Source: an uncultured Eubacteriales bacterium (GTDB lineage: Bacteria; Bacillota; Clostridia; Oscillospirales; CAG-272). Taken from it: a stretch of DNA of 64,000 nucleotides. The notes under the pieces were generated by a model that searched no databases, was not told the origin of the DNA, and saw only the letters and a program-made list of their open reading frames with translations. Below are positions 1-64,000 of the stretch, one piece after another; position 1 is the stretch's first letter; each line of letters starts with the position of its first letter. The stretch covers positions 5,951 to 69,950 of the forward strand of contig CAKSLQ010000003.1 of the NCBI GenBank assembly GCA_934467415.1, given 5' to 3'. Both the position numbers and the translations under genes were made by a program.

Positions 1-309
1 AGCAGCGCCGGCGAGGCCGCCGAGCGCGGCGGGGACGCCCACGCGCAGGATGTCCTCGGCGTCGAGCGCGGCGTTCCCGCGGTAAAAGTACAGCGACACG
101 AGGCAGTAGAACGCGACCGCCGTGGAGGACAGCACGAGATTCTCCTTCGAGCCGCGCGCGCCGCCCGCCGCGCGCAGCGTGAAATAAAGCACGACCCCGC
201 CGCCCGCGCCGAGCAGCCCGTTGAGAAACCCGGCGGTCAGAGCCCCGGCTGCCAGAATGCCGAGCTGCCGCCCCGAAAGCGCGCCGTCCGCCCGATTTGC
301 CGGTATCAT
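1..309 (-). CDS. TauE/SafE (TSUP) family membrane protein, N-terminal part; gene runs off the left edge
   Basis: Not in the ORF track because it is open to the window edge. Reverse-strand translation from ATG 307-309 reads MIPANRADGALSGRQLGILAAGALTAGFLNGLLGAGGGVVLYFTLRAAG... The glycine-rich first TM (GLLGAGGG) is typical of TSUP/TauE. GGAGGG lies 9 nt upstream. Confidence 0.65.
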   Translation of the reverse strand, partial: MIPANRADGALSGRQLGILAAGALTAGFLNGLLGAGGGVVLYFTLRAAGGARGSKENLVLSSTAVAFYCLVSLYFYRGNAALDAEDILRVGVPAALGGLAGAA

Positions 310-454
310 GGATGCATCCCTCCGTTTTCGCGTTTATCCGCACGGCCGCGCGGATAAAATAAGTCTTGAATTTCTCGCGTTTTTCTGCTATTATGTATTT
401 TAGGAAGTTATGCGGTTTGCGCGGATGCGTTTGGCGGGGTGTAACTCTCTCGCA

Positions 455-592
455 GGCTCCCTCTGACGAGGGAGCTGGCGCGTATGCGCCTGAGGGAGAG
501 AGAACGGGCAGCAACACCGGTGCGCGTTCCCTGCACGGCGGTATCTCTCCCTCCGTCGGCTGACGCCGACACCTCCCCCGTCAGGAGGAGGC
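455..592. repeat. mosaic five-hairpin intergenic repeat, copy A1
   Basis: P1 gctccct/agggagc. P2 ggcgc-gtat-gcgcc. P3 gagggagag...ctctccctc. P4 gtcggc-tgac-gccgac. P5 cctcc...ggagg. Same plan as copies at 30406 and 56852. Preceded by the leader atgcggtttgcgcgga (410-425). Confidence 0.8.
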
Positions 593-641
593 ATGGATAG
601 AGCGTTGCAAAACGAAGAATGATGCGGTTTGCGCGGACTTA

Positions 642-821
642 GGCTTCCCTTGGGGGAGAGCTGTACGAGACGCAAAGCGTCTCGCGGAGTTTTCCCCGAG
701 GGGAAAACATCCTGTGACTGATGAGGGATTGATGGGAGCAAAGCGGCGCACAATGCTGTGCCGATTGCCTGCACGCCCTCATCCACCGCTGACGCGGTCC
801 CCCTTCCCCCAAAGGGAAGGC
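642..821. repeat. mosaic five-hairpin intergenic repeat, copy A2 (extended)
   Basis: Hairpins cgagacgc-aaa-gcgtctcg and gttttcccc-ga-ggggaaaac. Long stem gatgaggg...ccctcatc. Then accgc-tgac-gcggt and ccttccc...gggaagg. 775-821 is a near-identical inverted copy of 7581-7627. 663-714 matches 27310-27360. Leader atgcggtttgcgcgga at 622-637. Confidence 0.8.
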
Positions 822-858
822 TCAGAGTCCCGACGCAGAATCGGAAAGGATATACAAC

Positions 859-3606
859 ATGGCTGAACGTAAAAACGGCACGGCAAAGCGTGCGCAGACG
901 TCGAAACCGGCGGCAGCGCGCAAAACGGCCGACACGCCGAAGAAAAATACGGGAAATGCGCCGCAGAAGGCGGCGCCCGCACCGCGCCCCGTGCGCGACG
1001 AGAACGCGCTCTTGCACCGCGTCCTGCCCTACGTTTTCGTAGTATGCGCAGTTTTGGCCGCGGTATGCTTCATCGTGCCGAACAGCGGCACGGTCGGCAA
1101 CGGGCTGAAAAAGGTGCTGCTCGGGCTGTTCGGCCCCTGCATCTACGCGCTGCCGCTCCTGCTCGTCTATTTCGCGATCGACTGGCGGAGCTGGGTCGCC
1201 GAGGGCGCGCACGTCATGAAAAGCATTTTTGCCCTCGTGGTCACGCTGTTCCTCGGTGCGCTGATTCAGCTGATCTCGATCGCGGTCGGCGCGGCGGACG
1301 GTGCTGCCGGCATTGTCTCGCTGTATAACGACGGCGCGAACGGCTTCGGCGGCGGTGCGCTCGGCGGCATCATCGGCGTCGGCATGTACCGCGCCTTCGC
1401 CGCGACGGCGGGCATCATCCTGTCGGCGGCGGTGCTTTGCACGTTCGGGCTGTTCCTGTTCGGCCTGACCCCGAAGAAGCTGTGGATCAATTTCCGCTAT
1501 TCCGTGCAGATGCGCCGCGAGCGCCGCGCCGCCGCCGAGGCGGCCGGGAAGCGCGAGCGCGAATTTGACTACGAGTCCGGCGAGGAAACCGAGAATTTCG
1601 TGCCGCCGGAAGCGCTCCCCGTCCACACAAAGGCGGCGGAAAGGAAGCACGCTGCGCCTGCGTTTGACATCGGCGGCGTGGACGATCCCGTGGGCGGTCT
1701 CGCCGTGAGCGGGTCCGATCCGGTCGAGTCGCCCGACCCGCTGCTCGGCGTGGACGCGCCCACCGACACCGAGAAGACGGCCGAGATACCGGCCGCCGAC
1801 CTGCCCGAGGCGGGCGGCGTCGCAATCGGCGACGCGAAAATCGCCGTGTCCGCACAGCCGCGCCCGCTTTACGATACGGCGGGACGGATCGACCTCGAAG
1901 CCATCTTCGTCGATCCCGCTCCGGCGGGAGCGGCGGCCGCCGTCGGCGACGCCGCCGACGCGCCCGAGACGGGCGGTATCGACATCGGCGACGCGCTCGG
2001 CGAGAGCGCGACGCGCGACTTCGCCGCCCCGGCGGAGAAAACGGCGGATATGGGCGATACGCTCGGCGTCGTGCGCGAGGCGGTCGGCGCACAGAGCGCG
2101 GCGGCCGTCCCCGTAAAGCCGGCAAAGCCCGCCTACCGCTTCCCGCCCGTGACCCTGCTGTCCCCGCCGGAGCGCAGGAAAAACGAGGACGTCGGCGCGG
2201 AGCTGCGCGCCAACGCGCAGAAGCTGATTGAGACTCTGCGTTCTTTCCACGTCAACGTCACCATTTCCAGCGTGTCGCGCGGCCCCACAATCACGCGCTA
2301 TGAGCTGATCCCCGAGGCGGGTACGCGCGTGCGCTCGATCGCCAACCTCGTGGACGATATTTCGCTGTCGCTGGCCACCTCGGGCATCCGCATCGAGGCG
2401 CCCATCCCCGGCAAGGCGGCGGTCGGCATCGAGGTGCCGAACAAGGTGGTCTCCACCGTCGCGCTGCGCGAGCTGATCGAGGACAAGAGCTTCAAGGAGG
2501 CCAAGAGCCGCCTCACCGTCTGCCTCGGCAAGGACGTCGGCGGCGCGCCCATCATTTTCGACATCGCCAAGATGCCCCACCTGCTGATCGCGGGCGCGAC
2601 CGGCATGGGTAAATCGGTCTGCATCAACTCGATTATCACGAGCATCCTGTATAAAGCCACCCCCGACGAGGTCAAACTGATGCTGATCGACCCGAAGAAG
2701 GTCGAGTTCAACATCTACAACGGCATTCCGCACTTGCAGACGCCGGTCGTCAGCGATCCGAAGAAGGCGGCGGGCGCGCTGCACTGGGCGGTCACCGAGA
2801 TGGAGCGCCGCTATGAGCTGATCGAGGAGGTCGGCGCGCGCAAGATCGAAACCTACAACGAGATCGCGCGCGAGCGCGGCATGGAGGTCCTGCCCTATAC
2901 CGTCATCATCATCGACGAGCTGGCCGACCTGATGATGACCGCGCCCGACGCGGTGGAGGAATCCATCTGCCGCCTGGCGCAGAAGGCGCGCGCCGCCGGT
3001 ATGCACATCATCATCGGCACGCAGCGCCCCTCGGTGGACGTCATCACGGGTCTCATCAAGGCGAACATCCCGTCGCGTATCGCGTTCACGGTGGCGTCGC
3101 AGGTGGACTCCCGCACGATCATCGACATCGCGGGCGCGGAGAAGCTGATCGGCCGCGGCGATATGCTCTATTACCCGGTCGGCCTGTCCAAGCCGATGCG
3201 CGCGCAGGGCGCGTTCGTCAGCGAGGACGAGGTGGAGAAGATCACAAACTTCGTCAAGCAGGCGGCGGGCGAGACCGAGTACGACAGCGAGATCATCGAG
3301 AGCATCGAGCGCGAGGCGCAGACCATCGGCAATGCCGGCAAGAAGGGCGGCGAGGCGGCGGAGGACGCGGGCAGCGACCCGAAGCTCCGTGACGCGCTCG
3401 AGATCGCGACCGAATCCGGCAAGATCTCCACGTCGCTGCTCCAGCGCAGGCTGTCCATCGGTTACGGCCGCGCGGCGAAGATCATCGACATCATGGAGGC
3501 GCGCGGCTTTGTCAGCGCGCCGGACGGACAGAAACCCCGCGAGGTGCTGATCTCGAAGACGCAGTACCGCGAGATGGTCGTCAACAACGACGAGAGGCTG
3601 AACTGA
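859..3606 (+). CDS. ftsK: DNA translocase FtsK/SpoIIIE
   Basis: 915-aa ORF with N-terminal TM helices, an Ala/Pro/Asp-rich linker and a C-terminal motor domain with Walker A GATGMGKS. Winged-helix gamma-like tail (LLQRRLSIGYGRAAKIIDIMEARG). Confidence 0.95.
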   Translation: MAERKNGTAKRAQTSKPAAARKTADTPKKNTGNAPQKAAPAPRPVRDENALLHRVLPYVFVVCAVLAAVCFIVPNSGTVGNGLKKVLLGLFGPCIYALPLLLVYFAIDWRSWVAEGAHVMKSIFALVVTLFLGALIQLISIAVGAADGAAGIVSLYNDGANGFGGGALGGIIGVGMYRAFAATAGIILSAAVLCTFGLFLFGLTPKKLWINFRYSVQMRRERRAAAEAAGKREREFDYESGEETENFVPPEALPVHTKAAERKHAAPAFDIGGVDDPVGGLAVSGSDPVESPDPLLGVDAPTDTEKTAEIPAADLPEAGGVAIGDAKIAVSAQPRPLYDTAGRIDLEAIFVDPAPAGAAAAVGDAADAPETGGIDIGDALGESATRDFAAPAEKTADMGDTLGVVREAVGAQSAAAVPVKPAKPAYRFPPVTLLSPPERRKNEDVGAELRANAQKLIETLRSFHVNVTISSVSRGPTITRYELIPEAGTRVRSIANLVDDISLSLATSGIRIEAPIPGKAAVGIEVPNKVVSTVALRELIEDKSFKEAKSRLTVCLGKDVGGAPIIFDIAKMPHLLIAGATGMGKSVCINSIITSILYKATPDEVKLMLIDPKKVEFNIYNGIPHLQTPVVSDPKKAAGALHWAVTEMERRYELIEEVGARKIETYNEIARERGMEVLPYTVIIIDELADLMMTAPDAVEESICRLAQKARAAGMHIIIGTQRPSVDVITGLIKANIPSRIAFTVASQVDSRTIIDIAGAEKLIGRGDMLYYPVGLSKPMRAQGAFVSEDEVEKITNFVKQAAGETEYDSEIIESIEREAQTIGNAGKKGGEAAEDAGSDPKLRDALEIATESGKISTSLLQRRLSIGYGRAAKIIDIMEARGFVSAPDGQKPREVLISKTQYREMVVNNDERLN

Positions 3607-4265
3607 TGGAAAAGACAAAAGCAAAGCTGATTTCGATCGACGGGCTGGACGGCAGCGGCAAGAATACGCAGAGCGAGCTGCTCCGCGACCGTCTGCGCGC
3701 CGAGGGCCATACCGCCGAGGTCGTCAGCTTCCCGATGTACGGCGAGCCCTCCTGCTTTGCCGTGGAGATGTATCTCTCCGGCGCGCTCGGCGGGCATCCC
3801 GACGACACCGGCGCGTACCCGGCGGCCACCTTCTTTGCGGTGGATCGCTACATCAGTATGCGCACGGTCTGGGGCAGACTGCTTGAGACCAACGACTATA
3901 TCATCTTCAACCGCTATACCAGCGCCAACGCCGTGCATCAGCTCTCCAAGCTGCCGCGTGCGGATTGGGACGAATTTCTCGACTGGCTTTACGACTTCGA
4001 GTTTGCAAGGCTCGGCCTGCCGCGCCCGGATCTCACGCTGTATCTGGTCGTCGAGCCGGAGGTGTCCATGTCGCTCGTGGACAAGCGCGGTGAGAAGAAG
4101 GACATTCACGAGACCGACGCCGCCTATATGCGCGCCTGCTACGAGGCGGGGCTGTATGCCGCGGCGAAGCTCGGCTTTGACAAGATCGGCTGCTGCGCGG
4201 ACGGGAAAATCCTATCGCGTGAGGCGATCGCCGATGCAATCTATCATGAGGTGAAGAGACTGTGA
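3606..4265 (+). CDS. dTMP (thymidylate) kinase family protein
   Basis: 219 aa with N-terminal P-loop ISIDGLDGSGKNTQ as in thymidylate kinases. The start ATG shares one base with the ftsK stop (TGATG). Confidence 0.7.
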   Translation: MEKTKAKLISIDGLDGSGKNTQSELLRDRLRAEGHTAEVVSFPMYGEPSCFAVEMYLSGALGGHPDDTGAYPAATFFAVDRYISMRTVWGRLLETNDYIIFNRYTSANAVHQLSKLPRADWDEFLDWLYDFEFARLGLPRPDLTLYLVVEPEVSMSLVDKRGEKKDIHETDAAYMRACYEAGLYAAAKLGFDKIGCCADGKILSREAIADAIYHEVKRL

Positions 4266-4993
4266 AACGGACGGCTCCGGCCGAGAACGTCCGGATTGCG
4301 CGCGTGCGCGATCTGGACGCTGCCACGCTTCGCGCGGCGCGCGCTTTGCAGCACGCAGCGTTCGGCGACGACGCGGCGTTTCTCGACCGTTTGTTTGCCG
4401 CGGCGGCGGATGAACGGTATCTGTACATTCGCGCGGGGAGCGGCATCGCCGCAGGATGCTTCGTGTTCGGCGCGGCGCTGTATACGGGCGGCCGCACGGT
4501 GCAGGGCGGGTATCTGTATGCGCTCTGTACCGCGGCGGCCTATCGCGGCCGCGGCCTTGCGCATACGCTGCTCGGCGCGGCCGTGCGGTGCGCGGGGGAA
4601 TTTCTGCTGACCGTGCCCGCCTCGCGCAGCCTCTGCGATTTTTACCGCCGCGTCGGCTTTACGCACGCGCTGTACGGCTGTGTGACGGTCGGCGGCGACG
4701 GTGACAGCAAAGCGCCGGTCGAAACGCGGCCGGGCGGGTATGCGGACGCGGTACAGGCCGCAAAGCTGCACGGCGGGCTGCTGCTGGCCGAGCCGCTGTT
4801 TGCACTCGCGCTTGCCGAGAGCGGGGCAGTCCCCGCCGTTGTCGGCGACGCGTTCTGTGCGGTGCGGGGCGGACAGCTCGCGGCCGCCATCGGCCTCCGG
4901 CCGAAACATCCGATTGCCGAAAAGGCGCTCCTGCGCAGCGGTTCCCCGCTGCCGACCGACGGCATCTTCGCGGATCTTCTGCTCGAGGTGTAA
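4262..4993 (+). CDS. GNAT family N-acetyltransferase
   Basis: 243 aa. Acetyl-CoA pocket motif YRGRGLAHTLL (R/Q-x-x-G-x-G/A). GTG start overlaps the upstream stop (GTGA). Confidence 0.7.
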   Translation: MKRTAPAENVRIARVRDLDAATLRAARALQHAAFGDDAAFLDRLFAAAADERYLYIRAGSGIAAGCFVFGAALYTGGRTVQGGYLYALCTAAAYRGRGLAHTLLGAAVRCAGEFLLTVPASRSLCDFYRRVGFTHALYGCVTVGGDGDSKAPVETRPGGYADAVQAAKLHGGLLLAEPLFALALAESGAVPAVVGDAFCAVRGGQLAAAIGLRPKHPIAEKALLRSGSPLPTDGIFADLLLEV

Positions 4994-5010
4994 TGATTCT
5001 GCCGGGGGGG

Positions 5011-5182
5011 AACGGGTCGTCGAGGGCGCCGACCCCTACCGGTCAGCGGGAAATCCTCACAAACTTGTAGGGCGGGGGCTTGCTCCCGCCGCAAGAAAAA
5101 ACGGGTCGTCGAGGGCGCCGACCCCTACCGGTTTGCGCGGAATCTCCGCACACCGCACAGGCGGGGGCTCGCTCCCGCCGCA
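5011..5182. repeat. two tandem 83-nt copies of a second hairpin-repeat subfamily (5011-5093, 5100-5182)
   Basis: Both copies start aacgggtcgtcgagggcgccgacccctaccggt and end gcgggggct(t/c)gctcccgccgca. The middles diverge. The end module recurs at 7534-7560. Confidence 0.85.
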
Positions 5183-5222
5183 TCACACAAAAACGACAAC
5201 ATCAACCGAAAGGATGGTTTTC

Positions 5223-5762
5223 ATGGTTTACATTCTGCTTGCAGACGGATTTGAAGAAATCGAGGCGCTCTGCCCGCTTGACCTTCTGCGCCGTGCCGGC
5301 GTGGAGGCAAAGACGGTCAGCGTGACCGAGAAGCGGGTCGTCACCGGCTCGCACGGCATTGCCGTGACGGCGGATCTGACGGCGGAAAATTCGCTGTCCG
5401 ATTTTGACATGCTGGTTCTGCCCGGCGGTATGCCCGGCACGACCCATCTGGATAAGTCGCAGTTCTGCGACGGCCTTCTGCGCGCCGCCGTCAAGAGCGA
5501 CGCCTATATCGCCGCCATCTGCGCCGCGCCGATGGTTCTCGGCCGCCGCGGCCTCCTGAAGGACAAAGAAGCGGTCTGCTTCCCCGGCTTTGAGGGCGAG
5601 CTTGCGGGCGCGCACCTCTCCGACCGCCGCGTCGTCAGGGACGGCAAAATCATCACCGGCGTCGGCATGGGCGCGGCACTCGAATTCGGCCTTGCGCTGG
5701 TCGAGGTCTTCTGCGGCAAAGAGGCCGCGGATAAGCTCGGCGGCTCGGTTCTGGCGAAATGA
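5223..5762 (+). CDS. DJ-1/PfpI/ThiJ family protein
   Basis: ORF 4701..5762 trimmed to ATG 5223 (AAAGGA 9 nt upstream); the upstream part of the ORF is the repeat region. VLPGG motif and nucleophile-elbow AAICAAP. Confidence 0.85.
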   Translation: MVYILLADGFEEIEALCPLDLLRRAGVEAKTVSVTEKRVVTGSHGIAVTADLTAENSLSDFDMLVLPGGMPGTTHLDKSQFCDGLLRAAVKSDAYIAAICAAPMVLGRRGLLKDKEAVCFPGFEGELAGAHLSDRRVVRDGKIITGVGMGAALEFGLALVEVFCGKEAADKLGGSVLAK

Positions 5763-6571
5763 CGGCAGTCTGCGACACGGAAAAACCGTGTGCTGTGCCG
5801 ACGGACGCGCCGAACCCGAAGACCGAACGCCGCCGTGCCGCGCGCGAACTGCGCGACGCCATGCCTGCGGCGCTGCGTGCCGAGGCGAGCGCGGCGATCT
5901 GTCGGCGGATCCTCGCGATGGCGTCCTTCGGGCTTTGCGACACGGTGTTCTGCTACAGCCCGGTGGGCAGCGAGGTCGATATCCGCCCGGTCATCGCCGA
6001 GGCGCTCGCGCGCGGCAAGCGCGTGGCGCTTCCGGCCTGCGACTATGTGGCCGGGGAGATGGAGTTTTACGACATCGGGAGCGGGATGCTCTGCGAAAAC
6101 GGGCCGATGCACATCCCCGAGCCTTTGCCCGACCCGGCCATGCGGCTCACGCCCACGGCCGGGACGCTGATGCTGGTTCCGGGGCTGCTGTTTGACCGTC
6201 GCGGGCGGCGCATCGGCTACGGCAAGGGCATGTATGACCGCTACATACGGCGCTTCCCGGATTTTCTGCGCGGCTCGACCGCCGTCGGCGTGTCCTTTGC
6301 CGCGCTGCTCTCGGATACGCCGATCCCCTATACCGATTTTGACGTCAACCTTGCGCTGGTCGTGACCGAACACGGTCTCGTCTTCACGCGCAGGATCGAA
6401 AAAGCACCGAAGTGGGAGGTGCGGCATCGCCGCCCCGTCCCGCTGGTCGATCGCGACGGCAACCCGGCAAAGCAGCAGAAGCGCGCGTATTACAGCGCCG
6501 ATTTTGTGCCGCCGGACGCCGGGAAGTATGCGCCGCCGCGCGCAAAGGAAACGAAGGAACCCAAGGAATGA
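5759..6571 (+). CDS. 5-formyltetrahydrofolate cyclo-ligase with a basic C-terminal tail
   Basis: 270 aa with motif LVPGLLFDRRGRRIGYGKGMYDRY, typical of MTHFS/YgfA. ATGA overlap with the DJ-1 gene. About 60 extra Lys/Arg/Pro-rich residues at the C terminus. Confidence 0.85.
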   Translation: MTAVCDTEKPCAVPTDAPNPKTERRRAARELRDAMPAALRAEASAAICRRILAMASFGLCDTVFCYSPVGSEVDIRPVIAEALARGKRVALPACDYVAGEMEFYDIGSGMLCENGPMHIPEPLPDPAMRLTPTAGTLMLVPGLLFDRRGRRIGYGKGMYDRYIRRFPDFLRGSTAVGVSFAALLSDTPIPYTDFDVNLALVVTEHGLVFTRRIEKAPKWEVRHRRPVPLVDRDGNPAKQQKRAYYSADFVPPDAGKYAPPRAKETKEPKE

Positions 6572-7464
6572 AGCTGAAGCCTTATACCGCAGCACCGCTC
6601 GCGGCCGCAGCCTGTCTGTTTCTCACGCTGCTGTACGGCATGGTGAGCGCGGACGCGGATCTGCCTGCCGCATGGCGGCTGCCCGTGCTCGGCATCGCGC
6701 AGGCCGTCAGCTGTCTGCTGCCCGCCGTGCTGTATCTTTGCTGCTACCGCGATTTCAACGCGCGGCGGTTGCGCTTTGCGCTCCCGCGTGCCGAGAGCAT
6801 TGGGACGCTTGTCCTGCTGCTTCTGTGTCTGCTCATCGGCAGCGCGATGCTCACGCTCGTGGGCAAGCGCCTCGGTCTCGAGAGCGCGCAGGCGGTCGGG
6901 ACGTCCGGCGCGGCAAGTCCCGCGGCGACGCTGCTTGTTGTCTGCATCCTGCCCGCCGTCTGCGAGGAATTTCTTTTCCGCGGCGTGATCCTGTGCGCTT
7001 TTGAGGCGTGCGGCACACGCGCGGCGATCGTCGGCACGTCGATTCTGTTCGCCTTCGCGCACATGGATTTCGAGCGTCTGCCGCTCTATTTCTTCTGCTC
7101 GGCGGTGCTCTGCTTCGCCGTCTATGTCAGCCGTTCACTCTTCGCGGCGGTGCTGCTGCACGCGGTCTACAACGTTGCGTCGGTATACGCGGGCGTGTAT
7201 CTGTCCTCGGTGGCGGCGCACCTGGAGAGCTTTGCGCTTCTGTTCATCGTGATGCTGCTCGCATTTCTCATCTGCGTGATCTTCACGCTGTCGGCGGCAT
7301 CGCGCACCTACCGCGCCTATGCCGACGCGGGGCTGCCCTGCGATTACGCGCCGCAGCTGCGCGGTGCAGCGCGCTTGCGCGCGGGCGCGGCGGTGTATTT
7401 TTCACTGCCGTTTCTGCTCTGCACCCTGCTGTTTGCGGCCGTGGTGATCCTCGAGATGCGGTAG
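6568..7464 (+). CDS. CPBP (CAAX) family intramembrane metalloprotease
   Basis: ORF 6412..7464 trimmed to ATG 6568 (ATGA overlap with the upstream stop). Multi-TM protein with motifs EEFLFRG, FAFAH and HAVYN. Confidence 0.85.
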   Translation: MKLKPYTAAPLAAAACLFLTLLYGMVSADADLPAAWRLPVLGIAQAVSCLLPAVLYLCCYRDFNARRLRFALPRAESIGTLVLLLLCLLIGSAMLTLVGKRLGLESAQAVGTSGAASPAATLLVVCILPAVCEEFLFRGVILCAFEACGTRAAIVGTSILFAFAHMDFERLPLYFFCSAVLCFAVYVSRSLFAAVLLHAVYNVASVYAGVYLSSVAAHLESFALLFIVMLLAFLICVIFTLSAASRTYRAYADAGLPCDYAPQLRGAARLRAGAAVYFSLPFLLCTLLFAAVVILEMR

Positions 7465-7580
7465 AACGCATGGATGGCGACCTGAAACGAATAGGTAAAC
7501 CCATGCCGATTGGTATGAGATTTTATGCATTCCGTAGGGCGGGGGCTTGCTCCCGCCGCATCCGTTCGCATTCTGTTCAA

Positions 7581-7723
7581 GCCTTCCCCTTTGGGGAAGG
7601 GGGACCGCGTCAGCGGTGGATGAGGGCTTGCAGACTGCCTCCACAGCATTGTGTGAAGTTCAGCCTCCCGCAATCCCTCATCCGTCACGGCAATGCCGTG
7701 CCACCTTCCCCAAAGGGGAAGGC
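7581..7723. repeat. mosaic five-hairpin intergenic repeat, copy C
   Basis: ccttcccc-tttg-ggggaagg. accgc-gtca-gcggt. 9-bp stem ggatgaggg...ccctcatcc. cacggca-a-tgccgtg. ccttcccc-aaa-ggggaagg. Preceded at 7534-7560 by the subfamily-2 module gtagggcgggggcttgctcccgccgca. Confidence 0.8.
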
Positions 7724-7768
7724 TTAGATACACCCTCGCTTTATCCCGATTCAGAAAAGGAAAATTCT

Positions 7769-9373
7769 ATGGAAAACGATGCAAACAAGCGGCCGCGTCC
7801 GCGCCGCACGCCCGAGACGTTCGGGCAGGCCGATACCGCGCGCTCCGCACCGGCCAAGCAGCCGACTCCGGCACAGCAGCCGACTCCGGCGAAGCAGCCG
7901 ACTCCGGCACAGCGTCCGACCCCGGCCAAACAGCCGACCCCGGCACAGCAGCCGACTCCGGTACAGCAGCCGACTCAGGCACAGCAGCCGACTCCGGCAC
8001 AGCAGCCGACCCCGGCCAAGCAGCCGACCCCGGCGAAGCGCCCGACCCCGGCCAAGCAGCCGACTCCGGCACAGCGCCCGGCCGCGCCGAAACCGCCTGC
8101 GCCCGCCAAAGCACCGACCTCCGCAAAGCCGACCGCGCCCGTGCAGGACGAAGACAACGAAAAGACCCGCCTGACCAACGCCATGCCGAAGGCCGGGCTG
8201 AAAACGCCCGTGCGCGGCGCACCCGTCAAAAAGGAGGAGGCCTCCTCGACGGCAAGCGGCCTTTTCAAGGCGATCATTTACATGACCGCCGTGCTGCTTG
8301 TGTCGATCCTGCTGTCCTACGCGGTGATCGTCGTGGCCAACGATGTGTTCGCCTTTGTCAAGCCGGACACCGAGGTCGAGGTGGTCATCCCCGAGAACGC
8401 GACCGTGGACGACGTTTCGAATATTCTCGGCGATGCGGGCGTGATCAAATACCCCGCGCTGTTCCGCCTCTATGCCGAGCTGAAAAAGGAGACCGGTATC
8501 GACAAGGACGGCAAGAGCGTCTTTATCCCCGGCACGTATACGGTCAGCCCGATGGAAAACTACATGCAGCTCCTCGACGCATTCAAGGAGCAGTATGTGC
8601 GCGGCACGGTCTGGGTCACCTTCCCCGAGGGCTCGACCGTGGAGGACATCATCGACGTGCTGCTGGAGAACGGCATTTCCGACCGTGCGTCGCTCATCAG
8701 CGCAATCAACGACTATGATTACGGCCTCGATTTTGTCGATGCCATCGACATGTCGAACGGCCGCTATTACCGCCTCGAGGGCTATCTTTTCCCGGATACC
8801 TACCAGTTCTACACCGATTCGAGCGCCGAGACCGTCATCTACAAGATGCTCGTCAACTTCAAGAAAAAGCTGGCGTACATCGGTGACGACATGTGCGCCG
8901 AGCGGCTTGAGGAGCTGGGCATGACGCTGGACGAGGTCGTCACGCTGGCCTCCATGGTCGAAAAAGAGGTCAAGTACGCGGTGGACTACGAGACCGTCGC
9001 CTCGGTCTTCTACAATCGCCTGGCCGACCCCGCCAACTTCCCGCGCCTCGACAGCGACGCGACCACGGTCTATGCCATCCGCATGGCGACCGGCACGCGC
9101 CCCGAGACGCTGAGCGCCGAGGACATTGATTTCGACAACCCGTACAACACGCGCGTCAGCCGCGGCCTGCCGCCCGGGGCCATCGCCAACCCCGGCTATG
9201 AGGCGCTCTACTGCGCGTTCTATCCCGCAAAGACGAAGTATTACTACTTTGTCGCCGATACCACCGGCTACAATCTCTACGCCCGCACCAACGCCGGGCA
9301 CGAACAAAACAAGGCAGAAGTCAAAAAGCATGCCGCCTCCGCGGTCATTGCCGGAAGTGAGGAAGAAACGTGA
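7769..9373 (+). CDS. mltG: endolytic murein transglycosylase MltG (YceG-like) with a Pro/Thr/Gln-rich repeat tail
   Basis: ORF 7547..9373 trimmed to ATG 7769. Single TM followed by a YceG domain with LASMVEKE and YNTRVSRGLPPGAIANPG motifs. Confidence 0.9.
   Translation: MENDANKRPRPRRTPETFGQADTARSAPAKQPTPAQQPTPAKQPTPAQRPTPAKQPTPAQQPTPVQQPTQAQQPTPAQQPTPAKQPTPAKRPTPAKQPTPAQRPAAPKPPAPAKAPTSAKPTAPVQDEDNEKTRLTNAMPKAGLKTPVRGAPVKKEEASSTASGLFKAIIYMTAVLLVSILLSYAVIVVANDVFAFVKPDTEVEVVIPENATVDDVSNILGDAGVIKYPALFRLYAELKKETGIDKDGKSVFIPGTYTVSPMENYMQLLDAFKEQYVRGTVWVTFPEGSTVEDIIDVLLENGISDRASLISAINDYDYGLDFVDAIDMSNGRYYRLEGYLFPDTYQFYTDSSAETVIYKMLVNFKKKLAYIGDDMCAERLEELGMTLDEVVTLASMVEKEVKYAVDYETVASVFYNRLADPANFPRLDSDATTVYAIRMATGTRPETLSAEDIDFDNPYNTRVSRGLPPGAIANPGYEALYCAFYPAKTKYYYFVADTTGYNLYARTNAGHEQNKAEVKKHAASAVIAGSEEET
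7850..8083 (+). repeat. 13 tandem 18-nt units inside mltG encoding hexapeptide PTPA(K/Q)Q repeats
   Basis: Units ccggc(a/c)(c/a)agcagccgac(t/c) counted by hand at 7850, 7868, ... 8066. The protein reads AKQPTPAQQPTPAKQPTPAQRPTPAKQ... Confidence 0.9.
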
Positions 9374-10017
9374 TCGTCAAACCCGAAGAAACCACCGTGG
9401 CGTACCGCTGCCCCGAATGCGGCTGCGGCGTCAAGAGCATCGTCGGCATTTTTACGCTCTCCGCGTCGGCCATGCGGCTGAAATGCCCCTGCGGCAAAAG
9501 CTCGATGACCATCAAAAAGACCAACGACGGCAAGGTGCGCCTCAGCGTCCCCTGCCTGGTCTGCCGCCACGATCACGACTACGTTGTCAGCCGCGAGCTG
9601 TTCTTCAAGAACGAATTTTTCGAGCTGCCCTGCGCCCTCTCCGGGCTTGCGCTCTGCTGGATCGGCGACGGCAAGTCGGTGGCCGACGCGCTCACCCGCT
9701 CGGACGAGGAGCTCTCGCGGATGCTCACCGAGGCCGGCGCGGAGAATCTCGACGTGTTCAGACAGCAGCCGGATCGGAAGGAAGAGATTCCGGATGCGCA
9801 GGTCTACGACATCGTGCGCTTCATCGTGAAGGAGCTGGAGGCGGAAAACGCGATTTCCTGCCGCTGCAAGCCCGGCGAGGGCGACTATGACATCGAGCTG
9901 CTGGACGACAGCGTCTGCGTTTTCTGCAAGAACTGCGGCGCCAAGCAGTTTGTTTCCACCGCGTCGCTCGCCGAGGCGCGCGCGTTCCTCGATATCGACG
10001 AGCTGAAGCTGAAATAG
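9370..10017 (+). CDS. hypothetical Cys-rich (zinc-ribbon-like) protein
   Basis: 215 aa. GTG start overlaps the mltG stop (GTGA). CPECGC...CPCG...CLVC at the N terminus and CRC...CVFCKNC at the C terminus. Normal composition, followed by a strong terminator. Confidence 0.6.
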   Translation: MIVKPEETTVAYRCPECGCGVKSIVGIFTLSASAMRLKCPCGKSSMTIKKTNDGKVRLSVPCLVCRHDHDYVVSRELFFKNEFFELPCALSGLALCWIGDGKSVADALTRSDEELSRMLTEAGAENLDVFRQQPDRKEEIPDAQVYDIVRFIVKELEAENAISCRCKPGEGDYDIELLDDSVCVFCKNCGAKQFVSTASLAEARAFLDIDELKLK

Positions 10018-10028
10018 GTAAAATAGAT

Positions 10029-10056
10029 AAAAAGACGGGTTTTCCCGTCTTTTTGT
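10029..10056 (+). terminator. rho-independent terminator
   Basis: agacggg-tttt-cccgtct followed by ttttt. Confidence 0.85.
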
Positions 10057-10123
10057 CGTTTTCGCGCCATATTCCGCGCCCGTGAAGTGCGAACGGGTGG
10101 CAGGATATTGTAGCCGTTGCCTA

Positions 10124-10152
10124 TTGCTTTTTGCGGTTCGATTTGATATAAT
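10124..10152 (+). promoter_or_regulatory. sigma-A-type promoter of the polysaccharide locus
   Basis: TTGCTT (10124-10129), 17-nt spacer, TATAAT (10147-10152) with an extended -10 TGa. A 5'-UTR hairpin atgcggg-aattg-cccgcat follows at about 10173-10191. Confidence 0.55.
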
Positions 10153-10215
10153 AAGATGTATTTGTATACGCAATGCGGGAATTGCCCGCATTTGCAGAAA
10201 ATTCAGGAGAAGAAC

Positions 10216-11418
10216 ATGAAAATTTCGTTTTCCCCGCCGGATATTTCCGAGCTTGAGATCGAGGCTGTTGCCGATGTGATGCGTTCCGGGTGGATCACCA
10301 CCGGGCCGCGTACCAAGGAGCTGGAAAAAAAGATTGCCGCATGGGTCGGCACGCCGCGCTGTGTGTGCCTCAATTCGCAGACGGCGTGTGCCGAGATGGC
10401 GCTGCGTCTGCTCGGCATCGGCGAAGGTGACGAAGTCATTACCTCCGCCTATACATACACGGCGTCCGCTTCCGTGGTCCGCCATGTCGGCGCGACGCTG
10501 AAGCTGGTCGATATACAAAAGGACAGCTTCGAGATGGACTATGACGCGCTCGAGGCCGCCGTTACCGAACGCACCAAGGCGATCATCCCGGTCGATCTCG
10601 GCGGCGTCCCCTGCGATTACGACCGCATTTTCGACATCGTGGAGCGGAAGAAGCACCTGTTCAAGCCCGCAAACGAGATGCAGGCGGCGCTCGGCAGGAT
10701 TGCCGTCTGCGCGGACGCGGCACATGCCTTCGGCGCGAAGCGCAACGGGCGCATGGTCGGCAGCATCGCCGATTTCTCCGGCTTCAGCTTCCATGCGGTG
10801 AAGAATTTCACCACCGCGGAGGGCGGCGCGCTCACCTGGCGCTCCATCCCCGGCATCGACGACGGGGAGATGTATCACAAGCTCCAGCTGCTCAGCCTGC
10901 ACGGGCAGTCCAAGGACGCGCTCGCCAAGACGGAGGTCGGCGCGTGGGAGTATGACATCGTCGGCACCTGGTACAAGTGCAACATGACCGACATCGCCGC
11001 TGCAATGGGGCTGGCGCAGTTTGCGCGCTATCCCGCCATGCTGGAAAGACGGCGGGAGATCATCCGCCGCTATGACGAAGCGTTTCGCCCGCTCGGCGTC
11101 GAGACGCTTGCGCATTACACCGATACACATGCGTCCTCGGGACACCTGTACATCACGCGTGTGCCCGGCATCACGGCGGCACAGCGCAGCGAGATCATTC
11201 TGAAGATGGCAGAGGCGGAGATCGCCTGCAACGTGCACTACAAGCCGCTGCCGATGCACACGGCGTACAGGGCGCTCGGCTTCGACATCGAAAACTACCC
11301 GAATGCCTACGCGCATTTCGCAAATGAGATCTCCCTACCGCTGCACACCTGCCTCACCGATGAGATGGTGGCGTATGTCATCGACAAGTATGCACGCATC
11401 CTGCGGGAGTATCTCTGA
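10216..11418 (+). CDS. DegT/DnrJ/EryC1/StrS family PLP-dependent sugar aminotransferase
   Basis: ORF trimmed to ATG 10216 (AGGAGA upstream). N terminus ISFSPPDISELEIEAVADVMRSGWITTGPRTKELE and an FSFHAVKNFTTAEGG region (PLP lysine) are typical of the family. Confidence 0.9.
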   Translation: MKISFSPPDISELEIEAVADVMRSGWITTGPRTKELEKKIAAWVGTPRCVCLNSQTACAEMALRLLGIGEGDEVITSAYTYTASASVVRHVGATLKLVDIQKDSFEMDYDALEAAVTERTKAIIPVDLGGVPCDYDRIFDIVERKKHLFKPANEMQAALGRIAVCADAAHAFGAKRNGRMVGSIADFSGFSFHAVKNFTTAEGGALTWRSIPGIDDGEMYHKLQLLSLHGQSKDALAKTEVGAWEYDIVGTWYKCNMTDIAAAMGLAQFARYPAMLERRREIIRRYDEAFRPLGVETLAHYTDTHASSGHLYITRVPGITAAQRSEIILKMAEAEIACNVHYKPLPMHTAYRALGFDIENYPNAYAHFANEISLPLHTCLTDEMVAYVIDKYARILREYL

Positions 11419-12203
11419 TGCGGCTCTGCGCATGGGAGGCGCTGCCCGCCGAGATGCGGACAGACGCGGTGCGGCATTACTACGACATCCTGCAAAAAAA
11501 GCGCGCCGGGCTGTTTTGGAAGCGCGCGTTTGACATTTTCGCGTCTGCGGTCATGCTCCTTCTGCTTTCGCCGCTCTTTCTGCTTTTGGCAATTGCCATC
11601 AAGCTGGACAGTCCCGGCCCGGTTTTTTACCGGCAGGCGCGCGTGACGCAGTACAACCGGCATTTCCGCATTTTCAAGTTCCGCTCCATGGTGCAGAACG
11701 CCGACCGCGGCTCGCTGGTCACGGTGAGCGGCGACAGCCGCGTGACGCGCGTGGGGCGCATGATCCGCCGCTTTCGCCTGGACGAGGTCAGTCAGCTCGT
11801 CAATGTGCTTGTCGGCGACATGACCTTTGTGGGCACGCGCCCCGAGGTGCCGAAATACACGGCGGCATATACCGACGAAATGATGGCGACGCTGCTGCTC
11901 CCCGCGGGCGTGACCAGCCTTGCCAGCATCTATTATAAGGATGAGGCGGAGCTGCTCGGTGCAGCGGCGGACACCGACAAGACCTACATCGAGCGGATTC
12001 TGCCCGCGAAGATGTATTACAATCTGAAAGCGATTGAACAGTTCGGATTCTTTCGGGACATCGGCATCATGTTTATGACCTTCTTTGCCGTCTGCGGCAA
12101 GGAGTACAAGGGCGACTATGTGGAGCCTGTCGCAGAGCCTGCCGCCGGGGAGGCGCAGGCGGCGGCAGAGACCGACGAGACGAGAGCGGAGAGTAAAGTA
12201 TGA
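11418..12203 (+). CDS. undecaprenyl-phosphate sugar phosphotransferase (small bacterial sugar transferase family, PglC/EpsL-like)
   Basis: 261 aa. KRAFDIFAS...LDSPGPVFYRQ.RV....FRIFKFRSM...VGDMTFVGTRPE motifs. TGATG overlap with the upstream gene. Confidence 0.9.
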   Translation: MRLCAWEALPAEMRTDAVRHYYDILQKKRAGLFWKRAFDIFASAVMLLLLSPLFLLLAIAIKLDSPGPVFYRQARVTQYNRHFRIFKFRSMVQNADRGSLVTVSGDSRVTRVGRMIRRFRLDEVSQLVNVLVGDMTFVGTRPEVPKYTAAYTDEMMATLLLPAGVTSLASIYYKDEAELLGAAADTDKTYIERILPAKMYYNLKAIEQFGFFRDIGIMFMTFFAVCGKEYKGDYVEPVAEPAAGEAQAAAETDETRAESKV

Positions 12204-12811
12204 ACATCATCGAGGTGCGCGCCGACGAAAAGGCGCTGCTCCATGCCGTCACGGCGGTACATATGGAGACCTTCCCCGGCTTTTTTCTCACCTTTATGGG
12301 CAAGGGCTTTCTGCAAAAGATGTACCTTTCCTATTGCGAATACGGCAAGGCGACGCTGCTTGCCGCCGTGGAGGACGGGCGCGTGCTCGGCTTTCTCGCC
12401 TATGCCTGCGACATGAGCGGGCTGTATAAATATATGATAAGGCACCACCTCTTTGCCTTCGCCCGGTACAGCGCGGGCGCCTTCTTCCGCAAACCGTCCG
12501 TGTTCATGCGGTTGCTGCGCGCCTTCCTCAAGCCGTCCGAGACGAAGCGGGAGGAGGCGTATGTGGAACTTGCCTCCATCGGCACGGCGCCCGCCGCCAA
12601 ACAGCGCGGCATCGGCACGGCGCTCATCGACGCGCTGAAGGCGCGCGTGGACTTTGCCAAGTACGCCTATATCACGCTGGAGACCGATGCCGTAGACAAT
12701 GAGGCGGTCAATCGGTTCTACCAAAAGAACGGCTTTACCCTTGCGCGCACCTACGAGACGCGCGAGGGCAGAAAGATGAACGAATACCGCTATCGGAAGG
12801 GTGACGCATGA
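12200..12811 (+). CDS. GNAT family N-acetyltransferase (locus-embedded)
   Basis: 203 aa with KQRGIGTALIDAL motif. ATGA overlaps at both ends. Confidence 0.8.
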   Translation: MNIIEVRADEKALLHAVTAVHMETFPGFFLTFMGKGFLQKMYLSYCEYGKATLLAAVEDGRVLGFLAYACDMSGLYKYMIRHHLFAFARYSAGAFFRKPSVFMRLLRAFLKPSETKREEAYVELASIGTAPAAKQRGIGTALIDALKARVDFAKYAYITLETDAVDNEAVNRFYQKNGFTLARTYETREGRKMNEYRYRKGDA

Positions 12812-13956
12812 AGCTCCTCTACATTCTGAATGTTGCCAATCAGGTGAACAACTTTTCCTATGCCGCGATGCTTGCGGCAAAAGAACTCGGCATCGAGTTC
12901 TGGATTGCGGGTAAATGGGGCTATGCCTCTGCGGCACAGCGCGAGGCGGACGCGGAAAAGTACGGCATTCACATCGTGCAGCTCGACCTCGACCGCTCGC
13001 CCTACAGCATGCGGAACCGCGTGGCGTACAAACAGCTTTGCGACCTTATCCGCAAGGAGCACATCGATGCCATCCACTGCAACACGCCGGTCGGCGGCAT
13101 GCTCGGCAGGCTTGCGGGCAAAAAATGCAAAGTGAAAAAAGTGATTTACCAGGCGCACGGCTTTCACTTTTACAAGGGCGCCCCCCGTAAGAATTGGCTT
13201 GTCTATTACCCGATTGAAAAATGGCTTGCCCGTTATACCGACGCGCTCATCACCATCAATCACGAGGATTTTGAACTTGCGAAAGCAAAATTGAAATTGC
13301 GCAAAAAAGGCAAGGTGTACTATGTTCCCGGCGTGGGCATCGATGTGTCTGCGTACGCGACGGAAGAGAGCGTCCGCTCCCGAAAGAGAGCGGAAACGGG
13401 GCTTTCCGGCACGGAAATCGTGCTGATCTCCATGGGCGACCTGATTCCCCGGAAAAACTACGATACGGCGATCCGCGCGATCGCGGCGGCGGAGAACCCC
13501 GCGCTGCAATATCTGATCTGCGGCAAAGGCCCCGAGGAGGACAACCTCAAGGCGCTTGCAGAGCGCCTCGGCGTGGCGGGGCAGATCCATTTTCTCGGCT
13601 TCCGCTCAGACATAAAAGAACTGCTTGCCGCCGCGGATATTTTCCTGTTTACGACAAGGCAGGAGGGCCTGCCGCGCTCCATGATGGAGGCGATGGCGTC
13701 CGGGCTGCCCTGCGTAGCAAGCAGAATCCGCGGCAATACGGACTTGCTGGAGAGCACGGACGGCGGTTTTCTTTGCGATGCGGACGATGCGGCGGACTTT
13801 GCTGATAAGATCAAGCGGCTTGCCGCCGACCCCGCGCTGCGCGCCGAGATGGGCGCGCAGAACCGGATGACCTTGCAGAAGTTCAGCACCGCCGCCGCAA
13901 AAGACGCGCTCGAAGCAATCTACAAAGATAGTTTGCGGGGGGGGGGTAAATCTTGA
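12808..13956 (+). CDS. glycosyltransferase family 4 (GT-B fold)
   Basis: 382 aa. C-terminal domain motif RQEGLPRSMMEAMASGLPCVASRIRGNTDLL (E-x7-E). Ends ...RGGGKS*, read through a G10 tract. Confidence 0.9.
   Translation: MKLLYILNVANQVNNFSYAAMLAAKELGIEFWIAGKWGYASAAQREADAEKYGIHIVQLDLDRSPYSMRNRVAYKQLCDLIRKEHIDAIHCNTPVGGMLGRLAGKKCKVKKVIYQAHGFHFYKGAPRKNWLVYYPIEKWLARYTDALITINHEDFELAKAKLKLRKKGKVYYVPGVGIDVSAYATEESVRSRKRAETGLSGTEIVLISMGDLIPRKNYDTAIRAIAAAENPALQYLICGKGPEEDNLKALAERLGVAGQIHFLGFRSDIKELLAAADIFLFTTRQEGLPRSMMEAMASGLPCVASRIRGNTDLLESTDGGFLCDADDAADFADKIKRLAADPALRAEMGAQNRMTLQKFSTAAAKDALEAIYKDSLRGGGKS
13937..13946 (+). repeat. homopolymeric G10 tract
   Basis: gcGGGGGGGGGGtaaa, counted by hand. 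Lies in the last codons of the GT4 gene, 8 nt before its stop. Confidence 0.95.
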
Positions 13957-14602
13957 TACATTTATCCAATCCCTTGCAGACTATTTCCAGGGGCGGGAGA
14001 GAAAACGCACCGAACTCGGCATCGGCGCGGGGGACTTTGTCCTCGTCAGCGCCGGGCGGCTTGAGGCAAACAAGAATAACGGCACGCTGATACAGGCGCT
14101 GCATAAGGCGGCGCACAAAAACATCCGCCTGCTGCTTTGCGGAGAGGGCGAAGAGCGCGCCGTGCTTGCCGACCTTGCCGCATCGCTCGGCGTCGCCGAC
14201 CGCGTGATCTTCGCCGGCAATCGGTGCGACATGCCGGACATCTACCATGCCGTCGACGCGCTTGTGCTGGCGTCGCACCGCGAGGGACTCTCGCGGACGG
14301 TGATGGAGGCGATGGCGTGCGGGCTGCCCTGCGTGGTGAGCGGCATCCGCGGCAATGTGGACCTGATCGCGCACGGCGAAAACGGCTTTGTCTGCGATGC
14401 GGACGACGCCGACGCCTATGCCGCGGCGATGGACGCACTGGCGGCGGACGGCGACCTTTGCCGCACCCTTGGCGCACACAATCGCGAAAAGGTGCGCGGC
14501 TTTGCCGTCGAGGTGGTCAAGGCGCGGCTTGCCGAGATCTACCGCACGGTACTTTTGAAGGAGAAAGAGCAGAATGAAGATATTGCATTTGCTGCAAAGT
14601 GA
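13955..14602 (+). pseudogene. 5'-truncated GT4 glycosyltransferase (C-terminal domain only)
   Basis: The frame is open from the G10 tract. My translation reads DTFIQSLADYFQGRERKRTELGIGAGDFVLVSAGRLEANKNNGTLIQAL... and continues into ORF 14162..14602 (HREGLSRTVMEAMACGLPCVVSGIRGNVDLI). It parallels residues from about 190 onward of the upstream GT4. There is no N-terminal domain and no ATG/RBS at its 5' end. Confidence 0.6.
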
Positions 14603-15611
14603 CCGCTTCTCCGGCGCGGAGAATGTAGTCTGCCAGATTTTCGGGATGCTGCGCGACGCGCCGGACATCGAGATGGTCTATTGCAGCTCGGACGGGCAGA
14701 TCCGCGAGGCGCTTGCCGAGCGCGGCATCCGCTTTATTCCGCTGCCGACATTTACGGTTGGAGAGATCCGCAAGGTACTGCGCGCCGAGCAGCCGGACCT
14801 GATCCACGCGCACGACATGCGCGCGAGTTTCTATGCGGCGCGCGTCTGCGGCAAAATTCCGCTGATCTCGCACATTCACAACAACAATTTCGATTCGCGC
14901 GGCATCTCACCGAAGTCTGTTGCCTATCTGTTAGCCGCGCGGAAGGCAAGGCACATTTTCTGGGTGTCGCAGAGTTCGTTTGACGGCTATGCGTTTCAGA
15001 GGCTGTTTGCAAAGAAGAGCACCGTGCTCTACAATATCATCGACCTCGCCGCCACCGAGGCAAAGATGCGCCTCGACACGGCGGACTATCCCTATGATGT
15101 GGCATATATTGGAAGACTGACCCACCAAAAAAACCCCGAACGCCTCATGCGCGTCTTCCGCCTCGTGCACGAAAAACTGCCGCAGGCGACCTTCGCCGTG
15201 GTCGGCACGGGCGACCTCGCCGAGGCGACGCAGGCGCTGGCAGCGGAATACGGTCTCGACGGCTGCGTGCATTTTCTCGGGTATATGCAAAACCCCTTGA
15301 AGCTCCTCCGCGACAGCAAGGTCATGGTCATGACCTCCCGCTGGGAGGGCACGCCGATGTGCGCGCTGGAGGCGCTCTCACTGGGTGTGCCTATCGTCAG
15401 CACGCCGACGGACGGGCTGCGTGATTTGATCGAGACCGGCAAAAACGGCGTCCTCGCCGACACGGACGAGGCGCTGGCAGACGGCGTCTGCGCGCTGCTT
15501 TGTGACGCGGACAAGCGGGCAAAGATGTCTGCCGCCGCCCGCGCGTTTGCGGTGCGCTACAACGACATGGATGCATACCGGGCAGCGCTGCTTGCGGTAT
15601 ACAGGGATTAA
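14574..15611 (+). CDS. glycosyltransferase family 4
   Basis: 345 aa. N terminus MKILHLLQSDRFSGAENVV and motif RWEGTPMCALEALSLGVPIVSTPTDGLRDLI. AAGGAG RBS upstream. Confidence 0.9.
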   Translation: MKILHLLQSDRFSGAENVVCQIFGMLRDAPDIEMVYCSSDGQIREALAERGIRFIPLPTFTVGEIRKVLRAEQPDLIHAHDMRASFYAARVCGKIPLISHIHNNNFDSRGISPKSVAYLLAARKARHIFWVSQSSFDGYAFQRLFAKKSTVLYNIIDLAATEAKMRLDTADYPYDVAYIGRLTHQKNPERLMRVFRLVHEKLPQATFAVVGTGDLAEATQALAAEYGLDGCVHFLGYMQNPLKLLRDSKVMVMTSRWEGTPMCALEALSLGVPIVSTPTDGLRDLIETGKNGVLADTDEALADGVCALLCDADKRAKMSAAARAFAVRYNDMDAYRAALLAVYRD

Positions 15612-15635
15612 AATTCTGATGAGCGGAGCGTGCGC

Positions 15636-16787
15636 ATGAGCATGAAAACGGCTTTTCTCGTGACCAACGGCAATATGGGCGGCACAGCAGGGGATGCGAC
15701 CCTGATTCTGCGCCGTGCCAAAGCGATGTACGAAGAAAAAGAGATCTACACAAAGATTCTGCTGCTGGACCCCGTCCCGCAGGGGGATGTCAACCGCGGC
15801 GATTTCTACTATTCGATAGAGACCTGCGCATCCGCGGCGGCGCTGAAACAGCGCATCCTCGCCGAGTCGCCGGACCGGCTGATCCTATACGGCGATAAAA
15901 TTCAGATGATGACGGCGGGGCTGCACCGCTTTTTGCAGAAGCACCGCCCGCAGACAAAACTCGTGCTGGACATCCAGGGCGCGGTCGAGGAGAAAAAAGA
16001 GTATGCGGCGGGATTCTTACGCCGCCATGTGGTGTACCCCGTCAGCAAGTGGTCGTTTCGCCACGCGCTGCGGCATGCGGACGCGGCGTTTGTCGTGTCC
16101 GACGAGATCCGCGACAAGTGCGAGCGCGCGTGCGGTTCCCGCGCGGGGCGGCTTTCGTATTACAAGGTGCGCTGCGGCTTTGAGACGCTTGCCGATGTCG
16201 CCGCCGTGCAGGCGTATCGCGCGGAATTCCGCGCGGCAAAGCACCTTGACGAGAGCACCCGCGTCTTCTGCTACAGCGGCTATCGCGCAGGTTGGCAGAA
16301 GGTGGAGGACATCATCGAGCATTTCCGCCGCTTTGACGCGGCATACCCCGACTGCTATTTTGCGTTTTTCTGCGACACCGACGCTTCGTTTGAGGCGCTG
16401 TTAAAAGAAAAGTTCCCGCGCGGCAACTACTGCGTGGAACTGCTGCGCCCCGAGGCGTATTTTAAGAGCCTGTGCGGCTGCGATGCGGGCTATATCCTGC
16501 GCGACTACAACGAGACCAACCGCGTCGCCTTCCCCAACAAGTTTTCGGATTATCTGAGCAGCGGGCTTGTCCTCGCGCTGAATCGGGCGCTGCCCGAGCC
16601 GATGCGCGTGATAGCGGCATTGCCCGACCACTATGTCGATACCGACACGGTGCTTGCCGACATCGACGGTCTGTTTGCCAAGCTGGACGCCCGCGCGGCG
16701 GACTATACCGGCTTTGTGCAGGCATCGCTCGACCTCGGCGCGCGGGAACTTTTGTACCGCGCGCAGGTGCGGAAACTGACACTGTAA
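15636..16787 (+). CDS. hypothetical protein, possibly a divergent GT-B glycosyltransferase
   Basis: ORF trimmed to ATG 15636 (GGAG 7 nt upstream). Only weak GT-B-like features (two-domain length, NRVAFPNKFSDYLSSGL near the C terminus). No family motif I can name. Confidence 0.45.
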   Translation: MSMKTAFLVTNGNMGGTAGDATLILRRAKAMYEEKEIYTKILLLDPVPQGDVNRGDFYYSIETCASAAALKQRILAESPDRLILYGDKIQMMTAGLHRFLQKHRPQTKLVLDIQGAVEEKKEYAAGFLRRHVVYPVSKWSFRHALRHADAAFVVSDEIRDKCERACGSRAGRLSYYKVRCGFETLADVAAVQAYRAEFRAAKHLDESTRVFCYSGYRAGWQKVEDIIEHFRRFDAAYPDCYFAFFCDTDASFEALLKEKFPRGNYCVELLRPEAYFKSLCGCDAGYILRDYNETNRVAFPNKFSDYLSSGLVLALNRALPEPMRVIAALPDHYVDTDTVLADIDGLFAKLDARAADYTGFVQASLDLGARELLYRAQVRKLTL

Positions 16788-16799
16788 GGAGTTTTTCCG

Positions 16800-17885
16800 A
16801 TGCATATTGTTTTTTTGGTTGCCAACCTTGCGTGCGGCGGCGTGGAGCGCACGGTGTCCTATCTCAGCAAATACTTTGCCGAGGCGGGGCACGACACCTC
16901 CATCATCTGCATCTCGGACGAGCAATTCTACGACATTGACGAAAAGGTCAATTTGATCAAACTGAACATCGCAAGCGCGGCGGGCGGCCGTCTCGACCGC
17001 TATAAGAAGATCGTCGAGCGCTTTGCGAAGATCCGTAAAGCCGTCAGGGCGACAAAGCCGGACTGCGTCGTCTGCCTCGACGCGGAGATGCTGCGCTTCA
17101 TCCGCCTGCAATACCGCTTCGGGCACTTCAAGTTGATCACCTCCGAGCGCACCAACCCGCTGATGAATTCCGAGCGGCAGCGCGCGGCGAAGTTTGCGTC
17201 CTACCGAAGGAGCGACGGCATCGTCTTTCAGACCGAGCGGGCGAAGAACTGCTTCCCGCCCGACATCGCGGCAAAGGGCGTCGTCATTCCGAACGCCGTC
17301 GGCAACGAATATGTGTTTCGGGCAGAGCCGCCCGCGGTGCGCCGTAAAGCGATCACGGCGGCAGGCCGCCTTTGCGCGCAGAAGGACTATCCCACGATGC
17401 TGCGCGCCTTTGCGCGCGTGCATGCGCGCCACCCCGATTTTGTGCTGGAGATCTACGGCGGCGGCGAGGACAGAGACGCGCTTGTGCGCCTTGCCGCCGA
17501 CCTTTCGCTTGCGGGCGCGGTACAGTTCAAGGGTGCCGTACCGGACGCCGTCTTGCAGGTGGCGTCTTCGTCCTGCTATGTGATGAGTTCCACCTATGAG
17601 GGGATGCCCAACGCGCTGATGGAGGCGCTGGCAGTCGGCACGCCGTCGGTGTCGACCGACTGCCCGTTCGGCCCCGCCGAGTTGATTCGCGACGGCGAAA
17701 ACGGGCTGCTCGTCCCCGTCGGGGACGACGCGGCGCTGGCAGACGCCGTTTGTCGCGTGATCGAAGACCCTGCCTTTGCCGCGCGCCTCGGCGATGCGGC
17801 AAAGGCTATCCTTGCCGAGCAGAGCATGGAGCGGATTTCACAGAAATACCTCGACTACATTCTGCACATCGCGCAAACCAAGTAA
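16800..17885 (+). CDS. glycosyltransferase family 4
   Basis: 361 aa. MHIVFLVANLACGGVERTV and STYEGMPNALMEALAVGTPSVSTDCPFGPAELI motifs. Confidence 0.9.
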   Translation: MHIVFLVANLACGGVERTVSYLSKYFAEAGHDTSIICISDEQFYDIDEKVNLIKLNIASAAGGRLDRYKKIVERFAKIRKAVRATKPDCVVCLDAEMLRFIRLQYRFGHFKLITSERTNPLMNSERQRAAKFASYRRSDGIVFQTERAKNCFPPDIAAKGVVIPNAVGNEYVFRAEPPAVRRKAITAAGRLCAQKDYPTMLRAFARVHARHPDFVLEIYGGGEDRDALVRLAADLSLAGAVQFKGAVPDAVLQVASSSCYVMSSTYEGMPNALMEALAVGTPSVSTDCPFGPAELIRDGENGLLVPVGDDAALADAVCRVIEDPAFAARLGDAAKAILAEQSMERISQKYLDYILHIAQTK

Positions 17886-17915
17886 GCTCTTAGCAGAGCG
17901 GAAAAGGAGAATTTC

Positions 17916-19253
17916 ATGAAAACCGCTGCCTTAAAGAAGACAGTCTCGACTTCGCCGTTCATACCAAGCCTCTGTATCCTCATCGTCCTGCTGTTTTTGC
18001 GGGACTTTGCCGGGATGCCGATTCCGTCCTTCCTCTTTCTGGGGCTGACGGTCATTGTCGCCGTACTTGCGGAGAAGACTGAGGTCATTGCCTATTGCTT
18101 TTGCTGCATTCCGACGCTGAACGCCTTTCAGACCAAATATGCGCTGTGGATCTGCATCATTATTTACTTACTTCGCTTCAAGCCGAAGAAGTTTGCCATC
18201 GCGCCGATGGCGCCGATTCTGTTTCTGATAATCTGGGAGGTTGTGCACGGCTTTGCGGGGACAACCTCGCTTGTCCAGGTGTTCCGCCTGTTCACCGAAC
18301 TCAGCTTCTGCTGCTTTGTCATGGCGCTTGCAGCCGAGGACCTGGATTTCAACCGCATCATCCGCGCCATGTCCGCGGTGGCGGTCAGCGTCTGTGCCAT
18401 TATTCTGCTCGGCCAGTTGAAGCAATATCATTACCAGGTCAGCGCACTGTTCTCCGGTACGTTCCGCCTTGGCTTCGGCGTGGACGAAACCCAGATGTCG
18501 GTCGGTTTCAACCCGAACTACCTCTCCTACATGTGCCTTTGCTGCATCGAGGGGCTTGCCTGCATCGTGTACAAGCATCAGCAGAAAATCGTGGATACGG
18601 TTTGCATTATTGCGCTGGGTATCTTCGGTCTTCTGACCATGTCCAAAAAATTCATTGTCTGCGCGGTGATATTCATCTTTCTGTTTGCCTTCGGCCGCAA
18701 GCGGAAGATTCGGACGCTGCTTGGCATCATGGCGATCCTCGCTGTCGTGTGGTTCATCTTCCAGAAAGGGTTTCCAACGGCGTATGAGGCATTGATGGCG
18801 CGCTTTGAATACGGCGATCTCACTACCGGGCGCGGCGACATTTTTGCCTATTTCCATGAGCAGCTCTCGCAGGATACAGGCTTACTGCTCTTCGGCGTCG
18901 GTTTGCAGGATTACCGGTACAAGCTGCTCACCCGCTATATGTCGAGTATCCCGCACAACGGCTTCCAGGAGCTGCTCGTGATGTGGGGCATCCCCGGTCT
19001 TATCGCTTTCGTTCTCTTCCTCTGGCTGATGGTTCGCCGCGCAAAACGGCTGAATCCCCATATCCGTTTCATCAACTATGTGCCGTTTTTGGTTATGCTG
19101 GCCAATGTGCAGGTTACGCAGATGGCGTCATCCAGCCTTGTATGCGTACTGATTGCCGTTGTGTATCTCTGCATGGTCACCGATCTGCGCCCACAGACAG
19201 GTATGCTCGGCATGAATGAGGAAATGACGGGAGCACAACATGTCGGCGAATGA
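17916..19253 (+). CDS. O-antigen polymerase/ligase family (Wzy-like) membrane protein
   Basis: 445 aa with about 10 or more hydrophobic segments, a large loop, and IPHNGFQELLVMWGIPGL (Wzy_C-type motif). Visibly lower GC than its neighbours. Confidence 0.75.
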   Translation: MKTAALKKTVSTSPFIPSLCILIVLLFLRDFAGMPIPSFLFLGLTVIVAVLAEKTEVIAYCFCCIPTLNAFQTKYALWICIIIYLLRFKPKKFAIAPMAPILFLIIWEVVHGFAGTTSLVQVFRLFTELSFCCFVMALAAEDLDFNRIIRAMSAVAVSVCAIILLGQLKQYHYQVSALFSGTFRLGFGVDETQMSVGFNPNYLSYMCLCCIEGLACIVYKHQQKIVDTVCIIALGIFGLLTMSKKFIVCAVIFIFLFAFGRKRKIRTLLGIMAILAVVWFIFQKGFPTAYEALMARFEYGDLTTGRGDIFAYFHEQLSQDTGLLLFGVGLQDYRYKLLTRYMSSIPHNGFQELLVMWGIPGLIAFVLFLWLMVRRAKRLNPHIRFINYVPFLVMLANVQVTQMASSSLVCVLIAVVYLCMVTDLRPQTGMLGMNEEMTGAQHVGE

Positions 19254-20760
19254 AAACAGACTGAAAAAAGCCTTTTACAGCTCGGTGACTTCAGCTGTCT
19301 ACCAACTTTGCGTGATTGTCTGCGGCTTTGTCACCTCCCGCCTGATCGTTGGCGCTTACGGCTCCTCCTGGAATGGTGTGGTCGCGTCAATCACCAAGTT
19401 TCTCGGGCTGTTCTCCATCGTGGAGGTCGGTATCAACGGCGCCACGCGCGTGGCGCTCTACAAGTCGCTGGCTGCCGGGAATGCGCGAGAGACCAGCGCC
19501 ATTATCAACGCCAACGACCGGTATTACCGGCAGATTTCCTTTGTCCTTGCAGGCTATGTGCTGATGCTTGCCGCTGTGGTGCCGCTGCTGGTTAATGCCG
19601 AGATTCCCTATTTTGCCATCTTCGCGATGGTCATTATCATCGGCATCAGCAAGTTTGCGGAGAACTGCTTCGGCATCAACAGCAAGATTCTGCTTGCCGC
19701 AAGCCAGACCAACTATGTGACCAACAGCATTCAGGCGGCGGCGACGGTGATAAACGCGCTGCTCCTCGTGCTGATCGTGAAGACAGGCGGCTCCATCTTT
19801 GCCGCCAAGACCGGCAGCAGTGCGATTTTGGTAATCATCCCCATCCTGCTCTACATCATTTCGCATAAGATGTTCCGCATCGACAAGACGGTGCCGCCGG
19901 ACGACCGCGCGCTGAAGGGGCGCTGGGATGTCCTTGCCAACTCGCTGTCCAATATCGTGCATGAGAATGTCGACGTCTTCTTCATCACGGTGTTCTGCGC
20001 GTCCACCGAACTGTCGGTGTACGCCATGTATTATGTGGTTGCCGACGGGCTGACCAAGGTCTTTCAGGTCATCACAAACGGGCTGGAGGCGGGATTCGGC
20101 AACATGTGGGCGCGCGGCGAGACCGACACGCTACGCCGCAGTTTGCGCCAGTATGAGTACATCATCTATGCGCTTGCCGCGCTGCTGTTCGGGTGCATGA
20201 CCGTCCTTATCGTGCCGTTCATGTCGGTGTACATGCGCGGCATCACGGATGTAAACTATCTGCGCGTGCCGCTCGGCGTCAGCATCGCCGTGGCGCAGAT
20301 TTTCATGAGCATCCGCACGCCGTATGTGCTGCTGGTACAGGCGGCGGGGCATTACAGGCAGGTGAAGGTCGCCGGGTATGTCGAGGCGGGCATCAACATT
20401 GTGCTCACCGCCGTGCTGGTGTTGCGGTTCGGCATCGTCGGCGCCATTGTCGGCACCATCATTGCCAATGTGTTCCGCACGGTCATGTACGGCTGGTATG
20501 TCTCAAAGCATATGATAGAGCGCAGCTTTTCGGAGATTGTCAAGCGCTTCTTATGGATGGCGCTTGTGTTTGGCATTGCGGTCGGCGCGTCCGCCCTTGC
20601 TTTGTCGGGGATAGCGGTCACCGGCTGGATGTCCTGGCTGCTGGCGGCGGCTGTCACTTTCGGCATCCATGCCGCAGTGCTTGTCGCGGCGTCTCTCCTT
20701 TTCTATCGCGACGACCTGAAAAACTGCATTTCGCTCTTCCGCCGCCTCTTCCGGCGGTAA
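19240..20760 (+). CDS. polysaccharide flippase (Wzx / MOP superfamily)
   Basis: 506 aa polytopic membrane protein. The position next to wzy and the overall topology fit a Wzx flippase. 14-nt overlap with wzy. Confidence 0.75.
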   Translation: MSANENRLKKAFYSSVTSAVYQLCVIVCGFVTSRLIVGAYGSSWNGVVASITKFLGLFSIVEVGINGATRVALYKSLAAGNARETSAIINANDRYYRQISFVLAGYVLMLAAVVPLLVNAEIPYFAIFAMVIIIGISKFAENCFGINSKILLAASQTNYVTNSIQAAATVINALLLVLIVKTGGSIFAAKTGSSAILVIIPILLYIISHKMFRIDKTVPPDDRALKGRWDVLANSLSNIVHENVDVFFITVFCASTELSVYAMYYVVADGLTKVFQVITNGLEAGFGNMWARGETDTLRRSLRQYEYIIYALAALLFGCMTVLIVPFMSVYMRGITDVNYLRVPLGVSIAVAQIFMSIRTPYVLLVQAAGHYRQVKVAGYVEAGINIVLTAVLVLRFGIVGAIVGTIIANVFRTVMYGWYVSKHMIERSFSEIVKRFLWMALVFGIAVGASALALSGIAVTGWMSWLLAAAVTFGIHAAVLVAASLLFYRDDLKNCISLFRRLFRR

Positions 20761-20797
20761 CTTCGGCAAATCCAATGCGCAGAAAGGCTTGAATCAC

Positions 20798-21964
20798 ATG
20801 GAAAACAAAGAACAAAGGGGCATCGGGCTATGCCTTGCCTTCAAGGGCGCCAATTACGGCGCGCTGCTGCAATCCTTTGCCACGCAGTATCAACTGGACA
20901 AGCGCGGCATCTATTCCGAGGTGCTGGATTACACGCGCGGCAAGACCAACAAGTATATTTTCTCGCCCGAGGCGTTTCTTTTCCTGTCCGTCAAAAAACT
21001 GTGGATGTTTTTTGACGCGAAGTTTGCAAAGCAGCCGGTGCTTGACGAGCTGCACCGCCGCAACAAGGCGGAGCGCGCCGAGATCGCAAAGGATTTCTGC
21101 CGCCGCAGACTGCACAACATCGTCAAGTTAAACGGCTATGACGAGTTGACGGCGCACGCCGCAACCTACAAAGCGGTCATGGTCGGCAGCGACCAGCTCT
21201 GGCCGCCGGATGTGTCCTTCTCCAACTATCTTTCGCTGATGTTTGCGCCCGCGGGCGTGCGGCGCATTTCCTATGCGACCAGCACCGGCGTTGCAAAATA
21301 CCCGTGGTTTGTCTATCGGCAGGCGCGCGTCTTCTTAAACAAGATCGACTTTCTGAGCGTGCGCGAGCAGGCGGGCTATGAGATTATCAAGAAGATCACC
21401 GGCAGGGATGCCAAAGTCGTGTGCGACCCAACCTATCTCATTCCGAAGGCGGAGTGGGAGGAACTGATCGAGAAAAAGGAAGTCGTCGAGAGCGGCTATG
21501 TCTTCAGTTTCTTCCTCGGCTGCAACGAGAAGATGAAGCGGCTGGTGCGGCAGTATGCCGACGCGCACGGACTGCGCGTTGTGTGCATCCTGAGCAACGA
21601 GGTCGTCGAGGACGACAGTTTCTATGCCGACGAGATCCTCACCGGCAAGACACCGGAGGAGTTCATCAACCTCATTCGCCATGCCGAATGCGTTTTTACG
21701 GATTCGTTCCATGCGTTCACCTTCTCGGTCATCAACGAGAAGGAAGTCTATGTTTCCTACCGCGTCAAAAAGGGCGTGCGCCCGCGCAACCAGCGCATTG
21801 ACAACATCGTGCGGAAGTTCGGGGTGGAAAACCGCCTCGTGAAGGACCCCGAGCACTATGTGTTTGACGACAAGCCGATCGACTACGCGCGGGTCACCGC
21901 CGCGGTCGATGCTTTCCGCGCAGAGTCGGCGGCATTCCTCGACAGCGCGGTTGTGGGGTGCTGA
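20798..21964 (+). CDS. polysaccharide pyruvyl transferase family protein
   Basis: Trimmed to ATG 20798. Motifs KGANYGALLQSFA, MVGSDQLWPP, VCDPTYL and FTDSFHAFTFSV, as in CsaB/WcaK-type pyruvyl transferases. Confidence 0.8.
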   Translation: MENKEQRGIGLCLAFKGANYGALLQSFATQYQLDKRGIYSEVLDYTRGKTNKYIFSPEAFLFLSVKKLWMFFDAKFAKQPVLDELHRRNKAERAEIAKDFCRRRLHNIVKLNGYDELTAHAATYKAVMVGSDQLWPPDVSFSNYLSLMFAPAGVRRISYATSTGVAKYPWFVYRQARVFLNKIDFLSVREQAGYEIIKKITGRDAKVVCDPTYLIPKAEWEELIEKKEVVESGYVFSFFLGCNEKMKRLVRQYADAHGLRVVCILSNEVVEDDSFYADEILTGKTPEEFINLIRHAECVFTDSFHAFTFSVINEKEVYVSYRVKKGVRPRNQRIDNIVRKFGVENRLVKDPEHYVFDDKPIDYARVTAAVDAFRAESAAFLDSAVVGC

Positions 21965-23163
21965 CGGTGGAGACGCAGACGAAGAAAACCGCACTGTACA
22001 GCGACAAAGCCGATTGCTGCGGCTGCGGTGCATGCGCCGTCGCCTGTCCGCGCGGCATCGTGCAGATGGAGGCGGACGACGAGGGCTTTCTGTACCCGCT
22101 TCTGACGGATGCCGCGCGCTGCATCGGCTGCGGCCGATGTGACGCCGTGTGCCCGGTGCAGCACGCGGACGAGATCCATTCGCAGTTTACGAGGGCCTAT
22201 GCCGGCTGGTGCGCCGACGGCAGCGGGGTAAACTCCGCGTCGGGCGGCGCGGCTTTCGCCCTTGCGCGGGCGGTGCTCGCGGACGGCGGCGTTGTCTTCG
22301 GCGTGCGGTATACCGACGACTGCCGCGCCGCCGTGTATACGCGCGTCGAAACCGAGGCGGCGCTTGCCGCAACGCGCACCTCCAAGTACATACAGGCGCG
22401 GAAAAACAAGGTTTACGCCGAGGTGAAGGACGACCTTGCCGCCGGGCGGCAGGTGCTGTTTATCGGTCTGCCGTGCGACACCTTCGCCGTGAAAAAATAT
22501 GTCGGCGACAGCGCAGGGCTGCTCACCGTCTCGCTGATCTGCCATGGACCGACCTCCGAGCGGGTGCATGCCGCATACCTTGACGCGTTGGAGCAAAAGC
22601 AGCACAGCACCGCCGCGGACATCAACGTGCGCTATAAGAAGGACGGGCACTGGAAGCCGTACTACATCCGCACCCGCTTTGCAAACGGGGCAGAGACCCT
22701 GCAAAAGTTTCAGGCGACCGACTACGATGCGGCATTTCAGCAATTTAAGCGGCCGTCCTGTTCGGCATGCCGCTTCCGCAAGGACAAATTTGCCGCCGAT
22801 TTGCTGATCGGCGACTTTCACAGCGCGGAGAAGGGCACCGATGCCTACAACGAGCAGGGCGTGTCCTCTGTTCTGCCGCTGACCGCTGCGGGCGAAGCGC
22901 TGCTGCGCCGCCTTGGCGATAGTTTTGTGCTGCGCGAGGTCGACCTTCGCCGCTCTGTCAGCCAGCGTGCGGTGCACAGTTCGGTGCCCGCCGTCATCGA
23001 CCGCGCGGCATTTGCCGCCGCGCTTAACGAAAAGGGGCTGCACGCCGCCTGCCGCACGCCGGACATGCGGCGAAAACTGCGGGAAACGCGGAAGCGCCGC
23101 GCCGTCTTCTTTGTGAAGAGCACGGCGTACCGCGCGCTGAAGCGGCTGCATATCGTCAGGTAA
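21958..23163 (+). CDS. FrhB/FdhB-like (coenzyme F420 hydrogenase beta-subunit family) iron-sulfur flavoprotein
   Basis: 401 aa. Two ferredoxin-type motifs CCGCGACAVACP and CIGCGRCDAVCP, then an FrhB-like body (ASGGAAFALARAVL, FIGLPCDTFAVKKY). GTG start overlaps the pyruvyl-transferase stop. Confidence 0.75.
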   Translation: MLTVETQTKKTALYSDKADCCGCGACAVACPRGIVQMEADDEGFLYPLLTDAARCIGCGRCDAVCPVQHADEIHSQFTRAYAGWCADGSGVNSASGGAAFALARAVLADGGVVFGVRYTDDCRAAVYTRVETEAALAATRTSKYIQARKNKVYAEVKDDLAAGRQVLFIGLPCDTFAVKKYVGDSAGLLTVSLICHGPTSERVHAAYLDALEQKQHSTAADINVRYKKDGHWKPYYIRTRFANGAETLQKFQATDYDAAFQQFKRPSCSACRFRKDKFAADLLIGDFHSAEKGTDAYNEQGVSSVLPLTAAGEALLRRLGDSFVLREVDLRRSVSQRAVHSSVPAVIDRAAFAAALNEKGLHAACRTPDMRRKLRETRKRRAVFFVKSTAYRALKRLHIVR

Positions 23164-23187
23164 ATCTGTCAAGTAAAGGAGCCTTTT

Positions 23188-24261
23188 ATGCTATCTCCGA
23201 ATGTCAGACTGCAAAATCAGACCATCTTTGTCACCGGCGCGGCCGGGTTTATCGGCGCGAACCTGGTGATGGAACTGCTCCGTCGCGCGGGCGCTTCGGT
23301 CGTTGTCGGGCTGGACAATATGAACGACTACTATGATGTGTCCATCAAGGAATACCGCCTCGGCGAGATCGAGCGGCTGGCGGCGGCGCATCCCGGGACG
23401 GCGTGGCACTTCGTGCGCGGCAGCATCGCCGACCGCGAGACGGTGGAGCGCATCTTTACCGAATATGCCCCCGCCGTCGTCGTCAATCTGGCGGCGCAGG
23501 CGGGTGTGCGCTATTCCATCACCAACCCGGATGTGTATATTGAGTCGAACCTGATCGGTTTTTACAACATTCTCGAGGCGTGCCGCCGACATCCGGTGGA
23601 GCACCTGGTGTATGCGTCCTCGTCCTCGGTCTACGGCTCCAACAAGAAAGTACCCTATGCCGTGGAGGACAAGGTGGACAACCCGGTCAGCCTCTATGCC
23701 GCTACCAAGAAATCGAATGAGCTGATGGCACATGCGTACAGCAAGCTGTACGACATTCCGTCTACCGGCCTGCGCTTTTTCACGGTGTACGGTCCTGCGG
23801 GGCGACCGGACATGGCCTACTTCGGGTTCACCGACAAGCTGCTGCGCGGCGAGACCATCAAGATCTTCAACTACGGCAACTGCAAGCGCGACTTCACCTA
23901 TGTGGACGACATCGTCGAGGGCATTCTGCGCGTGATGCAGCGCGCGCCGGAGAAACAGACCGGCGAGGACGGCTTGCCCGTCCCGCCCTACCGCATCTAC
24001 AACATCGGCAATCAGAATCCCGAGAATCTGCTCGACTTCGTGCAGATTCTGCAGGAGGAACTGGTGCGCGCGGGCGTGCTGCCCGCCGACTATGACTTTG
24101 CCGCGCACCGCGAACTTGTGCCGATGCAGCCGGGCGATGTGCCCGTGACCTATGCGGACACCTCCGCGCTGGAGCGCGACACCGGCTTCAAACCCTCCAC
24201 GCCGCTGCGTGAAGGACTGCGCCGCTTTGCCGCATGGTACAAGGAATTTTACAGGGTGTAA
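23188..24261 (+). CDS. NAD-dependent epimerase, UDP-glucuronate 4-epimerase-like
   Basis: 357 aa. GAAGFIGANL Rossmann motif, SSSSVYG, and YAATKKSNELMAHAYSKLYDIPSTGLRFFTVYGPAGRPDMAYF (YxxxK). Confidence 0.85.
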   Translation: MLSPNVRLQNQTIFVTGAAGFIGANLVMELLRRAGASVVVGLDNMNDYYDVSIKEYRLGEIERLAAAHPGTAWHFVRGSIADRETVERIFTEYAPAVVVNLAAQAGVRYSITNPDVYIESNLIGFYNILEACRRHPVEHLVYASSSSVYGSNKKVPYAVEDKVDNPVSLYAATKKSNELMAHAYSKLYDIPSTGLRFFTVYGPAGRPDMAYFGFTDKLLRGETIKIFNYGNCKRDFTYVDDIVEGILRVMQRAPEKQTGEDGLPVPPYRIYNIGNQNPENLLDFVQILQEELVRAGVLPADYDFAAHRELVPMQPGDVPVTYADTSALERDTGFKPSTPLREGLRRFAAWYKEFYRV

Positions 24262-24273
24262 GGACAGACGCGA

Positions 24274-25452
24274 ATGACAGCATTTGAACAAGATATTGTC
24301 GCCCTGGTGCGCGGCGCGCTCACGGGCGACACGCCGACGCTTTCCGCAGAGGCTGACTATGCGCGCATATTTGAATTCGGCAAGCGGCAGCAGATCATCT
24401 ACCTGCTCTATGCCGGGCTCTGCCTTGTGGACGGCTTTGAGGAGAGTGCGGCAGGCATGGGCTTTTTGCAGGCGGCGTGCAGCGCGATGGCGGCAGGCGC
24501 CCGCCAGCAGCAGGAGATCGAGCAGCTGCGCACGGCGTTCTCCGCCCGGGGCATCGACTTCATACCGCTCAAAGGCACGCTGCTGCGCGCGCTGTATCCC
24601 ACGCCCGAGATGCGGCAGATGGGCGACGCGGATTTTCTGATTCGGGAGGCGCAGGAGGAGGCGGCAGCCGAGGTGATGCGCGCGCTCGGGTACACGGGCG
24701 AGGCACACGAGGTGGTCTGGCAGAAGCCGGGGGTGCTCACCGTGGAACTGCCGCACGACCTCATTGCCGAAAAGCATGCCGACCTGCACGCCTATTATGC
24801 AGCGTACGACATCTGGGCGCACGCTAAACCGGTTGCGGGCAGTGAGTACCGCATGACGCCGGAGGACGAGTACATCTTCGACTTCCTGCATTTTGTCAAG
24901 CACTTCCGCACAAGCGGCGCGGGGCTGCGCCATGTGATCGATCTGTATCTGCTGAAAGCGCGCGGTCCGGCGCTCGATGAGGCGGTCCTTTGCGACTGCT
25001 TTACGGCGCTCGGCTGCATGGATTTCTACCGAAACATCTGCGCGCTTGCGGACTGCTGGTTCGGGCAGGGGACAGAGACTGCGGTGATCGGGCGGATCGT
25101 CTCGCTTTTGTTTGCGGGCGGCATCTACGGGGATGCAAAGACCGCAGAGCGCACCCGGCATGCGCACTATCGTGAGCAGTATCGGTTTGCCGGGGCGGCA
25201 AATTGGCTGCACACGGCGTGCCCGCCGCTCGCACAGCAGAAGAAGCGCTATCCTATCCTAAAGAAAGCGCCGTTTCTTCTGCCGTTTACCTGGATCTTAC
25301 ACGGGTTTGTCGTGCTGTTCCGCCGCCCGGCGACCATCGGCAGCGTCACCGACGCCGCAAGGAAGATTGACCGGGATACGGACAACGACCGCTTTGCCGA
25401 ACTTGCGGCGGTCGGCTTGCGGGTGAACAAGGATACATTCTCAAAGAAATAA
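24274..25452 (+). CDS. uncharacterised nucleotidyltransferase family protein (NTP_transf_5-like)
   Basis: 392 aa. [27 protein letters not shown] matches the family signature as I remember it. Confidence 0.55.
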
Positions 25453-25469
25453 GACAGAGGAGATTCCAT

Positions 25470-26702
25470 ATGAAAATTGCAGTTGCGGGAACGGGGTATG
25501 TCGGGCTGTCGCTGGCGGTGCTGCTGGCGGGACATCACACGGTGACGGCGGTGGACATCGTCCCGGAGAAGGTGGAACTGATCAACCAACGCAAGTCGCC
25601 GATTCAGGATGACTGTATCGAGGAATTCCTGGCGACCAAGCAGCTTGATCTGACGGCGACGCTGGATGCAAAGGCGGCGTACAGCGACGCGGATTTCGTC
25701 ATCATCGCGGCGCCGACCAACTACGACAGCAAGAAGAACTTCTTTGACACCTCGGCGGTCGAGGCGGTGATCGAGCTGGTGCTTGCCTGCAATCCGCACG
25801 CCGTCATGGTCATCAAGTCCACCATTCCGGTCGGCTACACGGCGTCGGTGCGGGCAAAGTACAACACCGAGAACATCCTGTTCAGCCCCGAATTTCTGCG
25901 CGAGAGCCGTGCGCTCTACGACAACCTCTATCCGTCCCGCATCATCGTCGGCACGGATATGGCAAATCCGCGCCTCGTCGAGGCGGCGCACACCTTTGCC
26001 GCGCTTTTGCAGGAGGGCGCGATCAAGGAGAACATCGACACGCTGTTCATGGGTTTCACCGAGGCGGAGGCGGTCAAGCTGTTTGCCAACACCTATCTGG
26101 CCCTGCGCGTCAGCTATTTCAACGAGCTGGACACCTATGCCGAGATGAAAGGGCTGAATACGAAGGAGATCATCGACGGCGTTTGCCTTGACCCGCGCAT
26201 CGGCGGGCATTACAACAATCCCAGCTTCGGCTACGGCGGCTACTGCCTGCCGAAGGACACGAAGCAGCTGCTGGCCAATTATGCGGATGTGCCCGAGAAC
26301 CTGATTGAGGCGATTGTCGAGTCCAACCGCACGCGCAAGGACTTTATCGCCGACCGGGTGCTGGAAATGGCGGGCGCTTATGCGGCCAACGACAGCTTCG
26401 ACGAGAGTCGGGAACACCCGGTGACGATCGGCGTCTACCGCCTGACGATGAAGTCGAACAGCGACAACTTCCGGCAGAGCTCGATTCAGGGCGTGATGAA
26501 GCGCATCAAGGCCAAGGGGGCGACCGTCATCATCTACGAGCCGACACTGAAGGACGGCGAGACCTTCTTCGGCAGTGTGGTCGTCAACAATCTCGATGCA
26601 TTCAAGGCGCAGAGTATGGCGATCATCGCCAACCGCTATGATGTCTGCCTCGACGACGTCAAGGATAAGGTCTACACGCGCGACCTCTACCGTCGGGACT
26701 GA
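25470..26702 (+). CDS. ugd: UDP-glucose 6-dehydrogenase
   Basis: 410 aa. [14 protein letters not shown] Rossmann motif and catalytic [12 protein letters not shown] motif. Confidence 0.95.
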
Positions 26703-26710
26703 GCACGCAA

Positions 26711-26748
26711 GAAAGCCCTGCAAAACCGTGGTTTTGCAGGGCTTTTTC
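26711..26748. terminator. bidirectional rho-independent terminator (ugd / mscL)
   Basis: aaagccctgcaaaacc-gtg-gttttgcagggcttttt, with A-run and T-run flanks. Confidence 0.9.
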
Positions 26749-26759
26749 CATGCGTGCTT

Positions 26760-27122
26760 TTATTTCGCTTCCGGTTCTTCCTTGCGCTTTTTCTGGAGCT
26801 TTGTGAAGACGCGGAGCACCGTGAAGATGGTGAGTGCGACGATCAGAAAGTCGATGACGCTCTGGATGAAGTTGCCGTAGCAGAGCGCGGTCTCCGCCGT
26901 GGCGACGCTGCCGTCCGCCGCGTAGACCGCCTCGCGGATGACCCACTTCCAGTCGGTCACGTTGAGGCCGCCGACAAGCAGACTGACGAGCGGCATGATG
27001 ACGTCGTTGACCAGCGAGGACACGATCTTGTTGAACGCGCCGCCGATGACGACACCGACGGCCATATCGACAACGTTGCCTTTTGCAATGAATTCCTTGA
27101 AATCAGCAGAAAACTTACCCAT
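26760..27122 (-). CDS. mscL: large-conductance mechanosensitive channel
   Basis: ORF trimmed to the ATG giving MGKFSADFKEFIAKGNVVDMAVGVVIGGAFNKIV (GGAGGA 6 nt upstream). Canonical MscL N terminus. Confidence 0.95.
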   Translation of the reverse strand: MGKFSADFKEFIAKGNVVDMAVGVVIGGAFNKIVSSLVNDVIMPLVSLLVGGLNVTDWKWVIREAVYAADGSVATAETALCYGNFIQSVIDFLIVALTIFTVLRVFTKLQKKRKEEPEAK

Positions 27123-27288
27123 ATGTTCCTCCATGCGCGGCAGAGCCGCTTTTTTCTTCCCCTATTATAGTCGAACCCTGTCGGTTTGTCAAGGCAGATG
27201 AGAAAAAGACGCGTTCGCGGTTTGTATCTATTTTCACTTGCCGACTCTTGTGTGCGGATCCGATAGTACGGAGTGAATGATATCTTCA

Positions 27289-27445
27289 GCCCCCTCGGTG
27301 AGGGACGGCGTACGAGACGCGATGCGTCTCGCGGAGTTTTCCAGATGGAAAAACATCCTGAGGCGTGAGCCGACTGGGGGAGTTTTGCACGCTGCGGGAC
27401 TCCTTCCGTCACGCTTCGCGTGCCACCTCCCTCAACGAGGGAGGT
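27289..27445. repeat. mosaic five-hairpin intergenic repeat, copy D
   Basis: ccctc-ggt-gaggg. cgagacgc-gat-gcgtctcg. gttttcc-agat-ggaaaaac. cacgc-ttc-gcgtg. cctccctc-aac-gagggagg. 27310-27360 matches 663-714 except in the loops. Confidence 0.8.
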
Positions 27446-27488
27446 AAAACGCAGACGCGCGGGTTCCCGGTTCCCGACCGATATATTG

Positions 27489-27516
27489 AAAAAAAGGCGC
27501 AGATGCGCCTTTTTTC
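27489..27516 (-). terminator. rho-independent terminator of the prsA-like operon (bidirectional shape)
   Basis: aaaaaaggcgc-agat-gcgcctttttt. Confidence 0.8.
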
Positions 27517-27706
27517 CATGGTAAAGGAGAACGGTGGACAGGGTCGGCGGGGCGGCATTTTCCGTGCAGGCTTTCGCCCATGCCGCCGTCGCCGAAGCGG
27601 CGCGTGCGCCGCCGGAACTACAGTTTTTCGCCCCCGCTTATACGATAGCACCGGGGCGGCGCGAAACAGCGCGGATTTTGACGCGCATGAAAATTTTTCC
27701 GTTAAT

Positions 27707-28453
27707 TCATCGGAAGAATTCGACAAACGCGCGGAAATTCGGCCGTTGGCGTGCATCGGCTGTCGCCTTGAAGCCGAGCAGCGACACGTCGAGCGGGCAG
27801 AGCGAGAGCGCCATGCCGTGCGGCGTTTCCTCGACGGCAAAACCGGCGGCCGCGCTGACTTCGGCAAGCAGGACGCGGAGCAGCGCGGCTTCCCCGGCCG
27901 GGCAGGGCGAACCGCCGACCGCGTCGGCAAAGACCTGCACATTGCCGCAGGACGGGATGAAGCTGACGGCCACCTCGCGTCCCTCTGCGGCGCTGAGGCG
28001 AATCAGCAGCGCGAGGCAGAGCGCATAAGCGTTCGGCGGCACGCAGACCGTCACGTCACGTGGCAGCAATTCCACGCGGAAGTGCGCGCCCGCGTCGCCG
28101 AGCACCTCGGCAAAGCAGCTTTCAAACAGCAGCGTCAGCGCGCAGAGCGAACGCGGGACGGCGTTCGCCTTGGAAAAGCTCGTCACATCGAACAGCCCCT
28201 CCGCCGCGCGGGGCGCGGCGTCCACGCCGTAGCAGGCGCAGAGCCGGTCGAAATCCATGAAGAAATAATAGACCCTGCCGCCGAGCGTCACCGGCTTGAC
28301 ATAGACGTTTGCATCGTCGATGCGCAGAATGCCGCGCGGATGCGCCGCACAGGCGGTGCGGATCGCGGCAAAGCGGGCGTCGCGCCGTCGCACGCCGCTG
28401 CAAAAGAGAACATCGCCGCTCTCGGCGGCGATGAGAAGCGGAGGCAGATTCAT
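27707..28453 (-). CDS. hypothetical protein
   Basis: 248 aa with strong GC3 codon bias on this strand. ATGA overlap with the upstream gene. The C-terminal half is vaguely HATPase-like but has no motif I can name. The opposite-strand ORF 27365..28531 is Arg-rich and crosses a terminator. Confidence 0.6.
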   Translation of the reverse strand: MNLPPLLIAAESGDVLFCSGVRRRDARFAAIRTACAAHPRGILRIDDANVYVKPVTLGGRVYYFFMDFDRLCACYGVDAAPRAAEGLFDVTSFSKANAVPRSLCALTLLFESCFAEVLGDAGAHFRVELLPRDVTVCVPPNAYALCLALLIRLSAAEGREVAVSFIPSCGNVQVFADAVGGSPCPAGEAALLRVLLAEVSAAAGFAVEETPHGMALSLCPLDVSLLGFKATADARQRPNFRAFVEFFR

Positions 28454-29352
28454 CGGGAGGCCTCCGCGGCTGCGGCCGCCGCAGCGGTGTACGTGACCGC
28501 CGGGGCGGGACGCGCCGAGCAGAACTGGTAGCTTTGCAGCGACTTTGCGCGCAGGACGTCGAGCAGCTTTTCCTCGCTGCCCTCCAGCACGAGCCGCAGG
28601 CTGTACTTGGTGAAATAGAAGGCGTAGTCCTCGATGCTCTCGGCGAGCTTTTCGCCGCCGATGCCGTCCGCGCGCAGGGCGACCGACCAGCCGCCGCGCC
28701 CCGCGGCGGTGAAAAAGTCGGTGCAGACATCGGACGAGAGCGTGTCAAACGGCACGCAGAGCGCGACGGCACCCGGGCAGGCGGCCGCCAGCCGCAGAAC
28801 ATCGTCGAGGCAGTCGGCGTCCAGCCGGTCAAACACCAGCGTGATCTCGCCGATGCCTGCCGCCGCGTATTCTTTCAGCAGGGCGACCTCGTAGGCATAG
28901 CACACGTCGCGGATCTGCTCGTCTGCGTAGATCGAGCGCACCTCGAAAAGCCCCGTGATATTGCCCGCGGCAAGCGAAGTCATGGACGGCAGCGCCTTTG
29001 TGTCGCGCCCGAGCTTTGTGTCGGTCTCGGCGGCAAAGGTCGGCGCGCCGTCCTTGTAGAGCCAGACCGACGCATGTGCGTAGGGATCGTCGCCGCCCGT
29101 GAAGGCGGGCAGCGCCTCCGGCGTGACAAACTCGCCGTGTACGATGTGCTCGGCGATGGGGGAGGCGACTTCGGCCGAGAGATCGCTCGTCCCGGTGCGT
29201 TTGTGCGGCGCGGGTGCGGTCTCCGCCCGCCGCCCGAGGTAGGCGCCGAAGAGCGCCGTCGCGGCGAAGATCACGAGGATTACCGCAAGCCAGATGAAGA
29301 AATTCCGCACCGCACGGCGGCGGCGCTGGTCATATCGCTTGTAAACTGCCAC
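28450..29352 (-). CDS. hypothetical membrane-anchored protein
   Basis: 300 aa with N-terminal basic stretch plus one TM (FFIWLAVILVIFAATALFGAYL). GTG start lies directly after the prsA-like stop (TAAGTG). Confidence 0.6.
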   Translation of the reverse strand: MAVYKRYDQRRRRAVRNFFIWLAVILVIFAATALFGAYLGRRAETAPAPHKRTGTSDLSAEVASPIAEHIVHGEFVTPEALPAFTGGDDPYAHASVWLYKDGAPTFAAETDTKLGRDTKALPSMTSLAAGNITGLFEVRSIYADEQIRDVCYAYEVALLKEYAAAGIGEITLVFDRLDADCLDDVLRLAAACPGAVALCVPFDTLSSDVCTDFFTAAGRGGWSVALRADGIGGEKLAESIEDYAFYFTKYSLRLVLEGSEEKLLDVLRAKSLQSYQFCSARPAPAVTYTAAAAAAAEASR

Positions 29353-30375
29353 TTAATAAATCTCCTTTGCATCGAGCGCACGGACATAGTCCGCCTCGGT
29401 CACATGCAGGCGCGCGGCGCGCTCGTCGATCATCGCATAGAACCGCGCGTTCTGGTACTGGGACTTCAGCTCGTCGAAGTGCGCGGTGATGTAGCTCTCG
29501 TCCTTCGGCAGGCGGAGCAGGATGTGAAAGCCGTCGCTGCTCTCCACGATGCCGCTGATTTCGCCGTCGGCGAGCGCGAACGCGGCCGCCTCAAAATCAT
29601 CGGTCATTTCGCCGCGTGTGAAGTAGTAGCCGTCCGCCGGCATGGAAACGTCCTCGGAATAGCGGCCGATCAGCGTGGCAAAATCCACGCCGCCGCGGTA
29701 GGCGTCCAGCACCTCCTCGGCGATTTTGCGGTTGGCTTCGGCGTCCTCGCCGGGATCATTTTCGATGAAAATCTGCTTGACACGGACAAAATCATCGCCT
29801 TGCAGGATGGCGAGGATCGCGGCGTCGTCGCTCTCGATCGCGCCGTCCGCCGCCGTCATCGCGGCAAACAGCTTGTCCTCCGTGCCGTCCGCGCGCACGA
29901 GAAAGTCGAAGACCTGCTCGGTCATATAGTTGTTCTCCAGCTCCGCCGCGTAAGCGGATGCGCCGTAGTAGCCGCGCACGGCGTCGATGTATTCGATGGC
30001 GGATGCTCTGATGTCGCCGTCCGTGGGCGTGATGCCGTAGTCGGCGGCCAGCGAGATCATGCCGTAGAGGCCGCAGACCGCCTCGGCAACACGCGCGCGC
30101 ACCGCGCGGTCGAGCGCGTCGGTCTCCGTTTCACCCGCGTCGTTTTTGTAGACGCCCTTCAGCTCGGCCTTGTAGTTCAGGTAGAAATAGCGGTAGAGGT
30201 CGTAGGTCACGGTGTAGCTCCCGGCGTAGAGCGCGGTTTGCCCGTAGCTTTCGCGGTAGGCGGCGTCGCGCTTTGCGCGGACGGCGCGCACGGCGGCGAA
30301 AACGCCGAGGGCGATCAGCACGAGTACGAGCGCCGCGGCAATGAGCCGGTATTTATTTTTATGAAAATCAATCAT
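29353..30375 (-). CDS. membrane-anchored parvulin-type peptidyl-prolyl isomerase (PrsA/SurA-like)
   Basis: ORF trimmed to MIDFHKNKYRLIAAALVLVLIAL (the longer ORF would run into repeat copy E). C-terminal parvulin domain FATLIGRYSEDVSMPADGYYFTRGEMTDDFEAAAFAL..GEISGIVESSDGFHILLRL. Confidence 0.8.
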   Translation of the reverse strand: MIDFHKNKYRLIAAALVLVLIALGVFAAVRAVRAKRDAAYRESYGQTALYAGSYTVTYDLYRYFYLNYKAELKGVYKNDAGETETDALDRAVRARVAEAVCGLYGMISLAADYGITPTDGDIRASAIEYIDAVRGYYGASAYAAELENNYMTEQVFDFLVRADGTEDKLFAAMTAADGAIESDDAAILAILQGDDFVRVKQIFIENDPGEDAEANRKIAEEVLDAYRGGVDFATLIGRYSEDVSMPADGYYFTRGEMTDDFEAAAFALADGEISGIVESSDGFHILLRLPKDESYITAHFDELKSQYQNARFYAMIDERAARLHVTEADYVRALDAKEIY

Positions 30376-30405
30376 AACGGTCTCCGTGAGGTGATTTTGA
30401 GAGAA

Positions 30406-30517
30406 GCCTCCCTTGTGCAAAGGGAGGTGTCACGGCTTGCCGTGACGGAGGGATTGTTTTGTACGGAACAACCCCTCAGCCGCCATGCGGCGGCAGCTCC
30501 CCTTGCACAGGGGAGCC
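30406..30517. repeat. mosaic five-hairpin intergenic repeat, copy E (112 nt, inverted relative to copy J)
   Basis: Its reverse complement aligns to 56852-56963 with identical 23-, 14-, 11- and 23-nt blocks and different hairpin inserts (see findings). Confidence 0.9.
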
Positions 30518-30585
30518 TTGTGTGCCTTCTTCCTTATTATCATACAATACTTCACCGCGGATAGCAAGAATTTGCGGAAAAAATC

Positions 30586-30614
30586 TTGACAAAGCCGGAC
30601 GTGCGGGGTATACT
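30586..30614 (+). promoter_or_regulatory. sigma-A-type promoter of zur-znuACB
   Basis: TTGACA (30586-30591), 17-nt spacer, TATACT (30609-30614). Confidence 0.65.
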
Positions 30615-30624
30615 GTTCGTTGTA

Positions 30625-30648
30625 ATTTGAATTTGAATTTCAATTTCG
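30625..30648 (+). promoter_or_regulatory. candidate Fur-family (Zur) operator: four tandem hexamers ATTT(G/C)(A/G)
   Basis: atttga atttga atttca atttcg lies between the -10 and the RBS of the zur gene. It is the only AT-rich tract in this GC-rich spacer. Confidence 0.4.
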
Positions 30649-30665
30649 ATTTTGAGGAATGCAAA

Positions 30666-31082
30666 ATGGGATACAATACAAAGCAGAAGAGCGCCGTGCT
30701 CGACTGTCTGGCGCGGCACAGAAACGAGAGCCTGACGGTGGACGGTGTGGTCGCCGCGCTCGGCGCGGAGGGCGTGAAGGCCGGGCGCAGCACGGTCTAT
30801 CGCCACCTGGAGGAGCTTTGCCGCGAGGGGGCGATCAGCCGCTTTGCCGCCGAGAGCGGCAAGAGTGCGACCTACCGCGTGATCGGCAGCGAATGCGGCG
30901 ACGACTGCCATTTTCATCTGATCTGCACCGCGTGCGGCGAGGTCTGCCACACGCACTGTCACGAGCTGGAGGCGCTGTTTGCCCACATGGCGGCGGCGCA
31001 CGGCTTCTCGGTGGACGAAAAGAAGACCATGCTGTACGGCGTCTGCGAGAAGTGCCGGAAAAAAGGGGAGAGGGAAGTATGA
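30666..31082 (+). CDS. zur: Fur family transcriptional regulator, probably zinc-responsive (Zur)
   Basis: Trimmed to ATG 30666 (GAGGAA upstream), 138 aa. Winged-helix N terminus, HFHLICTACG...C.H.C and CEKC Cys pairs. First gene of a Zn ABC transporter operon. Confidence 0.8.
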   Translation: MGYNTKQKSAVLDCLARHRNESLTVDGVVAALGAEGVKAGRSTVYRHLEELCREGAISRFAAESGKSATYRVIGSECGDDCHFHLICTACGEVCHTHCHELEALFAHMAAAHGFSVDEKKTMLYGVCEKCRKKGEREV

Positions 31083-32044
31083 GACGGTTTTTGACTTTGA
31101 CTCTGGCGGCGCTGCTTGTCGGCGCGCTGCTTGCATCCTGCGGCGCGCCGCAGGCGGACGACGGCCGGGTGCAGGTGGTGGCCACGCTGTTCCCGCAGTA
31201 CGATTTCGCAAAGAATATCGCGGGCGACCGCGCGGACGTGACGCTGCTGCTCGATTTCGGCGCGGACGCGCACACCTATGACCCCACGCCCGCCGATATT
31301 CTGCAAATCGCGCGCGCCGACCTGTTCATCTACACCGGCGGCGGCATGGAGCTGTGGGCGGAGAAGCTGCTCGCGAGCGCGGACATTGCCGATGCCGTTT
31401 CGCGCGGCAGTCTGCGCGTGCTCGACCTTTCCGCGACCGTGCCGCTGCTCCCCGCCGACCACGGCGGCGCCGAGGAAGAACACGAGCATGACCACGACGA
31501 TGACCACGACCACGACGAATTTGATCCGCACATCTGGACGTCGATCGAAAACGCCGAGACGATGTGCGCCGCCATCGCGGACGCGCTCACGGCGCTGGAC
31601 GCCGACGGCGGCGCGGCCTATGCCGCCAACCTTGCCGCCTACACGGCAAAGCTCGACGCGCTCGACGCGCGGATGCAGGCCGTGCGCACCGCCGCCGTGC
31701 GGGACACGGTCTGCTTCGGCGGTTCCTTTGCCTTTGCCTATCTCTTTGACGAGTACGACCTTGCGCACCGCTCGGTCTTCTCGGGCTGCGCCTCGCACAC
31801 CGAGGCGTCCCCGGCGGCGATGCTTTCGCTGGTGAACGCCGTGCGCGAGACCGGCGCTGTCGCCGTGCTCTACGACAGCCCGTCCGAGGAAAAGACCGCC
31901 GCGGCCATCGCCGCCGAGACGGGAACGAAGGTGCTGCGCCTGCACGCAATCCACAATATCACGAGGGACGAGTACGACGCGGGCGAGGACTATCTTTCGC
32001 TCATGGCACAAAACATCGAAGTATTGAAGGAAGTGCTGGACTGA
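31079..32044 (+). CDS. znuA: zinc ABC transporter substrate-binding lipoprotein (ZnuA/TroA-like)
   Basis: Trimmed to ATG 31079 (ATGA overlap). Signal peptide with lipobox LLASC. His/Asp-rich loop HGGAEEEHEHDHDDDHDHDEFDPHIW. Confidence 0.9.
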   Translation: MRRFLTLTLAALLVGALLASCGAPQADDGRVQVVATLFPQYDFAKNIAGDRADVTLLLDFGADAHTYDPTPADILQIARADLFIYTGGGMELWAEKLLASADIADAVSRGSLRVLDLSATVPLLPADHGGAEEEHEHDHDDDHDHDEFDPHIWTSIENAETMCAAIADALTALDADGGAAYAANLAAYTAKLDALDARMQAVRTAAVRDTVCFGGSFAFAYLFDEYDLAHRSVFSGCASHTEASPAAMLSLVNAVRETGAVAVLYDSPSEEKTAAAIAAETGTKVLRLHAIHNITRDEYDAGEDYLSLMAQNIEVLKEVLD

Positions 32045-32757
32045 TGGACGTGATCGTCTGCAAAAATCTGACCGTCCGCAACGAGCGGACGCTGGCGCTG
32101 GACGATGTGAGCTTTGCGGTGCGCAAGGGCGAGTTTCTCACCATCGTCGGCGAAAACGGCGCGGGCAAATCCACGCTGGTGAAGACCATCCTCGGCATGA
32201 CGGCGCCCGACGCGGGCAGCGTGGAGATCGACGCCGGGACGGTCGGCCGCATCGGCTACATGCCGCAGCAGTCGAGCGCGCAGCGCGACTTTCCCGCAAG
32301 CGTGCGCGAGGTCGTGCTGTCGGGCTGCGTCGGCGGAACGGGGCTTTTGCCCTTTTACAGCCGCGCACAGAAGGCGGCGGCGCGCGCCAACATGGACCTG
32401 CTCGGCGTGACGCCCTTTGTCAAAAAGAATTACCGCGCGCTCTCGGGCGGACAGCAGCAGCGCGTGCTGCTCTGCCGTGCGCTCTGTGCCGCGGGCGAGG
32501 TGCTGCTGCTCGACGAACCGACCACCGGGCTTGACCCGCTGGTGACCAAGGAACTGTACACCACGATCAAGCATCTGTCACTCGAGCACGGGATGACCGT
32601 CATCATGGTCTCGCACGACGTGGACGCGGCGCTCCGCTATTCCGACCGCATCCTGCATCTGGCCACGTCGCTGAAGTTTATCGGCACGCCGCAGGATTAT
32701 CTGACAACGCCGTTCGGCGCGGAGTTTTCCGAAGAGGGGGGTGTGCAGAATGGCTGA
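32044..32757 (+). CDS. znuC: zinc ABC transporter ATP-binding protein
   Basis: 237 aa. Walker A GENGAGKST, signature LSGGQQQRVLL, Walker B LLLDEP. Confidence 0.9.
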   Translation: MDVIVCKNLTVRNERTLALDDVSFAVRKGEFLTIVGENGAGKSTLVKTILGMTAPDAGSVEIDAGTVGRIGYMPQQSSAQRDFPASVREVVLSGCVGGTGLLPFYSRAQKAAARANMDLLGVTPFVKKNYRALSGGQQQRVLLCRALCAAGEVLLLDEPTTGLDPLVTKELYTTIKHLSLEHGMTVIMVSHDVDAALRYSDRILHLATSLKFIGTPQDYLTTPFGAEFSEEGGVQNG

Positions 32758-33562
32758 GCTGCTTTCGTCCGTCTTTTCACTGACCGTGATGCGCTATGCG
32801 CTCATCGTCGGCGTGCCGGTTGCGCTCTGCGCGGCGCTGCTCGGCGTGCTGCTCGTGCTGCGCCGCTATTCCATGATCGGCGACGGGCTTTCGCACGTCG
32901 GCTTCGGCGCGCTCTCAGTCGCCTATGCGCTGCACATGGCGCCGATGGCGGTGGCCGTGCCGGTTGTCATCCTTGCCGCCTTTCTGCTGCTCGGGCTGTC
33001 CGGCAGCCGCCGCCTGCGCGGCGACAGCGCGATCGCCGTGCTGTCCTCCTCCGCGCTGGCGCTCGGTGTCGTCGCCAATTCGCTGGCCGGCGGCAGCGCG
33101 ACCGACCTTTCCGGTTACCTGTTCGGCAGCATCCTCACCCTGACCCGCGCGGACGTGATCCTCTCGGTCTCGCTTTCCGCCGTGGTCATCTTCCTGTTTG
33201 TCCTGTTCAAGAACCGCATCTTTGCCGTCACCTTTGACGAGCCGTTTGCCAAGAGCGCGGGCGTGCGCGTCGGGCTGTACAACGGGCTGCTCGCGCTGCT
33301 CATCGCCGTGACCGTCGTGGTCGGTATGCGCATCGTCGGCACGATGCTCATCTCCAGCCTCATCATCTTCCCGGCGCTCGGCGCGATGCAGCTGGCGGGC
33401 AGCTTCCGCGGCGTGGTGCTGCTCTCGGCGCTCATCTCGGTTGTCTCCTTCCTCTGCGGCCTGCTTTTTGCCGTGACGCTGCCCGCCGGGGCGACCATCG
33501 TGCTCTGCAATCTCGCCGCGCTGCTCCTCTGCACGGTTCTCGGCAAGGTCATAAAGCATTGA
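32750..33562 (+). CDS. znuB: zinc ABC transporter permease
   Basis: Trimmed to ATG 32750. About 8 TM segments of the ABC-3 type. Operon context. Confidence 0.85.
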   Translation: MAELLSSVFSLTVMRYALIVGVPVALCAALLGVLLVLRRYSMIGDGLSHVGFGALSVAYALHMAPMAVAVPVVILAAFLLLGLSGSRRLRGDSAIAVLSSSALALGVVANSLAGGSATDLSGYLFGSILTLTRADVILSVSLSAVVIFLFVLFKNRIFAVTFDEPFAKSAGVRVGLYNGLLALLIAVTVVVGMRIVGTMLISSLIIFPALGAMQLAGSFRGVVLLSALISVVSFLCGLLFAVTLPAGATIVLCNLAALLLCTVLGKVIKH

Positions 33563-33633
33563 CGAAAAACAGGCGCTTTTCCTGTGAAAAATGCCGAAAT
33601 GGCAAAGAAGTCTATAAAATCTCATAAAGATTC

Positions 33634-33661
33634 TTGCATTTTTGGTCAAATGTGCTATAAT
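33634..33661 (+). promoter_or_regulatory. sigma-A-type promoter of the BMP/nucleoside transporter operon
   Basis: TTGCAT (33634-33639), 16-nt spacer, TATAAT (33656-33661) with an extended -10 TGc. Confidence 0.6.
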
Positions 33662-33709
33662 AGATATATCAAGCGGGCGTTTTGCGCCCTGCATTAGGAG
33701 GAAAGACTT

Positions 33710-34903
33710 ATGAAGAAATTTCTGGCGCTTGCGCTCGCGGCAGTGATGCTGCTCAGCGTTTGCCTCGTCGGCTGCGGCAAGAAGGATCCCGCAAACACCG
33801 GCGACACGCAGAAGACCGAAGACACGCAGAAGACCGAAAAGACCGAACAGACCGATCCCGCGGGCAAGGCCGATCTGGCTGCCGGCGACATCGCCGACAA
33901 CATGACCTCGGCTGATGGCAAGTATGAGATCGCGTTCGTCACCGACGTCGGCTCGCTGAAGGACCAGTCCTTCAACCAGGGCACGTGGGAAGGCGTCAAG
34001 AAGTACGCTTATGACAACGACAAGTCCTACAAGTACTATCAGCCCGCAAACGGCGATAAGGCGACCGATGACGACCGCTTCAATGCCATGAAGGCAGCGG
34101 CGGACGCAGGCGCGAAGATCATCGTCTGCGCAGGCTTCCTGCAGGAGACCGCACTCCGTAAAGCAGCGGAGACCTTCCCCGAAGTGAAGTTTGTCTTCAT
34201 CGACGGCTATCCGATCGGCTTTAAGAACGTTGCACCGATCTCCTTCCAGGAGGAGCAGTCCGGTTACCTCGCAGGTTACGCGGCTGTCAAGGAAGGCTAC
34301 ACGAAGCTCGGCTTCTCGGGCGGCGGCGGCGGCGAGAACCCCGCATGCTGCAGATTCGGCTACGGCTTTGTTCAGGGCGCGAATGACGCGGCCAAGGCAG
34401 ACGGCAAGACCGTCGAGATGAACTACAGCTGGCTGTTCGGCAACACCTTCTCGGCATCGTCCGAGCTCCAGACCATGCTCAACGGCTGGTACACCAACGG
34501 TACCGAGGTCGTCTTCTGCTGCGGCGGCTCGATGTGCCAGTCCGCATTTGCGGCAGCCGCTGCAAACGACGGCGTCGTCATCGGCGTTGACGTTGACCAG
34601 TCCAGCCAGTCCGAGACGGTCGTCACTTCGGCAATGAAGGGTCTGTCCGAGTCGGTTATTTTCGCGCTTGACAAGTTCTATGCAGGCGGGTTTGAGGCCC
34701 TCGGCGATGTTTCCACCGTCCTCGGCGCTGCCAACGACGCAGTCGGTCTGCCGACCGCAACCTGGAGCTTCAAGAGCTTCTCCGTCGAAGATTACAACGC
34801 GCTCCTTAAGTCCATGAAGGACGGCAAGGTCACGGTGGACAACGACTATGCGAAGCTCGCGGCTGACCTGTTTGCAAATGTCAAGCTCAACATCGTTGAG
34901 TAA
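33710..34903 (+). CDS. BMP family (PnrA/Med-like) ABC transporter substrate-binding lipoprotein, probably nucleoside-binding
   Basis: 397 aa. Lipobox LVGCG and FVTDVGSLKDQSFNQGTWEG motif. Confidence 0.9.
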   Translation: MKKFLALALAAVMLLSVCLVGCGKKDPANTGDTQKTEDTQKTEKTEQTDPAGKADLAAGDIADNMTSADGKYEIAFVTDVGSLKDQSFNQGTWEGVKKYAYDNDKSYKYYQPANGDKATDDDRFNAMKAAADAGAKIIVCAGFLQETALRKAAETFPEVKFVFIDGYPIGFKNVAPISFQEEQSGYLAGYAAVKEGYTKLGFSGGGGGENPACCRFGYGFVQGANDAAKADGKTVEMNYSWLFGNTFSASSELQTMLNGWYTNGTEVVFCCGGSMCQSAFAAAAANDGVVIGVDVDQSSQSETVVTSAMKGLSESVIFALDKFYAGGFEALGDVSTVLGAANDAVGLPTATWSFKSFSVEDYNALLKSMKDGKVTVDNDYAKLAADLFANVKLNIVE

Positions 34904-34936
34904 GTGATCCTGTAGAGCAGGAGGAATCCTGTAAGG

Positions 34937-34966
34937 CAGGGGGAGGCTCCGCCTCCCCCTGTTTTT
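34937..34966 (+). terminator. rho-independent terminator or attenuator after the binding-protein gene
   Basis: cagggggaggc-tcc-gcctccccctg followed by ttttt. Confidence 0.85.
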
Positions 34967-35041
34967 GATAAAAGGAGCCTTCATAAGTTTATATTCCGGA
35001 GTAAAGGAAGCTTTTGCACGGCAGAAGCCACGGTTTGAATT

Positions 35042-36604
35042 ATGGCACAGAATACAAATCAAAGTGACTACATCATCGAGATGCGGCACATCACCAAGGT
35101 GTTTCCCGGCATCGTGGCCAACGATGATGTGACGCTGACGCTGCGGCGCGGCGAGATTCACGCCCTGCTCGGCGAGAACGGCGCGGGCAAGTCCACGCTG
35201 ATGTCGGTGCTGTTCGGGCTGTACCGGCCCGAGAGCGGCGAGATTCTCAAAAACGGCGAGGTCGTGAAGATCAATGACCCCAACGACGCCACCGCGCTCG
35301 GCATCGGCATGGTGCATCAGCACTTCAAGCTGATCGACGTGTTCACCGTCCTCGACAACATCATTCTCGGCGCCGAGACGACAAAGCTCGGCTTTCTGCA
35401 AAAGAAGGCGGCGCGCCGCGCCGTGACCGCGCTGTCCGAGAAATACGGCCTTGCGGTTGACCTCGACGCGAAGATCGAGGACATCACGGTCGGGATGCAG
35501 CAGCGCGTGGAGATCCTCAAGATGCTCTACCGCGACAATGAGATTCTGATCTTCGACGAGCCGACGGCGGTGCTGACCCCGCAGGAGATCGACGAGCTGA
35601 TGAAGATCATGAAGGGCTTTGCCGCCGACGGCAAGTCGATTTTGTTCATCACGCACAAGCTCAATGAGATCATGGCGGTGGCGGACCGCGTGACGGTCCT
35701 GCGCAAGGGCAAGTGCATCGGCACGGTCAACACGGCGGACGTCACCAAGGAGGAGCTGTCCACCATGATGGTCGGCAGACCGGTACAGCTCGAGGTCGTC
35801 AAGGACGAATGTCACCCCGGCGCGCCGATCCTCGAGGTGCGCGGCCTGACCGTCCCCTCCCGCCTGCACAAGAAACCGGCGGTGAATAACGTCAGCTTTG
35901 ACGTGCGCGCGGGCGAGATTGTCTGCGTCGCGGGCATCGACGGCAACGGGCAGGCGGAGCTGATCGAGGGCATCACGGGGCTTGACCGCATCACGGGCGG
36001 CGACATCAGGCTCTGCGGCAGGGAGATCACGCACCAGAGCGTCCGCCGCCGTGCGGACGCGGGCATGGCGCACATCCCCGCCGACCGGCACAAGCACGGG
36101 CTTGTGCTCGGCAACACGCTGGAGGAGAACATCGTGCTCCAGCGCTTCCGCGATAAGGAGTTTCAGAATCACGGCTTCATCCGCTTCGACGAGGTGCGCA
36201 GGTACGCAAACGAGCTGATCGAGCGCTTCGATGTCCGCAGCGGGCAGGGCGCGGTCACCACGGTGCGCTCCATGTCGGGCGGCAACCAGCAGAAGGCGAT
36301 CGTCGCCCGCGAGCTGGATCGGAAGAAGCCGCTGCTGATTGCCGTGCAGCCGACGCGCGGACTGGACGTCGGCGCGATCGAGTCCATCCACGCGGCGCTC
36401 GTGCGCGAGCGCGACGCGGGACGCGGCGTGCTGCTCGTCTCGCTGGAGCTGGACGAGGTCATGAGCCTGTCCGACCGCATCCTCGTGATTTACGAGGGCG
36501 AGATCGTCGGCGAGCTGGACCCGAAGAAGACAACGCCCGAGGAGCTGGGTCTCTACATGGCGGGCGCCAAACGCAACGTGGGGGAGGACAAAAAACATGC
36601 GTAA
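35042..36604 (+). CDS. ABC transporter ATP-binding protein with duplicated ATPase domains (nucleoside/sugar type)
   Basis: 520 aa. Walker A GENGAGKST, a second NBD with a degenerate GIDGNGQ P-loop and MSGGNQQK signature. Confidence 0.9.
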   Translation: MAQNTNQSDYIIEMRHITKVFPGIVANDDVTLTLRRGEIHALLGENGAGKSTLMSVLFGLYRPESGEILKNGEVVKINDPNDATALGIGMVHQHFKLIDVFTVLDNIILGAETTKLGFLQKKAARRAVTALSEKYGLAVDLDAKIEDITVGMQQRVEILKMLYRDNEILIFDEPTAVLTPQEIDELMKIMKGFAADGKSILFITHKLNEIMAVADRVTVLRKGKCIGTVNTADVTKEELSTMMVGRPVQLEVVKDECHPGAPILEVRGLTVPSRLHKKPAVNNVSFDVRAGEIVCVAGIDGNGQAELIEGITGLDRITGGDIRLCGREITHQSVRRRADAGMAHIPADRHKHGLVLGNTLEENIVLQRFRDKEFQNHGFIRFDEVRRYANELIERFDVRSGQGAVTTVRSMSGGNQQKAIVARELDRKKPLLIAVQPTRGLDVGAIESIHAALVRERDAGRGVLLVSLELDEVMSLSDRILVIYEGEIVGELDPKKTTPEELGLYMAGAKRNVGEDKKHA

Positions 36605-37883
36605 ACAGACAAGTGCAGCCGCCCCTGCAGTCAATAAAGAGGGCTTTCTCGCACGCGAGGGGACGAAAACCGTCATCGCGTCGGTCTTTTCCATCCTGAT
36701 CGGCCTTGTCGTCGGCAGCATCATCATCCTGATTGTAGGCCTCACCACGCCGTCCATCTCGCTGAAGGGCGCGACCGAGGGGCTTCGGCTGGTCTTCATC
36801 GGCATCCTCAGCACCGGGCGTGACACCTCCGGCGCGCTGACCTTCGGCTTCAACCCGGTCAGCGTCGGCGATATGCTGTTCCGCGCCACGCCGATCATTC
36901 TGACCGGTCTTTCGGTCGCGGTCGCGTTCAAGACGGGACTTTTCAACATCGGCGCACCGGGGCAGTACCTGATGGGTACGGCGGGTACGCTGTATGTGGC
37001 GCTCTCGATCCCGACGACCGTTGTTCCGGCGGGCGTGGTGTGGTGTCTTGCGTTTCTCGCGGGCATCCTCGCGGGCGCGCTCTGGGGCGCGGTTCCCGGT
37101 ATGCTCAAGGCGTTCCTCAACATCAACGAGGTCATTGCCTGCATCATGTCCAACTGGATCGCGGCAAGCCTCGTCACCTGGTTCTTCGACGTGAACAGCC
37201 AGCTGAAAAACGCCTCCGAGGCGGGCAAGGTCAGCTACATCTGCAAGACGACGGCAAACGGCGTCGCCACGCCGAAGATGTTCCTTGACAAGCTGTTCCC
37301 CGGCTCGCAGGTCAACGGCGGCATTCTCATCGCGGCGGTCATCGCCGTGCTGATCTGGGTGATGATGAGCCGCACCACCTTCGGCTACGCGCTCAAATCC
37401 TGCGGTGCCAACCGTTACGCCGCGAAATACGCGGGCATCAACGACAAGCGCTGCATCATCCTCTCGATGGCGATCGCGGGCGGCCTTTCCGGCGCGGCCG
37501 CCGCGCTCTACTGGCTGTCCGGCAACACCGAGTTCTTCTGGTCCACCTACCAGTCGCTGCCCACCGAGGGCTTCAACGGTATCCCGGTCGCCCTGCTCGC
37601 GGCCAACAACCCGATCGCGGTCATCTTCACCGGCTGCTTCATGTCGATGCTGAACATCGCGGGTCTCCAGATCAAAAATCTCACCGCGTACAACGAGTAT
37701 CTCACCGACATCATCATTGCGATCATCGTCTACCTCAGCTCCTTCTCGCTGGTCATCAAGCTGATGCTCACCGGGCGGAAGAAGAAGGCGGCGGTCGCCG
37801 CGCAGGACGCGGCTGTCCCTGCGGATGACCGGACGGCAGCCATGCCGCCGGAAAGCGCGGCAGCCGAAAAGGAGGCAGACTGA
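36597..37883 (+). CDS. ABC transporter permease (BPD_transp_2 type)
   Basis: 428 aa polytopic protein that overlaps the ATPase gene. Ala/Pro-rich C-terminal tail. Confidence 0.85.
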   Translation: MRKQTSAAAPAVNKEGFLAREGTKTVIASVFSILIGLVVGSIIILIVGLTTPSISLKGATEGLRLVFIGILSTGRDTSGALTFGFNPVSVGDMLFRATPIILTGLSVAVAFKTGLFNIGAPGQYLMGTAGTLYVALSIPTTVVPAGVVWCLAFLAGILAGALWGAVPGMLKAFLNINEVIACIMSNWIAASLVTWFFDVNSQLKNASEAGKVSYICKTTANGVATPKMFLDKLFPGSQVNGGILIAAVIAVLIWVMMSRTTFGYALKSCGANRYAAKYAGINDKRCIILSMAIAGGLSGAAAALYWLSGNTEFFWSTYQSLPTEGFNGIPVALLAANNPIAVIFTGCFMSMLNIAGLQIKNLTAYNEYLTDIIIAIIVYLSSFSLVIKLMLTGRKKKAAVAAQDAAVPADDRTAAMPPESAAAEKEAD

Positions 37884-38890
37884 TGGTATTTCTGATTCAA
37901 CAAACGATCAACTACGCCGTTCCGCTGCTGATCGTCGCGCTTGCGGGCGTATTTGCGGAGCGCAGCGGCGTCATCAACCTGGCGCTTGAAGGTATCATGG
38001 TGTTCGGCGCGTTTGTCGGCGCGCTGTTCATCCGCATCATGCAGTCGAGCGGCCTGTTTGACAAGAGCCGGGGGCAGTGGCTGCTGCTGCTGACCATGCT
38101 GGTCTGCGCGCTGATGGGCGCGGTCTTCTCGCTTCTGCTCTCCTTCTCCGCCATCAACTTGAAGGCGGATCAGACCATCGGCGGCACGGCGCTCAACCTG
38201 CTGGCGCCCGCGCTCGTTCTCTTCCTCATCAACGTCATTTCCCAGCAGAACAAGCTGGTCATCGACGGCGGCGCAACCACCTGGTTCATGATCAAGAAGA
38301 GCACGTTCGGCATTCCGAAGAACCAGGACATCGGGTTCTTCGGCGAGCTGCTGATCCACAAGGTCTACCTTTCGACCTATGTCTGCATCCTGCTCTTCAT
38401 CGTGCTGTCCGTGCTGCTGTACACCACCAAATTCGGCCTGCGTCTGCGCGCCTGCGGCGAAAATCCCCAGGCGGCGGCCTCGCTCGGCATCAACGTCTAC
38501 AAGATGCGCTATGCCGGCACGACCATCTCGGGCGCGCTGTCCGGCATCGGCGGCTTTGTCTACGCGCTCGCGGCGGCCGACGGCGCGGCGACCGGTGAGG
38601 TCGCGGGCTTCGGCTTCCTCGCCCTCGCGGTCATGATCTTCGGCAACTGGACGCCCTCGAACATCGCGGTAAGCGCCCTCCTGTTCGGCCTGTTCAAGTG
38701 CATCGCGGCGGCGTATTCCAGCCTGGATCTCAACGGCGACGGCGTGTACTGGCTGGCCGAGATCGGCATTCCCTCGCACATCTACCGGCTTCTGCCGTAC
38801 CTCATCACGCTCATCGTGCTGGCCTTCACCTCCAAGCGCTCGCGCGTACCGAAGGCGGAGGGCATCCCCTATGACCAGGGCGCGAGGTAA
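37883..38890 (+). CDS. ABC transporter permease (BPD_transp_2 type)
   Basis: 335 aa polytopic protein. TGATG junction with the upstream permease gene. Confidence 0.85.
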   Translation: MVFLIQQTINYAVPLLIVALAGVFAERSGVINLALEGIMVFGAFVGALFIRIMQSSGLFDKSRGQWLLLLTMLVCALMGAVFSLLLSFSAINLKADQTIGGTALNLLAPALVLFLINVISQQNKLVIDGGATTWFMIKKSTFGIPKNQDIGFFGELLIHKVYLSTYVCILLFIVLSVLLYTTKFGLRLRACGENPQAAASLGINVYKMRYAGTTISGALSGIGGFVYALAAADGAATGEVAGFGFLALAVMIFGNWTPSNIAVSALLFGLFKCIAAAYSSLDLNGDGVYWLAEIGIPSHIYRLLPYLITLIVLAFTSKRSRVPKAEGIPYDQGAR

Positions 38891-38901
38891 CGGAGGATAT
38901 C

Positions 38902-39519
38902 ATGGCAGACATGCTTATCATCGGCATCGCGGGCGGCTCGGGCAGCGGCAAAAGCACGATCGCGCGGCTGATCGCCGAGAAGTTCGGTGACGATGTGACG
39001 GTGCTCCGGCACGACGACTATTACAAAGAGCAGCACGATCTCTCCATCGAGGAACGTGCAAAGCAGAATTACGACTGCCCCGAGGCGTTTGACACGGCGC
39101 TGATGGCGGAGCACATCCGCGCGCTGCGCGAAGGAAAGGCGATCGACTGCCCGGTCTACGACTACATGGTCCACGACCGCTCCGACGAGACGCGGCGCAT
39201 CGCGCCGCGCCCCGTGCTGCTCATCGACGGGATTCTGGTGCTGGCCGATAAGCGGCTGCGCGACCTGATGGACATCCGCATCTTTGTGGACACCGACGCG
39301 GACATCCGCATCCTGCGGCGCATCCGCCGCGACGTCAACAAGCGGCAGCGCACGCTGGAGTCGGTCATGGAGCAGTATCTTGCAACGGTCAAGCCGATGC
39401 ACGAGGCCTATGTCGAACCGAGCAAAAAGTATGCGGACATCATCATTCCCGAGGGCGGACATAATCTCGTCGCGCTCGAAATGCTGGAAAACCGCATTCG
39501 CCACCACATCGACGCATAA
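38902..39519 (+). CDS. udk: uridine kinase
   Basis: 205 aa. P-loop IGIAGGSGSGKST, plus DDYY and RRIRRD motifs. Confidence 0.95.
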   Translation: MADMLIIGIAGGSGSGKSTIARLIAEKFGDDVTVLRHDDYYKEQHDLSIEERAKQNYDCPEAFDTALMAEHIRALREGKAIDCPVYDYMVHDRSDETRRIAPRPVLLIDGILVLADKRLRDLMDIRIFVDTDADIRILRRIRRDVNKRQRTLESVMEQYLATVKPMHEAYVEPSKKYADIIIPEGGHNLVALEMLENRIRHHIDA

Positions 39520-39522
39520 GAG

Positions 39523-39555
39523 CAAAAAAGGCGCTCCCGCGGGAGCGCCTTTTTG
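39523..39555. terminator. bidirectional rho-independent terminator (udk / hlyIII)
   Basis: aaaaaa-ggcgctcccgcgggagcgcc-ttttt, a perfect 20-nt palindrome. Confidence 0.9.
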
Positions 39556-39561
39556 TGTGCC

Positions 39562-40212
39562 TTACAGCACATAGAAATATACCGAGAAATAGTGCAGAAT
39601 CGAACCGGCGAGGACAAACAGGTGCCAGACCGAGTGCATGTAGCGGATCTTCTTCAGCTTGTAGAAGATGATGCCAACCGTGTAGCAGATGCCGCCCGCC
39701 AGCAGGAGGATCAGCCCGCCCGGCTGCATCGCGGCGAGCAGCGGCTTGACGGTCAGCACGATGCACCAGCCCATCGCGACATAGAGGATCATCTCGATCT
39801 TGCGGAAGCGGTCCAGCATCACCGCGTCGAAAACGATACCGATGACGGCCAGCCCCCAGAGAATGCCGAACAGCGTCCAGCCGAGCGCGCCGCGCAGGGT
39901 CACGAGCAGATAGGGCGTGTAGGTGCCTGCGATCAGCAGGAAGATGGTCGTGTGGTCGAAGACGCGGAACACGCGCTTTGCACCCGCCGGGGCGAGCGCG
40001 TGGTAGAGCGTGGACATCGTGTAGAGGATAATCAGCGCTGCGCCGTAAAGCGAGACCGAGACCACGCCGTAGGCGTCGCTGACATGCGCCGCATGTACAA
40101 TGAGCGTCACCAGCGCGGCAATCGACAGACCGGCGCCGACGCCGTGCGACACCGCATTGAAAATTTCTTCGCCGACCGTGTAGCGGGGGGCGGGTTTGTT
40201 GTTATTGGTCAA
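39562..40212 (-). CDS. hemolysin III / PAQR family membrane protein
   Basis: 216 aa with 7 TM segments. NAVSHGVG, FDHTTIFLLIAGTYTP and HSVWHLFVLAGSILHY motifs. Confidence 0.9.
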   Translation of the reverse strand: MTNNNKPAPRYTVGEEIFNAVSHGVGAGLSIAALVTLIVHAAHVSDAYGVVSVSLYGAALIILYTMSTLYHALAPAGAKRVFRVFDHTTIFLLIAGTYTPYLLVTLRGALGWTLFGILWGLAVIGIVFDAVMLDRFRKIEMILYVAMGWCIVLTVKPLLAAMQPGGLILLLAGGICYTVGIIFYKLKKIRYMHSVWHLFVLAGSILHYFSVYFYVL

Positions 40213-40309
40213 TTTGGTAAACTCCTTTGCATCATCTTGTTTTCAAAACCATGTTACCACATTCGGAAGTCCGTGTCAAGAGAAAAAGCACTTTGCCGGC
40301 GGCAGGCCG

Positions 40310-40338
40310 TTGACAAAATCCGCGGGATAAAGTATACT
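40310..40338 (+). promoter_or_regulatory. sigma-A-type promoter of rodA
   Basis: TTGACA (40310-40315), 17-nt spacer, TATACT (40333-40338). Confidence 0.6.
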
Positions 40339-40379
40339 GTTAATGTTGGATTATGACGAAACGGCGGGGAGGTGCGGGC

Positions 40380-41501
40380 ATGAAGGCGTTTTCGATCACC
40401 TGGTATGAAAAGCTGCGCAAGCTGGACTATATCGTGCTGGCGGCAGTGCTCGTACTGACGCTTGTCAGCCTGATCACGCTGGCGGGCGCGGCCAACGACA
40501 TCGGCACGAAGTATTTCTATGTGCAGCTCGGCGCGGCGGTGCTTGGCTTTGTCGCCATGGCGGTCATCTCCACGATCGACTATGAGGAGGTCGCGGACCG
40601 GTTTTCGGTGTTCCTCTTCGCGGTCGGCGTCCTGCTGCTCGGCGTCACGCTCCTCATCGGCACGGGTGACGGCAACAAGAGCTGGATCCGGTTTTCCTGG
40701 CTGCCCATCGGCATTCAGCCCTCCGAGTTTGTCAAGGTGCTGTACATCGTCTCGTTTTCCAAGCACATCAGCCTCGTGCGGGATAAGATCAACCACCCGC
40801 TCTCGCTTTTGAAGCTCGGCGCACACGCCGGGATCATCATCGGGCTGATCATGCTCCAGGGCGACCTCGGCTCGGCGCTGGTCTTCATGTTCATGACCGC
40901 CGCCATGCTCTACTGTGCGGGGCTCAGCTTCTGGTATTTTCTCGCGGCGGCGGGCGTTATCGTCGCGGCGGCGCCGTTTTTGTGGGAGCATCTTGCCGAG
41001 TACCAGCAGCGGCGCATCATCGCGGGCTTTCATCCCGAGAGCGATCCGACCGACAAGGGCTTTCAGGCGCTCATGAGCCGCCGTGCGATTGCCGCGGGCG
41101 GCTTCTTCGGCACGGGCTTTTCGGGCGGGACCGAATATCAGAAGGTGCCGTTTGTCCACACCGACTTCATTTTCGCCATCACCAGTGAGAAGTTCGGCTT
41201 TTTCGGCGCGCTGCTCGTCATTCTGATGCTCTGCGTGCTGGTCGTGCGCGCGCTCGTCCTCGCGCAGAAGCTGCGCGGCAGCTATGCCTCGACCATGTGC
41301 GTCGGCGTCGCCGCCGTGCTGATCGCGCAGTCGGCCGAGAACATTGGTATGTGTCTCGCGCGCCTGCCGGTCGTCGGTATCACGCTGCCGTTCATGAGCT
41401 ACGGCGGCTCGTCCATGGTCGCCAGCTACTGTCTGATCGGCATTGTGCAGAGCATTAACGCCCATCGCGGAAAATATTTTTTCGAAAGACAAAAAAAGTA
41501 G
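40380..41501 (+). CDS. rodA: SEDS family peptidoglycan glycosyltransferase (RodA/FtsW/SpoVE)
   Basis: Trimmed to ATG 40380 (GGAGG upstream). About 10 TM segments. QPSEFVK, TDFIFA and LPFMSYGGSS motifs. Confidence 0.9.
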   Translation: MKAFSITWYEKLRKLDYIVLAAVLVLTLVSLITLAGAANDIGTKYFYVQLGAAVLGFVAMAVISTIDYEEVADRFSVFLFAVGVLLLGVTLLIGTGDGNKSWIRFSWLPIGIQPSEFVKVLYIVSFSKHISLVRDKINHPLSLLKLGAHAGIIIGLIMLQGDLGSALVFMFMTAAMLYCAGLSFWYFLAAAGVIVAAAPFLWEHLAEYQQRRIIAGFHPESDPTDKGFQALMSRRAIAAGGFFGTGFSGGTEYQKVPFVHTDFIFAITSEKFGFFGALLVILMLCVLVVRALVLAQKLRGSYASTMCVGVAAVLIAQSAENIGMCLARLPVVGITLPFMSYGGSSMVASYCLIGIVQSINAHRGKYFFERQKK

Positions 41502-41602
41502 TGCATTTTTCGAAAAAGTATGGTATACTGTATCGTGTGAGGTTCAAACGGGCGGCTTTGCCCGTCCTGCAAACGCCCGCACACACCCGTGACCTTACTT
41601 TC

Positions 41603-41680
41603 GCGCCCTTAGCTCAGCCCGGATAGAGTACCGGATTCCGATTCCGTTGGTCGTGGGTTCAAATCCCTCAGGGCGCGCCA
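41603..41680 (+). tRNA. tRNA-Arg (anticodon CCG)
   Basis: Hand-folded cloverleaf. Acceptor gcgccct/agggcgc, anticodon loop ttCCGat, T-loop ttcaaat, encoded CCA. One non-Watson-Crick pair in the anticodon stem (27:43) and one in the T stem (50:64). Confidence 0.7.
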
Positions 41681-41706
41681 GATCCGCTTTTCCCAAGCGG
41701 ACATAT

Positions 41707-41782
41707 GGGGCATTAGCGCAGTTGGGAGCGCACAACACTGGCAGTGTTGGGGTCAGGGGTTCGAATCCCCTATGCTCCACCA
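41707..41782 (+). tRNA. tRNA-Ala (anticodon GGC)
   Basis: Acceptor ggggcat/atgctcc with the G3:U70 Ala identity pair. Anticodon loop ctGGCag, T arm agggg-ttcgaat-cccct, encoded CCA. Confidence 0.9.
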
Positions 41783-41820
41783 ACAACAAAAGACCGCCGC
41801 ACGGCGGTCTTTTGTTGTTG
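41783..41820 (+). terminator. rho-independent terminator after the tRNA pair
   Basis: caacaacaaaagaccgcc-gcac-ggcggtcttttgttgttg. Confidence 0.85.
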
Positions 41821-42019
41821 CTGTTACAGTCGGCTTCGTACCTCTCTCAAAAGCCGAACGGCTTTTGAGAAGCTTTGCGCGCTGACAAAGCAACAAATCT
41901 ACAGAAAGCGGGGCGCAAAGCGGGGGTTACGAATCCGGATGCTTTTGCGGGTGAAAGCTCTTGCGCGTTTTCGCTGCGCGTGCTATAATGTGAGCAAACC
42001 GAAGACACGGAGGACTGTG

Positions 42020-42700
42020 ATGAAACTGTTTTTGAGCGGCGGTGCGGCGGACGGCAACCCGGGCTACCAAAAGTTCCTTGACGCGGTGGACCGCACGAAG
42101 CCGATCCTGTACATCTGCTTTGCGGTGTCGCCGCGCAACCGCATCGCGCGCTATGCGGATTTTGCCGCGCGCATGGCGCGGGAGGGCATTTTTTCCACGC
42201 GGATGTGTGAGGGCACCGACCTGTTTGACACGGTGGAGCTGCGCACGTTCGGCGGCATTTTTTGCAGCGGGGGCAACACCTACCGCCTCCTCAAAGCCTT
42301 GCGTGAGCATGACGCCATCGAAAAAATCAAGGCGTATCTGCAAAGCGGCGGCGTCTGGTACGGCAGCAGCGCGGGTTCGGTCGTCTGCGGCGCGGACATT
42401 CAGCCGATCTGCTACATGGACCCGAATACGGTCGCGCTGCGCGACACGCGCGGGCTGAATCTCATCGGCGGCTGGTCCACCGTGGCGCACTACAATTCCT
42501 CGGCCGAGCCGGAGGTCAATGAAGAGTTCAACGCAGCCGTTGCCGAGTTGGCGCGGGACTACCCGAAGCTGCTGGCACTGCCGGAGGCCGCGAGCATCGT
42601 GGTCGAGGACGGCAAAATGTACATCTGCGGCGCACCCTGCCCCGTCTTTGAGGGAGGCGTGCAGACCCGCGTCCTCGCCGACGGCGAAGTGTTTGCCTGA
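42020..42700 (+). CDS. peptidase S51 (dipeptidase E-like) family protein
   Basis: ORF 41744..42700 trimmed to ATG 42020; the upstream part of the ORF crosses tRNA-Ala and its terminator. GGNTYRLLKAL and YGSSAGSVV (Ser nucleophile) motifs. Confidence 0.8.
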   Translation: MKLFLSGGAADGNPGYQKFLDAVDRTKPILYICFAVSPRNRIARYADFAARMAREGIFSTRMCEGTDLFDTVELRTFGGIFCSGGNTYRLLKALREHDAIEKIKAYLQSGGVWYGSSAGSVVCGADIQPICYMDPNTVALRDTRGLNLIGGWSTVAHYNSSAEPEVNEEFNAAVAELARDYPKLLALPEAASIVVEDGKMYICGAPCPVFEGGVQTRVLADGEVFA

Positions 42701-42721
42701 GCGGCGCGATCTGCGGAATAT

Positions 42722-42757
42722 AAAAAAGAGGGCTTTCGGATGAAAGTCCTCTTTTTG
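42722..42757. terminator. bidirectional terminator (S51 peptidase / murE)
   Basis: aaaaagagggctttc-gga-tgaaagtcctcttttt, with one mismatch in the stem. Confidence 0.7.
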
Positions 42758-42764
42758 CTTTGCA

Positions 42765-44246
42765 TTACACCTTTGCGAGGGCGCGGGCGGCCGCGGCCTC
42801 CTCGATCAGCCGCCGTTCGGAGAAGGGCAGCTTGCCGCCGCGCACGAGCTGGTACTGCTCGTGTCCCTTGCCGGCAAACAGCACGATGTCGCCGGGGGTG
42901 GCCTGTTCCACGGCGCGGCGCACCGCTTCGGTGCGATCCGGGATGATCTCGGCCGGGATCTTGCGCACAAAGGCCGCACGGATGGCGGCGCAGATGGCGG
43001 CGGGATCTTCATAGTCCGGGTTGTCCGCCGTGAGGATCGCCGCGTCCGCATATGTGCTGACGGCGCGGCCGAGTTCGGCGCGCCGCCCCTCGGTGCGGCC
43101 GCCGACCGAGCCGAGTACGCAGACGAGGCGGTGCGGCGCATAGGCGCGCAGCGTGGTCAGCGCGCTCTCGAGGCTCAGCCCGTTGTGCGCGTAGTCGAGG
43201 ATGAAAACGGCGTCGAGCGGCGTTTTGACGATCTCGAAGCGGCCGCGCACATAGGTGTGCGCGAGCGTGTCTGCCGCATCGTCGATCGAGACGCCGAACA
43301 GGTGCGCAAGCGCGATCGCGCAGAGCGCGTTGTGCGCGTTGAACGCACCGGGCATCGGCAGATGCACGCGCCGCTTTGTGCCGAAATGGGTCAACGTAAA
43401 TTCCACGCCGAGCTCGCCCGCCTCGCAGAACGGCGTGATCGCCGACGCGCGGAAATCGCCGGCCGTCGTGCCGAAGCTGCTGCAAAGCGCGGTGCAGCCG
43501 TCGAGCATGTAGGCGGTCTCGGGGTCGTCGGCGTTGCCGACCGCAAAGGCTGCGCCGAAGTCGGTGAACAGCTTCTTCTTCGAGTCGCGGTAATGTTCAA
43601 ACGTCGGATGCTCAAACCCGCCGATGTGGTCGGGCGCAAGGTTGGTGAACGCGACGGCGTCAAACGGAATGCCGTACACGCGGTCGAGATAGAGCGCCTG
43701 CGAGGAAACCTCCAGCACGACGGCGCGGCAGCCCGCGCGGCGCATCCGGTCAAAGCAGCCGTGCAGTTCGAGGCTCTCGGGCGTGGTGTTCTTCGTGTCG
43801 AAATGGTTGCCCATGAAGTCGACGCCGTTTGACCCGATGTAGCCTGCGGGAATCCCGTTTTCGCTGAGGATGGCGGCGGTCATCAGCGCCGTCGTGGTCT
43901 TGCCCTTCGTCCCGGTAATGCCGATGACGGTCATGTTCCGCGCGGGGAAGCCGAAAAACGCCGCGCTGACCTGCGCCAGCGCGCGGCGCGTGTTGTCGGT
44001 GTAAACGACGGCGGCGTCATCCGGCAGCGCGAGCGCCGCCTCGGCCAGAAACGCGCGGCAGCCGGCCGCATAGGCGCGCGCGGCATAGGCGTGGCCGTCG
44101 CCGGTGAAGCCGCGGATGCAAACGAAAAGCGTCTCGGGCGCAGCCTCGCGCGAGTCGCAGACGACGCGCTCGATGTTCTCCCCGCCGTCGCCGACCATCT
44201 GCCGCACGGCGACGCCGGCGGTCTCGATCAGTTCGGACAGCCGCAT
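42765..44246 (-). CDS. murE: UDP-N-acetylmuramoyl-L-alanyl-D-glutamate--diamino acid ligase MurE
   Basis: 493 aa. P-loop GITGTKGKTT and the Mur ligase domain order. The specificity motif reads TADNPDYEDP (DNPD rather than DNPR). Confidence 0.95.
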   Translation of the reverse strand: MRLSELIETAGVAVRQMVGDGGENIERVVCDSREAAPETLFVCIRGFTGDGHAYAARAYAAGCRAFLAEAALALPDDAAVVYTDNTRRALAQVSAAFFGFPARNMTVIGITGTKGKTTTALMTAAILSENGIPAGYIGSNGVDFMGNHFDTKNTTPESLELHGCFDRMRRAGCRAVVLEVSSQALYLDRVYGIPFDAVAFTNLAPDHIGGFEHPTFEHYRDSKKKLFTDFGAAFAVGNADDPETAYMLDGCTALCSSFGTTAGDFRASAITPFCEAGELGVEFTLTHFGTKRRVHLPMPGAFNAHNALCAIALAHLFGVSIDDAADTLAHTYVRGRFEIVKTPLDAVFILDYAHNGLSLESALTTLRAYAPHRLVCVLGSVGGRTEGRRAELGRAVSTYADAAILTADNPDYEDPAAICAAIRAAFVRKIPAEIIPDRTEAVRRAVEQATPGDIVLFAGKGHEQYQLVRGGKLPFSERRLIEEAAAARALAKV

Positions 44247-44965
44247 CAGATGCCTCCCTCCGTGTCACAGAGCGTCTTGCCGCACGCCAGCACCGTGGCG
44301 CGCGCCAGCGCATCGACCGAATCCACAAAGCGGCTGCCGAGGTGATAGTCGCGCTCCAGCAGCGACAGCTCGGTGCAGCCAAGGACGAGAAAATCGCAGC
44401 CGTCGTCCAGCATACGGTTGGCCACGCGGTAGAATGCCCGCATGTCGGGGCGCCTGCCGCACTTGATCTCCCGATAGATGATGGCGGTGATGACCGCCTG
44501 CTCCTCGGGGGTGGGGGCAACGCATTCGATGCCGTGCGCCGCCGAGACGGCCGGGTAAGTCCCCGCTTTGACCGTACCCTCGGTGGCAAGGAGGCCGATC
44601 TTGCGCGCGCCCTTGGCCGCCGGCAGCTTCAGCGTCTCCTCGATGATGTTGAGCATCGGGATATGGACGCTGCCCGCGATCGCGTCGTAAAAATAGTGCG
44701 CCGTGTTGCAGGGCATGGCGATCACGTCCGCGCCCGCGCGCTCGAGGATCTTCGCGCTCTCCACCATGCGCGGCGTGGGATCGACCGCGCTTTTGCCGAG
44801 GATGAAATCCGTGCGGTCCGGCGTGTCGGAAAGGCCCGCGAGGATCACGTTGATGTGCTCCTGGTCGCAGGACGCTTTCGTCAGCGCGGTGACGCGCTCA
44901 TAGAAGTAGACCCCCGCCATCGGGCCCAGCCCGCCGAGAATGCCGAGTGTCTTTGCCTTTTCCAT
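44246..44965 (-). CDS. aspartate racemase family protein
   Basis: Trimmed to the ATG giving MEKAKTLGILGGLGPMAG (GAGGAGG 6 nt upstream). Two catalytic Cys motifs, MPCNTAHYF and LGCTELSLL. Its stop overlaps the murE start (TGATG). Confidence 0.85.
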   Translation of the reverse strand: MEKAKTLGILGGLGPMAGVYFYERVTALTKASCDQEHINVILAGLSDTPDRTDFILGKSAVDPTPRMVESAKILERAGADVIAMPCNTAHYFYDAIAGSVHIPMLNIIEETLKLPAAKGARKIGLLATEGTVKAGTYPAVSAAHGIECVAPTPEEQAVITAIIYREIKCGRRPDMRAFYRVANRMLDDGCDFLVLGCTELSLLERDYHLGSRFVDSVDALARATVLACGKTLCDTEGGI

Positions 44966-44975
44966 GTGTACCTCC

Positions 44976-46214
44976 TCAGTCATCCTGCTTCGGACAGTAG
45001 GTCCTGTATTTTTTGTAGAAGCGTCTGCCGTGCTCGATCAGATACAGAATGCGCATCGGGTTGCGCACCACATCCCAGGCGTACCACATCGAGGAGGACT
45101 CCTTCTTCTGGCGGGACAGGCGCTTGGCCTCGGGCACGACCTTTTTGCTTGCGTACTTGTAGATGACGCCGCGCGGCACATAGTGCCAGAAATGCGGCTC
45201 GCTTGCCTCGGCATACGGAATGTCGCGGCAGAGGACGTAGTCCTCGATCAGGTATTTGGCGATGTTCAGCCCCGAGGACGTGATATAGTAGTTGCTTCTG
45301 CCTTGCCGCAGATTGATCTCAAAGACGTTCAGCGTGCCGTCGCGGTCGTCGTACTTGATGTCGAAGTTGGCAAATCCGCGGTAGCCGATGGCCTCGAGCA
45401 GCGCGCGGAATTTAGCGGTCAGCTCGGGGTTGTACTCGGTGATGATGGCGGCGTGATTGCCCAGCCCCTTCGGCGTATGCTCCTCCAGCAGCACATGGCC
45501 GAGGCACATCATCTTCACCTTGCCGTCCTTGCCGACATAGGCGGTCAGGACGCGCATGTTGGCGTCCGTACCCTCGATCCGGTCCTGCAAAATCATCCGT
45601 TCGGTATACCCCGCGTTGTAGATCTCGGCGACAATCTGCGCCGCCTCGGCGGGCGTGTCTGCCGTGTAGACCTTCTTCATGCCGTCAAAGGGGTGATGCC
45701 AGTAGTCGATGCTGGACGACGGCTTGACGATGATCGGATAGGCAAAGCCGAGCTTGTCCGCGGTGAGCGTATCCGCCTCGGCGGGTGCGTCCAGCACCAC
45801 CGTCTTCGGGTGACGGATGCCGTACTTGTCGCACATCGTATAGAAATCCGCCTTGTCCGCCAGCTTCTGCATCAGATCCGCATGGATGTAGGGGATGATG
45901 TAGCGATCCTCCAGCTCCTCGCGGTGGCGGATGAGCAGCGCGGCGTATTCGTCGGTGCAGCCGAGTGCGATCAGCGTCGCGTCGCCGTGCCTCGAGGCAA
46001 AGTCGGCCATCGCCAGCATGAAGGTGTCATCCTGGTTCAGGTTCTCCACGCGGTGGAATTTCACAATCGAGGTGTGCTGCGTGATGCCGATGGCATAGCG
46101 CCCCATCGCGTGCGAGACAAGGCCATAGGCCTCGTGAAATGCACGCGCGACGTTATAGCAGTTCTGATCCGCGCCGATCAGCACGGGAATGACATTCAGA
46201 TTCAAGTCTTCCAT
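44976..46214 (-). CDS. ATP-grasp carboxylate-amine ligase, candidate D-aspartate ligase
   Basis: 412 aa. ATP-grasp signature FEINLRQGRS (E-x-N-x-R) and IVKPSSS. Sits between asnB and an aspartate racemase/murE pair. The function is inferred from context. Confidence 0.65.
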   Translation of the reverse strand: MEDLNLNVIPVLIGADQNCYNVARAFHEAYGLVSHAMGRYAIGITQHTSIVKFHRVENLNQDDTFMLAMADFASRHGDATLIALGCTDEYAALLIRHREELEDRYIIPYIHADLMQKLADKADFYTMCDKYGIRHPKTVVLDAPAEADTLTADKLGFAYPIIVKPSSSIDYWHHPFDGMKKVYTADTPAEAAQIVAEIYNAGYTERMILQDRIEGTDANMRVLTAYVGKDGKVKMMCLGHVLLEEHTPKGLGNHAAIITEYNPELTAKFRALLEAIGYRGFANFDIKYDDRDGTLNVFEINLRQGRSNYYITSSGLNIAKYLIEDYVLCRDIPYAEASEPHFWHYVPRGVIYKYASKKVVPEAKRLSRQKKESSSMWYAWDVVRNPMRILYLIEHGRRFYKKYRTYCPKQDD

Positions 46215-46235
46215 AATACTATCCTTACCCCGAAC

Positions 46236-48092
46236 TCAGTTGTAGACCGGTAAAATAAAGTCGATGAAAAAGCGCTTGTACCAGACGAGGAAGGTGAAGA
46301 CCGTCCAGATCTTGCGGCCGTTGTTGGCCTTGCCCGCCACATGGTCGTCGAGCAGACGGATCAGCGCGTCGGTGTCGAAGAATTCGGACGCAAACGCGCT
46401 CTCGAAATAGCGGCGCACGAGCTGCGCGTATTTCTCCTCGCGCAGCCACAGGCGGATCGGCACGGGGAAGCCCTTCTTCTTGCGGTTGGCCCATTCGTCG
46501 GGCAGCGTGCGGTTGGCCGCGTGGCGCAGGATATACTTCGTGTTTTCCTTGGTGATCTTGTACTTCGCGGGGATCTTCTCGGCCATCTTCATGACTTCCT
46601 TGTCGAGGAAGGGCACACGCAGCTCGAGCGAGTGCGCCATGCTCATCTTGTCCGCCTTGAGCAGGATGTCGCCCGGCAGCCAGAGCATCAGGTCGAGGTA
46701 TTGCTTCTTGGTCAGCTCGTCGCGCCCCTTGACGCGCGCATAGATCCTGCCCGTGATGTCGCGGACGCGCTCGCCGTTTTTGTATTCGTCGCGCAGAACG
46801 GACTTGGCTTCCTTTTCGGGGAAGACCAGCGCCTGCCCGACGAAGTAGTCCTCGGGGCGTCCGCTTGCCTTGATGATGAAGTCGTGCCCCTTGAAGTAGG
46901 GCAGCGCCCGCGCCGCCCGCGCGGCGGCAATGCGCAGAAACTGCGGCAGCTTCTTGTATTTCCGCATCATCGGCGTCTCGTCGTACCACTCGTAGCCCGC
47001 GAAGATCTCGTCCGCGCCCTCGCCGGAGAGCACGACGGTGACGTCCTCGGCCGCCAGCTTCGCGAGGAAGTAGAGCGGCACGCTCGACGGATTGGACTGC
47101 GGCTCGTCCATGTGATACTGGATGGTCGGAAAGGCCTCGAAGCACTCGTCCGCCGAAATCATGCGGCGCACGTTTTTGATCCCGAGCCTGCGCGACAGCT
47201 CCGCGGCCTCGCTCGTCTCGTTGAATTTCTCATGCTCACCCTCAAAGCCGACCGAGAAGGTCTCCTCCGGCATGAGGCAGGCGGTGATATAGCTGGAGTC
47301 CACGCCGCCCGAGAGGAACGAGCCGACCGGCACATCGCTGATACGGTGCGCCTCGACCGATTCGTGGACGACGCGGTCCAGCTCCTCGGAATAGGCCTCG
47401 AAGTCGCCGTCCTTCGCCTCAAAATCCACGTCCCAGTAGCGCTCGGTGTAAAACTCGCCGTCCTTCCACGTAAAGAAATGCGCGGGCAGCAGCTTGTACA
47501 CGCCGGCAAAGAAGGTCTCCTCGGTCGCGCTGTACTGGAAGGTCAGATAGGGCAGAAGCGCATTCTTATTGACGGCGCGCTCAAAGTGCGGGTGCGCCAG
47601 CATGCTCTTGATCTCGGAGGCGAAGATGAATTCGCCGTCCTTCGTCGTGGTGTAATACATGGGCTTGATGCCGAACATGTCGCGCGCGCCGAACAGCTTT
47701 TTTTTCTTCGTGTCCCAGATGACAAAGGCGAACATGCCGCGCAGCTTCTTCATAAGCGCCGGGCCGCCGTACTGCTCGTAGCCGTGCAGCAGCACCTCGG
47801 AGTCGCAGTGCGTGGCAAAGGTGTGCCCCGCCGCGATCAGCTCCTCGCGCAGGGACTGAAAGTTGTAGATTTCGCCGTTGTAGACCAGCACAAGGCTCTT
47901 GTCCTCGTTGTACATCGGCTGAGAGCCGTCCGCAAGGTCGATGATGCTCAGGCGGCGGAAGCCGAGCGCCATGTCCGCATCGGTGTATGCGCCCGCGCTG
48001 TTCGGCCCGCGATGGACAATCAGATCGGTCATGTTTTGAACGATCTCACGCTTATATTCGATTTTTCCGGAAAACCCGACGATACCGCACAT
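46236..48092 (-). CDS. asnB: asparagine synthase (glutamine-hydrolysing), AsnB family
   Basis: 618 aa. N-terminal MCGIVGF nucleophile and PP-loop FLSGGVDSS. Confidence 0.95.
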   Translation of the reverse strand: MCGIVGFSGKIEYKREIVQNMTDLIVHRGPNSAGAYTDADMALGFRRLSIIDLADGSQPMYNEDKSLVLVYNGEIYNFQSLREELIAAGHTFATHCDSEVLLHGYEQYGGPALMKKLRGMFAFVIWDTKKKKLFGARDMFGIKPMYYTTTKDGEFIFASEIKSMLAHPHFERAVNKNALLPYLTFQYSATEETFFAGVYKLLPAHFFTWKDGEFYTERYWDVDFEAKDGDFEAYSEELDRVVHESVEAHRISDVPVGSFLSGGVDSSYITACLMPEETFSVGFEGEHEKFNETSEAAELSRRLGIKNVRRMISADECFEAFPTIQYHMDEPQSNPSSVPLYFLAKLAAEDVTVVLSGEGADEIFAGYEWYDETPMMRKYKKLPQFLRIAAARAARALPYFKGHDFIIKASGRPEDYFVGQALVFPEKEAKSVLRDEYKNGERVRDITGRIYARVKGRDELTKKQYLDLMLWLPGDILLKADKMSMAHSLELRVPFLDKEVMKMAEKIPAKYKITKENTKYILRHAANRTLPDEWANRKKKGFPVPIRLWLREEKYAQLVRRYFESAFASEFFDTDALIRLLDDHVAGKANNGRKIWTVFTFLVWYKRFFIDFILPVYN

Positions 48093-48133
48093 AGCAAAAT
48101 CCCCGTTTTTGAAAAAGTTTCTTTAACTAATAT

Positions 48134-48162
48134 AGTATACCATATCAAGGCCGGACAATCAA
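48134..48162 (-). promoter_or_regulatory. sigma-A-type promoter of the asnB operon
   Basis: On the minus strand: TTGATT, 17-nt spacer, TATACT with an extended -10 TGg. Confidence 0.55.
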
Positions 48163-48225
48163 GACGCGCGGCGGTTCTTTTTTGCGGGCGGCGCAAAACT
48201 TTTTTCGGAAAATTTGCAAAAGGAC

Positions 48226-48254
48226 TTGACAACCGGCCTCCCGATTCGTATAAT
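48226..48254 (+). promoter_or_regulatory. sigma-A-type promoter of the tRNA-Leu locus
   Basis: TTGACA (48226-48231), 17-nt spacer, TATAAT (48249-48254). Confidence 0.65.
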
Positions 48255-48312
48255 ATAAAAGTGCTTGACAGCAAGTCAGATGCATCCCTCAGTATGACAT
48301 CTTGCAGCATTT

Positions 48313-48397
48313 GCGAGAGTGGCGGAACTGGCAGACGCGCACGTTTGAGGGGCGTGTGGATTTCTCCGTACGGGTTCAAGTCCCGTTTCTCGCACCA
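48313..48397 (+). tRNA. tRNA-Leu (anticodon GAG)
   Basis: Class II tRNA with a long variable arm. Acceptor gcgagag/ttctcgc, anticodon stem-loop cacgt-ttGAGgg-gcgtg, encoded CCA. Confidence 0.85.
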
Positions 48398-48442
48398 GGG
48401 CAGGCATCTGCTTGCCCTTTCTTTTGAAAACCGGAGGTCGGA

Positions 48443-48697
48443 ATGCGTACGTTCTTTGCGCTCAGCTTCAAGGGCAAGAGCCTGAAATGCGTGATTCTCG
48501 AGTCTCTTTTATATGCCTTGATCCTGGTTGCGGTCCGGGTGCTGACGTCCCTCCTTTTGGGAATTGGCTCTCTGCCCGGGGCGGCAAGCGTCGCGGTCAA
48601 CCTGATCTGGCAGATCGTCCGTCTCTACTGCGTCGCGGGCATCGCCGTTGCCGTGCTTTACGCAACCGACTGCCTTGAGAAAAAGAAAGAGGACTGA
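48443..48697 (+). CDS. hypothetical small membrane protein (84 aa)
   Basis: GGAGG 6 nt upstream of the ATG. Two hydrophobic helices (ILESLLYALILVAVRVLTSLLLGI, LYCVAGIAVAVLY). Lies between two tRNA-Leu genes. Confidence 0.5.
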   Translation: MRTFFALSFKGKSLKCVILESLLYALILVAVRVLTSLLLGIGSLPGAASVAVNLIWQIVRLYCVAGIAVAVLYATDCLEKKKED

Positions 48698-48740
48698 CGG
48701 TTTATAAAAATAATTTCGCAGCAATGCGTGATTATCATAT

Positions 48741-48827
48741 GCGGGTGTGGCGGAATTGGCAGACGCGTAAGATTCAGGTTCTTATGGGGGCAACTTCGTG
48801 AAGGTTCAAGTCCTTTCACCCGCACCA
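48741..48827 (+). tRNA. tRNA-Leu (anticodon CAG)
   Basis: Acceptor gcgggtg/cacccgc, anticodon stem-loop taaga-ttCAGgt-tctta, long variable arm, encoded CCA. Confidence 0.9.
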
Positions 48828-48862
48828 AAAAACAAGGTATCCGTTCGGATACCTTGTTTTTT
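48827..48862 (+). terminator. rho-independent terminator
   Basis: caaggtatcc-gttc-ggataccttg followed by tttttt. Confidence 0.9.
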
Positions 48863-49000
48863 GCTTTGACGATGGAAAAGGACTTGAAGGGCGCGTGGTG
48901 AATGACTTGCCGGTGGCAAGTCAGAGCGAGCCACCGCCCGTCCGCAGACGGGCAAGTCCGCATCCCGCGCCGCGATGTCCTTCTACCCCCGAAACGATGA

Positions 49001-49040
49001 AAACAAAAGAAGACCGCCATCCGGCGGTCTTCTTTTGTTT
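49001..49040. terminator. bidirectional rho-independent terminator
   Basis: aaaa-gaagaccgcc-atcc-ggcggtcttc-tttt. Abuts the 3' end of the minus-strand tRNA. Confidence 0.85.
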
Positions 49041-49117
49041 TGGTGGACCATCAAGGGCTCGAACCTTGGACCGGCCGGTTATGAGCCGGCTGCTCTGACC
49101 AACTGAGCTAATGGTCC
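49041..49117 (-). tRNA. tRNA with anticodon CAT (elongator Met or lysidine-modified Ile2)
   Basis: Reverse complement is ggaccat ta gctc agttggtca gagc a gccgg ctCATaa ccggc cggtc caagg ttcgagc ccttg atggtcc a cca. The 1:72 pair is Watson-Crick, so it is not an initiator. The anticodon arm resembles tRNA-Ile2 as I remember it. Confidence 0.85.
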
Positions 49118-49186
49118 TTTTTTTCACATAGGATCATTATACCGATTTTTCTGCATTTTGTCAATAGGGGCGTCAAGAAAAAACGA

Positions 49187-49216
49187 GAAAAGCCGCGGCG
49201 CAATGCGGCTTTTTCC
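49187..49216 (-). terminator. possible terminator after the small membrane-protein gene
   Basis: agccgc-ggcgcaat-gcggct with T/A runs on both sides. Short stem. Confidence 0.45.
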
Positions 49217-49285
49217 AAACGATGCGGGGATGGGGGCAATCAAACGCCCCGGGCGGTGCGGGGGGATGCGCCCGGGCTGCTGCAT

Positions 49286-49486
49286 TTACGGTGCGGGGGG
49301 CTGATGCCCGATGGCGTCGAGGAACAGGAAGGTCAGCCCGATGTATACGGCGAGCGCCGCGGCGGCGAGGATGCAAAGCACCATGCAGACGACGCGCAGT
49401 GTTTTCTGCGCGCGCAGGAAAAGCGCCGCGAGGACCGCGCCTGCGGCAAAGAGGCAAAACAGAATAACGGCAGCTCCGAGTGTCAT
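49286..49486 (-). CDS. hypothetical small membrane protein (66 aa)
   Basis: AAGGAGG 6 nt upstream of the ATG. Two predicted TM helices. Confidence 0.55.
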   Translation of the reverse strand: MTLGAAVILFCLFAAGAVLAALFLRAQKTLRVVCMVLCILAAAALAVYIGLTFLFLDAIGHQPPAP

Positions 49487-49639
49487 GACTTTTCCTCCTT
49501 ATGTATATGCAGTCGGTTTCGGGATACTGCGGACGCTTCGGCGCCGCGCGGATGCGCGCCGTTTGTGCCGAAGACAAGAGGAATTTTTCTTCCTTATATC
49601 CATTATATCGGAATCCGCGCGAAAAAACAAGCATTTGAC

Positions 49640-49670
49640 AAAAAAAGAGCGCCGACCGCAGTCGGCGCTC
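49640..49670 (-). terminator. rho-independent terminator of the M23 peptidase gene
   Basis: On the minus strand: gagcgccgac-tgcg-gtcggcgctc followed by ttttttt. Confidence 0.85.
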
Positions 49671-49693
49671 GGGCGGCGGGACCGATGCATCGT

Positions 49694-50446
49694 TTACTCG
49701 TCGTAGACGATGGTCATGGTGGCCGCCGAAATATAGTCGAGCGGGTTGACGCTCTCGCCGCCGACGCGCAGGGCAAAGTGCAGATGCGGCTCTTCGGCGA
49801 CCTCGATCAGCGCACTGTCGCCCACCGCGCCCAGCACCTCGCCGCTCTTCACCGTGTCGCCCACCGAGACGGCCACGTCTGCGGCAAGGTTCTGATAGAT
49901 GCTCTCGGCGTCGCCGTCGTGGCGGACGACCACCGTCGTGCCCATCATCGGGTGTGCGAAGACCTCGGTGACAATGCCGTCGGCCGCCGCCATCACGCCC
50001 TCGCCCACACCTGCGCAGATGTCAATGCCGTCGTGCGTGCGGTAGTCCTCCATCGTATTCGACCAGACCAGCGCCTCGACCGTGTAGCCCTTCGACACAT
50101 TGCCGATGGTCGGCATAATGAAGACCGGGAGGCTCGGCACGGGCGCGTCCGCCTCGGCTGCGTTGCGCGCGGTCTGCGTCGTCCCGGCGGGGGCGGTGGT
50201 GGATGCGGGCGCCGTCGTGCCGGTGTTCGGCCGCACGGGCGAGGTGATCACAGGCAGGCGCGCCGTGGTCTGCACGGTCTGCGTGGTCGTCTTCGTGGCG
50301 GGGACGGTCTCGGCCGGTTTATTCCGCTTGCCGGCCGCCGTGGTCAGCCCGACGGCGACCGCCATGATGCAGAGGACAAGAATGACCGTCATGTATAAGA
50401 CCTGCGCGGTCTTCTGCTCGCTTTTCTTTTGTTCCTTTTGTTCCAT
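49694..50446 (-). CDS. M23 family (LytM-type) metallopeptidase, membrane-anchored
   Basis: 250 aa with N-terminal TM and Thr/Pro-rich linker. HDGIDI and HLHFAL motifs of peptidase M23. Confidence 0.9.
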   Translation of the reverse strand: MEQKEQKKSEQKTAQVLYMTVILVLCIMAVAVGLTTAAGKRNKPAETVPATKTTTQTVQTTARLPVITSPVRPNTGTTAPASTTAPAGTTQTARNAAEADAPVPSLPVFIMPTIGNVSKGYTVEALVWSNTMEDYRTHDGIDICAGVGEGVMAAADGIVTEVFAHPMMGTTVVVRHDGDAESIYQNLAADVAVSVGDTVKSGEVLGAVGDSALIEVAEEPHLHFALRVGGESVNPLDYISAATMTIVYDE

Positions 50447-50598
50447 TTTCGTGATCCTTTCGCATGAAGTTATTCCTATTTTGGTCCGACCGGCCGTGTT
50501 TTATGCGTATGCCGTCGGCAAAAGCCCGAATTTAGCACACGATTTGCTTGTTTGCAAAAACTTCACAAAGATTTCACGGAAAAAATCGCAGAAACCCC

Positions 50599-50627
50599 TT
50601 GACAAAATCGTCGGACGGTGGTACATT
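50599..50627 (+). promoter_or_regulatory. sigma-A-type promoter of the hrcA operon
   Basis: TTGACA (50599-50604), 17-nt spacer, TACATT (50622-50627). The CIRCE element lies immediately downstream. Confidence 0.6.
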
Positions 50628-50638
50628 TGAATCATGAA

Positions 50639-50665
50639 TTAGCACTCACTTGTGTCAAGTGCTAA
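50639..50665 (+). promoter_or_regulatory. CIRCE operator (HrcA binding site)
   Basis: TTAGCACTC-acttgtgtc-AAGTGCTAA versus the consensus TTAGCACTC-N9-GAGTGCTAA (one mismatch). Confidence 0.9.
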
Positions 50666-50691
50666 AATCACAGCGGAAAGGAGCGGGAAAC

Positions 50692-51756
50692 ATGGAAAGC
50701 GGACTCAGCCGCCGGAAGGAGCAGATCCTGCGCGCGGTCGTCGAGGCGTATGTCAAGGGCGGCGAGCCGGTCGGCTCGAAATACATTGCCGAGAGCCGGA
50801 TGCCCAACTGTTCGCCCGCGACCATCCGCAACGAGATGGCCGAGCTGGAAGCGCTCGGGTATCTCGAGCAGCCGCACACCTCGGCGGGGCGCATCCCCAG
50901 CGAGCGCGGCTATCGGTTTTACGTCGATTGTCTTTCCGAAGAATATAAGAAGACAAAGGCCGAGACCGACTTCATGGCGGAGGCGCTGCGGGGAAAGCGG
51001 CACGAGCTTGACAAGATTCTTGCCGAGGCGTCGCGGCTTGCCGGCAACATGACCAACTACACGGCGATCGCGGTCCGCCCGCGCGCCGATATGACCAAGA
51101 TCATCCGCTTTGAGGTCATGTACTACGACAGCAAGAACCTGGTGCTTGTGATGCTCTCGTCGTCGGGCGCGGCGCGGACGAAGAATCTGCGGCTGCCGTT
51201 CGATGTGCTGCCCGCCCAGGCGGCGCAGCTGGCGGCGGTGCTCAACAAGTACATTGCGGGGCACACCCCCGAGGAGATCACGCTTCCCGTGATGATGCAC
51301 GCGGAGGAAGAGATGGGCAGCCGGGCGGCGCTGCTCTCCATCGCCATGAAGGAGATCTTCGGCGGCATGGAGGAGCAGGGCGGCGGCACGCTTGCCGTGG
51401 ACGGCGTGGAGCGCCTCCTGGAATATCCCGAGTATGCGGACATCGGCAAGCTGCGCGGTCTGCTCGGCGCGATCGAGCAGAAGGAAGGCATCCTCGATAC
51501 GATCTCGCAGATCGACGGCGACGATCTCGGCGTCGTGATCGGCAAAGAGAACAGCGAGGAGACCCTGAGCGATACGACCATGGTCGTCAAGAAGATCAAG
51601 AAGAACGGCAAGGTCGTCGGCGCGATCGGGATCATCGGCCCCTGCCGCATGGATTATGCCAAGGTCATGCCGATCGTCAGCGCGCTGGCCGAAAGCGTCG
51701 GTGCGGTGCTGAGCGACGAGCGGCAGATGCTTGAGGGTCCGAAGAACAAAGAATGA
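50692..51756 (+). CDS. hrcA: heat-inducible transcription repressor HrcA
   Basis: Trimmed to ATG 50692 (AAAGGAG upstream). RKEQILRAVVEAYVKGGEPVGSKYI N terminus. Operon context. Confidence 0.95.
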   Translation: MESGLSRRKEQILRAVVEAYVKGGEPVGSKYIAESRMPNCSPATIRNEMAELEALGYLEQPHTSAGRIPSERGYRFYVDCLSEEYKKTKAETDFMAEALRGKRHELDKILAEASRLAGNMTNYTAIAVRPRADMTKIIRFEVMYYDSKNLVLVMLSSSGAARTKNLRLPFDVLPAQAAQLAAVLNKYIAGHTPEEITLPVMMHAEEEMGSRAALLSIAMKEIFGGMEEQGGGTLAVDGVERLLEYPEYADIGKLRGLLGAIEQKEGILDTISQIDGDDLGVVIGKENSEETLSDTTMVVKKIKKNGKVVGAIGIIGPCRMDYAKVMPIVSALAESVGAVLSDERQMLEGPKNKE

Positions 51757-51769
51757 GAGGTAATACGGC

Positions 51770-52336
51770 ATGGCTGAAGAAATAAAGAAGGAAAATACCG
51801 AAGAAGCCGCTCCCGAGGCGGCCGCCGAACCGGAAGAAAAGACCGACGGCAAGGCGAAGAAGAAGGAAAAAAAGCTCGAAAACGAGATTGAGGCGCTGAA
51901 AGCCGAGATCGCGAAGAAGGATGCCGAGGCGAAGGAGCAGAATGAAAAATATCTGCGCGTCGTCGCCGAGTACGACAACTTCCGCAAGCGATCGAAGGCC
52001 GAGCGCGAGAGCGTCTACACCGATGCGTGTGCCGATGTCATCGGCGCGCTGCTCCCGGTGTACGACAACATCGAGCGGGCGGCGGCGTTTGCCGATGCGG
52101 ACGCGGAGAAGCTTGCCGAGGGCGTTCGTCTGACGGCAAAGAGCTTCGCCGACGCGCTGGAAAAGCTGGGCGTCACCGAGATCGAGGCGAAAACCTTTGA
52201 TCCGAGCCTGCACAATGCCGTGATGCATGTGGAGGACGAGACCAAGGGCGACGGCGAGATCGTCGAGGTGTTCCAGAAAGGCTACAAGAAGGGCGACAAA
52301 GTTATCCGCTACGCGATGGTCAAATCAGCAAATTAG
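51770..52336 (+). CDS. grpE: nucleotide exchange factor GrpE
   Basis: 188 aa with acidic/lysine-rich N terminus, coiled coil, RVVAEYDNFRKR motif and C-terminal beta domain. Confidence 0.95.
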   Translation: MAEEIKKENTEEAAPEAAAEPEEKTDGKAKKKEKKLENEIEALKAEIAKKDAEAKEQNEKYLRVVAEYDNFRKRSKAERESVYTDACADVIGALLPVYDNIERAAAFADADAEKLAEGVRLTAKSFADALEKLGVTEIEAKTFDPSLHNAVMHVEDETKGDGEIVEVFQKGYKKGDKVIRYAMVKSAN

Positions 52337-52456
52337 GCGGTGCGCAAAATCGCACGGATGCTTCGTTGCTCCTCACCGCCGAACTCGACGACCGCAAAGG
52401 TCGCCGTCGTCCGCCGGTTGCGGTGCGCCTCGCCCCGCACGATTTTGCATCACCGC
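52337..52456. repeat. hairpin-rich structured insert between grpE and dnaK
   Basis: gcggtgcgcaaaatcg (52337-52352) pairs with cgattttgcatcaccgc (52440-52456) as a 6+9 bp interrupted stem. It encloses cgacgacc-gcaaa-ggtcgccgtcg. A further hairpin ggaaaccttt-cctt-aaaaggtttcc lies near 52524-52548. Confidence 0.65.
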
Positions 52457-52555
52457 GAAAACAGTGAGCGATAGCTTCAAAATAACAACACCCCCTCCCA
52501 TCCGAAAGGTTTGGAAGGGTGCGGGAAACCTTTCCTTAAAAGGTTTCCCGAATAA

Positions 52556-54448
<1,893 letters not shown>

Positions 54449-54464
54449 TCGGGCGTGAAAGGTC

Positions 54465-54636
54465 CCGAGCCGCAGGGCGCGGCTTGCGAAGCAAAACGGC
54501 GGCTTCCCCCTTGGGGGAAGCTGTCGCCGGAGGCGACTGATGAGGGGTAGGGCGCAGCCCGTCTGCAAAGACGGAACGACGCACCCCGGTCGCCCGCCCG
54601 GAATCTGCAAGCGCGGTTTTGCGGCTCGGATTTTTC
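54465..54636. repeat. structured insert between dnaK and dnaJ containing a partial mosaic repeat
   Basis: ccgagccgca (54465-54474) pairs with tgcggctcgg (54620-54629) and is followed by attttt. Inside: gcttccccc-tt-gggggaagc, gtcgcc-gga-ggcgac, then ctgatgagggg and ccgtctgc-aaa-gacgg. Confidence 0.7.
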
Positions 54637-54676
54637 GCGTATTTCGGACAAATTCATTTGAAATAAGAGAAGCACG

Positions 54677-55834
54677 ATGGCAGACAAGAGAGATTATTAT
54701 GAAGTGCTCGGCGTGGACAAAAGCGCCGATGCTTCGACCATAAAAAAAGCATACTATAAGCTCGCCAAGCAGTATCATCCCGATGTCAATCCGGGCGATA
54801 AAGAGGCGGAGAAGAAGTTCAAGGAGATCAACGAGGCCTATGCCGTGCTTTCCGATGCGGACAAAAAGGCGAAGTACGACCAGTACGGCCACGCCGCCTT
54901 TGAAAACGGCGGTGCGGGCGGCGGCTACGGCGCCGGCTTCGAGGGCTTCGACTTCGGCGACATCTTTTCCTCGTTCTTCGGCGGTGGCGACGGCGGCGGC
55001 TTCAGCTTCGGCGGCGGTTTCGGCGGCGGCAGCCGCGCGAACGCACCGATGCGCGGCGAGGATCTGCGCGTGCGCCTGACCATCAGCTTTGAAGAAGCGG
55101 TGCGCGGCTGCAAGAAGGAGATCACCTACGGCCGCGTGCAGCGCTGCGGCGACTGCGGCGGCAGCGGCGCAAAGAAGGGGACCGCGGCCGAGACCTGCAA
55201 GAAGTGCGGCGGCAGCGGTCAGGTCCGTGTCCAGCAGCGCACGGCGTTCGGCATGATGCAGTCCACGCGTCCCTGCGACGCCTGCCGCGGCACGGGCAAG
55301 ACCATCAAGGATCCCTGCCCGAACTGCAGCGGCAAGGGCTATGTCAAGATCAACAAGACGATTGAGATCGCCATCCCCGCGGGCATCGACGACGGGCAGA
55401 GCCTGTCGATCGCCGGGCAGGGCAACGAGGGCAGAAACGGCGGGCCGGCAGGCAACCTCATGGTGCTGATTTCGGTCAAGCCGCATGCGGTCTTTGAGCG
55501 CGAGGGCAGCGACATCTACTGCGAAGTGCCGATCGCCTACTGGGAGGCGGCGCTCGGCGGCGAGATCGACATCCCGACGCTCGAGGGCAAGGAGAAGTAC
55601 ACCGTACCCGAGGGCACGCAGACCGGCACGACCTTCACGCTGCGCGGCCGCGGCATCAAGCGCGTCAACTCGTCGCTGCGCGGCAATCTGTACATCACCG
55701 TCAAGGTGGAGGTGCCGCGCGGGCTGAACGCAAAGCAGAAGGAGCTTCTGAAAGAGCTGGCCGAGAGCTACGGCGACAAGGTGGAGAGCAAGCGGCAGAC
55801 CTTCTTCAAGAAGTTCTCCGATCTCTTCAAATAA
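54677..55834 (+). CDS. dnaJ: molecular chaperone DnaJ (type I Hsp40)
   Basis: 385 aa. J domain with HPD, G/F region, four CxxCxGxG zinc-finger repeats. Confidence 0.98.
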
Positions 55835-55853
55835 AGGATAAGGAAAGCACGAC

Positions 55854-56774
55854 ATGGATATGCAATGGACACAGCTCCGCGTCACGGGCGCGGTGAAGGA
55901 CCTCGAGACCGTCAGCGCCGTCATGAGTATGGTGAACAACTCGCTGATGATTGAGGACTACAGCGACGTGACGACCGACGGCATGTACGGCGCGCTGCTC
56001 GACGAGAGTCTCTTAAACGCCGACAAGACGCGCGCGGCGGTCTCGGTCTTCATCCCCGAGACGCAGAGCGTTGCCGAGGGCAGGGCGTTCATCGAGACGC
56101 ACCTTGCGGCGGCGGGCATCCCCTATGAGATGGAGGTCGTCGGCTGCCGGGAGGAGGACTGGGCCGAGGCGTGGAAGAAGTATTACCACCCGATCAAGGT
56201 CGGCAGGATTGTGATTGTCCCCGCGTGGGAGGATTACACGCCCGCGCCGGGCGAGGTCACGGTCACGATGGACCCCGGCATGGCGTTCGGCACGGGGACG
56301 CATGAGACCACGCGCCTCGTCATTTCGATGCTGGAAAAGTATCTGAAGCCGGGCGACCGGATGCTCGACGTCGGCACGGGCAGCGGCATTCTGTCCATCT
56401 GCGGCTCCAAGCTCGGCGCGTCGCAGTGCGCCGCCTATGACCTCGACCCCACCGCGGTGCGCGTTGCCCGCGAGAACATCGAGGCGAGCGGAGCGAAGAA
56501 CATCACCTGTGATGTGTCCGACCTGCTCGCGGACGTCGATCTTTCGGGCGGCAAATATGACATCATCGCGGCGAACATCGTCGCCGACATCATCCTGCGC
56601 ATGACGCCGGACGTGGACAAATACCTCGCGGACGGCGGCATCCTGATTGCGTCGGGCATCATCTGCCCGCGCCGCGCAGAGGTGGAAGCCTGCTTTGCCG
56701 CGCATGGACTTGAGGTGTTCGACAGCCTGGTCGAAAACGATTGGTGCGCCCTCGCGGTGCGGAAAAAAGCATAA
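55854..56774 (+). CDS. prmA: ribosomal protein L11 methyltransferase
   Basis: 306 aa. SAM motif DVGTGSGILSI. Canonical position after dnaJ in Firmicutes. Confidence 0.9.
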   Translation: MDMQWTQLRVTGAVKDLETVSAVMSMVNNSLMIEDYSDVTTDGMYGALLDESLLNADKTRAAVSVFIPETQSVAEGRAFIETHLAAAGIPYEMEVVGCREEDWAEAWKKYYHPIKVGRIVIVPAWEDYTPAPGEVTVTMDPGMAFGTGTHETTRLVISMLEKYLKPGDRMLDVGTGSGILSICGSKLGASQCAAYDLDPTAVRVARENIEASGAKNITCDVSDLLADVDLSGGKYDIIAANIVADIILRMTPDVDKYLADGGILIASGIICPRRAEVEACFAAHGLEVFDSLVENDWCALAVRKKA

Positions 56775-56776
56775 CG

Positions 56777-56812
56777 CAAAAAGCCGTCGGTATATGCCGA
56801 CGGCTTTTTTTG
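56777..56812 (+). terminator. rho-independent terminator of the dnaK operon
   Basis: gccgtcgg-tatatg-ccgacggc followed by ttttttt. Confidence 0.9.
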
Positions 56813-56851
56813 TGGGGTTGAAAGGAGAGGCAGGGGTCGGCGCGCTTTTTC

Positions 56852-56963
56852 GGCTCCCCTGTGCAAGGGGAGCTGGCGCGTGAGCGCCTGAGGGGTTGTT
56901 CCTTGGCTCTGTAACAATCCCTCCGCCGCCGTTCGGCGGCACCTCCCTTTGCACAAGGGAGGC
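56852..56963. repeat. mosaic five-hairpin intergenic repeat, copy J (112 nt)
   Basis: gctcccct-gtgca-aggggagc. ggcgc-gtga-gcgcc. gaggggttgtt...aacaatccctc. gccgcc-gttc-ggcggc. cctccctt-tgcaca-agggagg. Followed at 56984-57060 by subfamily-2-like modules (gggcgattc-gtg-aatcgccc ctacggggg). Confidence 0.9.
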
Positions 56964-57153
56964 TTGGATGGAACGGCAAGGATGCGGGCGATTCGTGAAT
57001 CGCCCCTACGGGGGTGTGCTTCGTCCCCGTCCTCGCCGCGCTCCCCCTCCGTGAACGGGGTGTGACAACTGCCTGAAACTTTCTGTGTTTCCCTTGATAA
57101 TTGTGCTGCAATCGTGTAAAATAGAGGAAGACATTTCGGAGAGGGGGAAGACG

Positions 57154-58023
57154 ATGTTTGGGTATGTGCGGGCGCGGCGCGCCGATCTGCTCGTGCGCGA
57201 GGATATGCTCTACCGCGGCGTCTATTGCGGGCTTTGCCGCGCGATGGGGCGCTGCACCGGGCAGTGTTCCCGCCTCACCCTGTCCTACGACATGGTCCTC
57301 CTCTATCTCGTGCGCGCGTCGCTCGCCGGCGTCAAGCCGGACGTGCAGCCCGGCCGGTGCGCGGTGCATCCGTTTCGCCGCCGCCCGATCGCGCGGCGCG
57401 ATGCGGAGCTGGAGTATGCCGCGCGGGTCAGCGCCCTTTTGGTCTACGGCAAACTTTGCGACGACCTCGCGGACGAGCGCGGTCTTCGCCGCTTCGGCAA
57501 GCGGCTGCTCGCCCCGGCGGCGCACCGGATGCGGAAGCGCGCGGGACTTGACGACCTGTACGCCGAGCTGTGCGCGCGGCTCGCCGAGCTGTCCGCCATC
57601 GAGGCGGAGAAGCGCGAGAGCGTGGATGCGCCCGCCGACTGCTTCGGGCGGCTGCTGGCCGCCGTGTTTGCGCACGGGCTCTCGGGCGACGCCGCGACGA
57701 TCGCCTCGGCGATCGGCTACCGCACCGGGCGGTGGATCTATGCGGTCGATGCCGCCGACGATCTCGCCGAGGATGCGAAAAAGGGAAGCTACAACCCGTT
57801 TTTACTGTTGTACGGCGGTATGCCGGACGACGCGCAGCGCGCGCTGATGGAGAGCGCCATGCGCATTGACCTTGTCGAAATCGAAAACGCATGTGCGCTC
57901 ATCCCCGAGAGCGAAACGCTCGCCGTGGTGCGCAACATCGCAGGCCGCGGCATGGCGGACGCAGCACACCGCGCCCTGCACCCCGCAGAACCGGGAGGAA
58001 AAGATGAACAGAAACCCATATGA
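57154..58023 (+). CDS. hypothetical protein, DUF5685-like (Cys-motif N terminus)
   Basis: Trimmed to the ATG giving [47 protein letters not shown] recall this N-terminal pattern from the DUF5685 family, but it is not verified here. Confidence 0.6.
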
Positions 58024-58651
58024 AGTGCTCGGCGTGCGCGAAACCGCCACCGATGAGGAGATCAAGGAGGCTTACCGCGCGCTGGCGCGGAAGTACCACC
58101 CCGATAAATATATCGACGAGGGGCTCAAGGAGATGGCGACCGAGAAGATGAAGACCATCAACGAGGCCTACGAGGAGATCAAGACCCTCCGCGCCGGGAA
58201 GAGCGGCGCCGGCGCATACGGCAGCGGCGGCGGTTCCGGCAGTACCGGCGGCTACGGCAGCGGCGGTTCCGGCTATGGCGGCAGCGCCGACTTTGCCGAG
58301 GTGCGCCGCCTCATCAATGCGGGCGCATACATGCAGGCGGAGCGCATTCTCGATGCGATGGCCGCCGATCGCCGCGGCGCGGAGTGGCACTTCCTGCGCG
58401 GCTGCATTCTCCTGCGCCGCGGCTGGATACATGACGCGGCCAAATATTTCGACACCGCCTGCCGCATGGATCCGCAGAACGCGGAATACCGGAATGCGCG
58501 CCTGAACATCGAGCGCATGGCGCAGCAGGGCGGCGCGGGACACACCACGGGCACGGTCTGCGCCGACGACGGCTGCGGCTGCTGCGCCGATCTGATGCTG
58601 GCGGATTGCTGCTGCGAGTGCATGGGCGGCGATCTTGTCCCCTGTTGTTAG
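58004..58651 (+). CDS. J-domain protein with Gly/Ser linker, TPR-like region and Cys-rich C-terminal tail
   Basis: Trimmed to ATG 58004 (AGGAGGAAAAG upstream). NPYEVLGV...[14 protein letters not shown] domain. Tail [30 protein letters not shown]. 20-nt overlap with the upstream gene. Confidence 0.8.
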
Positions 58652-58652
58652 A

Positions 58653-59165
58653 ATGAAGACGAACCGGACGAAAAAGCTCGCGTTTTCTGCGATTGTCACC
58701 GCGCTTGCGGTGGTCTTTCTCTATGTCGGCGCGCTGTTCGATGTGCTCGATCTGTCGGCGGCGGCGCTCGCGTCGATCTGCGTTTTGTGGATCATGGCGG
58801 AGTTCGGCACAAGGTGGGCGCTGGCGGTGTATGCCGCGGCGTCGATCCTTGCGCTGCTGCTGCTCCCCGTCAAGCTCCCGGCCGTGCTGTTTGCCGGGCT
58901 GCTCGGCTATTATCCGCCGCTCAAGGCGCTCTATGAGCGGAAGCTGCACGGCATTCTGCAATGGGCCGCCAAGCTGCTCACGCTGAACGCGGCCGTCTTT
59001 GTGATGATCCTCGTTGTGCGCTACGTCGCCGCCGAGGCGCTTTGGTTTGAGGTGCTGCTGCTCGTCACCGCCAACATCGTGTTCGTCATCTACGACATCG
59101 CGCTCACCCGTCTCATGCGTGCGTATGTGCTCGTCTGGCGCAAGCGCTTGCGGATCAGGTTCTGA
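58653..59165 (+). CDS. hypothetical polytopic membrane protein
   Basis: ATG 58653 lies 1 nt after the J-protein stop. About 5 TM helices. No motif recognised. Confidence 0.6.
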   Translation: MKTNRTKKLAFSAIVTALAVVFLYVGALFDVLDLSAAALASICVLWIMAEFGTRWALAVYAAASILALLLLPVKLPAVLFAGLLGYYPPLKALYERKLHGILQWAAKLLTLNAAVFVMILVVRYVAAEALWFEVLLLVTANIVFVIYDIALTRLMRAYVLVWRKRLRIRF

Positions 59166-59193
59166 GATGCAGTCCCGCGGGGCGCGCCGCCGC

Positions 59194-59240
59194 AAAAAAA
59201 GCGCAGACCGAACGAAGTTCCGTTCGGTCTGCGCTTTTTC
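59194..59240. terminator. bidirectional rho-independent terminator (membrane protein / gdhA)
   Basis: aaaaaaa-gcgcagaccgaacg-aagttc-cgttcggtctgcgc-ttttt. Confidence 0.9.
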
Positions 59241-59246
59241 AGTCTC

Positions 59247-60620
<1,374 letters not shown>

Positions 60621-60636
60621 TCAGAACAACACTTTC

Positions 60637-60665
60637 ATTATAAACGAGAAAAACCGCGATTTCAA
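60637..60665 (-). promoter_or_regulatory. sigma-A-type promoter of gdhA
   Basis: On the minus strand: TTGAAA, 17-nt spacer, TATAAT. Confidence 0.55.
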
Positions 60666-60722
60666 GTGGTTTTGCAAAGATTTTTGCAGCATTCGCAAAA
60701 AAATTATGCAAAAAATTGAAGC

Positions 60723-60751
60723 TTGCGCGTTCGTGCCGCTTGTGATATAAT
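60723..60751 (+). promoter_or_regulatory. sigma-A-type promoter of nrdG
   Basis: TTGCGC (60723-60728), 17-nt spacer, TATAAT (60746-60751) with an extended -10 TGa. Confidence 0.55.
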
Positions 60752-60781
60752 AGAAAAACCGACAAAAGGGAGGGGACACGG

Positions 60782-61468
60782 ATGCGGATCGAGGGAATGC
60801 AGAAGCTGACGCTGCTCGATTATCCGGGCAAGACGGCGGCGATCCTGTTTGCGCACGGGTGCGACTTCCGCTGCCCGTTCTGCCACAACGCGGGGCTGGT
60901 CACCCGCCCGATGGCAAACGAAGTTTCCGAGGCGGACATCTTTTCCTATTTATATAAGCGCCGCGGCCTGCTCGACGGCGTGGTGCTGACCGGCGGCGAA
61001 CCGCTGCTGCAGCCCGACGCGGGAAAGCTGCTCAAAAAGATCCGCGCGCTCGGCTATGCGGTCAAGCTGGACACCAACGGCTCGTTCCCCGACCGTCTGG
61101 CCGCTCTGATCGGCGCGGGGCTTGTGGACTACGTCGCGATGGACATCAAAAACCGCCCCGAAAAGTATAAAGAGACCGCCGGGTGTACCGACGCACAGCT
61201 TGCCGCCGTGCGCCGCTCGGTCGAGCTGCTGCTGGAAGGGCGCGTGGACTATGAATTCCGAACCACGGTCACGGGCAAGCTGCACACGCCGGAGGACATC
61301 GGCGCGGCCGCCGCGTGGATCGCGGGGGCGAAGCGCTATTTTCTCCAGCCCTTCAAGGACTCGGGCGACCTCGTCGGCGACGGGGATTTTACCCCGGACG
61401 CGGCGGTGCTTGCCGACATGCTGGCGCGCGCCCGACAGTCTGTCCCGAACACGGAGCTGCGTGGGTAA
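60782..61468 (+). CDS. nrdG: anaerobic ribonucleoside-triphosphate reductase activating protein (radical SAM)
   Basis: 228 aa. CDFRCPFCHN (CX3CX2C) and GGEPLLQ motifs. Confidence 0.9.
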   Translation: MRIEGMQKLTLLDYPGKTAAILFAHGCDFRCPFCHNAGLVTRPMANEVSEADIFSYLYKRRGLLDGVVLTGGEPLLQPDAGKLLKKIRALGYAVKLDTNGSFPDRLAALIGAGLVDYVAMDIKNRPEKYKETAGCTDAQLAAVRRSVELLLEGRVDYEFRTTVTGKLHTPEDIGAAAAWIAGAKRYFLQPFKDSGDLVGDGDFTPDAAVLADMLARARQSVPNTELRG

Positions 61469-61481
61469 GCGAGGCATCGAT

Positions 61482-61528
61482 ACACAATATATAGTGCCGT
61501 GTGTCAAAAAAATAATCAAAATATTGTG
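61482..61528 (+). promoter_or_regulatory. candidate tandem NrdR boxes upstream of nrdD
   Basis: acacaatatatagtgc (61482-61497) is close to the NrdR box consensus acaCwAtATaTwGtgt. A weaker second box aatcaaaatattgtgc (61513-61528) lies 31 bp downstream, the usual tandem spacing, next to the -35. Confidence 0.55.
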
Positions 61529-61538
61529 CTTTTTGAAC

Positions 61539-61567
61539 ATTGACAAGCCGTCTCATTTATGGTATGC
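61539..61567 (+). promoter_or_regulatory. sigma-A-type promoter of nrdD
   Basis: TTGACA (61539-61544), 17-nt spacer, TATGCT (61562-61567) with an extended -10 TGg. Confidence 0.6.
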
Positions 61568-61621
61568 TATGAACACTGACTGTAAAACACAGTGTGAATG
61601 CATCACAGGGGGACGGCTTTT

Positions 61622-63991
61622 ATGTACCATGTAAAAAAGAGAGACAACAAAATTGTTGATTTTGACCTGTCGAAGATATCGAGCGCCATTCAGATGGCCT
61701 TCGAGGCCTGCGAGGTCAACTTTCATCCGAGCATCATCGACTTTCTGGCGCTTCGCGTCACCGCGGATTTTGAGCCGAAAATCAAGGACGGCCTGATTGC
61801 CGTCGAGGATATCCAGGACAGCGTCGAGTCGGTGCTGGTCCAGGGCGGCTACACCGAGGTGGCCAAGGCGTACATCCTGTACCGCCGCCAGCGCGAGAAG
61901 CTGCGCAACATGAAGTCCACGATCCTCGACTACAAGGAGCTGGTGGACAGCTATGTCAAGGTCACCGACTGGCGCGTGAAGGAGAACTCCACCGTCACCT
62001 ATTCGGTCGGCGGTCTGATCCTCAGCAACTCGGGCGCAATCACGGCGAACTACTGGCTCTCCGAGGTCTATGACGACGAGATTGCACAGGCGCACCGCAG
62101 TGCGGACATCCACATCCATGACCTCAGTATGCTCACGGGCTACTGCGCGGGCTGGTCGCTGAAGCAGCTCATCCGCGAGGGTCTCGGCGGTATTCCGGGC
62201 AAGATGACTTCCGCGCCCGCAAAGCATCTGTCGGTGCTCTGCAACCAGATGGTCAACTTCCTCGGCATCATGCAGAACGAATGGGCGGGCGCGCAGGCGT
62301 TCTCCTCGTTCGACACCTACCTTGCGCCGTTTGTCAAGGCGGACAACCTGAACTATGACCAGGTCAAGAAGAGCCTCGAGGCCTTCATCTACGGCGTCAA
62401 CACGCCGTCCCGCTGGGGCACGCAGGCGCCCTTCTCCAACATCACGCTCGACTGGACGGTTCCGAAGGATATGGAGTCTATGCCCGCGATCGTCGGCGGA
62501 AAGGATATGGACTTCACCTACGGCGACTGCAAGGAAGAGATGGACCTCATCAACAAGGCGTTCATCGAGATCATGATCGAGGGCGACGCCAACGGCCGCG
62601 GCTTCCAGTACCCGATCCCGACCTACTCCATCACCCGCGACTTCGACTGGTCGGAGACCGAGAACAACAAGCTGCTCTTTGAGATGACCAGCAAATACGG
62701 CACGCCGTATTTCTCCAACTATATCAACAGCGACATGGAGCCGAGCGACGTCCGCTCGATGTGCTGCCGCCTGCGTCTCGACCTGCGCGAGCTGCGCAAG
62801 AAGTCGGGCGGCTTCTTCGGCAGCGGCGAGAGCACCGGCTCGGTCGGTGTGGTCACCATCAACATGCCGCGCATCGCCTACCTGTCGGCGGACAAGGATG
62901 AGTTCTACCGCCGCCTCGACCACATGATGGATGTGGCGGCGCGCTCGCTGAACATCAAGCGCACGGTCATCACCAAGCTGCTGAACGAGGGCCTGTACCC
63001 TTACACCAAGCGCTATCTCGGCACGTTTGAGAACCACTTCTCCACGATCGGCCTCATCGGCATGAACGAGGCGTGCCTCAACGCGCGCTGGATCCGCAAG
63101 GACCTGACCGAGACCGAGGCGCAGGAATTCACCAAGGAAGTGCTCAACCACATGCGCGAGCGCCTCTCCGACTATCAGGAGCAGTACGGCGACCTCTACA
63201 ACCTGGAGGCGACCCCGGCGGAGTCCACGACCTACCGCCTCGCCAAGCACGACAAGCGCCGCTATCCCGACATCATCACGGCGGGCGGCGACGAGGGCGC
63301 ACCCTACTACACCAACTCCTCGCATCTGCCGGTTGGCTACACCGAGGATGTGTTCTCCGCGCTCGACATTCAGGACGAATTGCAGACGCTGTACACCTCG
63401 GGTACGGTCTTCCACGCCTTCCTCGGCGAGAAGCTGCCCGACTGGAAGGCGGCGGCCAACCTCGTCCGCAAGATCGCGCTGAACTACAAGCTGCCCTACT
63501 ACACGCTTTCGCCCACCTATTCCATCTGCAAGCAGCACGGCTATATCGCCGGGGAGCACTTCGAGTGCCCGCACTGCGGCGAGAAGACCGAGGTCTACAG
63601 CCGCATCACCGGCTACTACCGCCCGGTGCAGAACTGGAACGACGGCAAGGCGCATGAATTTAAGGATCGCCGCACCTACGACATCGGCCGCAGCGTGCTG
63701 AAGCATGAGGGTGTGCTGCATCCCGAGGCGGCAGCCCCCGCGGCGGAAGCGGCCGACATGCCGGTTCGCCTCTTTGCGACGGCAACCTGCCCCAACTGCA
63801 AGATCGCGGCAAAGCTGCTCGACGAGGCGGGCATTCCGTATGAGAAGCTGCTCGTCGAGGAGAACCGCGCACTGGCGGAGTCGCTCGGCCTCAGACAGGC
63901 GCCCACGCTGGTCTGCGGGGACGCGAAGTTTGCGGGCGTTGCGGGCGTGAAGGACTTCCTCGCGCAGAAGGAAGCAAAAGTCCATGCATGA
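61622..63991 (+). CDS. nrdD: anaerobic ribonucleoside-triphosphate reductase (class III) fused to a C-terminal thioredoxin-fold (glutaredoxin/NrdH-like) domain
   Basis: Trimmed to the ATG giving MYHVKKRDNKIVDFDLSKI (ATP-cone). Zn-ribbon CKQHG..CPHCG and glycyl-radical motif SRITGYYRPV. Then an Ala/Pro linker and about 78 aa with FATATCPNCKIAAKLLDEAGIPYE...QAPTLV. Confidence 0.93.
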   Translation: MYHVKKRDNKIVDFDLSKISSAIQMAFEACEVNFHPSIIDFLALRVTADFEPKIKDGLIAVEDIQDSVESVLVQGGYTEVAKAYILYRRQREKLRNMKSTILDYKELVDSYVKVTDWRVKENSTVTYSVGGLILSNSGAITANYWLSEVYDDEIAQAHRSADIHIHDLSMLTGYCAGWSLKQLIREGLGGIPGKMTSAPAKHLSVLCNQMVNFLGIMQNEWAGAQAFSSFDTYLAPFVKADNLNYDQVKKSLEAFIYGVNTPSRWGTQAPFSNITLDWTVPKDMESMPAIVGGKDMDFTYGDCKEEMDLINKAFIEIMIEGDANGRGFQYPIPTYSITRDFDWSETENNKLLFEMTSKYGTPYFSNYINSDMEPSDVRSMCCRLRLDLRELRKKSGGFFGSGESTGSVGVVTINMPRIAYLSADKDEFYRRLDHMMDVAARSLNIKRTVITKLLNEGLYPYTKRYLGTFENHFSTIGLIGMNEACLNARWIRKDLTETEAQEFTKEVLNHMRERLSDYQEQYGDLYNLEATPAESTTYRLAKHDKRRYPDIITAGGDEGAPYYTNSSHLPVGYTEDVFSALDIQDELQTLYTSGTVFHAFLGEKLPDWKAAANLVRKIALNYKLPYYTLSPTYSICKQHGYIAGEHFECPHCGEKTEVYSRITGYYRPVQNWNDGKAHEFKDRRTYDIGRSVLKHEGVLHPEAAAPAAEAADMPVRLFATATCPNCKIAAKLLDEAGIPYEKLLVEENRALAESLGLRQAPTLVCGDAKFAGVAGVKDFLAQKEAKVHA

Positions 63992-64000
63992 CATTATCAT

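Follow-up and report, generated by a model that had tools for sequence, protein, structure and literature searches.

A BoxC/PIT/TMECO-like inverted repeat of Oscillospirales intergenic DNA and its probable kinship to a DUF559-encoding mobile element

Results

A structured element between prsA-like and fur genes has a sister copy beside prmA

Within the 64-kb window (the whole stretch of DNA analyzed here), a compact element designated E5 separates a prsA-like rotamase gene from fur, and its sister copy E7 lies in opposite orientation between prmA and a DUF5685 gene. Bit scores and E-values are those of a half-unit covariance model (CM) described below.

29353-30375, minus: prsA-like rotamase gene
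30404-30519, no strand: E5, complete ORF-less element with two inverted half-units and a short P3 remnant
30404-30452, plus: R-type half-unit of E5 (CM 21.4 bits, E 1.7e-5); P1 CCTCCCTT/AAGGGAGG, T, P2 GTCACGGC-TT-GCCGTGAC, third strand GGAGGGAT
30473-30519, minus: L-type half-unit of E5 (CM 34.8 bits, E 4.3e-10); P1 GCTCCCCT/AGGGGAGC, T, P2 GCCGCC-GCAT-GGCGGC, third strand GAGGGGT
30567-30539, minus: predicted sigma-70 promoter
30666-31082, plus: fur
55854-56774: prmA
56850-56965, no strand: E7, sister of E5, with half-units 56850-56894 and 56919-56965

An earlier sequence-only reading of the window had matched the reverse complement of 30406-30517 to 56852-56963, and alignment bore this out: both stretches are 112 nt long and share four identical blocks, parted by three unrelated inserts of which two are perfect hairpins that differ between the copies. 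The scaffold of E5 and E7 is identical, the differences lying in P2, P4 and the P3 loop. The five-hairpin P1-P5 plan proposed in the same reading was also recovered, exactly as drawn, as the minimum free energy (MFE) fold with DNA parameters (z -7.8 and -6.5 vs shuffles for the two copies). With RNA parameters either strand folded at -69 to -74 kcal/mol (z -6.9 to -8.1 vs shuffles), and the MFE structure of the 112-nt element was a four-way junction. E5 is bracketed by the predicted promoter and the prsA-like start codon, and is therefore probably transcribed. Most of the contigs retrieved with the rotamase gene break at the element.

Seven intergenic loci in the window carry the element

The CM was trained on 18 half-unit sequences from other genomes and used to scan the window with filters off. 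Twelve half-units were detected at E ≤ 0.0011, and they recover exactly the seven loci behind the earlier count of at least 7 copies in 64 kb; all window copies are intergenic, as had been stated. The five further copies are the following.

453-594: E1, complete; halves 453-496 (plus) and 549-594 (minus), CM E 5.4e-7 and 4.6e-7; upstream of an ftsK-like ORF (859-3606)
640-823: E2, complete, GATGAGGG-type; halves 640-727 and 776-823, CM E 1.8e-5 and 1.4e-7
7579-7725: E3, complete, GATGAGGG-type; halves 7579-7626 and 7675-7725, CM E 3.1e-9 and 3.5e-13; upstream of a mltG-like gene (7769-9373)
27289-27447: E4, diverged; right half 27401-27447 alone matched (CM 16.1 bits, E 0.0011); neighbors are two minus-strand genes, 27707-28453 and mscL (26760-27134)
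54478-54616, plus: E6, 139-nt insert with a solo L-type half-unit at 54499-54546 (CM 51.2 bits, E 1e-15)

The elements are short (112-185 nt) and non-coding, with two inverted halves. No additional copy was found in the window by the CM, as the remaining sub-threshold matches fall within the seven loci; the next match elsewhere (21669-21746, E 0.015) sits in coding DNA and was judged to be due to chance. For the copy placed earlier at 27289-27445 the right half was recognized by the CM and the left half was not; this left part has the same two additional hairpins as the left half of E2 (640-727). The copy described as partial at 54501-54598 is indeed partial, being a solo half within a 139-nt strain-variable insert, and it sits within the loop of the terminator hairpin of dnaK (CCGAGCCGCA...TGCGGCTCGG followed by ATTTTT). 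E2 and E3 are 82% complementary between 714-822 and 7580-7688. Orientation relative to neighboring genes is mixed across copies, with E4 opposing both of its neighbors. The elements also cause spurious ORF extensions, and those quoted previously are real.

Half-units combine two hairpins with a mirrored purine block

Two ~45-nt half-units in inverted orientation make up each element, and each reads inward from 5' to 3' as a C-rich/G-rich hairpin (P1), a single T, a compact hairpin of free sequence that is capped in most cases by a GNA triloop (P2) and a G-rich block mirroring the P1 purine arm. The P1 hairpin is present in all window halves, with CCTCCCTT, GCTCCCCT or CCTTCCCC as its arm. Two subfamilies of purine arm and third block occur in the window, AAGGGAGG/GGAGGGAT, as seen in the R half of E5 where GGAGGGAT mirrors the purine arm, and AGGGGAG/GAGGGGT; the same mirror relationship holds in GGGAGAAGG/GGATGAGGG. 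The T and P2 hairpin together form loop 2; the hairpin measures 14-18 nt in window copies and 8-29 nt elsewhere.

Half-units were aligned from a seed in which the length of P1 was held constant, since MAFFT alone misaligned the P1 loops. Two sampling biases apply: the pattern of the genome scan pre-selected GATGAGGG and CTTCCCC, and alignment A6 was fitted to the CM. Stems were 98.1% paired, with 206 double-change cells compared to 72 ± 5 after shuffling and 44-67% pairing in slid controls. P1 pairing reached 99.4% over 142 distinct half-units, and 104 distinct types of P2 hairpin were present among 150 aligned half-units (142 distinct sequences). The proposal that the architecture is kept while hairpin modules are swapped is thus upheld by strong covariation together with this diversity of P2. 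The third block follows the same pattern: allowed triads accounted for 0.82 in mirror register, compared to 0.63 with the third strands shuffled and 0.59 in direct register, and three-way covariation of 5' arm, 3' arm and third strand gave C-G+G in 100/142, G-C+T in 31/142 and other combinations in 11/142. Consistent with these counts, the G-rich block can occupy the P1 major groove in a predicted purine-motif DNA triplex.

Of 36 P2 triloops, 33 read GAA, GCA, GTA or GGA, and G opened the loop in 78 of 104 P2 hairpins. GNA triloops are typical of stable DNA hairpins, and as the bias is found on the inward strand of each half it is mirror-symmetric across the element. Overall, the features of the elements point to structure at the level of DNA, not RNA.

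The family extends across phyla and lacks an Rfam model

Further copies beyond the window, which the sequence-only reading had set as a test, proved abundant, with the CM matching 315 half-units in 696 kb from 100 loci of many taxa. The same design is present in Oscillospiraceae, Alpha- and Gammaproteobacteria and Planctomycetota. The pattern matched just 20 stretches in viral contigs, so there is no strong phage link. An Rfam search, also proposed earlier, found that no Rfam 15 model matches the family. When the window was scanned with gathering cut-offs and again at E ≤ 5, no element was matched at gathering score, the sole sub-threshold match touching an element (sot0042 at 458-501, 19.6 bits vs an 88-bit cut-off) being noise; 12 loci of other phyla, scanned with gathering cut-offs, returned tRNAs only.

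Presence and identity of copies vary between strains

Insertion polymorphism between strains was evident, as copies were present, absent or replaced beside identical flanking proteins. Four strains have a dnaK-dnaJ spacer of 94 nt, against 228 nt in the window and in six further strains, all with identical DnaK; the insert replaced 5 nt and carried extra flanking sequence along. The prmA spacer holds 0, 1 or 2 different elements among strains, with E7 missing from strains L001 and L005, whereas L004 and L010 have a second element beside it. At the prsA/fur site, strains whose Fur is identical carry three different family members with boundaries that coincide to the nucleotide, and near-identical copies of the family occupy unrelated loci. 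Both documented insertions (dnaK and prmA sites) are placed in loops of pre-existing hairpins. No direct repeats indicative of target-site duplication were found flanking 35 elements, where the palindrome runs on (AAAG...CTTT), and no clean insertion junction was found at the filled and empty sites compared (dnaK and prmA spacers).

Longer versions of the element carry a DUF559 gene

The full-length element is ~460 nt long and consists of an R-type half-unit, a gene for a DUF559 protein of ~120 aa and an inverted second half-unit. ORFs nested between the halves at loci L117 and L016 match PF04480 (E 2.6e-26 and 2.5e-36), and the ORF-bearing elements at loci L133 and L137 belong to the E5/E7 subfamily. 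Both termini of these two elements can be aligned with E5 and E7, leaving a ~350-nt gap that corresponds to the ORF. ORF-less copies are internal-deletion derivatives of the ORF-bearing element and are in this sense MITE-like, which speaks against the contrast drawn earlier with simple decay of a MITE. The nested ORF is under purifying selection (pN/pS 0.10, pS 0.68), and the element ends are far more conserved than its synonymous sites, with the left 59-nt end differing at 1 position only.

Motif and gene also overlap. In the full element the G-rich block doubles as the Shine-Dalgarno of the ORF and the far-end complement encodes its last codons, so that P3 pairs the two; the Shine-Dalgarno in L133 and L137 is GGAGG, matching the position of the E5 third strand. 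Many DUF559 homologs have C-terminal tails that are translated half-units. In a DUF559 sample skewed towards Firmicute-like proteins, an inward half-unit adjoins 46/71 metagenomic DUF559 loci with both flanks, on both sides in 25/71; most DUF559 contigs are <2 kb. About a third of the sampled genes have no adjoining inward half-unit at E ≤ 0.01, and some are flanked by two outward-facing elements. The adjacency was also found in S. meliloti, Sinorhizobium, Shinella and at E. coli ycjD, the 3' end of which is the complement of a TMECO. Within the genome sample the ORF is carried by 2 of ~150 elements, and tblastn for DUF559 on the window and about 120 loci identified two ORF-bearing elements only, none of them in the window.

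DUF559 is a very large orphan family that includes E. coli YcjD, with at least 8000 relatives scored. Searched against the PDB, the family profile matched 3HRL (endonuclease-like protein, E 3e-31) and 3R3P (E 0.0014), the latter deposited as "mobile intron protein". Invariant residues of the family are D, E-x-D-G-x-Q-H and D. We take 3R3P to be I-Bth0305I. Vsr was detected from YcjD in earlier profile work (PMC1189080), and by this sequence and fold kinship DUF559 is a predicted Vsr/EDxHD-like PD-(D/E)xK endonuclease family. No publication tying this putative nuclease to the repeats was found in the literature on DUF559, ycjD and intrastrand triplexes, and the position of DUF559 between the two halves of the long versions is apparently new.

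Discussion

Relationship to known repeats and mobile elements

The sequence-only reading did not recognize the family as one already described, yet its halves are a variant of the BoxC/PIT/TMECO triplex motif known from E. coli and further Proteobacteria (Holder et al. 2015, NAR 43:10126, PMC4666352), since each half-unit has that architecture plus a hairpin in loop 2. BoxC and PIT repeats have been known since the 1990s, and Holder et al. cite earlier work on BoxC and on PIT (Maher et al.; Hoyne et al.). The repeats were shown to be instability hot spots, with no mobility gene found (PMC4666352). Both groups share a C-rich arm, short loop, G-rich arm and second G-rich block mirroring the first, the triads G.G:C, A.A:T and T.A:T, and an intergenic, multi-copy distribution with no fixed orientation and strain-variable loci; moreover, E. 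coli ycjD ends in a TMECO at its 3' side, as the DUF559 ORFs here end in the R half. They differ in their stems, which are CCTCCCTT/AAGGGAGG or CCTTCCCC/GGGGAAGG here and CCCTCNCCC/GGGNGAGGG there. The TMECO consensus (CCCTCNCCC N3-6 GGGNGAGGG N3 GGGNGAGGG) fits the flanks of DUF559 genes in E. coli and S. meliloti and does not match the window arms. The TMECO pattern has a loop 2 of 3 nt, where the present units have a T plus an 8-30-nt hairpin, a length outside the 1-6-nt loops of the ITxF search of Holder et al.; formation of the triplex has been demonstrated only in the E. coli motif, whose loop 2 has 3 nt (PMC4666352). In contrast to the motif of Holder et al., who reported no endonuclease gene or mobility link (PMC4666352), the present units form inverted pairs about 20-60 nt apart and have Firmicute hosts.

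Parallels to REPIN/RAYT systems (Bertels and Rainey 2011, PMC3116915) include inverted doublets of hairpin units that make up a ~100-150-nt non-autonomous multi-copy element, a small nuclease-type gene itself flanked by units, and persistence in intergenic DNA as within-family sequence populations. The protein here is a predicted Vsr/EDxHD-like PD-(D/E)xK endonuclease rather than an HUH Y1 transposase, however, and the unit comprises two hairpins and a mirror repeat, with one family spanning several phyla. Like MITEs, the copies are short, non-coding, insertion-polymorphic internal-deletion derivatives of a longer coding element with terminal inverted repeats, whereas their parent encodes no recognized transposase, no target-site duplication was seen, and the stems are conserved as structure and not as sequence. 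EDxHD/Vsr-like homing endonucleases share the match to 3R3P, the E-x-D...H...D motif and a small selfish-looking ORF, and elements of the family replace one another at one site, as break-induced gene conversion predicts; the DUF559 ORF differs in lying outside any intron or intein, with structured inverted ends and abundant dispersed ORF-less copies. The earlier comparison to modular REP/BIME repeats is apt, as the family behaves like REP/BIME-type mosaics, and a modular build from a small hairpin repertoire is common to BIME of E. coli, pneumococcal BOX and RIME, although the sequences showed no relationship to BIME or BOX. RIME1 (Osteras 1995) is reportedly a 108-bp rhizobial element with two large palindromes; the present family is also abundant in rhizobia. 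No description of the family was found in the literature on REPIN/RAYT in Firmicutes, MITEs in Faecalibacterium or RIME.

A probable non-autonomous derivative of a DUF559-encoding mobile element

We interpret the 112-nt sequence as a non-autonomous, ORF-less copy of a miniature DUF559-encoding mobile element, a parallel to REPIN/RAYT with a different enzyme, and assign this reading a probability of roughly 0.6. The link between DUF559 and the elements is positional, and the chemistry of mobilization is one that we infer. The nuclease would act in trans, nicking or breaking folded DNA ends or element-free sites, and repair of such breaks from other copies would spread the elements and convert one copy into another. 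Conversion of this kind could account for mosaic copies with "swapped cassettes" as well as for the genomic instability that has been reported at BoxC sites, and gene conversion between copies best explains the cassette mosaicism. Several observations weigh against the model: classical homing accounts for spread at one locus and not for dispersal to many, the ORF is found in so few sampled elements and in none of the window, neither a target-site duplication nor a clean junction was found and the dnaK insert replaces 5 nt, and a third of sampled DUF559 genes have no adjoining inward half-unit, some lying between outward-facing elements. A broader version, to which we give somewhat less than even odds, is that BoxC/PIT/TMECO-type repeats and their hairpin-loop variants are the cis ends of unrecognized cross-phylum selfish elements driven by DUF559, with ORF-less copies as MITE- or REPIN-like dependants and break repair giving rise to mosaicism and instability.

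Alternatively, the repeats may be a non-mobile structural motif (an intrastrand, H-DNA-like triplex) that provokes local rearrangement, in line with the view of Holder et al. (PMC4666352), with DUF559 genes accumulating beside it or using it as a terminator or regulator. Instability at TMECO loci without mobility genes (PMC4666352), the majority of elements being ORF-less, the DUF559 genes that lack an inward half-unit and the location of E. coli ycjD at a rearrangement site missing eefRABCD would all fit. We nevertheless consider this unlikely, as the ORF is placed exactly between the halves and its Shine-Dalgarno and last codons are built from the motif in Firmicutes, Alphaproteobacteria and E. 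coli, while ORF-less copies derive from deletion and have near-identical ends, these ends are conserved far beyond synonymous sites, and near-identical copies sit at unrelated loci.

Movement by an HUH tyrosine transposase (RAYT or IS200/IS605 TnpA) that reads single-stranded hairpins, as for REPINs, has only a small chance of being correct. Inverted doublets of hairpin units, strand-specific GNA triloops, insertion into loops of pre-existing hairpins and the lack of a visible target-site duplication are what such an enzyme would lead one to expect, and a RAYT/IS200-like gene had been suggested at the outset. The gene nested between half-units is instead DUF559, a predicted Vsr-like endonuclease; no Y1 gene was met incidentally in or beside elements in the DNA examined, including 80 DUF559 loci, and REPs do not show mirror-repeat covariation.

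Marginally less probable again is a structured RNA (a 5'-UTR or intergenic regulator, mRNA stabilizer, terminator or sRNA). RNA folding z-scores are very strong, the position of E5 between promoter and start codon is suggestive, and P3 in ORF-bearing elements would sequester the Shine-Dalgarno, a plausible means of controlling the nuclease at the RNA level. Against this, no Rfam model matches, the two strands fold equally well, and orientation to neighboring genes is mixed, E4 opposing both. Loop and junction asymmetries are mirrored between halves, so that a single transcript would have GNA in one half and UNC in the second, and covariation follows purine-motif triads, which are reported not to form in RNA (Holder et al., PMC4666352).

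Least probable is an ordinary TIR-type MITE moved by the DDE transposase of some IS: terminal inverted repeats, small size, intergenic location and insertion polymorphism agree with it, while no target-site duplication was seen, the ends are hairpins with free-sequence stems that a dsDNA-binding transposase would not need, and the related long element encodes DUF559 and no DDE transposase. Two further candidates were rejected on reading the sequence. A hammerhead ribozyme was suggested by CUGAUGAG, but GAUGAGGG pairs with CCCUCAUC and no GAAA core follows; for integron attC, Xer/dif and Tn3-type inverted repeats there were no matching conserved boxes.

Implications

The elements break metagenome assemblies, create spurious ORF extensions and are strain-level markers in gut Oscillospiraceae. 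If the DUF559 interpretation is true, the large orphan DUF559 family would gain a concrete, testable role and BoxC/PIT repeats would gain an origin and a mechanism. There would then be a second system of a domesticated nuclease plus a dependent repeat population beside REPIN/RAYT, with different chemistry, in which a DNA triplex may be the recognition structure and which would span Firmicutes, Proteobacteria and Planctomycetota.

Repeat copies in the window and their folding

The paired 112-nt copies singled out by the sequence-only reading, 30406-30517 (as its reverse complement) and 56852-56963, share four identical blocks with three unrelated inserts between them, two of which are perfect hairpins that differ between the copies. 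A half-unit covariance model (47 positions, 13 base pairs), trained on 18 sequences all from other genomes and run with filters off, identified 12 half-units in the window at E ≤ 0.0011. These form six complete elements and one solo half, recovering all seven loci proposed earlier.

Repeat loci in the window
453-594, complete element
640-823, complete element
7579-7725, complete element
27289-27447, complete element, of which the model recognises the right half only
30404-30519, complete element (E5)
54499-54546, solo half (E6)
56850-56965, complete element (E7), in opposite orientation to E5

No further copy was found in the window with this model; the next-best match lies in coding DNA and looks like chance. 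All window copies are intergenic, as had been stated, and the quoted spurious ORF extensions do arise from them. The G+C content of the window is 58-66%, and contigs encoding its exact DnaK and Fur came from human-gut metagenomes. Both strands of the 112-nt copies fold far more stably than shuffles (dG -69 to -74 kcal/mol, z -6.9 to -8.1, RNA parameters). The RNA-parameter minimum-energy structure is a four-way junction with the outer hairpins paired to each other, and the five hairpins originally drawn are the exact DNA-parameter minimum (z -7.8 and -6.5).

A second, unrelated repeat family (...GTAGGGCGGGGGCTTGCTCCCGCCGCA..., other strand CGGCGGGAGCAAGCCCCCGCCCTACAGG) occurs at 5011-5093, 5100-5182, 7536-7562 and 56985-57040 and beside the prsA/fur elements of L230 and L233. 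It tends to adjoin triplex-type elements directly, and in L004 and L010 such an element lies inside its hairpin loop; the hairpin GCGATTCGTGAATCGCCCCTACGGGGG is possibly related to it. Elsewhere in the window, the 5' part of an mltG-like gene (7769-9373) contains at least 14 tandem 18-nt units (7816-8152) encoding a PAKQPT-type proline-rich repeat. Five tRNA genes were reported (41603-41779, 48313-48394, 48741-48824, 49044-49117), that at 48313-48394 by the permissive scan only, and near-identical terminator-like hairpins AACAAAAGACCGCC...GGCGGTCTTTTGTT follow two tRNA clusters (41782-41819, 49002-49039).

Anatomy and covariation of the half-units

Each element consists of two half-units in inverted arrangement. 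Read inward 5' to 3', a half-unit comprises the P1 hairpin (C-rich arm, loop of 2-5 nt, G-rich arm), a single T, the P2 hairpin (G...C closing, sequence otherwise free) and a G-rich anchor (GGAGGGAT, GAGGGGT or GGATGAGGG); the two anchors pair as P3. Two types of half were distinguished.

Types of half-unit
L-type half: GGCTTCC...GGAAGC-T-[P2]-T-GATGAGGG
R-type half: GCCTTCC...GGAAGG-T-[P2]-G-GATGAGGG

In 105 paired elements from other genomes, the halves combine as L/R (61), R/R (35) or L/L (3) with a spacing of mostly 40-59 nt; E5 and E7 represent a short subfamily with an inter-half distance of only about 20 nt.

When 142 distinct half-units were aligned, 98.1% of cells were paired (44-67% in slid controls) and 206 cells showed double changes (72 ± 5 in shuffles); this alignment was fitted to the model, and the same pattern is visible in the raw sequences. 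The 150 aligned half-units from which these derive carry 104 distinct P2 sequences, so that the description "different but still complementary stems" holds, and it applies generally. Certain P2 types reappear on differing scaffolds and in differing species (for example CACGGC-n-GCCGTG; GCGCG-n-CGCGC; GTCACC-GAA-GGTGAC; GCAAAAATC-TTT-GATTTTTGA), and this limited, recurring repertoire indicates that the proposed mosaicism of hairpin cassettes is real.

Kinship with a known triplex motif

The anchor repeats the purine arm of P1 in mirror image (AAGGGAGG versus GGAGGGAT; AGGGGAG versus GAGGGGT; GGGAGAAGG versus GGATGAGGG). In antiparallel register, 82% of positions give allowed triads (G.G:C, A.A:T or T.A:T), against 63% when third strands are shuffled and 59% in direct register. 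Across the 142 units, the 5'-arm base, 3'-arm base and first third-strand base were C-G+G in 100, G-C+T in 31 and other in 11. The difference between L- and R-type halves is thus a three-way covariation of both P1 arms and the third strand, whose third member goes beyond what Watson-Crick pairing can explain.

The same design has been named BoxC, later PIT and later TMECO, with the pattern 5'-CCCTCNCCC N3-6 GGGNGAGGG N3 GGGNGAGGG; 3610 copies were reported from 262 proteobacterial genomes, and the loops searched were restricted to 1-6 nt (Holder et al., PMC4666352). For the E. coli motif, that paper describes CD, NMR and in vivo footprinting, with DNA triplexes stable in vitro. The window half-units share its succession of C-rich arm, G-rich arm and mirror block, but have another stem sequence and an entire hairpin in loop 2, which makes them a variant rather than TMECO proper. 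The suggestion of an undescribed family is therefore correct only in part. No Rfam family matched the elements, in the window or in 12 loci of other phyla.

Several features point to structure at the DNA level. On the inward strand of each half, 33 of 36 P2 triloops are GAA, GCA, GTA or GGA and 78 of 104 P2 loops begin with G, an asymmetry mirrored between halves that no single transcript could satisfy. C-GNA-G triloops are exceptionally stable DNA mini-hairpins. Purine-motif triplexes, moreover, are not formed in RNA according to Holder et al. (PMC4666352). Side effects at the RNA level are possible; E5 has a predicted promoter on one side and the prsA-like start codon on the other.

A DUF559 gene nested between the halves

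In each of two elements of the genome sample, the halves stand about 365 nt apart and enclose an ORF matching Pfam DUF559 (E 2.6e-26 and 2.5e-36). Both ORFs also gave weak, sub-cutoff matches to the NCBIfam model of E. coli YcjD and to REase_MTES_1575 (PF18741), the latter notable only for the second (E 7.6e-6). No HUH transposase of the kind suggested previously turned up in the DNA examined, and the gene between the halves is DUF559. The family profile matched PDB entries 3HRL (E 3e-31), an endonuclease-like protein, and 3R3P (E 0.0014), deposited as "mobile intron protein"; its invariant residues are D, E-x-D-G-x-Q-H and D, and profile work placed YcjD beside Vsr within the PD-(D/E)xK superfamily (PMC1189080).

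ORF-bearing copies are rare. A protein search scored more than 8000 DUF559 relatives, on contigs mostly under 2 kb, and in many the C-terminal tail is a translated half-unit (...TSSTASGPPSPQGEG; ...RPSSVAAAPRHLPPRGRL; ...PHQSA...; ...KQSLRHG). Two relatives, P0027 and P0075, are encoded in elements of the E5/E7 subfamily (left end AAGCCTCCCTTGTGCAAAGGGAGGTG[P2]CGGAGGGATTGCCAAATG..., right end ...GTAAAACAATCCCTCCGTCACGGCTAACGCCGTGCCACCTCCCTTTACACAAGGGAGGC). When E5 and E7 were aligned to these, both ends matched and a single gap of about 350 nt corresponded to the ORF; E5 still holds AAAACAATCCCTCCGTCACGGC, the counterpart of the last codons (KQSLRHG). The Shine-Dalgarno sequence of the ORF is the anchor's GGAGG and the anchor complement encodes the C-terminus, so that the gene is enclosed by P3. 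Between the two ORFs, pN/pS is 0.10 (pS 0.68), and a single position distinguishes the left 59-nt ends, P2 included. On these comparisons, the nested protein is under purifying selection, and the element ends are either more strongly constrained than the ORF or homogenised.

Contigs with the rotamase gene beside E5, like most of those with DUF559 genes, are very short or stop at the element (proteins P0001-P0120; loci L131, L132, L135, L136). These repeats systematically break short-read metagenome assemblies.

Association and distribution in other genomes

Generality was assessed by searching the best 80 DUF559 loci of a metagenome scan with the half-unit model, which gave 172 matches (E ≤ 0.01) in 98.8 kb; the window, itself element-rich, has one half-unit per 5 kb. 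Inward half-units were located no more than 130 nt upstream of the gene in 41 of 73 loci, at its 3' end in 36 of 78, on at least one side in 46 of 71 and on both sides in 25 of 71. Orientations around some of the genes are mixed, and some genes are flanked by two outward-facing elements. At L208 (410-892), the gene is bracketed by one element's right end and another's left end, with halves facing outward, and L191, L201, L163, L172, L177 and L194 look similar; this arrangement could represent tandem elements, a permuted form or a junction intermediate.

The same association occurs on rhizobial replicons and in E. coli. The S. meliloti pSymB gene has CCCTCTCCCC-n-GGGGAGAGGG-CTA-GGGTGAGGGG on both sides, a Shinella gene has a 53.9-bit half-unit directly upstream, and in E. 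coli the complement of the last ycjD codons (...LSPSPQPSP*) is a perfect TMECO. At this E. coli locus (L142), the stretch before ycjD (340-397) contains a perfect 18-bp palindrome, CACCTCATTCTGACAAGA...TCTTGTCAGAATGAGGTG, that runs up to the start codon, and a second TMECO lies ~180 nt downstream (938-985). At the sapF-fabI site, E. coli has ycjD and lacks the eefRABCD operon, for which no fewer than two independent losses have been inferred (PMC12817139).

A scan of species-representative genomes with the pattern GATGAGGG N40-60 CCCTCATC N12-26 CTTCCCC gave at least 119 stretches. Among the matches listed, 315 half-units were found in 696 kb of pattern-matched loci, with genuine elements in Oscillospiraceae (Gemmiger formicilis ATCC 27749, Faecalibacterium, Faecousia, Pseudoflavonifractor phocaeensis, Intestinimonas), other Clostridia MAGs, Alphaproteobacteria (Mesorhizobium, Rhizobium lusitanum, Bosea, Roseiarcus, Aestuariivirga), Gammaproteobacteria (Dokdonella, Rudaea) and Planctomycetota (Paludisphaera soli). 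A few cyanobacterial and Acidobacteriota matches were chance hits to simple GGGATGA repeats. Only 20 matching stretches occurred in 2.9 million viral contigs.

Variation between strains

Two spacers vary among strains with identical DnaK. The dnaK-dnaJ spacer measures 94 nt in four strains; in the window and six further strains it is 228 nt long, and a 139-nt insert with E6 lies inside the loop of the dnaK terminator hairpin. Comparison of the window (54460-54640) with L001, L003, L005 and L006 (~11849-11942) shows that this hairpin, CCGAGCCGCA...TGCGGCTCGG and then ATTTTT, is kept as the stem that closes around the insert, so a terminator or attenuator with a large, structured loop may persist. 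The prmA-DUF5685 spacer contains E7 alone, lacks E7 but has another element in opposite orientation, or contains both E7 and a second element, which sits in the hairpin loop of another repeat family. In strains with identical Fur, the prsA/fur spacer holds E5, a GATGAGGG-type element or an E1-like element (E1 being the window's first repeat locus) within the same nucleotide boundaries. Copies have thus been gained, lost and replaced within the species. Such fixed-boundary replacement would result from ectopic gene conversion between copies, and conversion of element parts would likewise explain the "identical scaffold, swapped cassettes".

Element flanks showed no target-site duplication; there the palindrome continues outward (AAAG...CTTT in Oscillospiraceae), and insertion junctions are not clean. 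Separately, L003, whose DnaK is identical, carries aminoglycoside phosphotransferase-like (APH) and AAA_14/DUF4143 genes (3847-6315) that are extra relative to L001 and L002, between asparagine synthase and peptidase M23 genes; TnpV fragments lie downstream of prmA in L006 and L007.

Discussion

Overall, sequence comparison identifies the E5-type 112-nt repeat as a strain-variable derivative, lacking the ORF, of a mini-element that encodes DUF559 and is bounded by inverted, BoxC-like motifs of triplex type. The DUF559 nuclease may act on folded element ends or at unoccupied sites, and repair templated by other copies would then spread and homogenise the elements, producing mosaics. Under the main rival explanation, the motif would be a passive instability hot spot and DUF559 a bystander; TMECO has been tied to strain-level rearrangement, and mobility functions were never found near it, according to Holder et al. 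(PMC4666352). The proposed DUF559-element system would work in a manner similar to REPIN/RAYT, but with a Vsr-like nuclease in place of the defining HUH transposase, and is therefore not a member of that class. In the literature searched, we found neither a link of DUF559 or ycjD to BoxC/TM repeats nor a description of the cross-phylum inverted-pair organisation; the DUF559 link appears to be new. BoxC repeats and DUF559/YcjD, two old orphans, can now be tested together.
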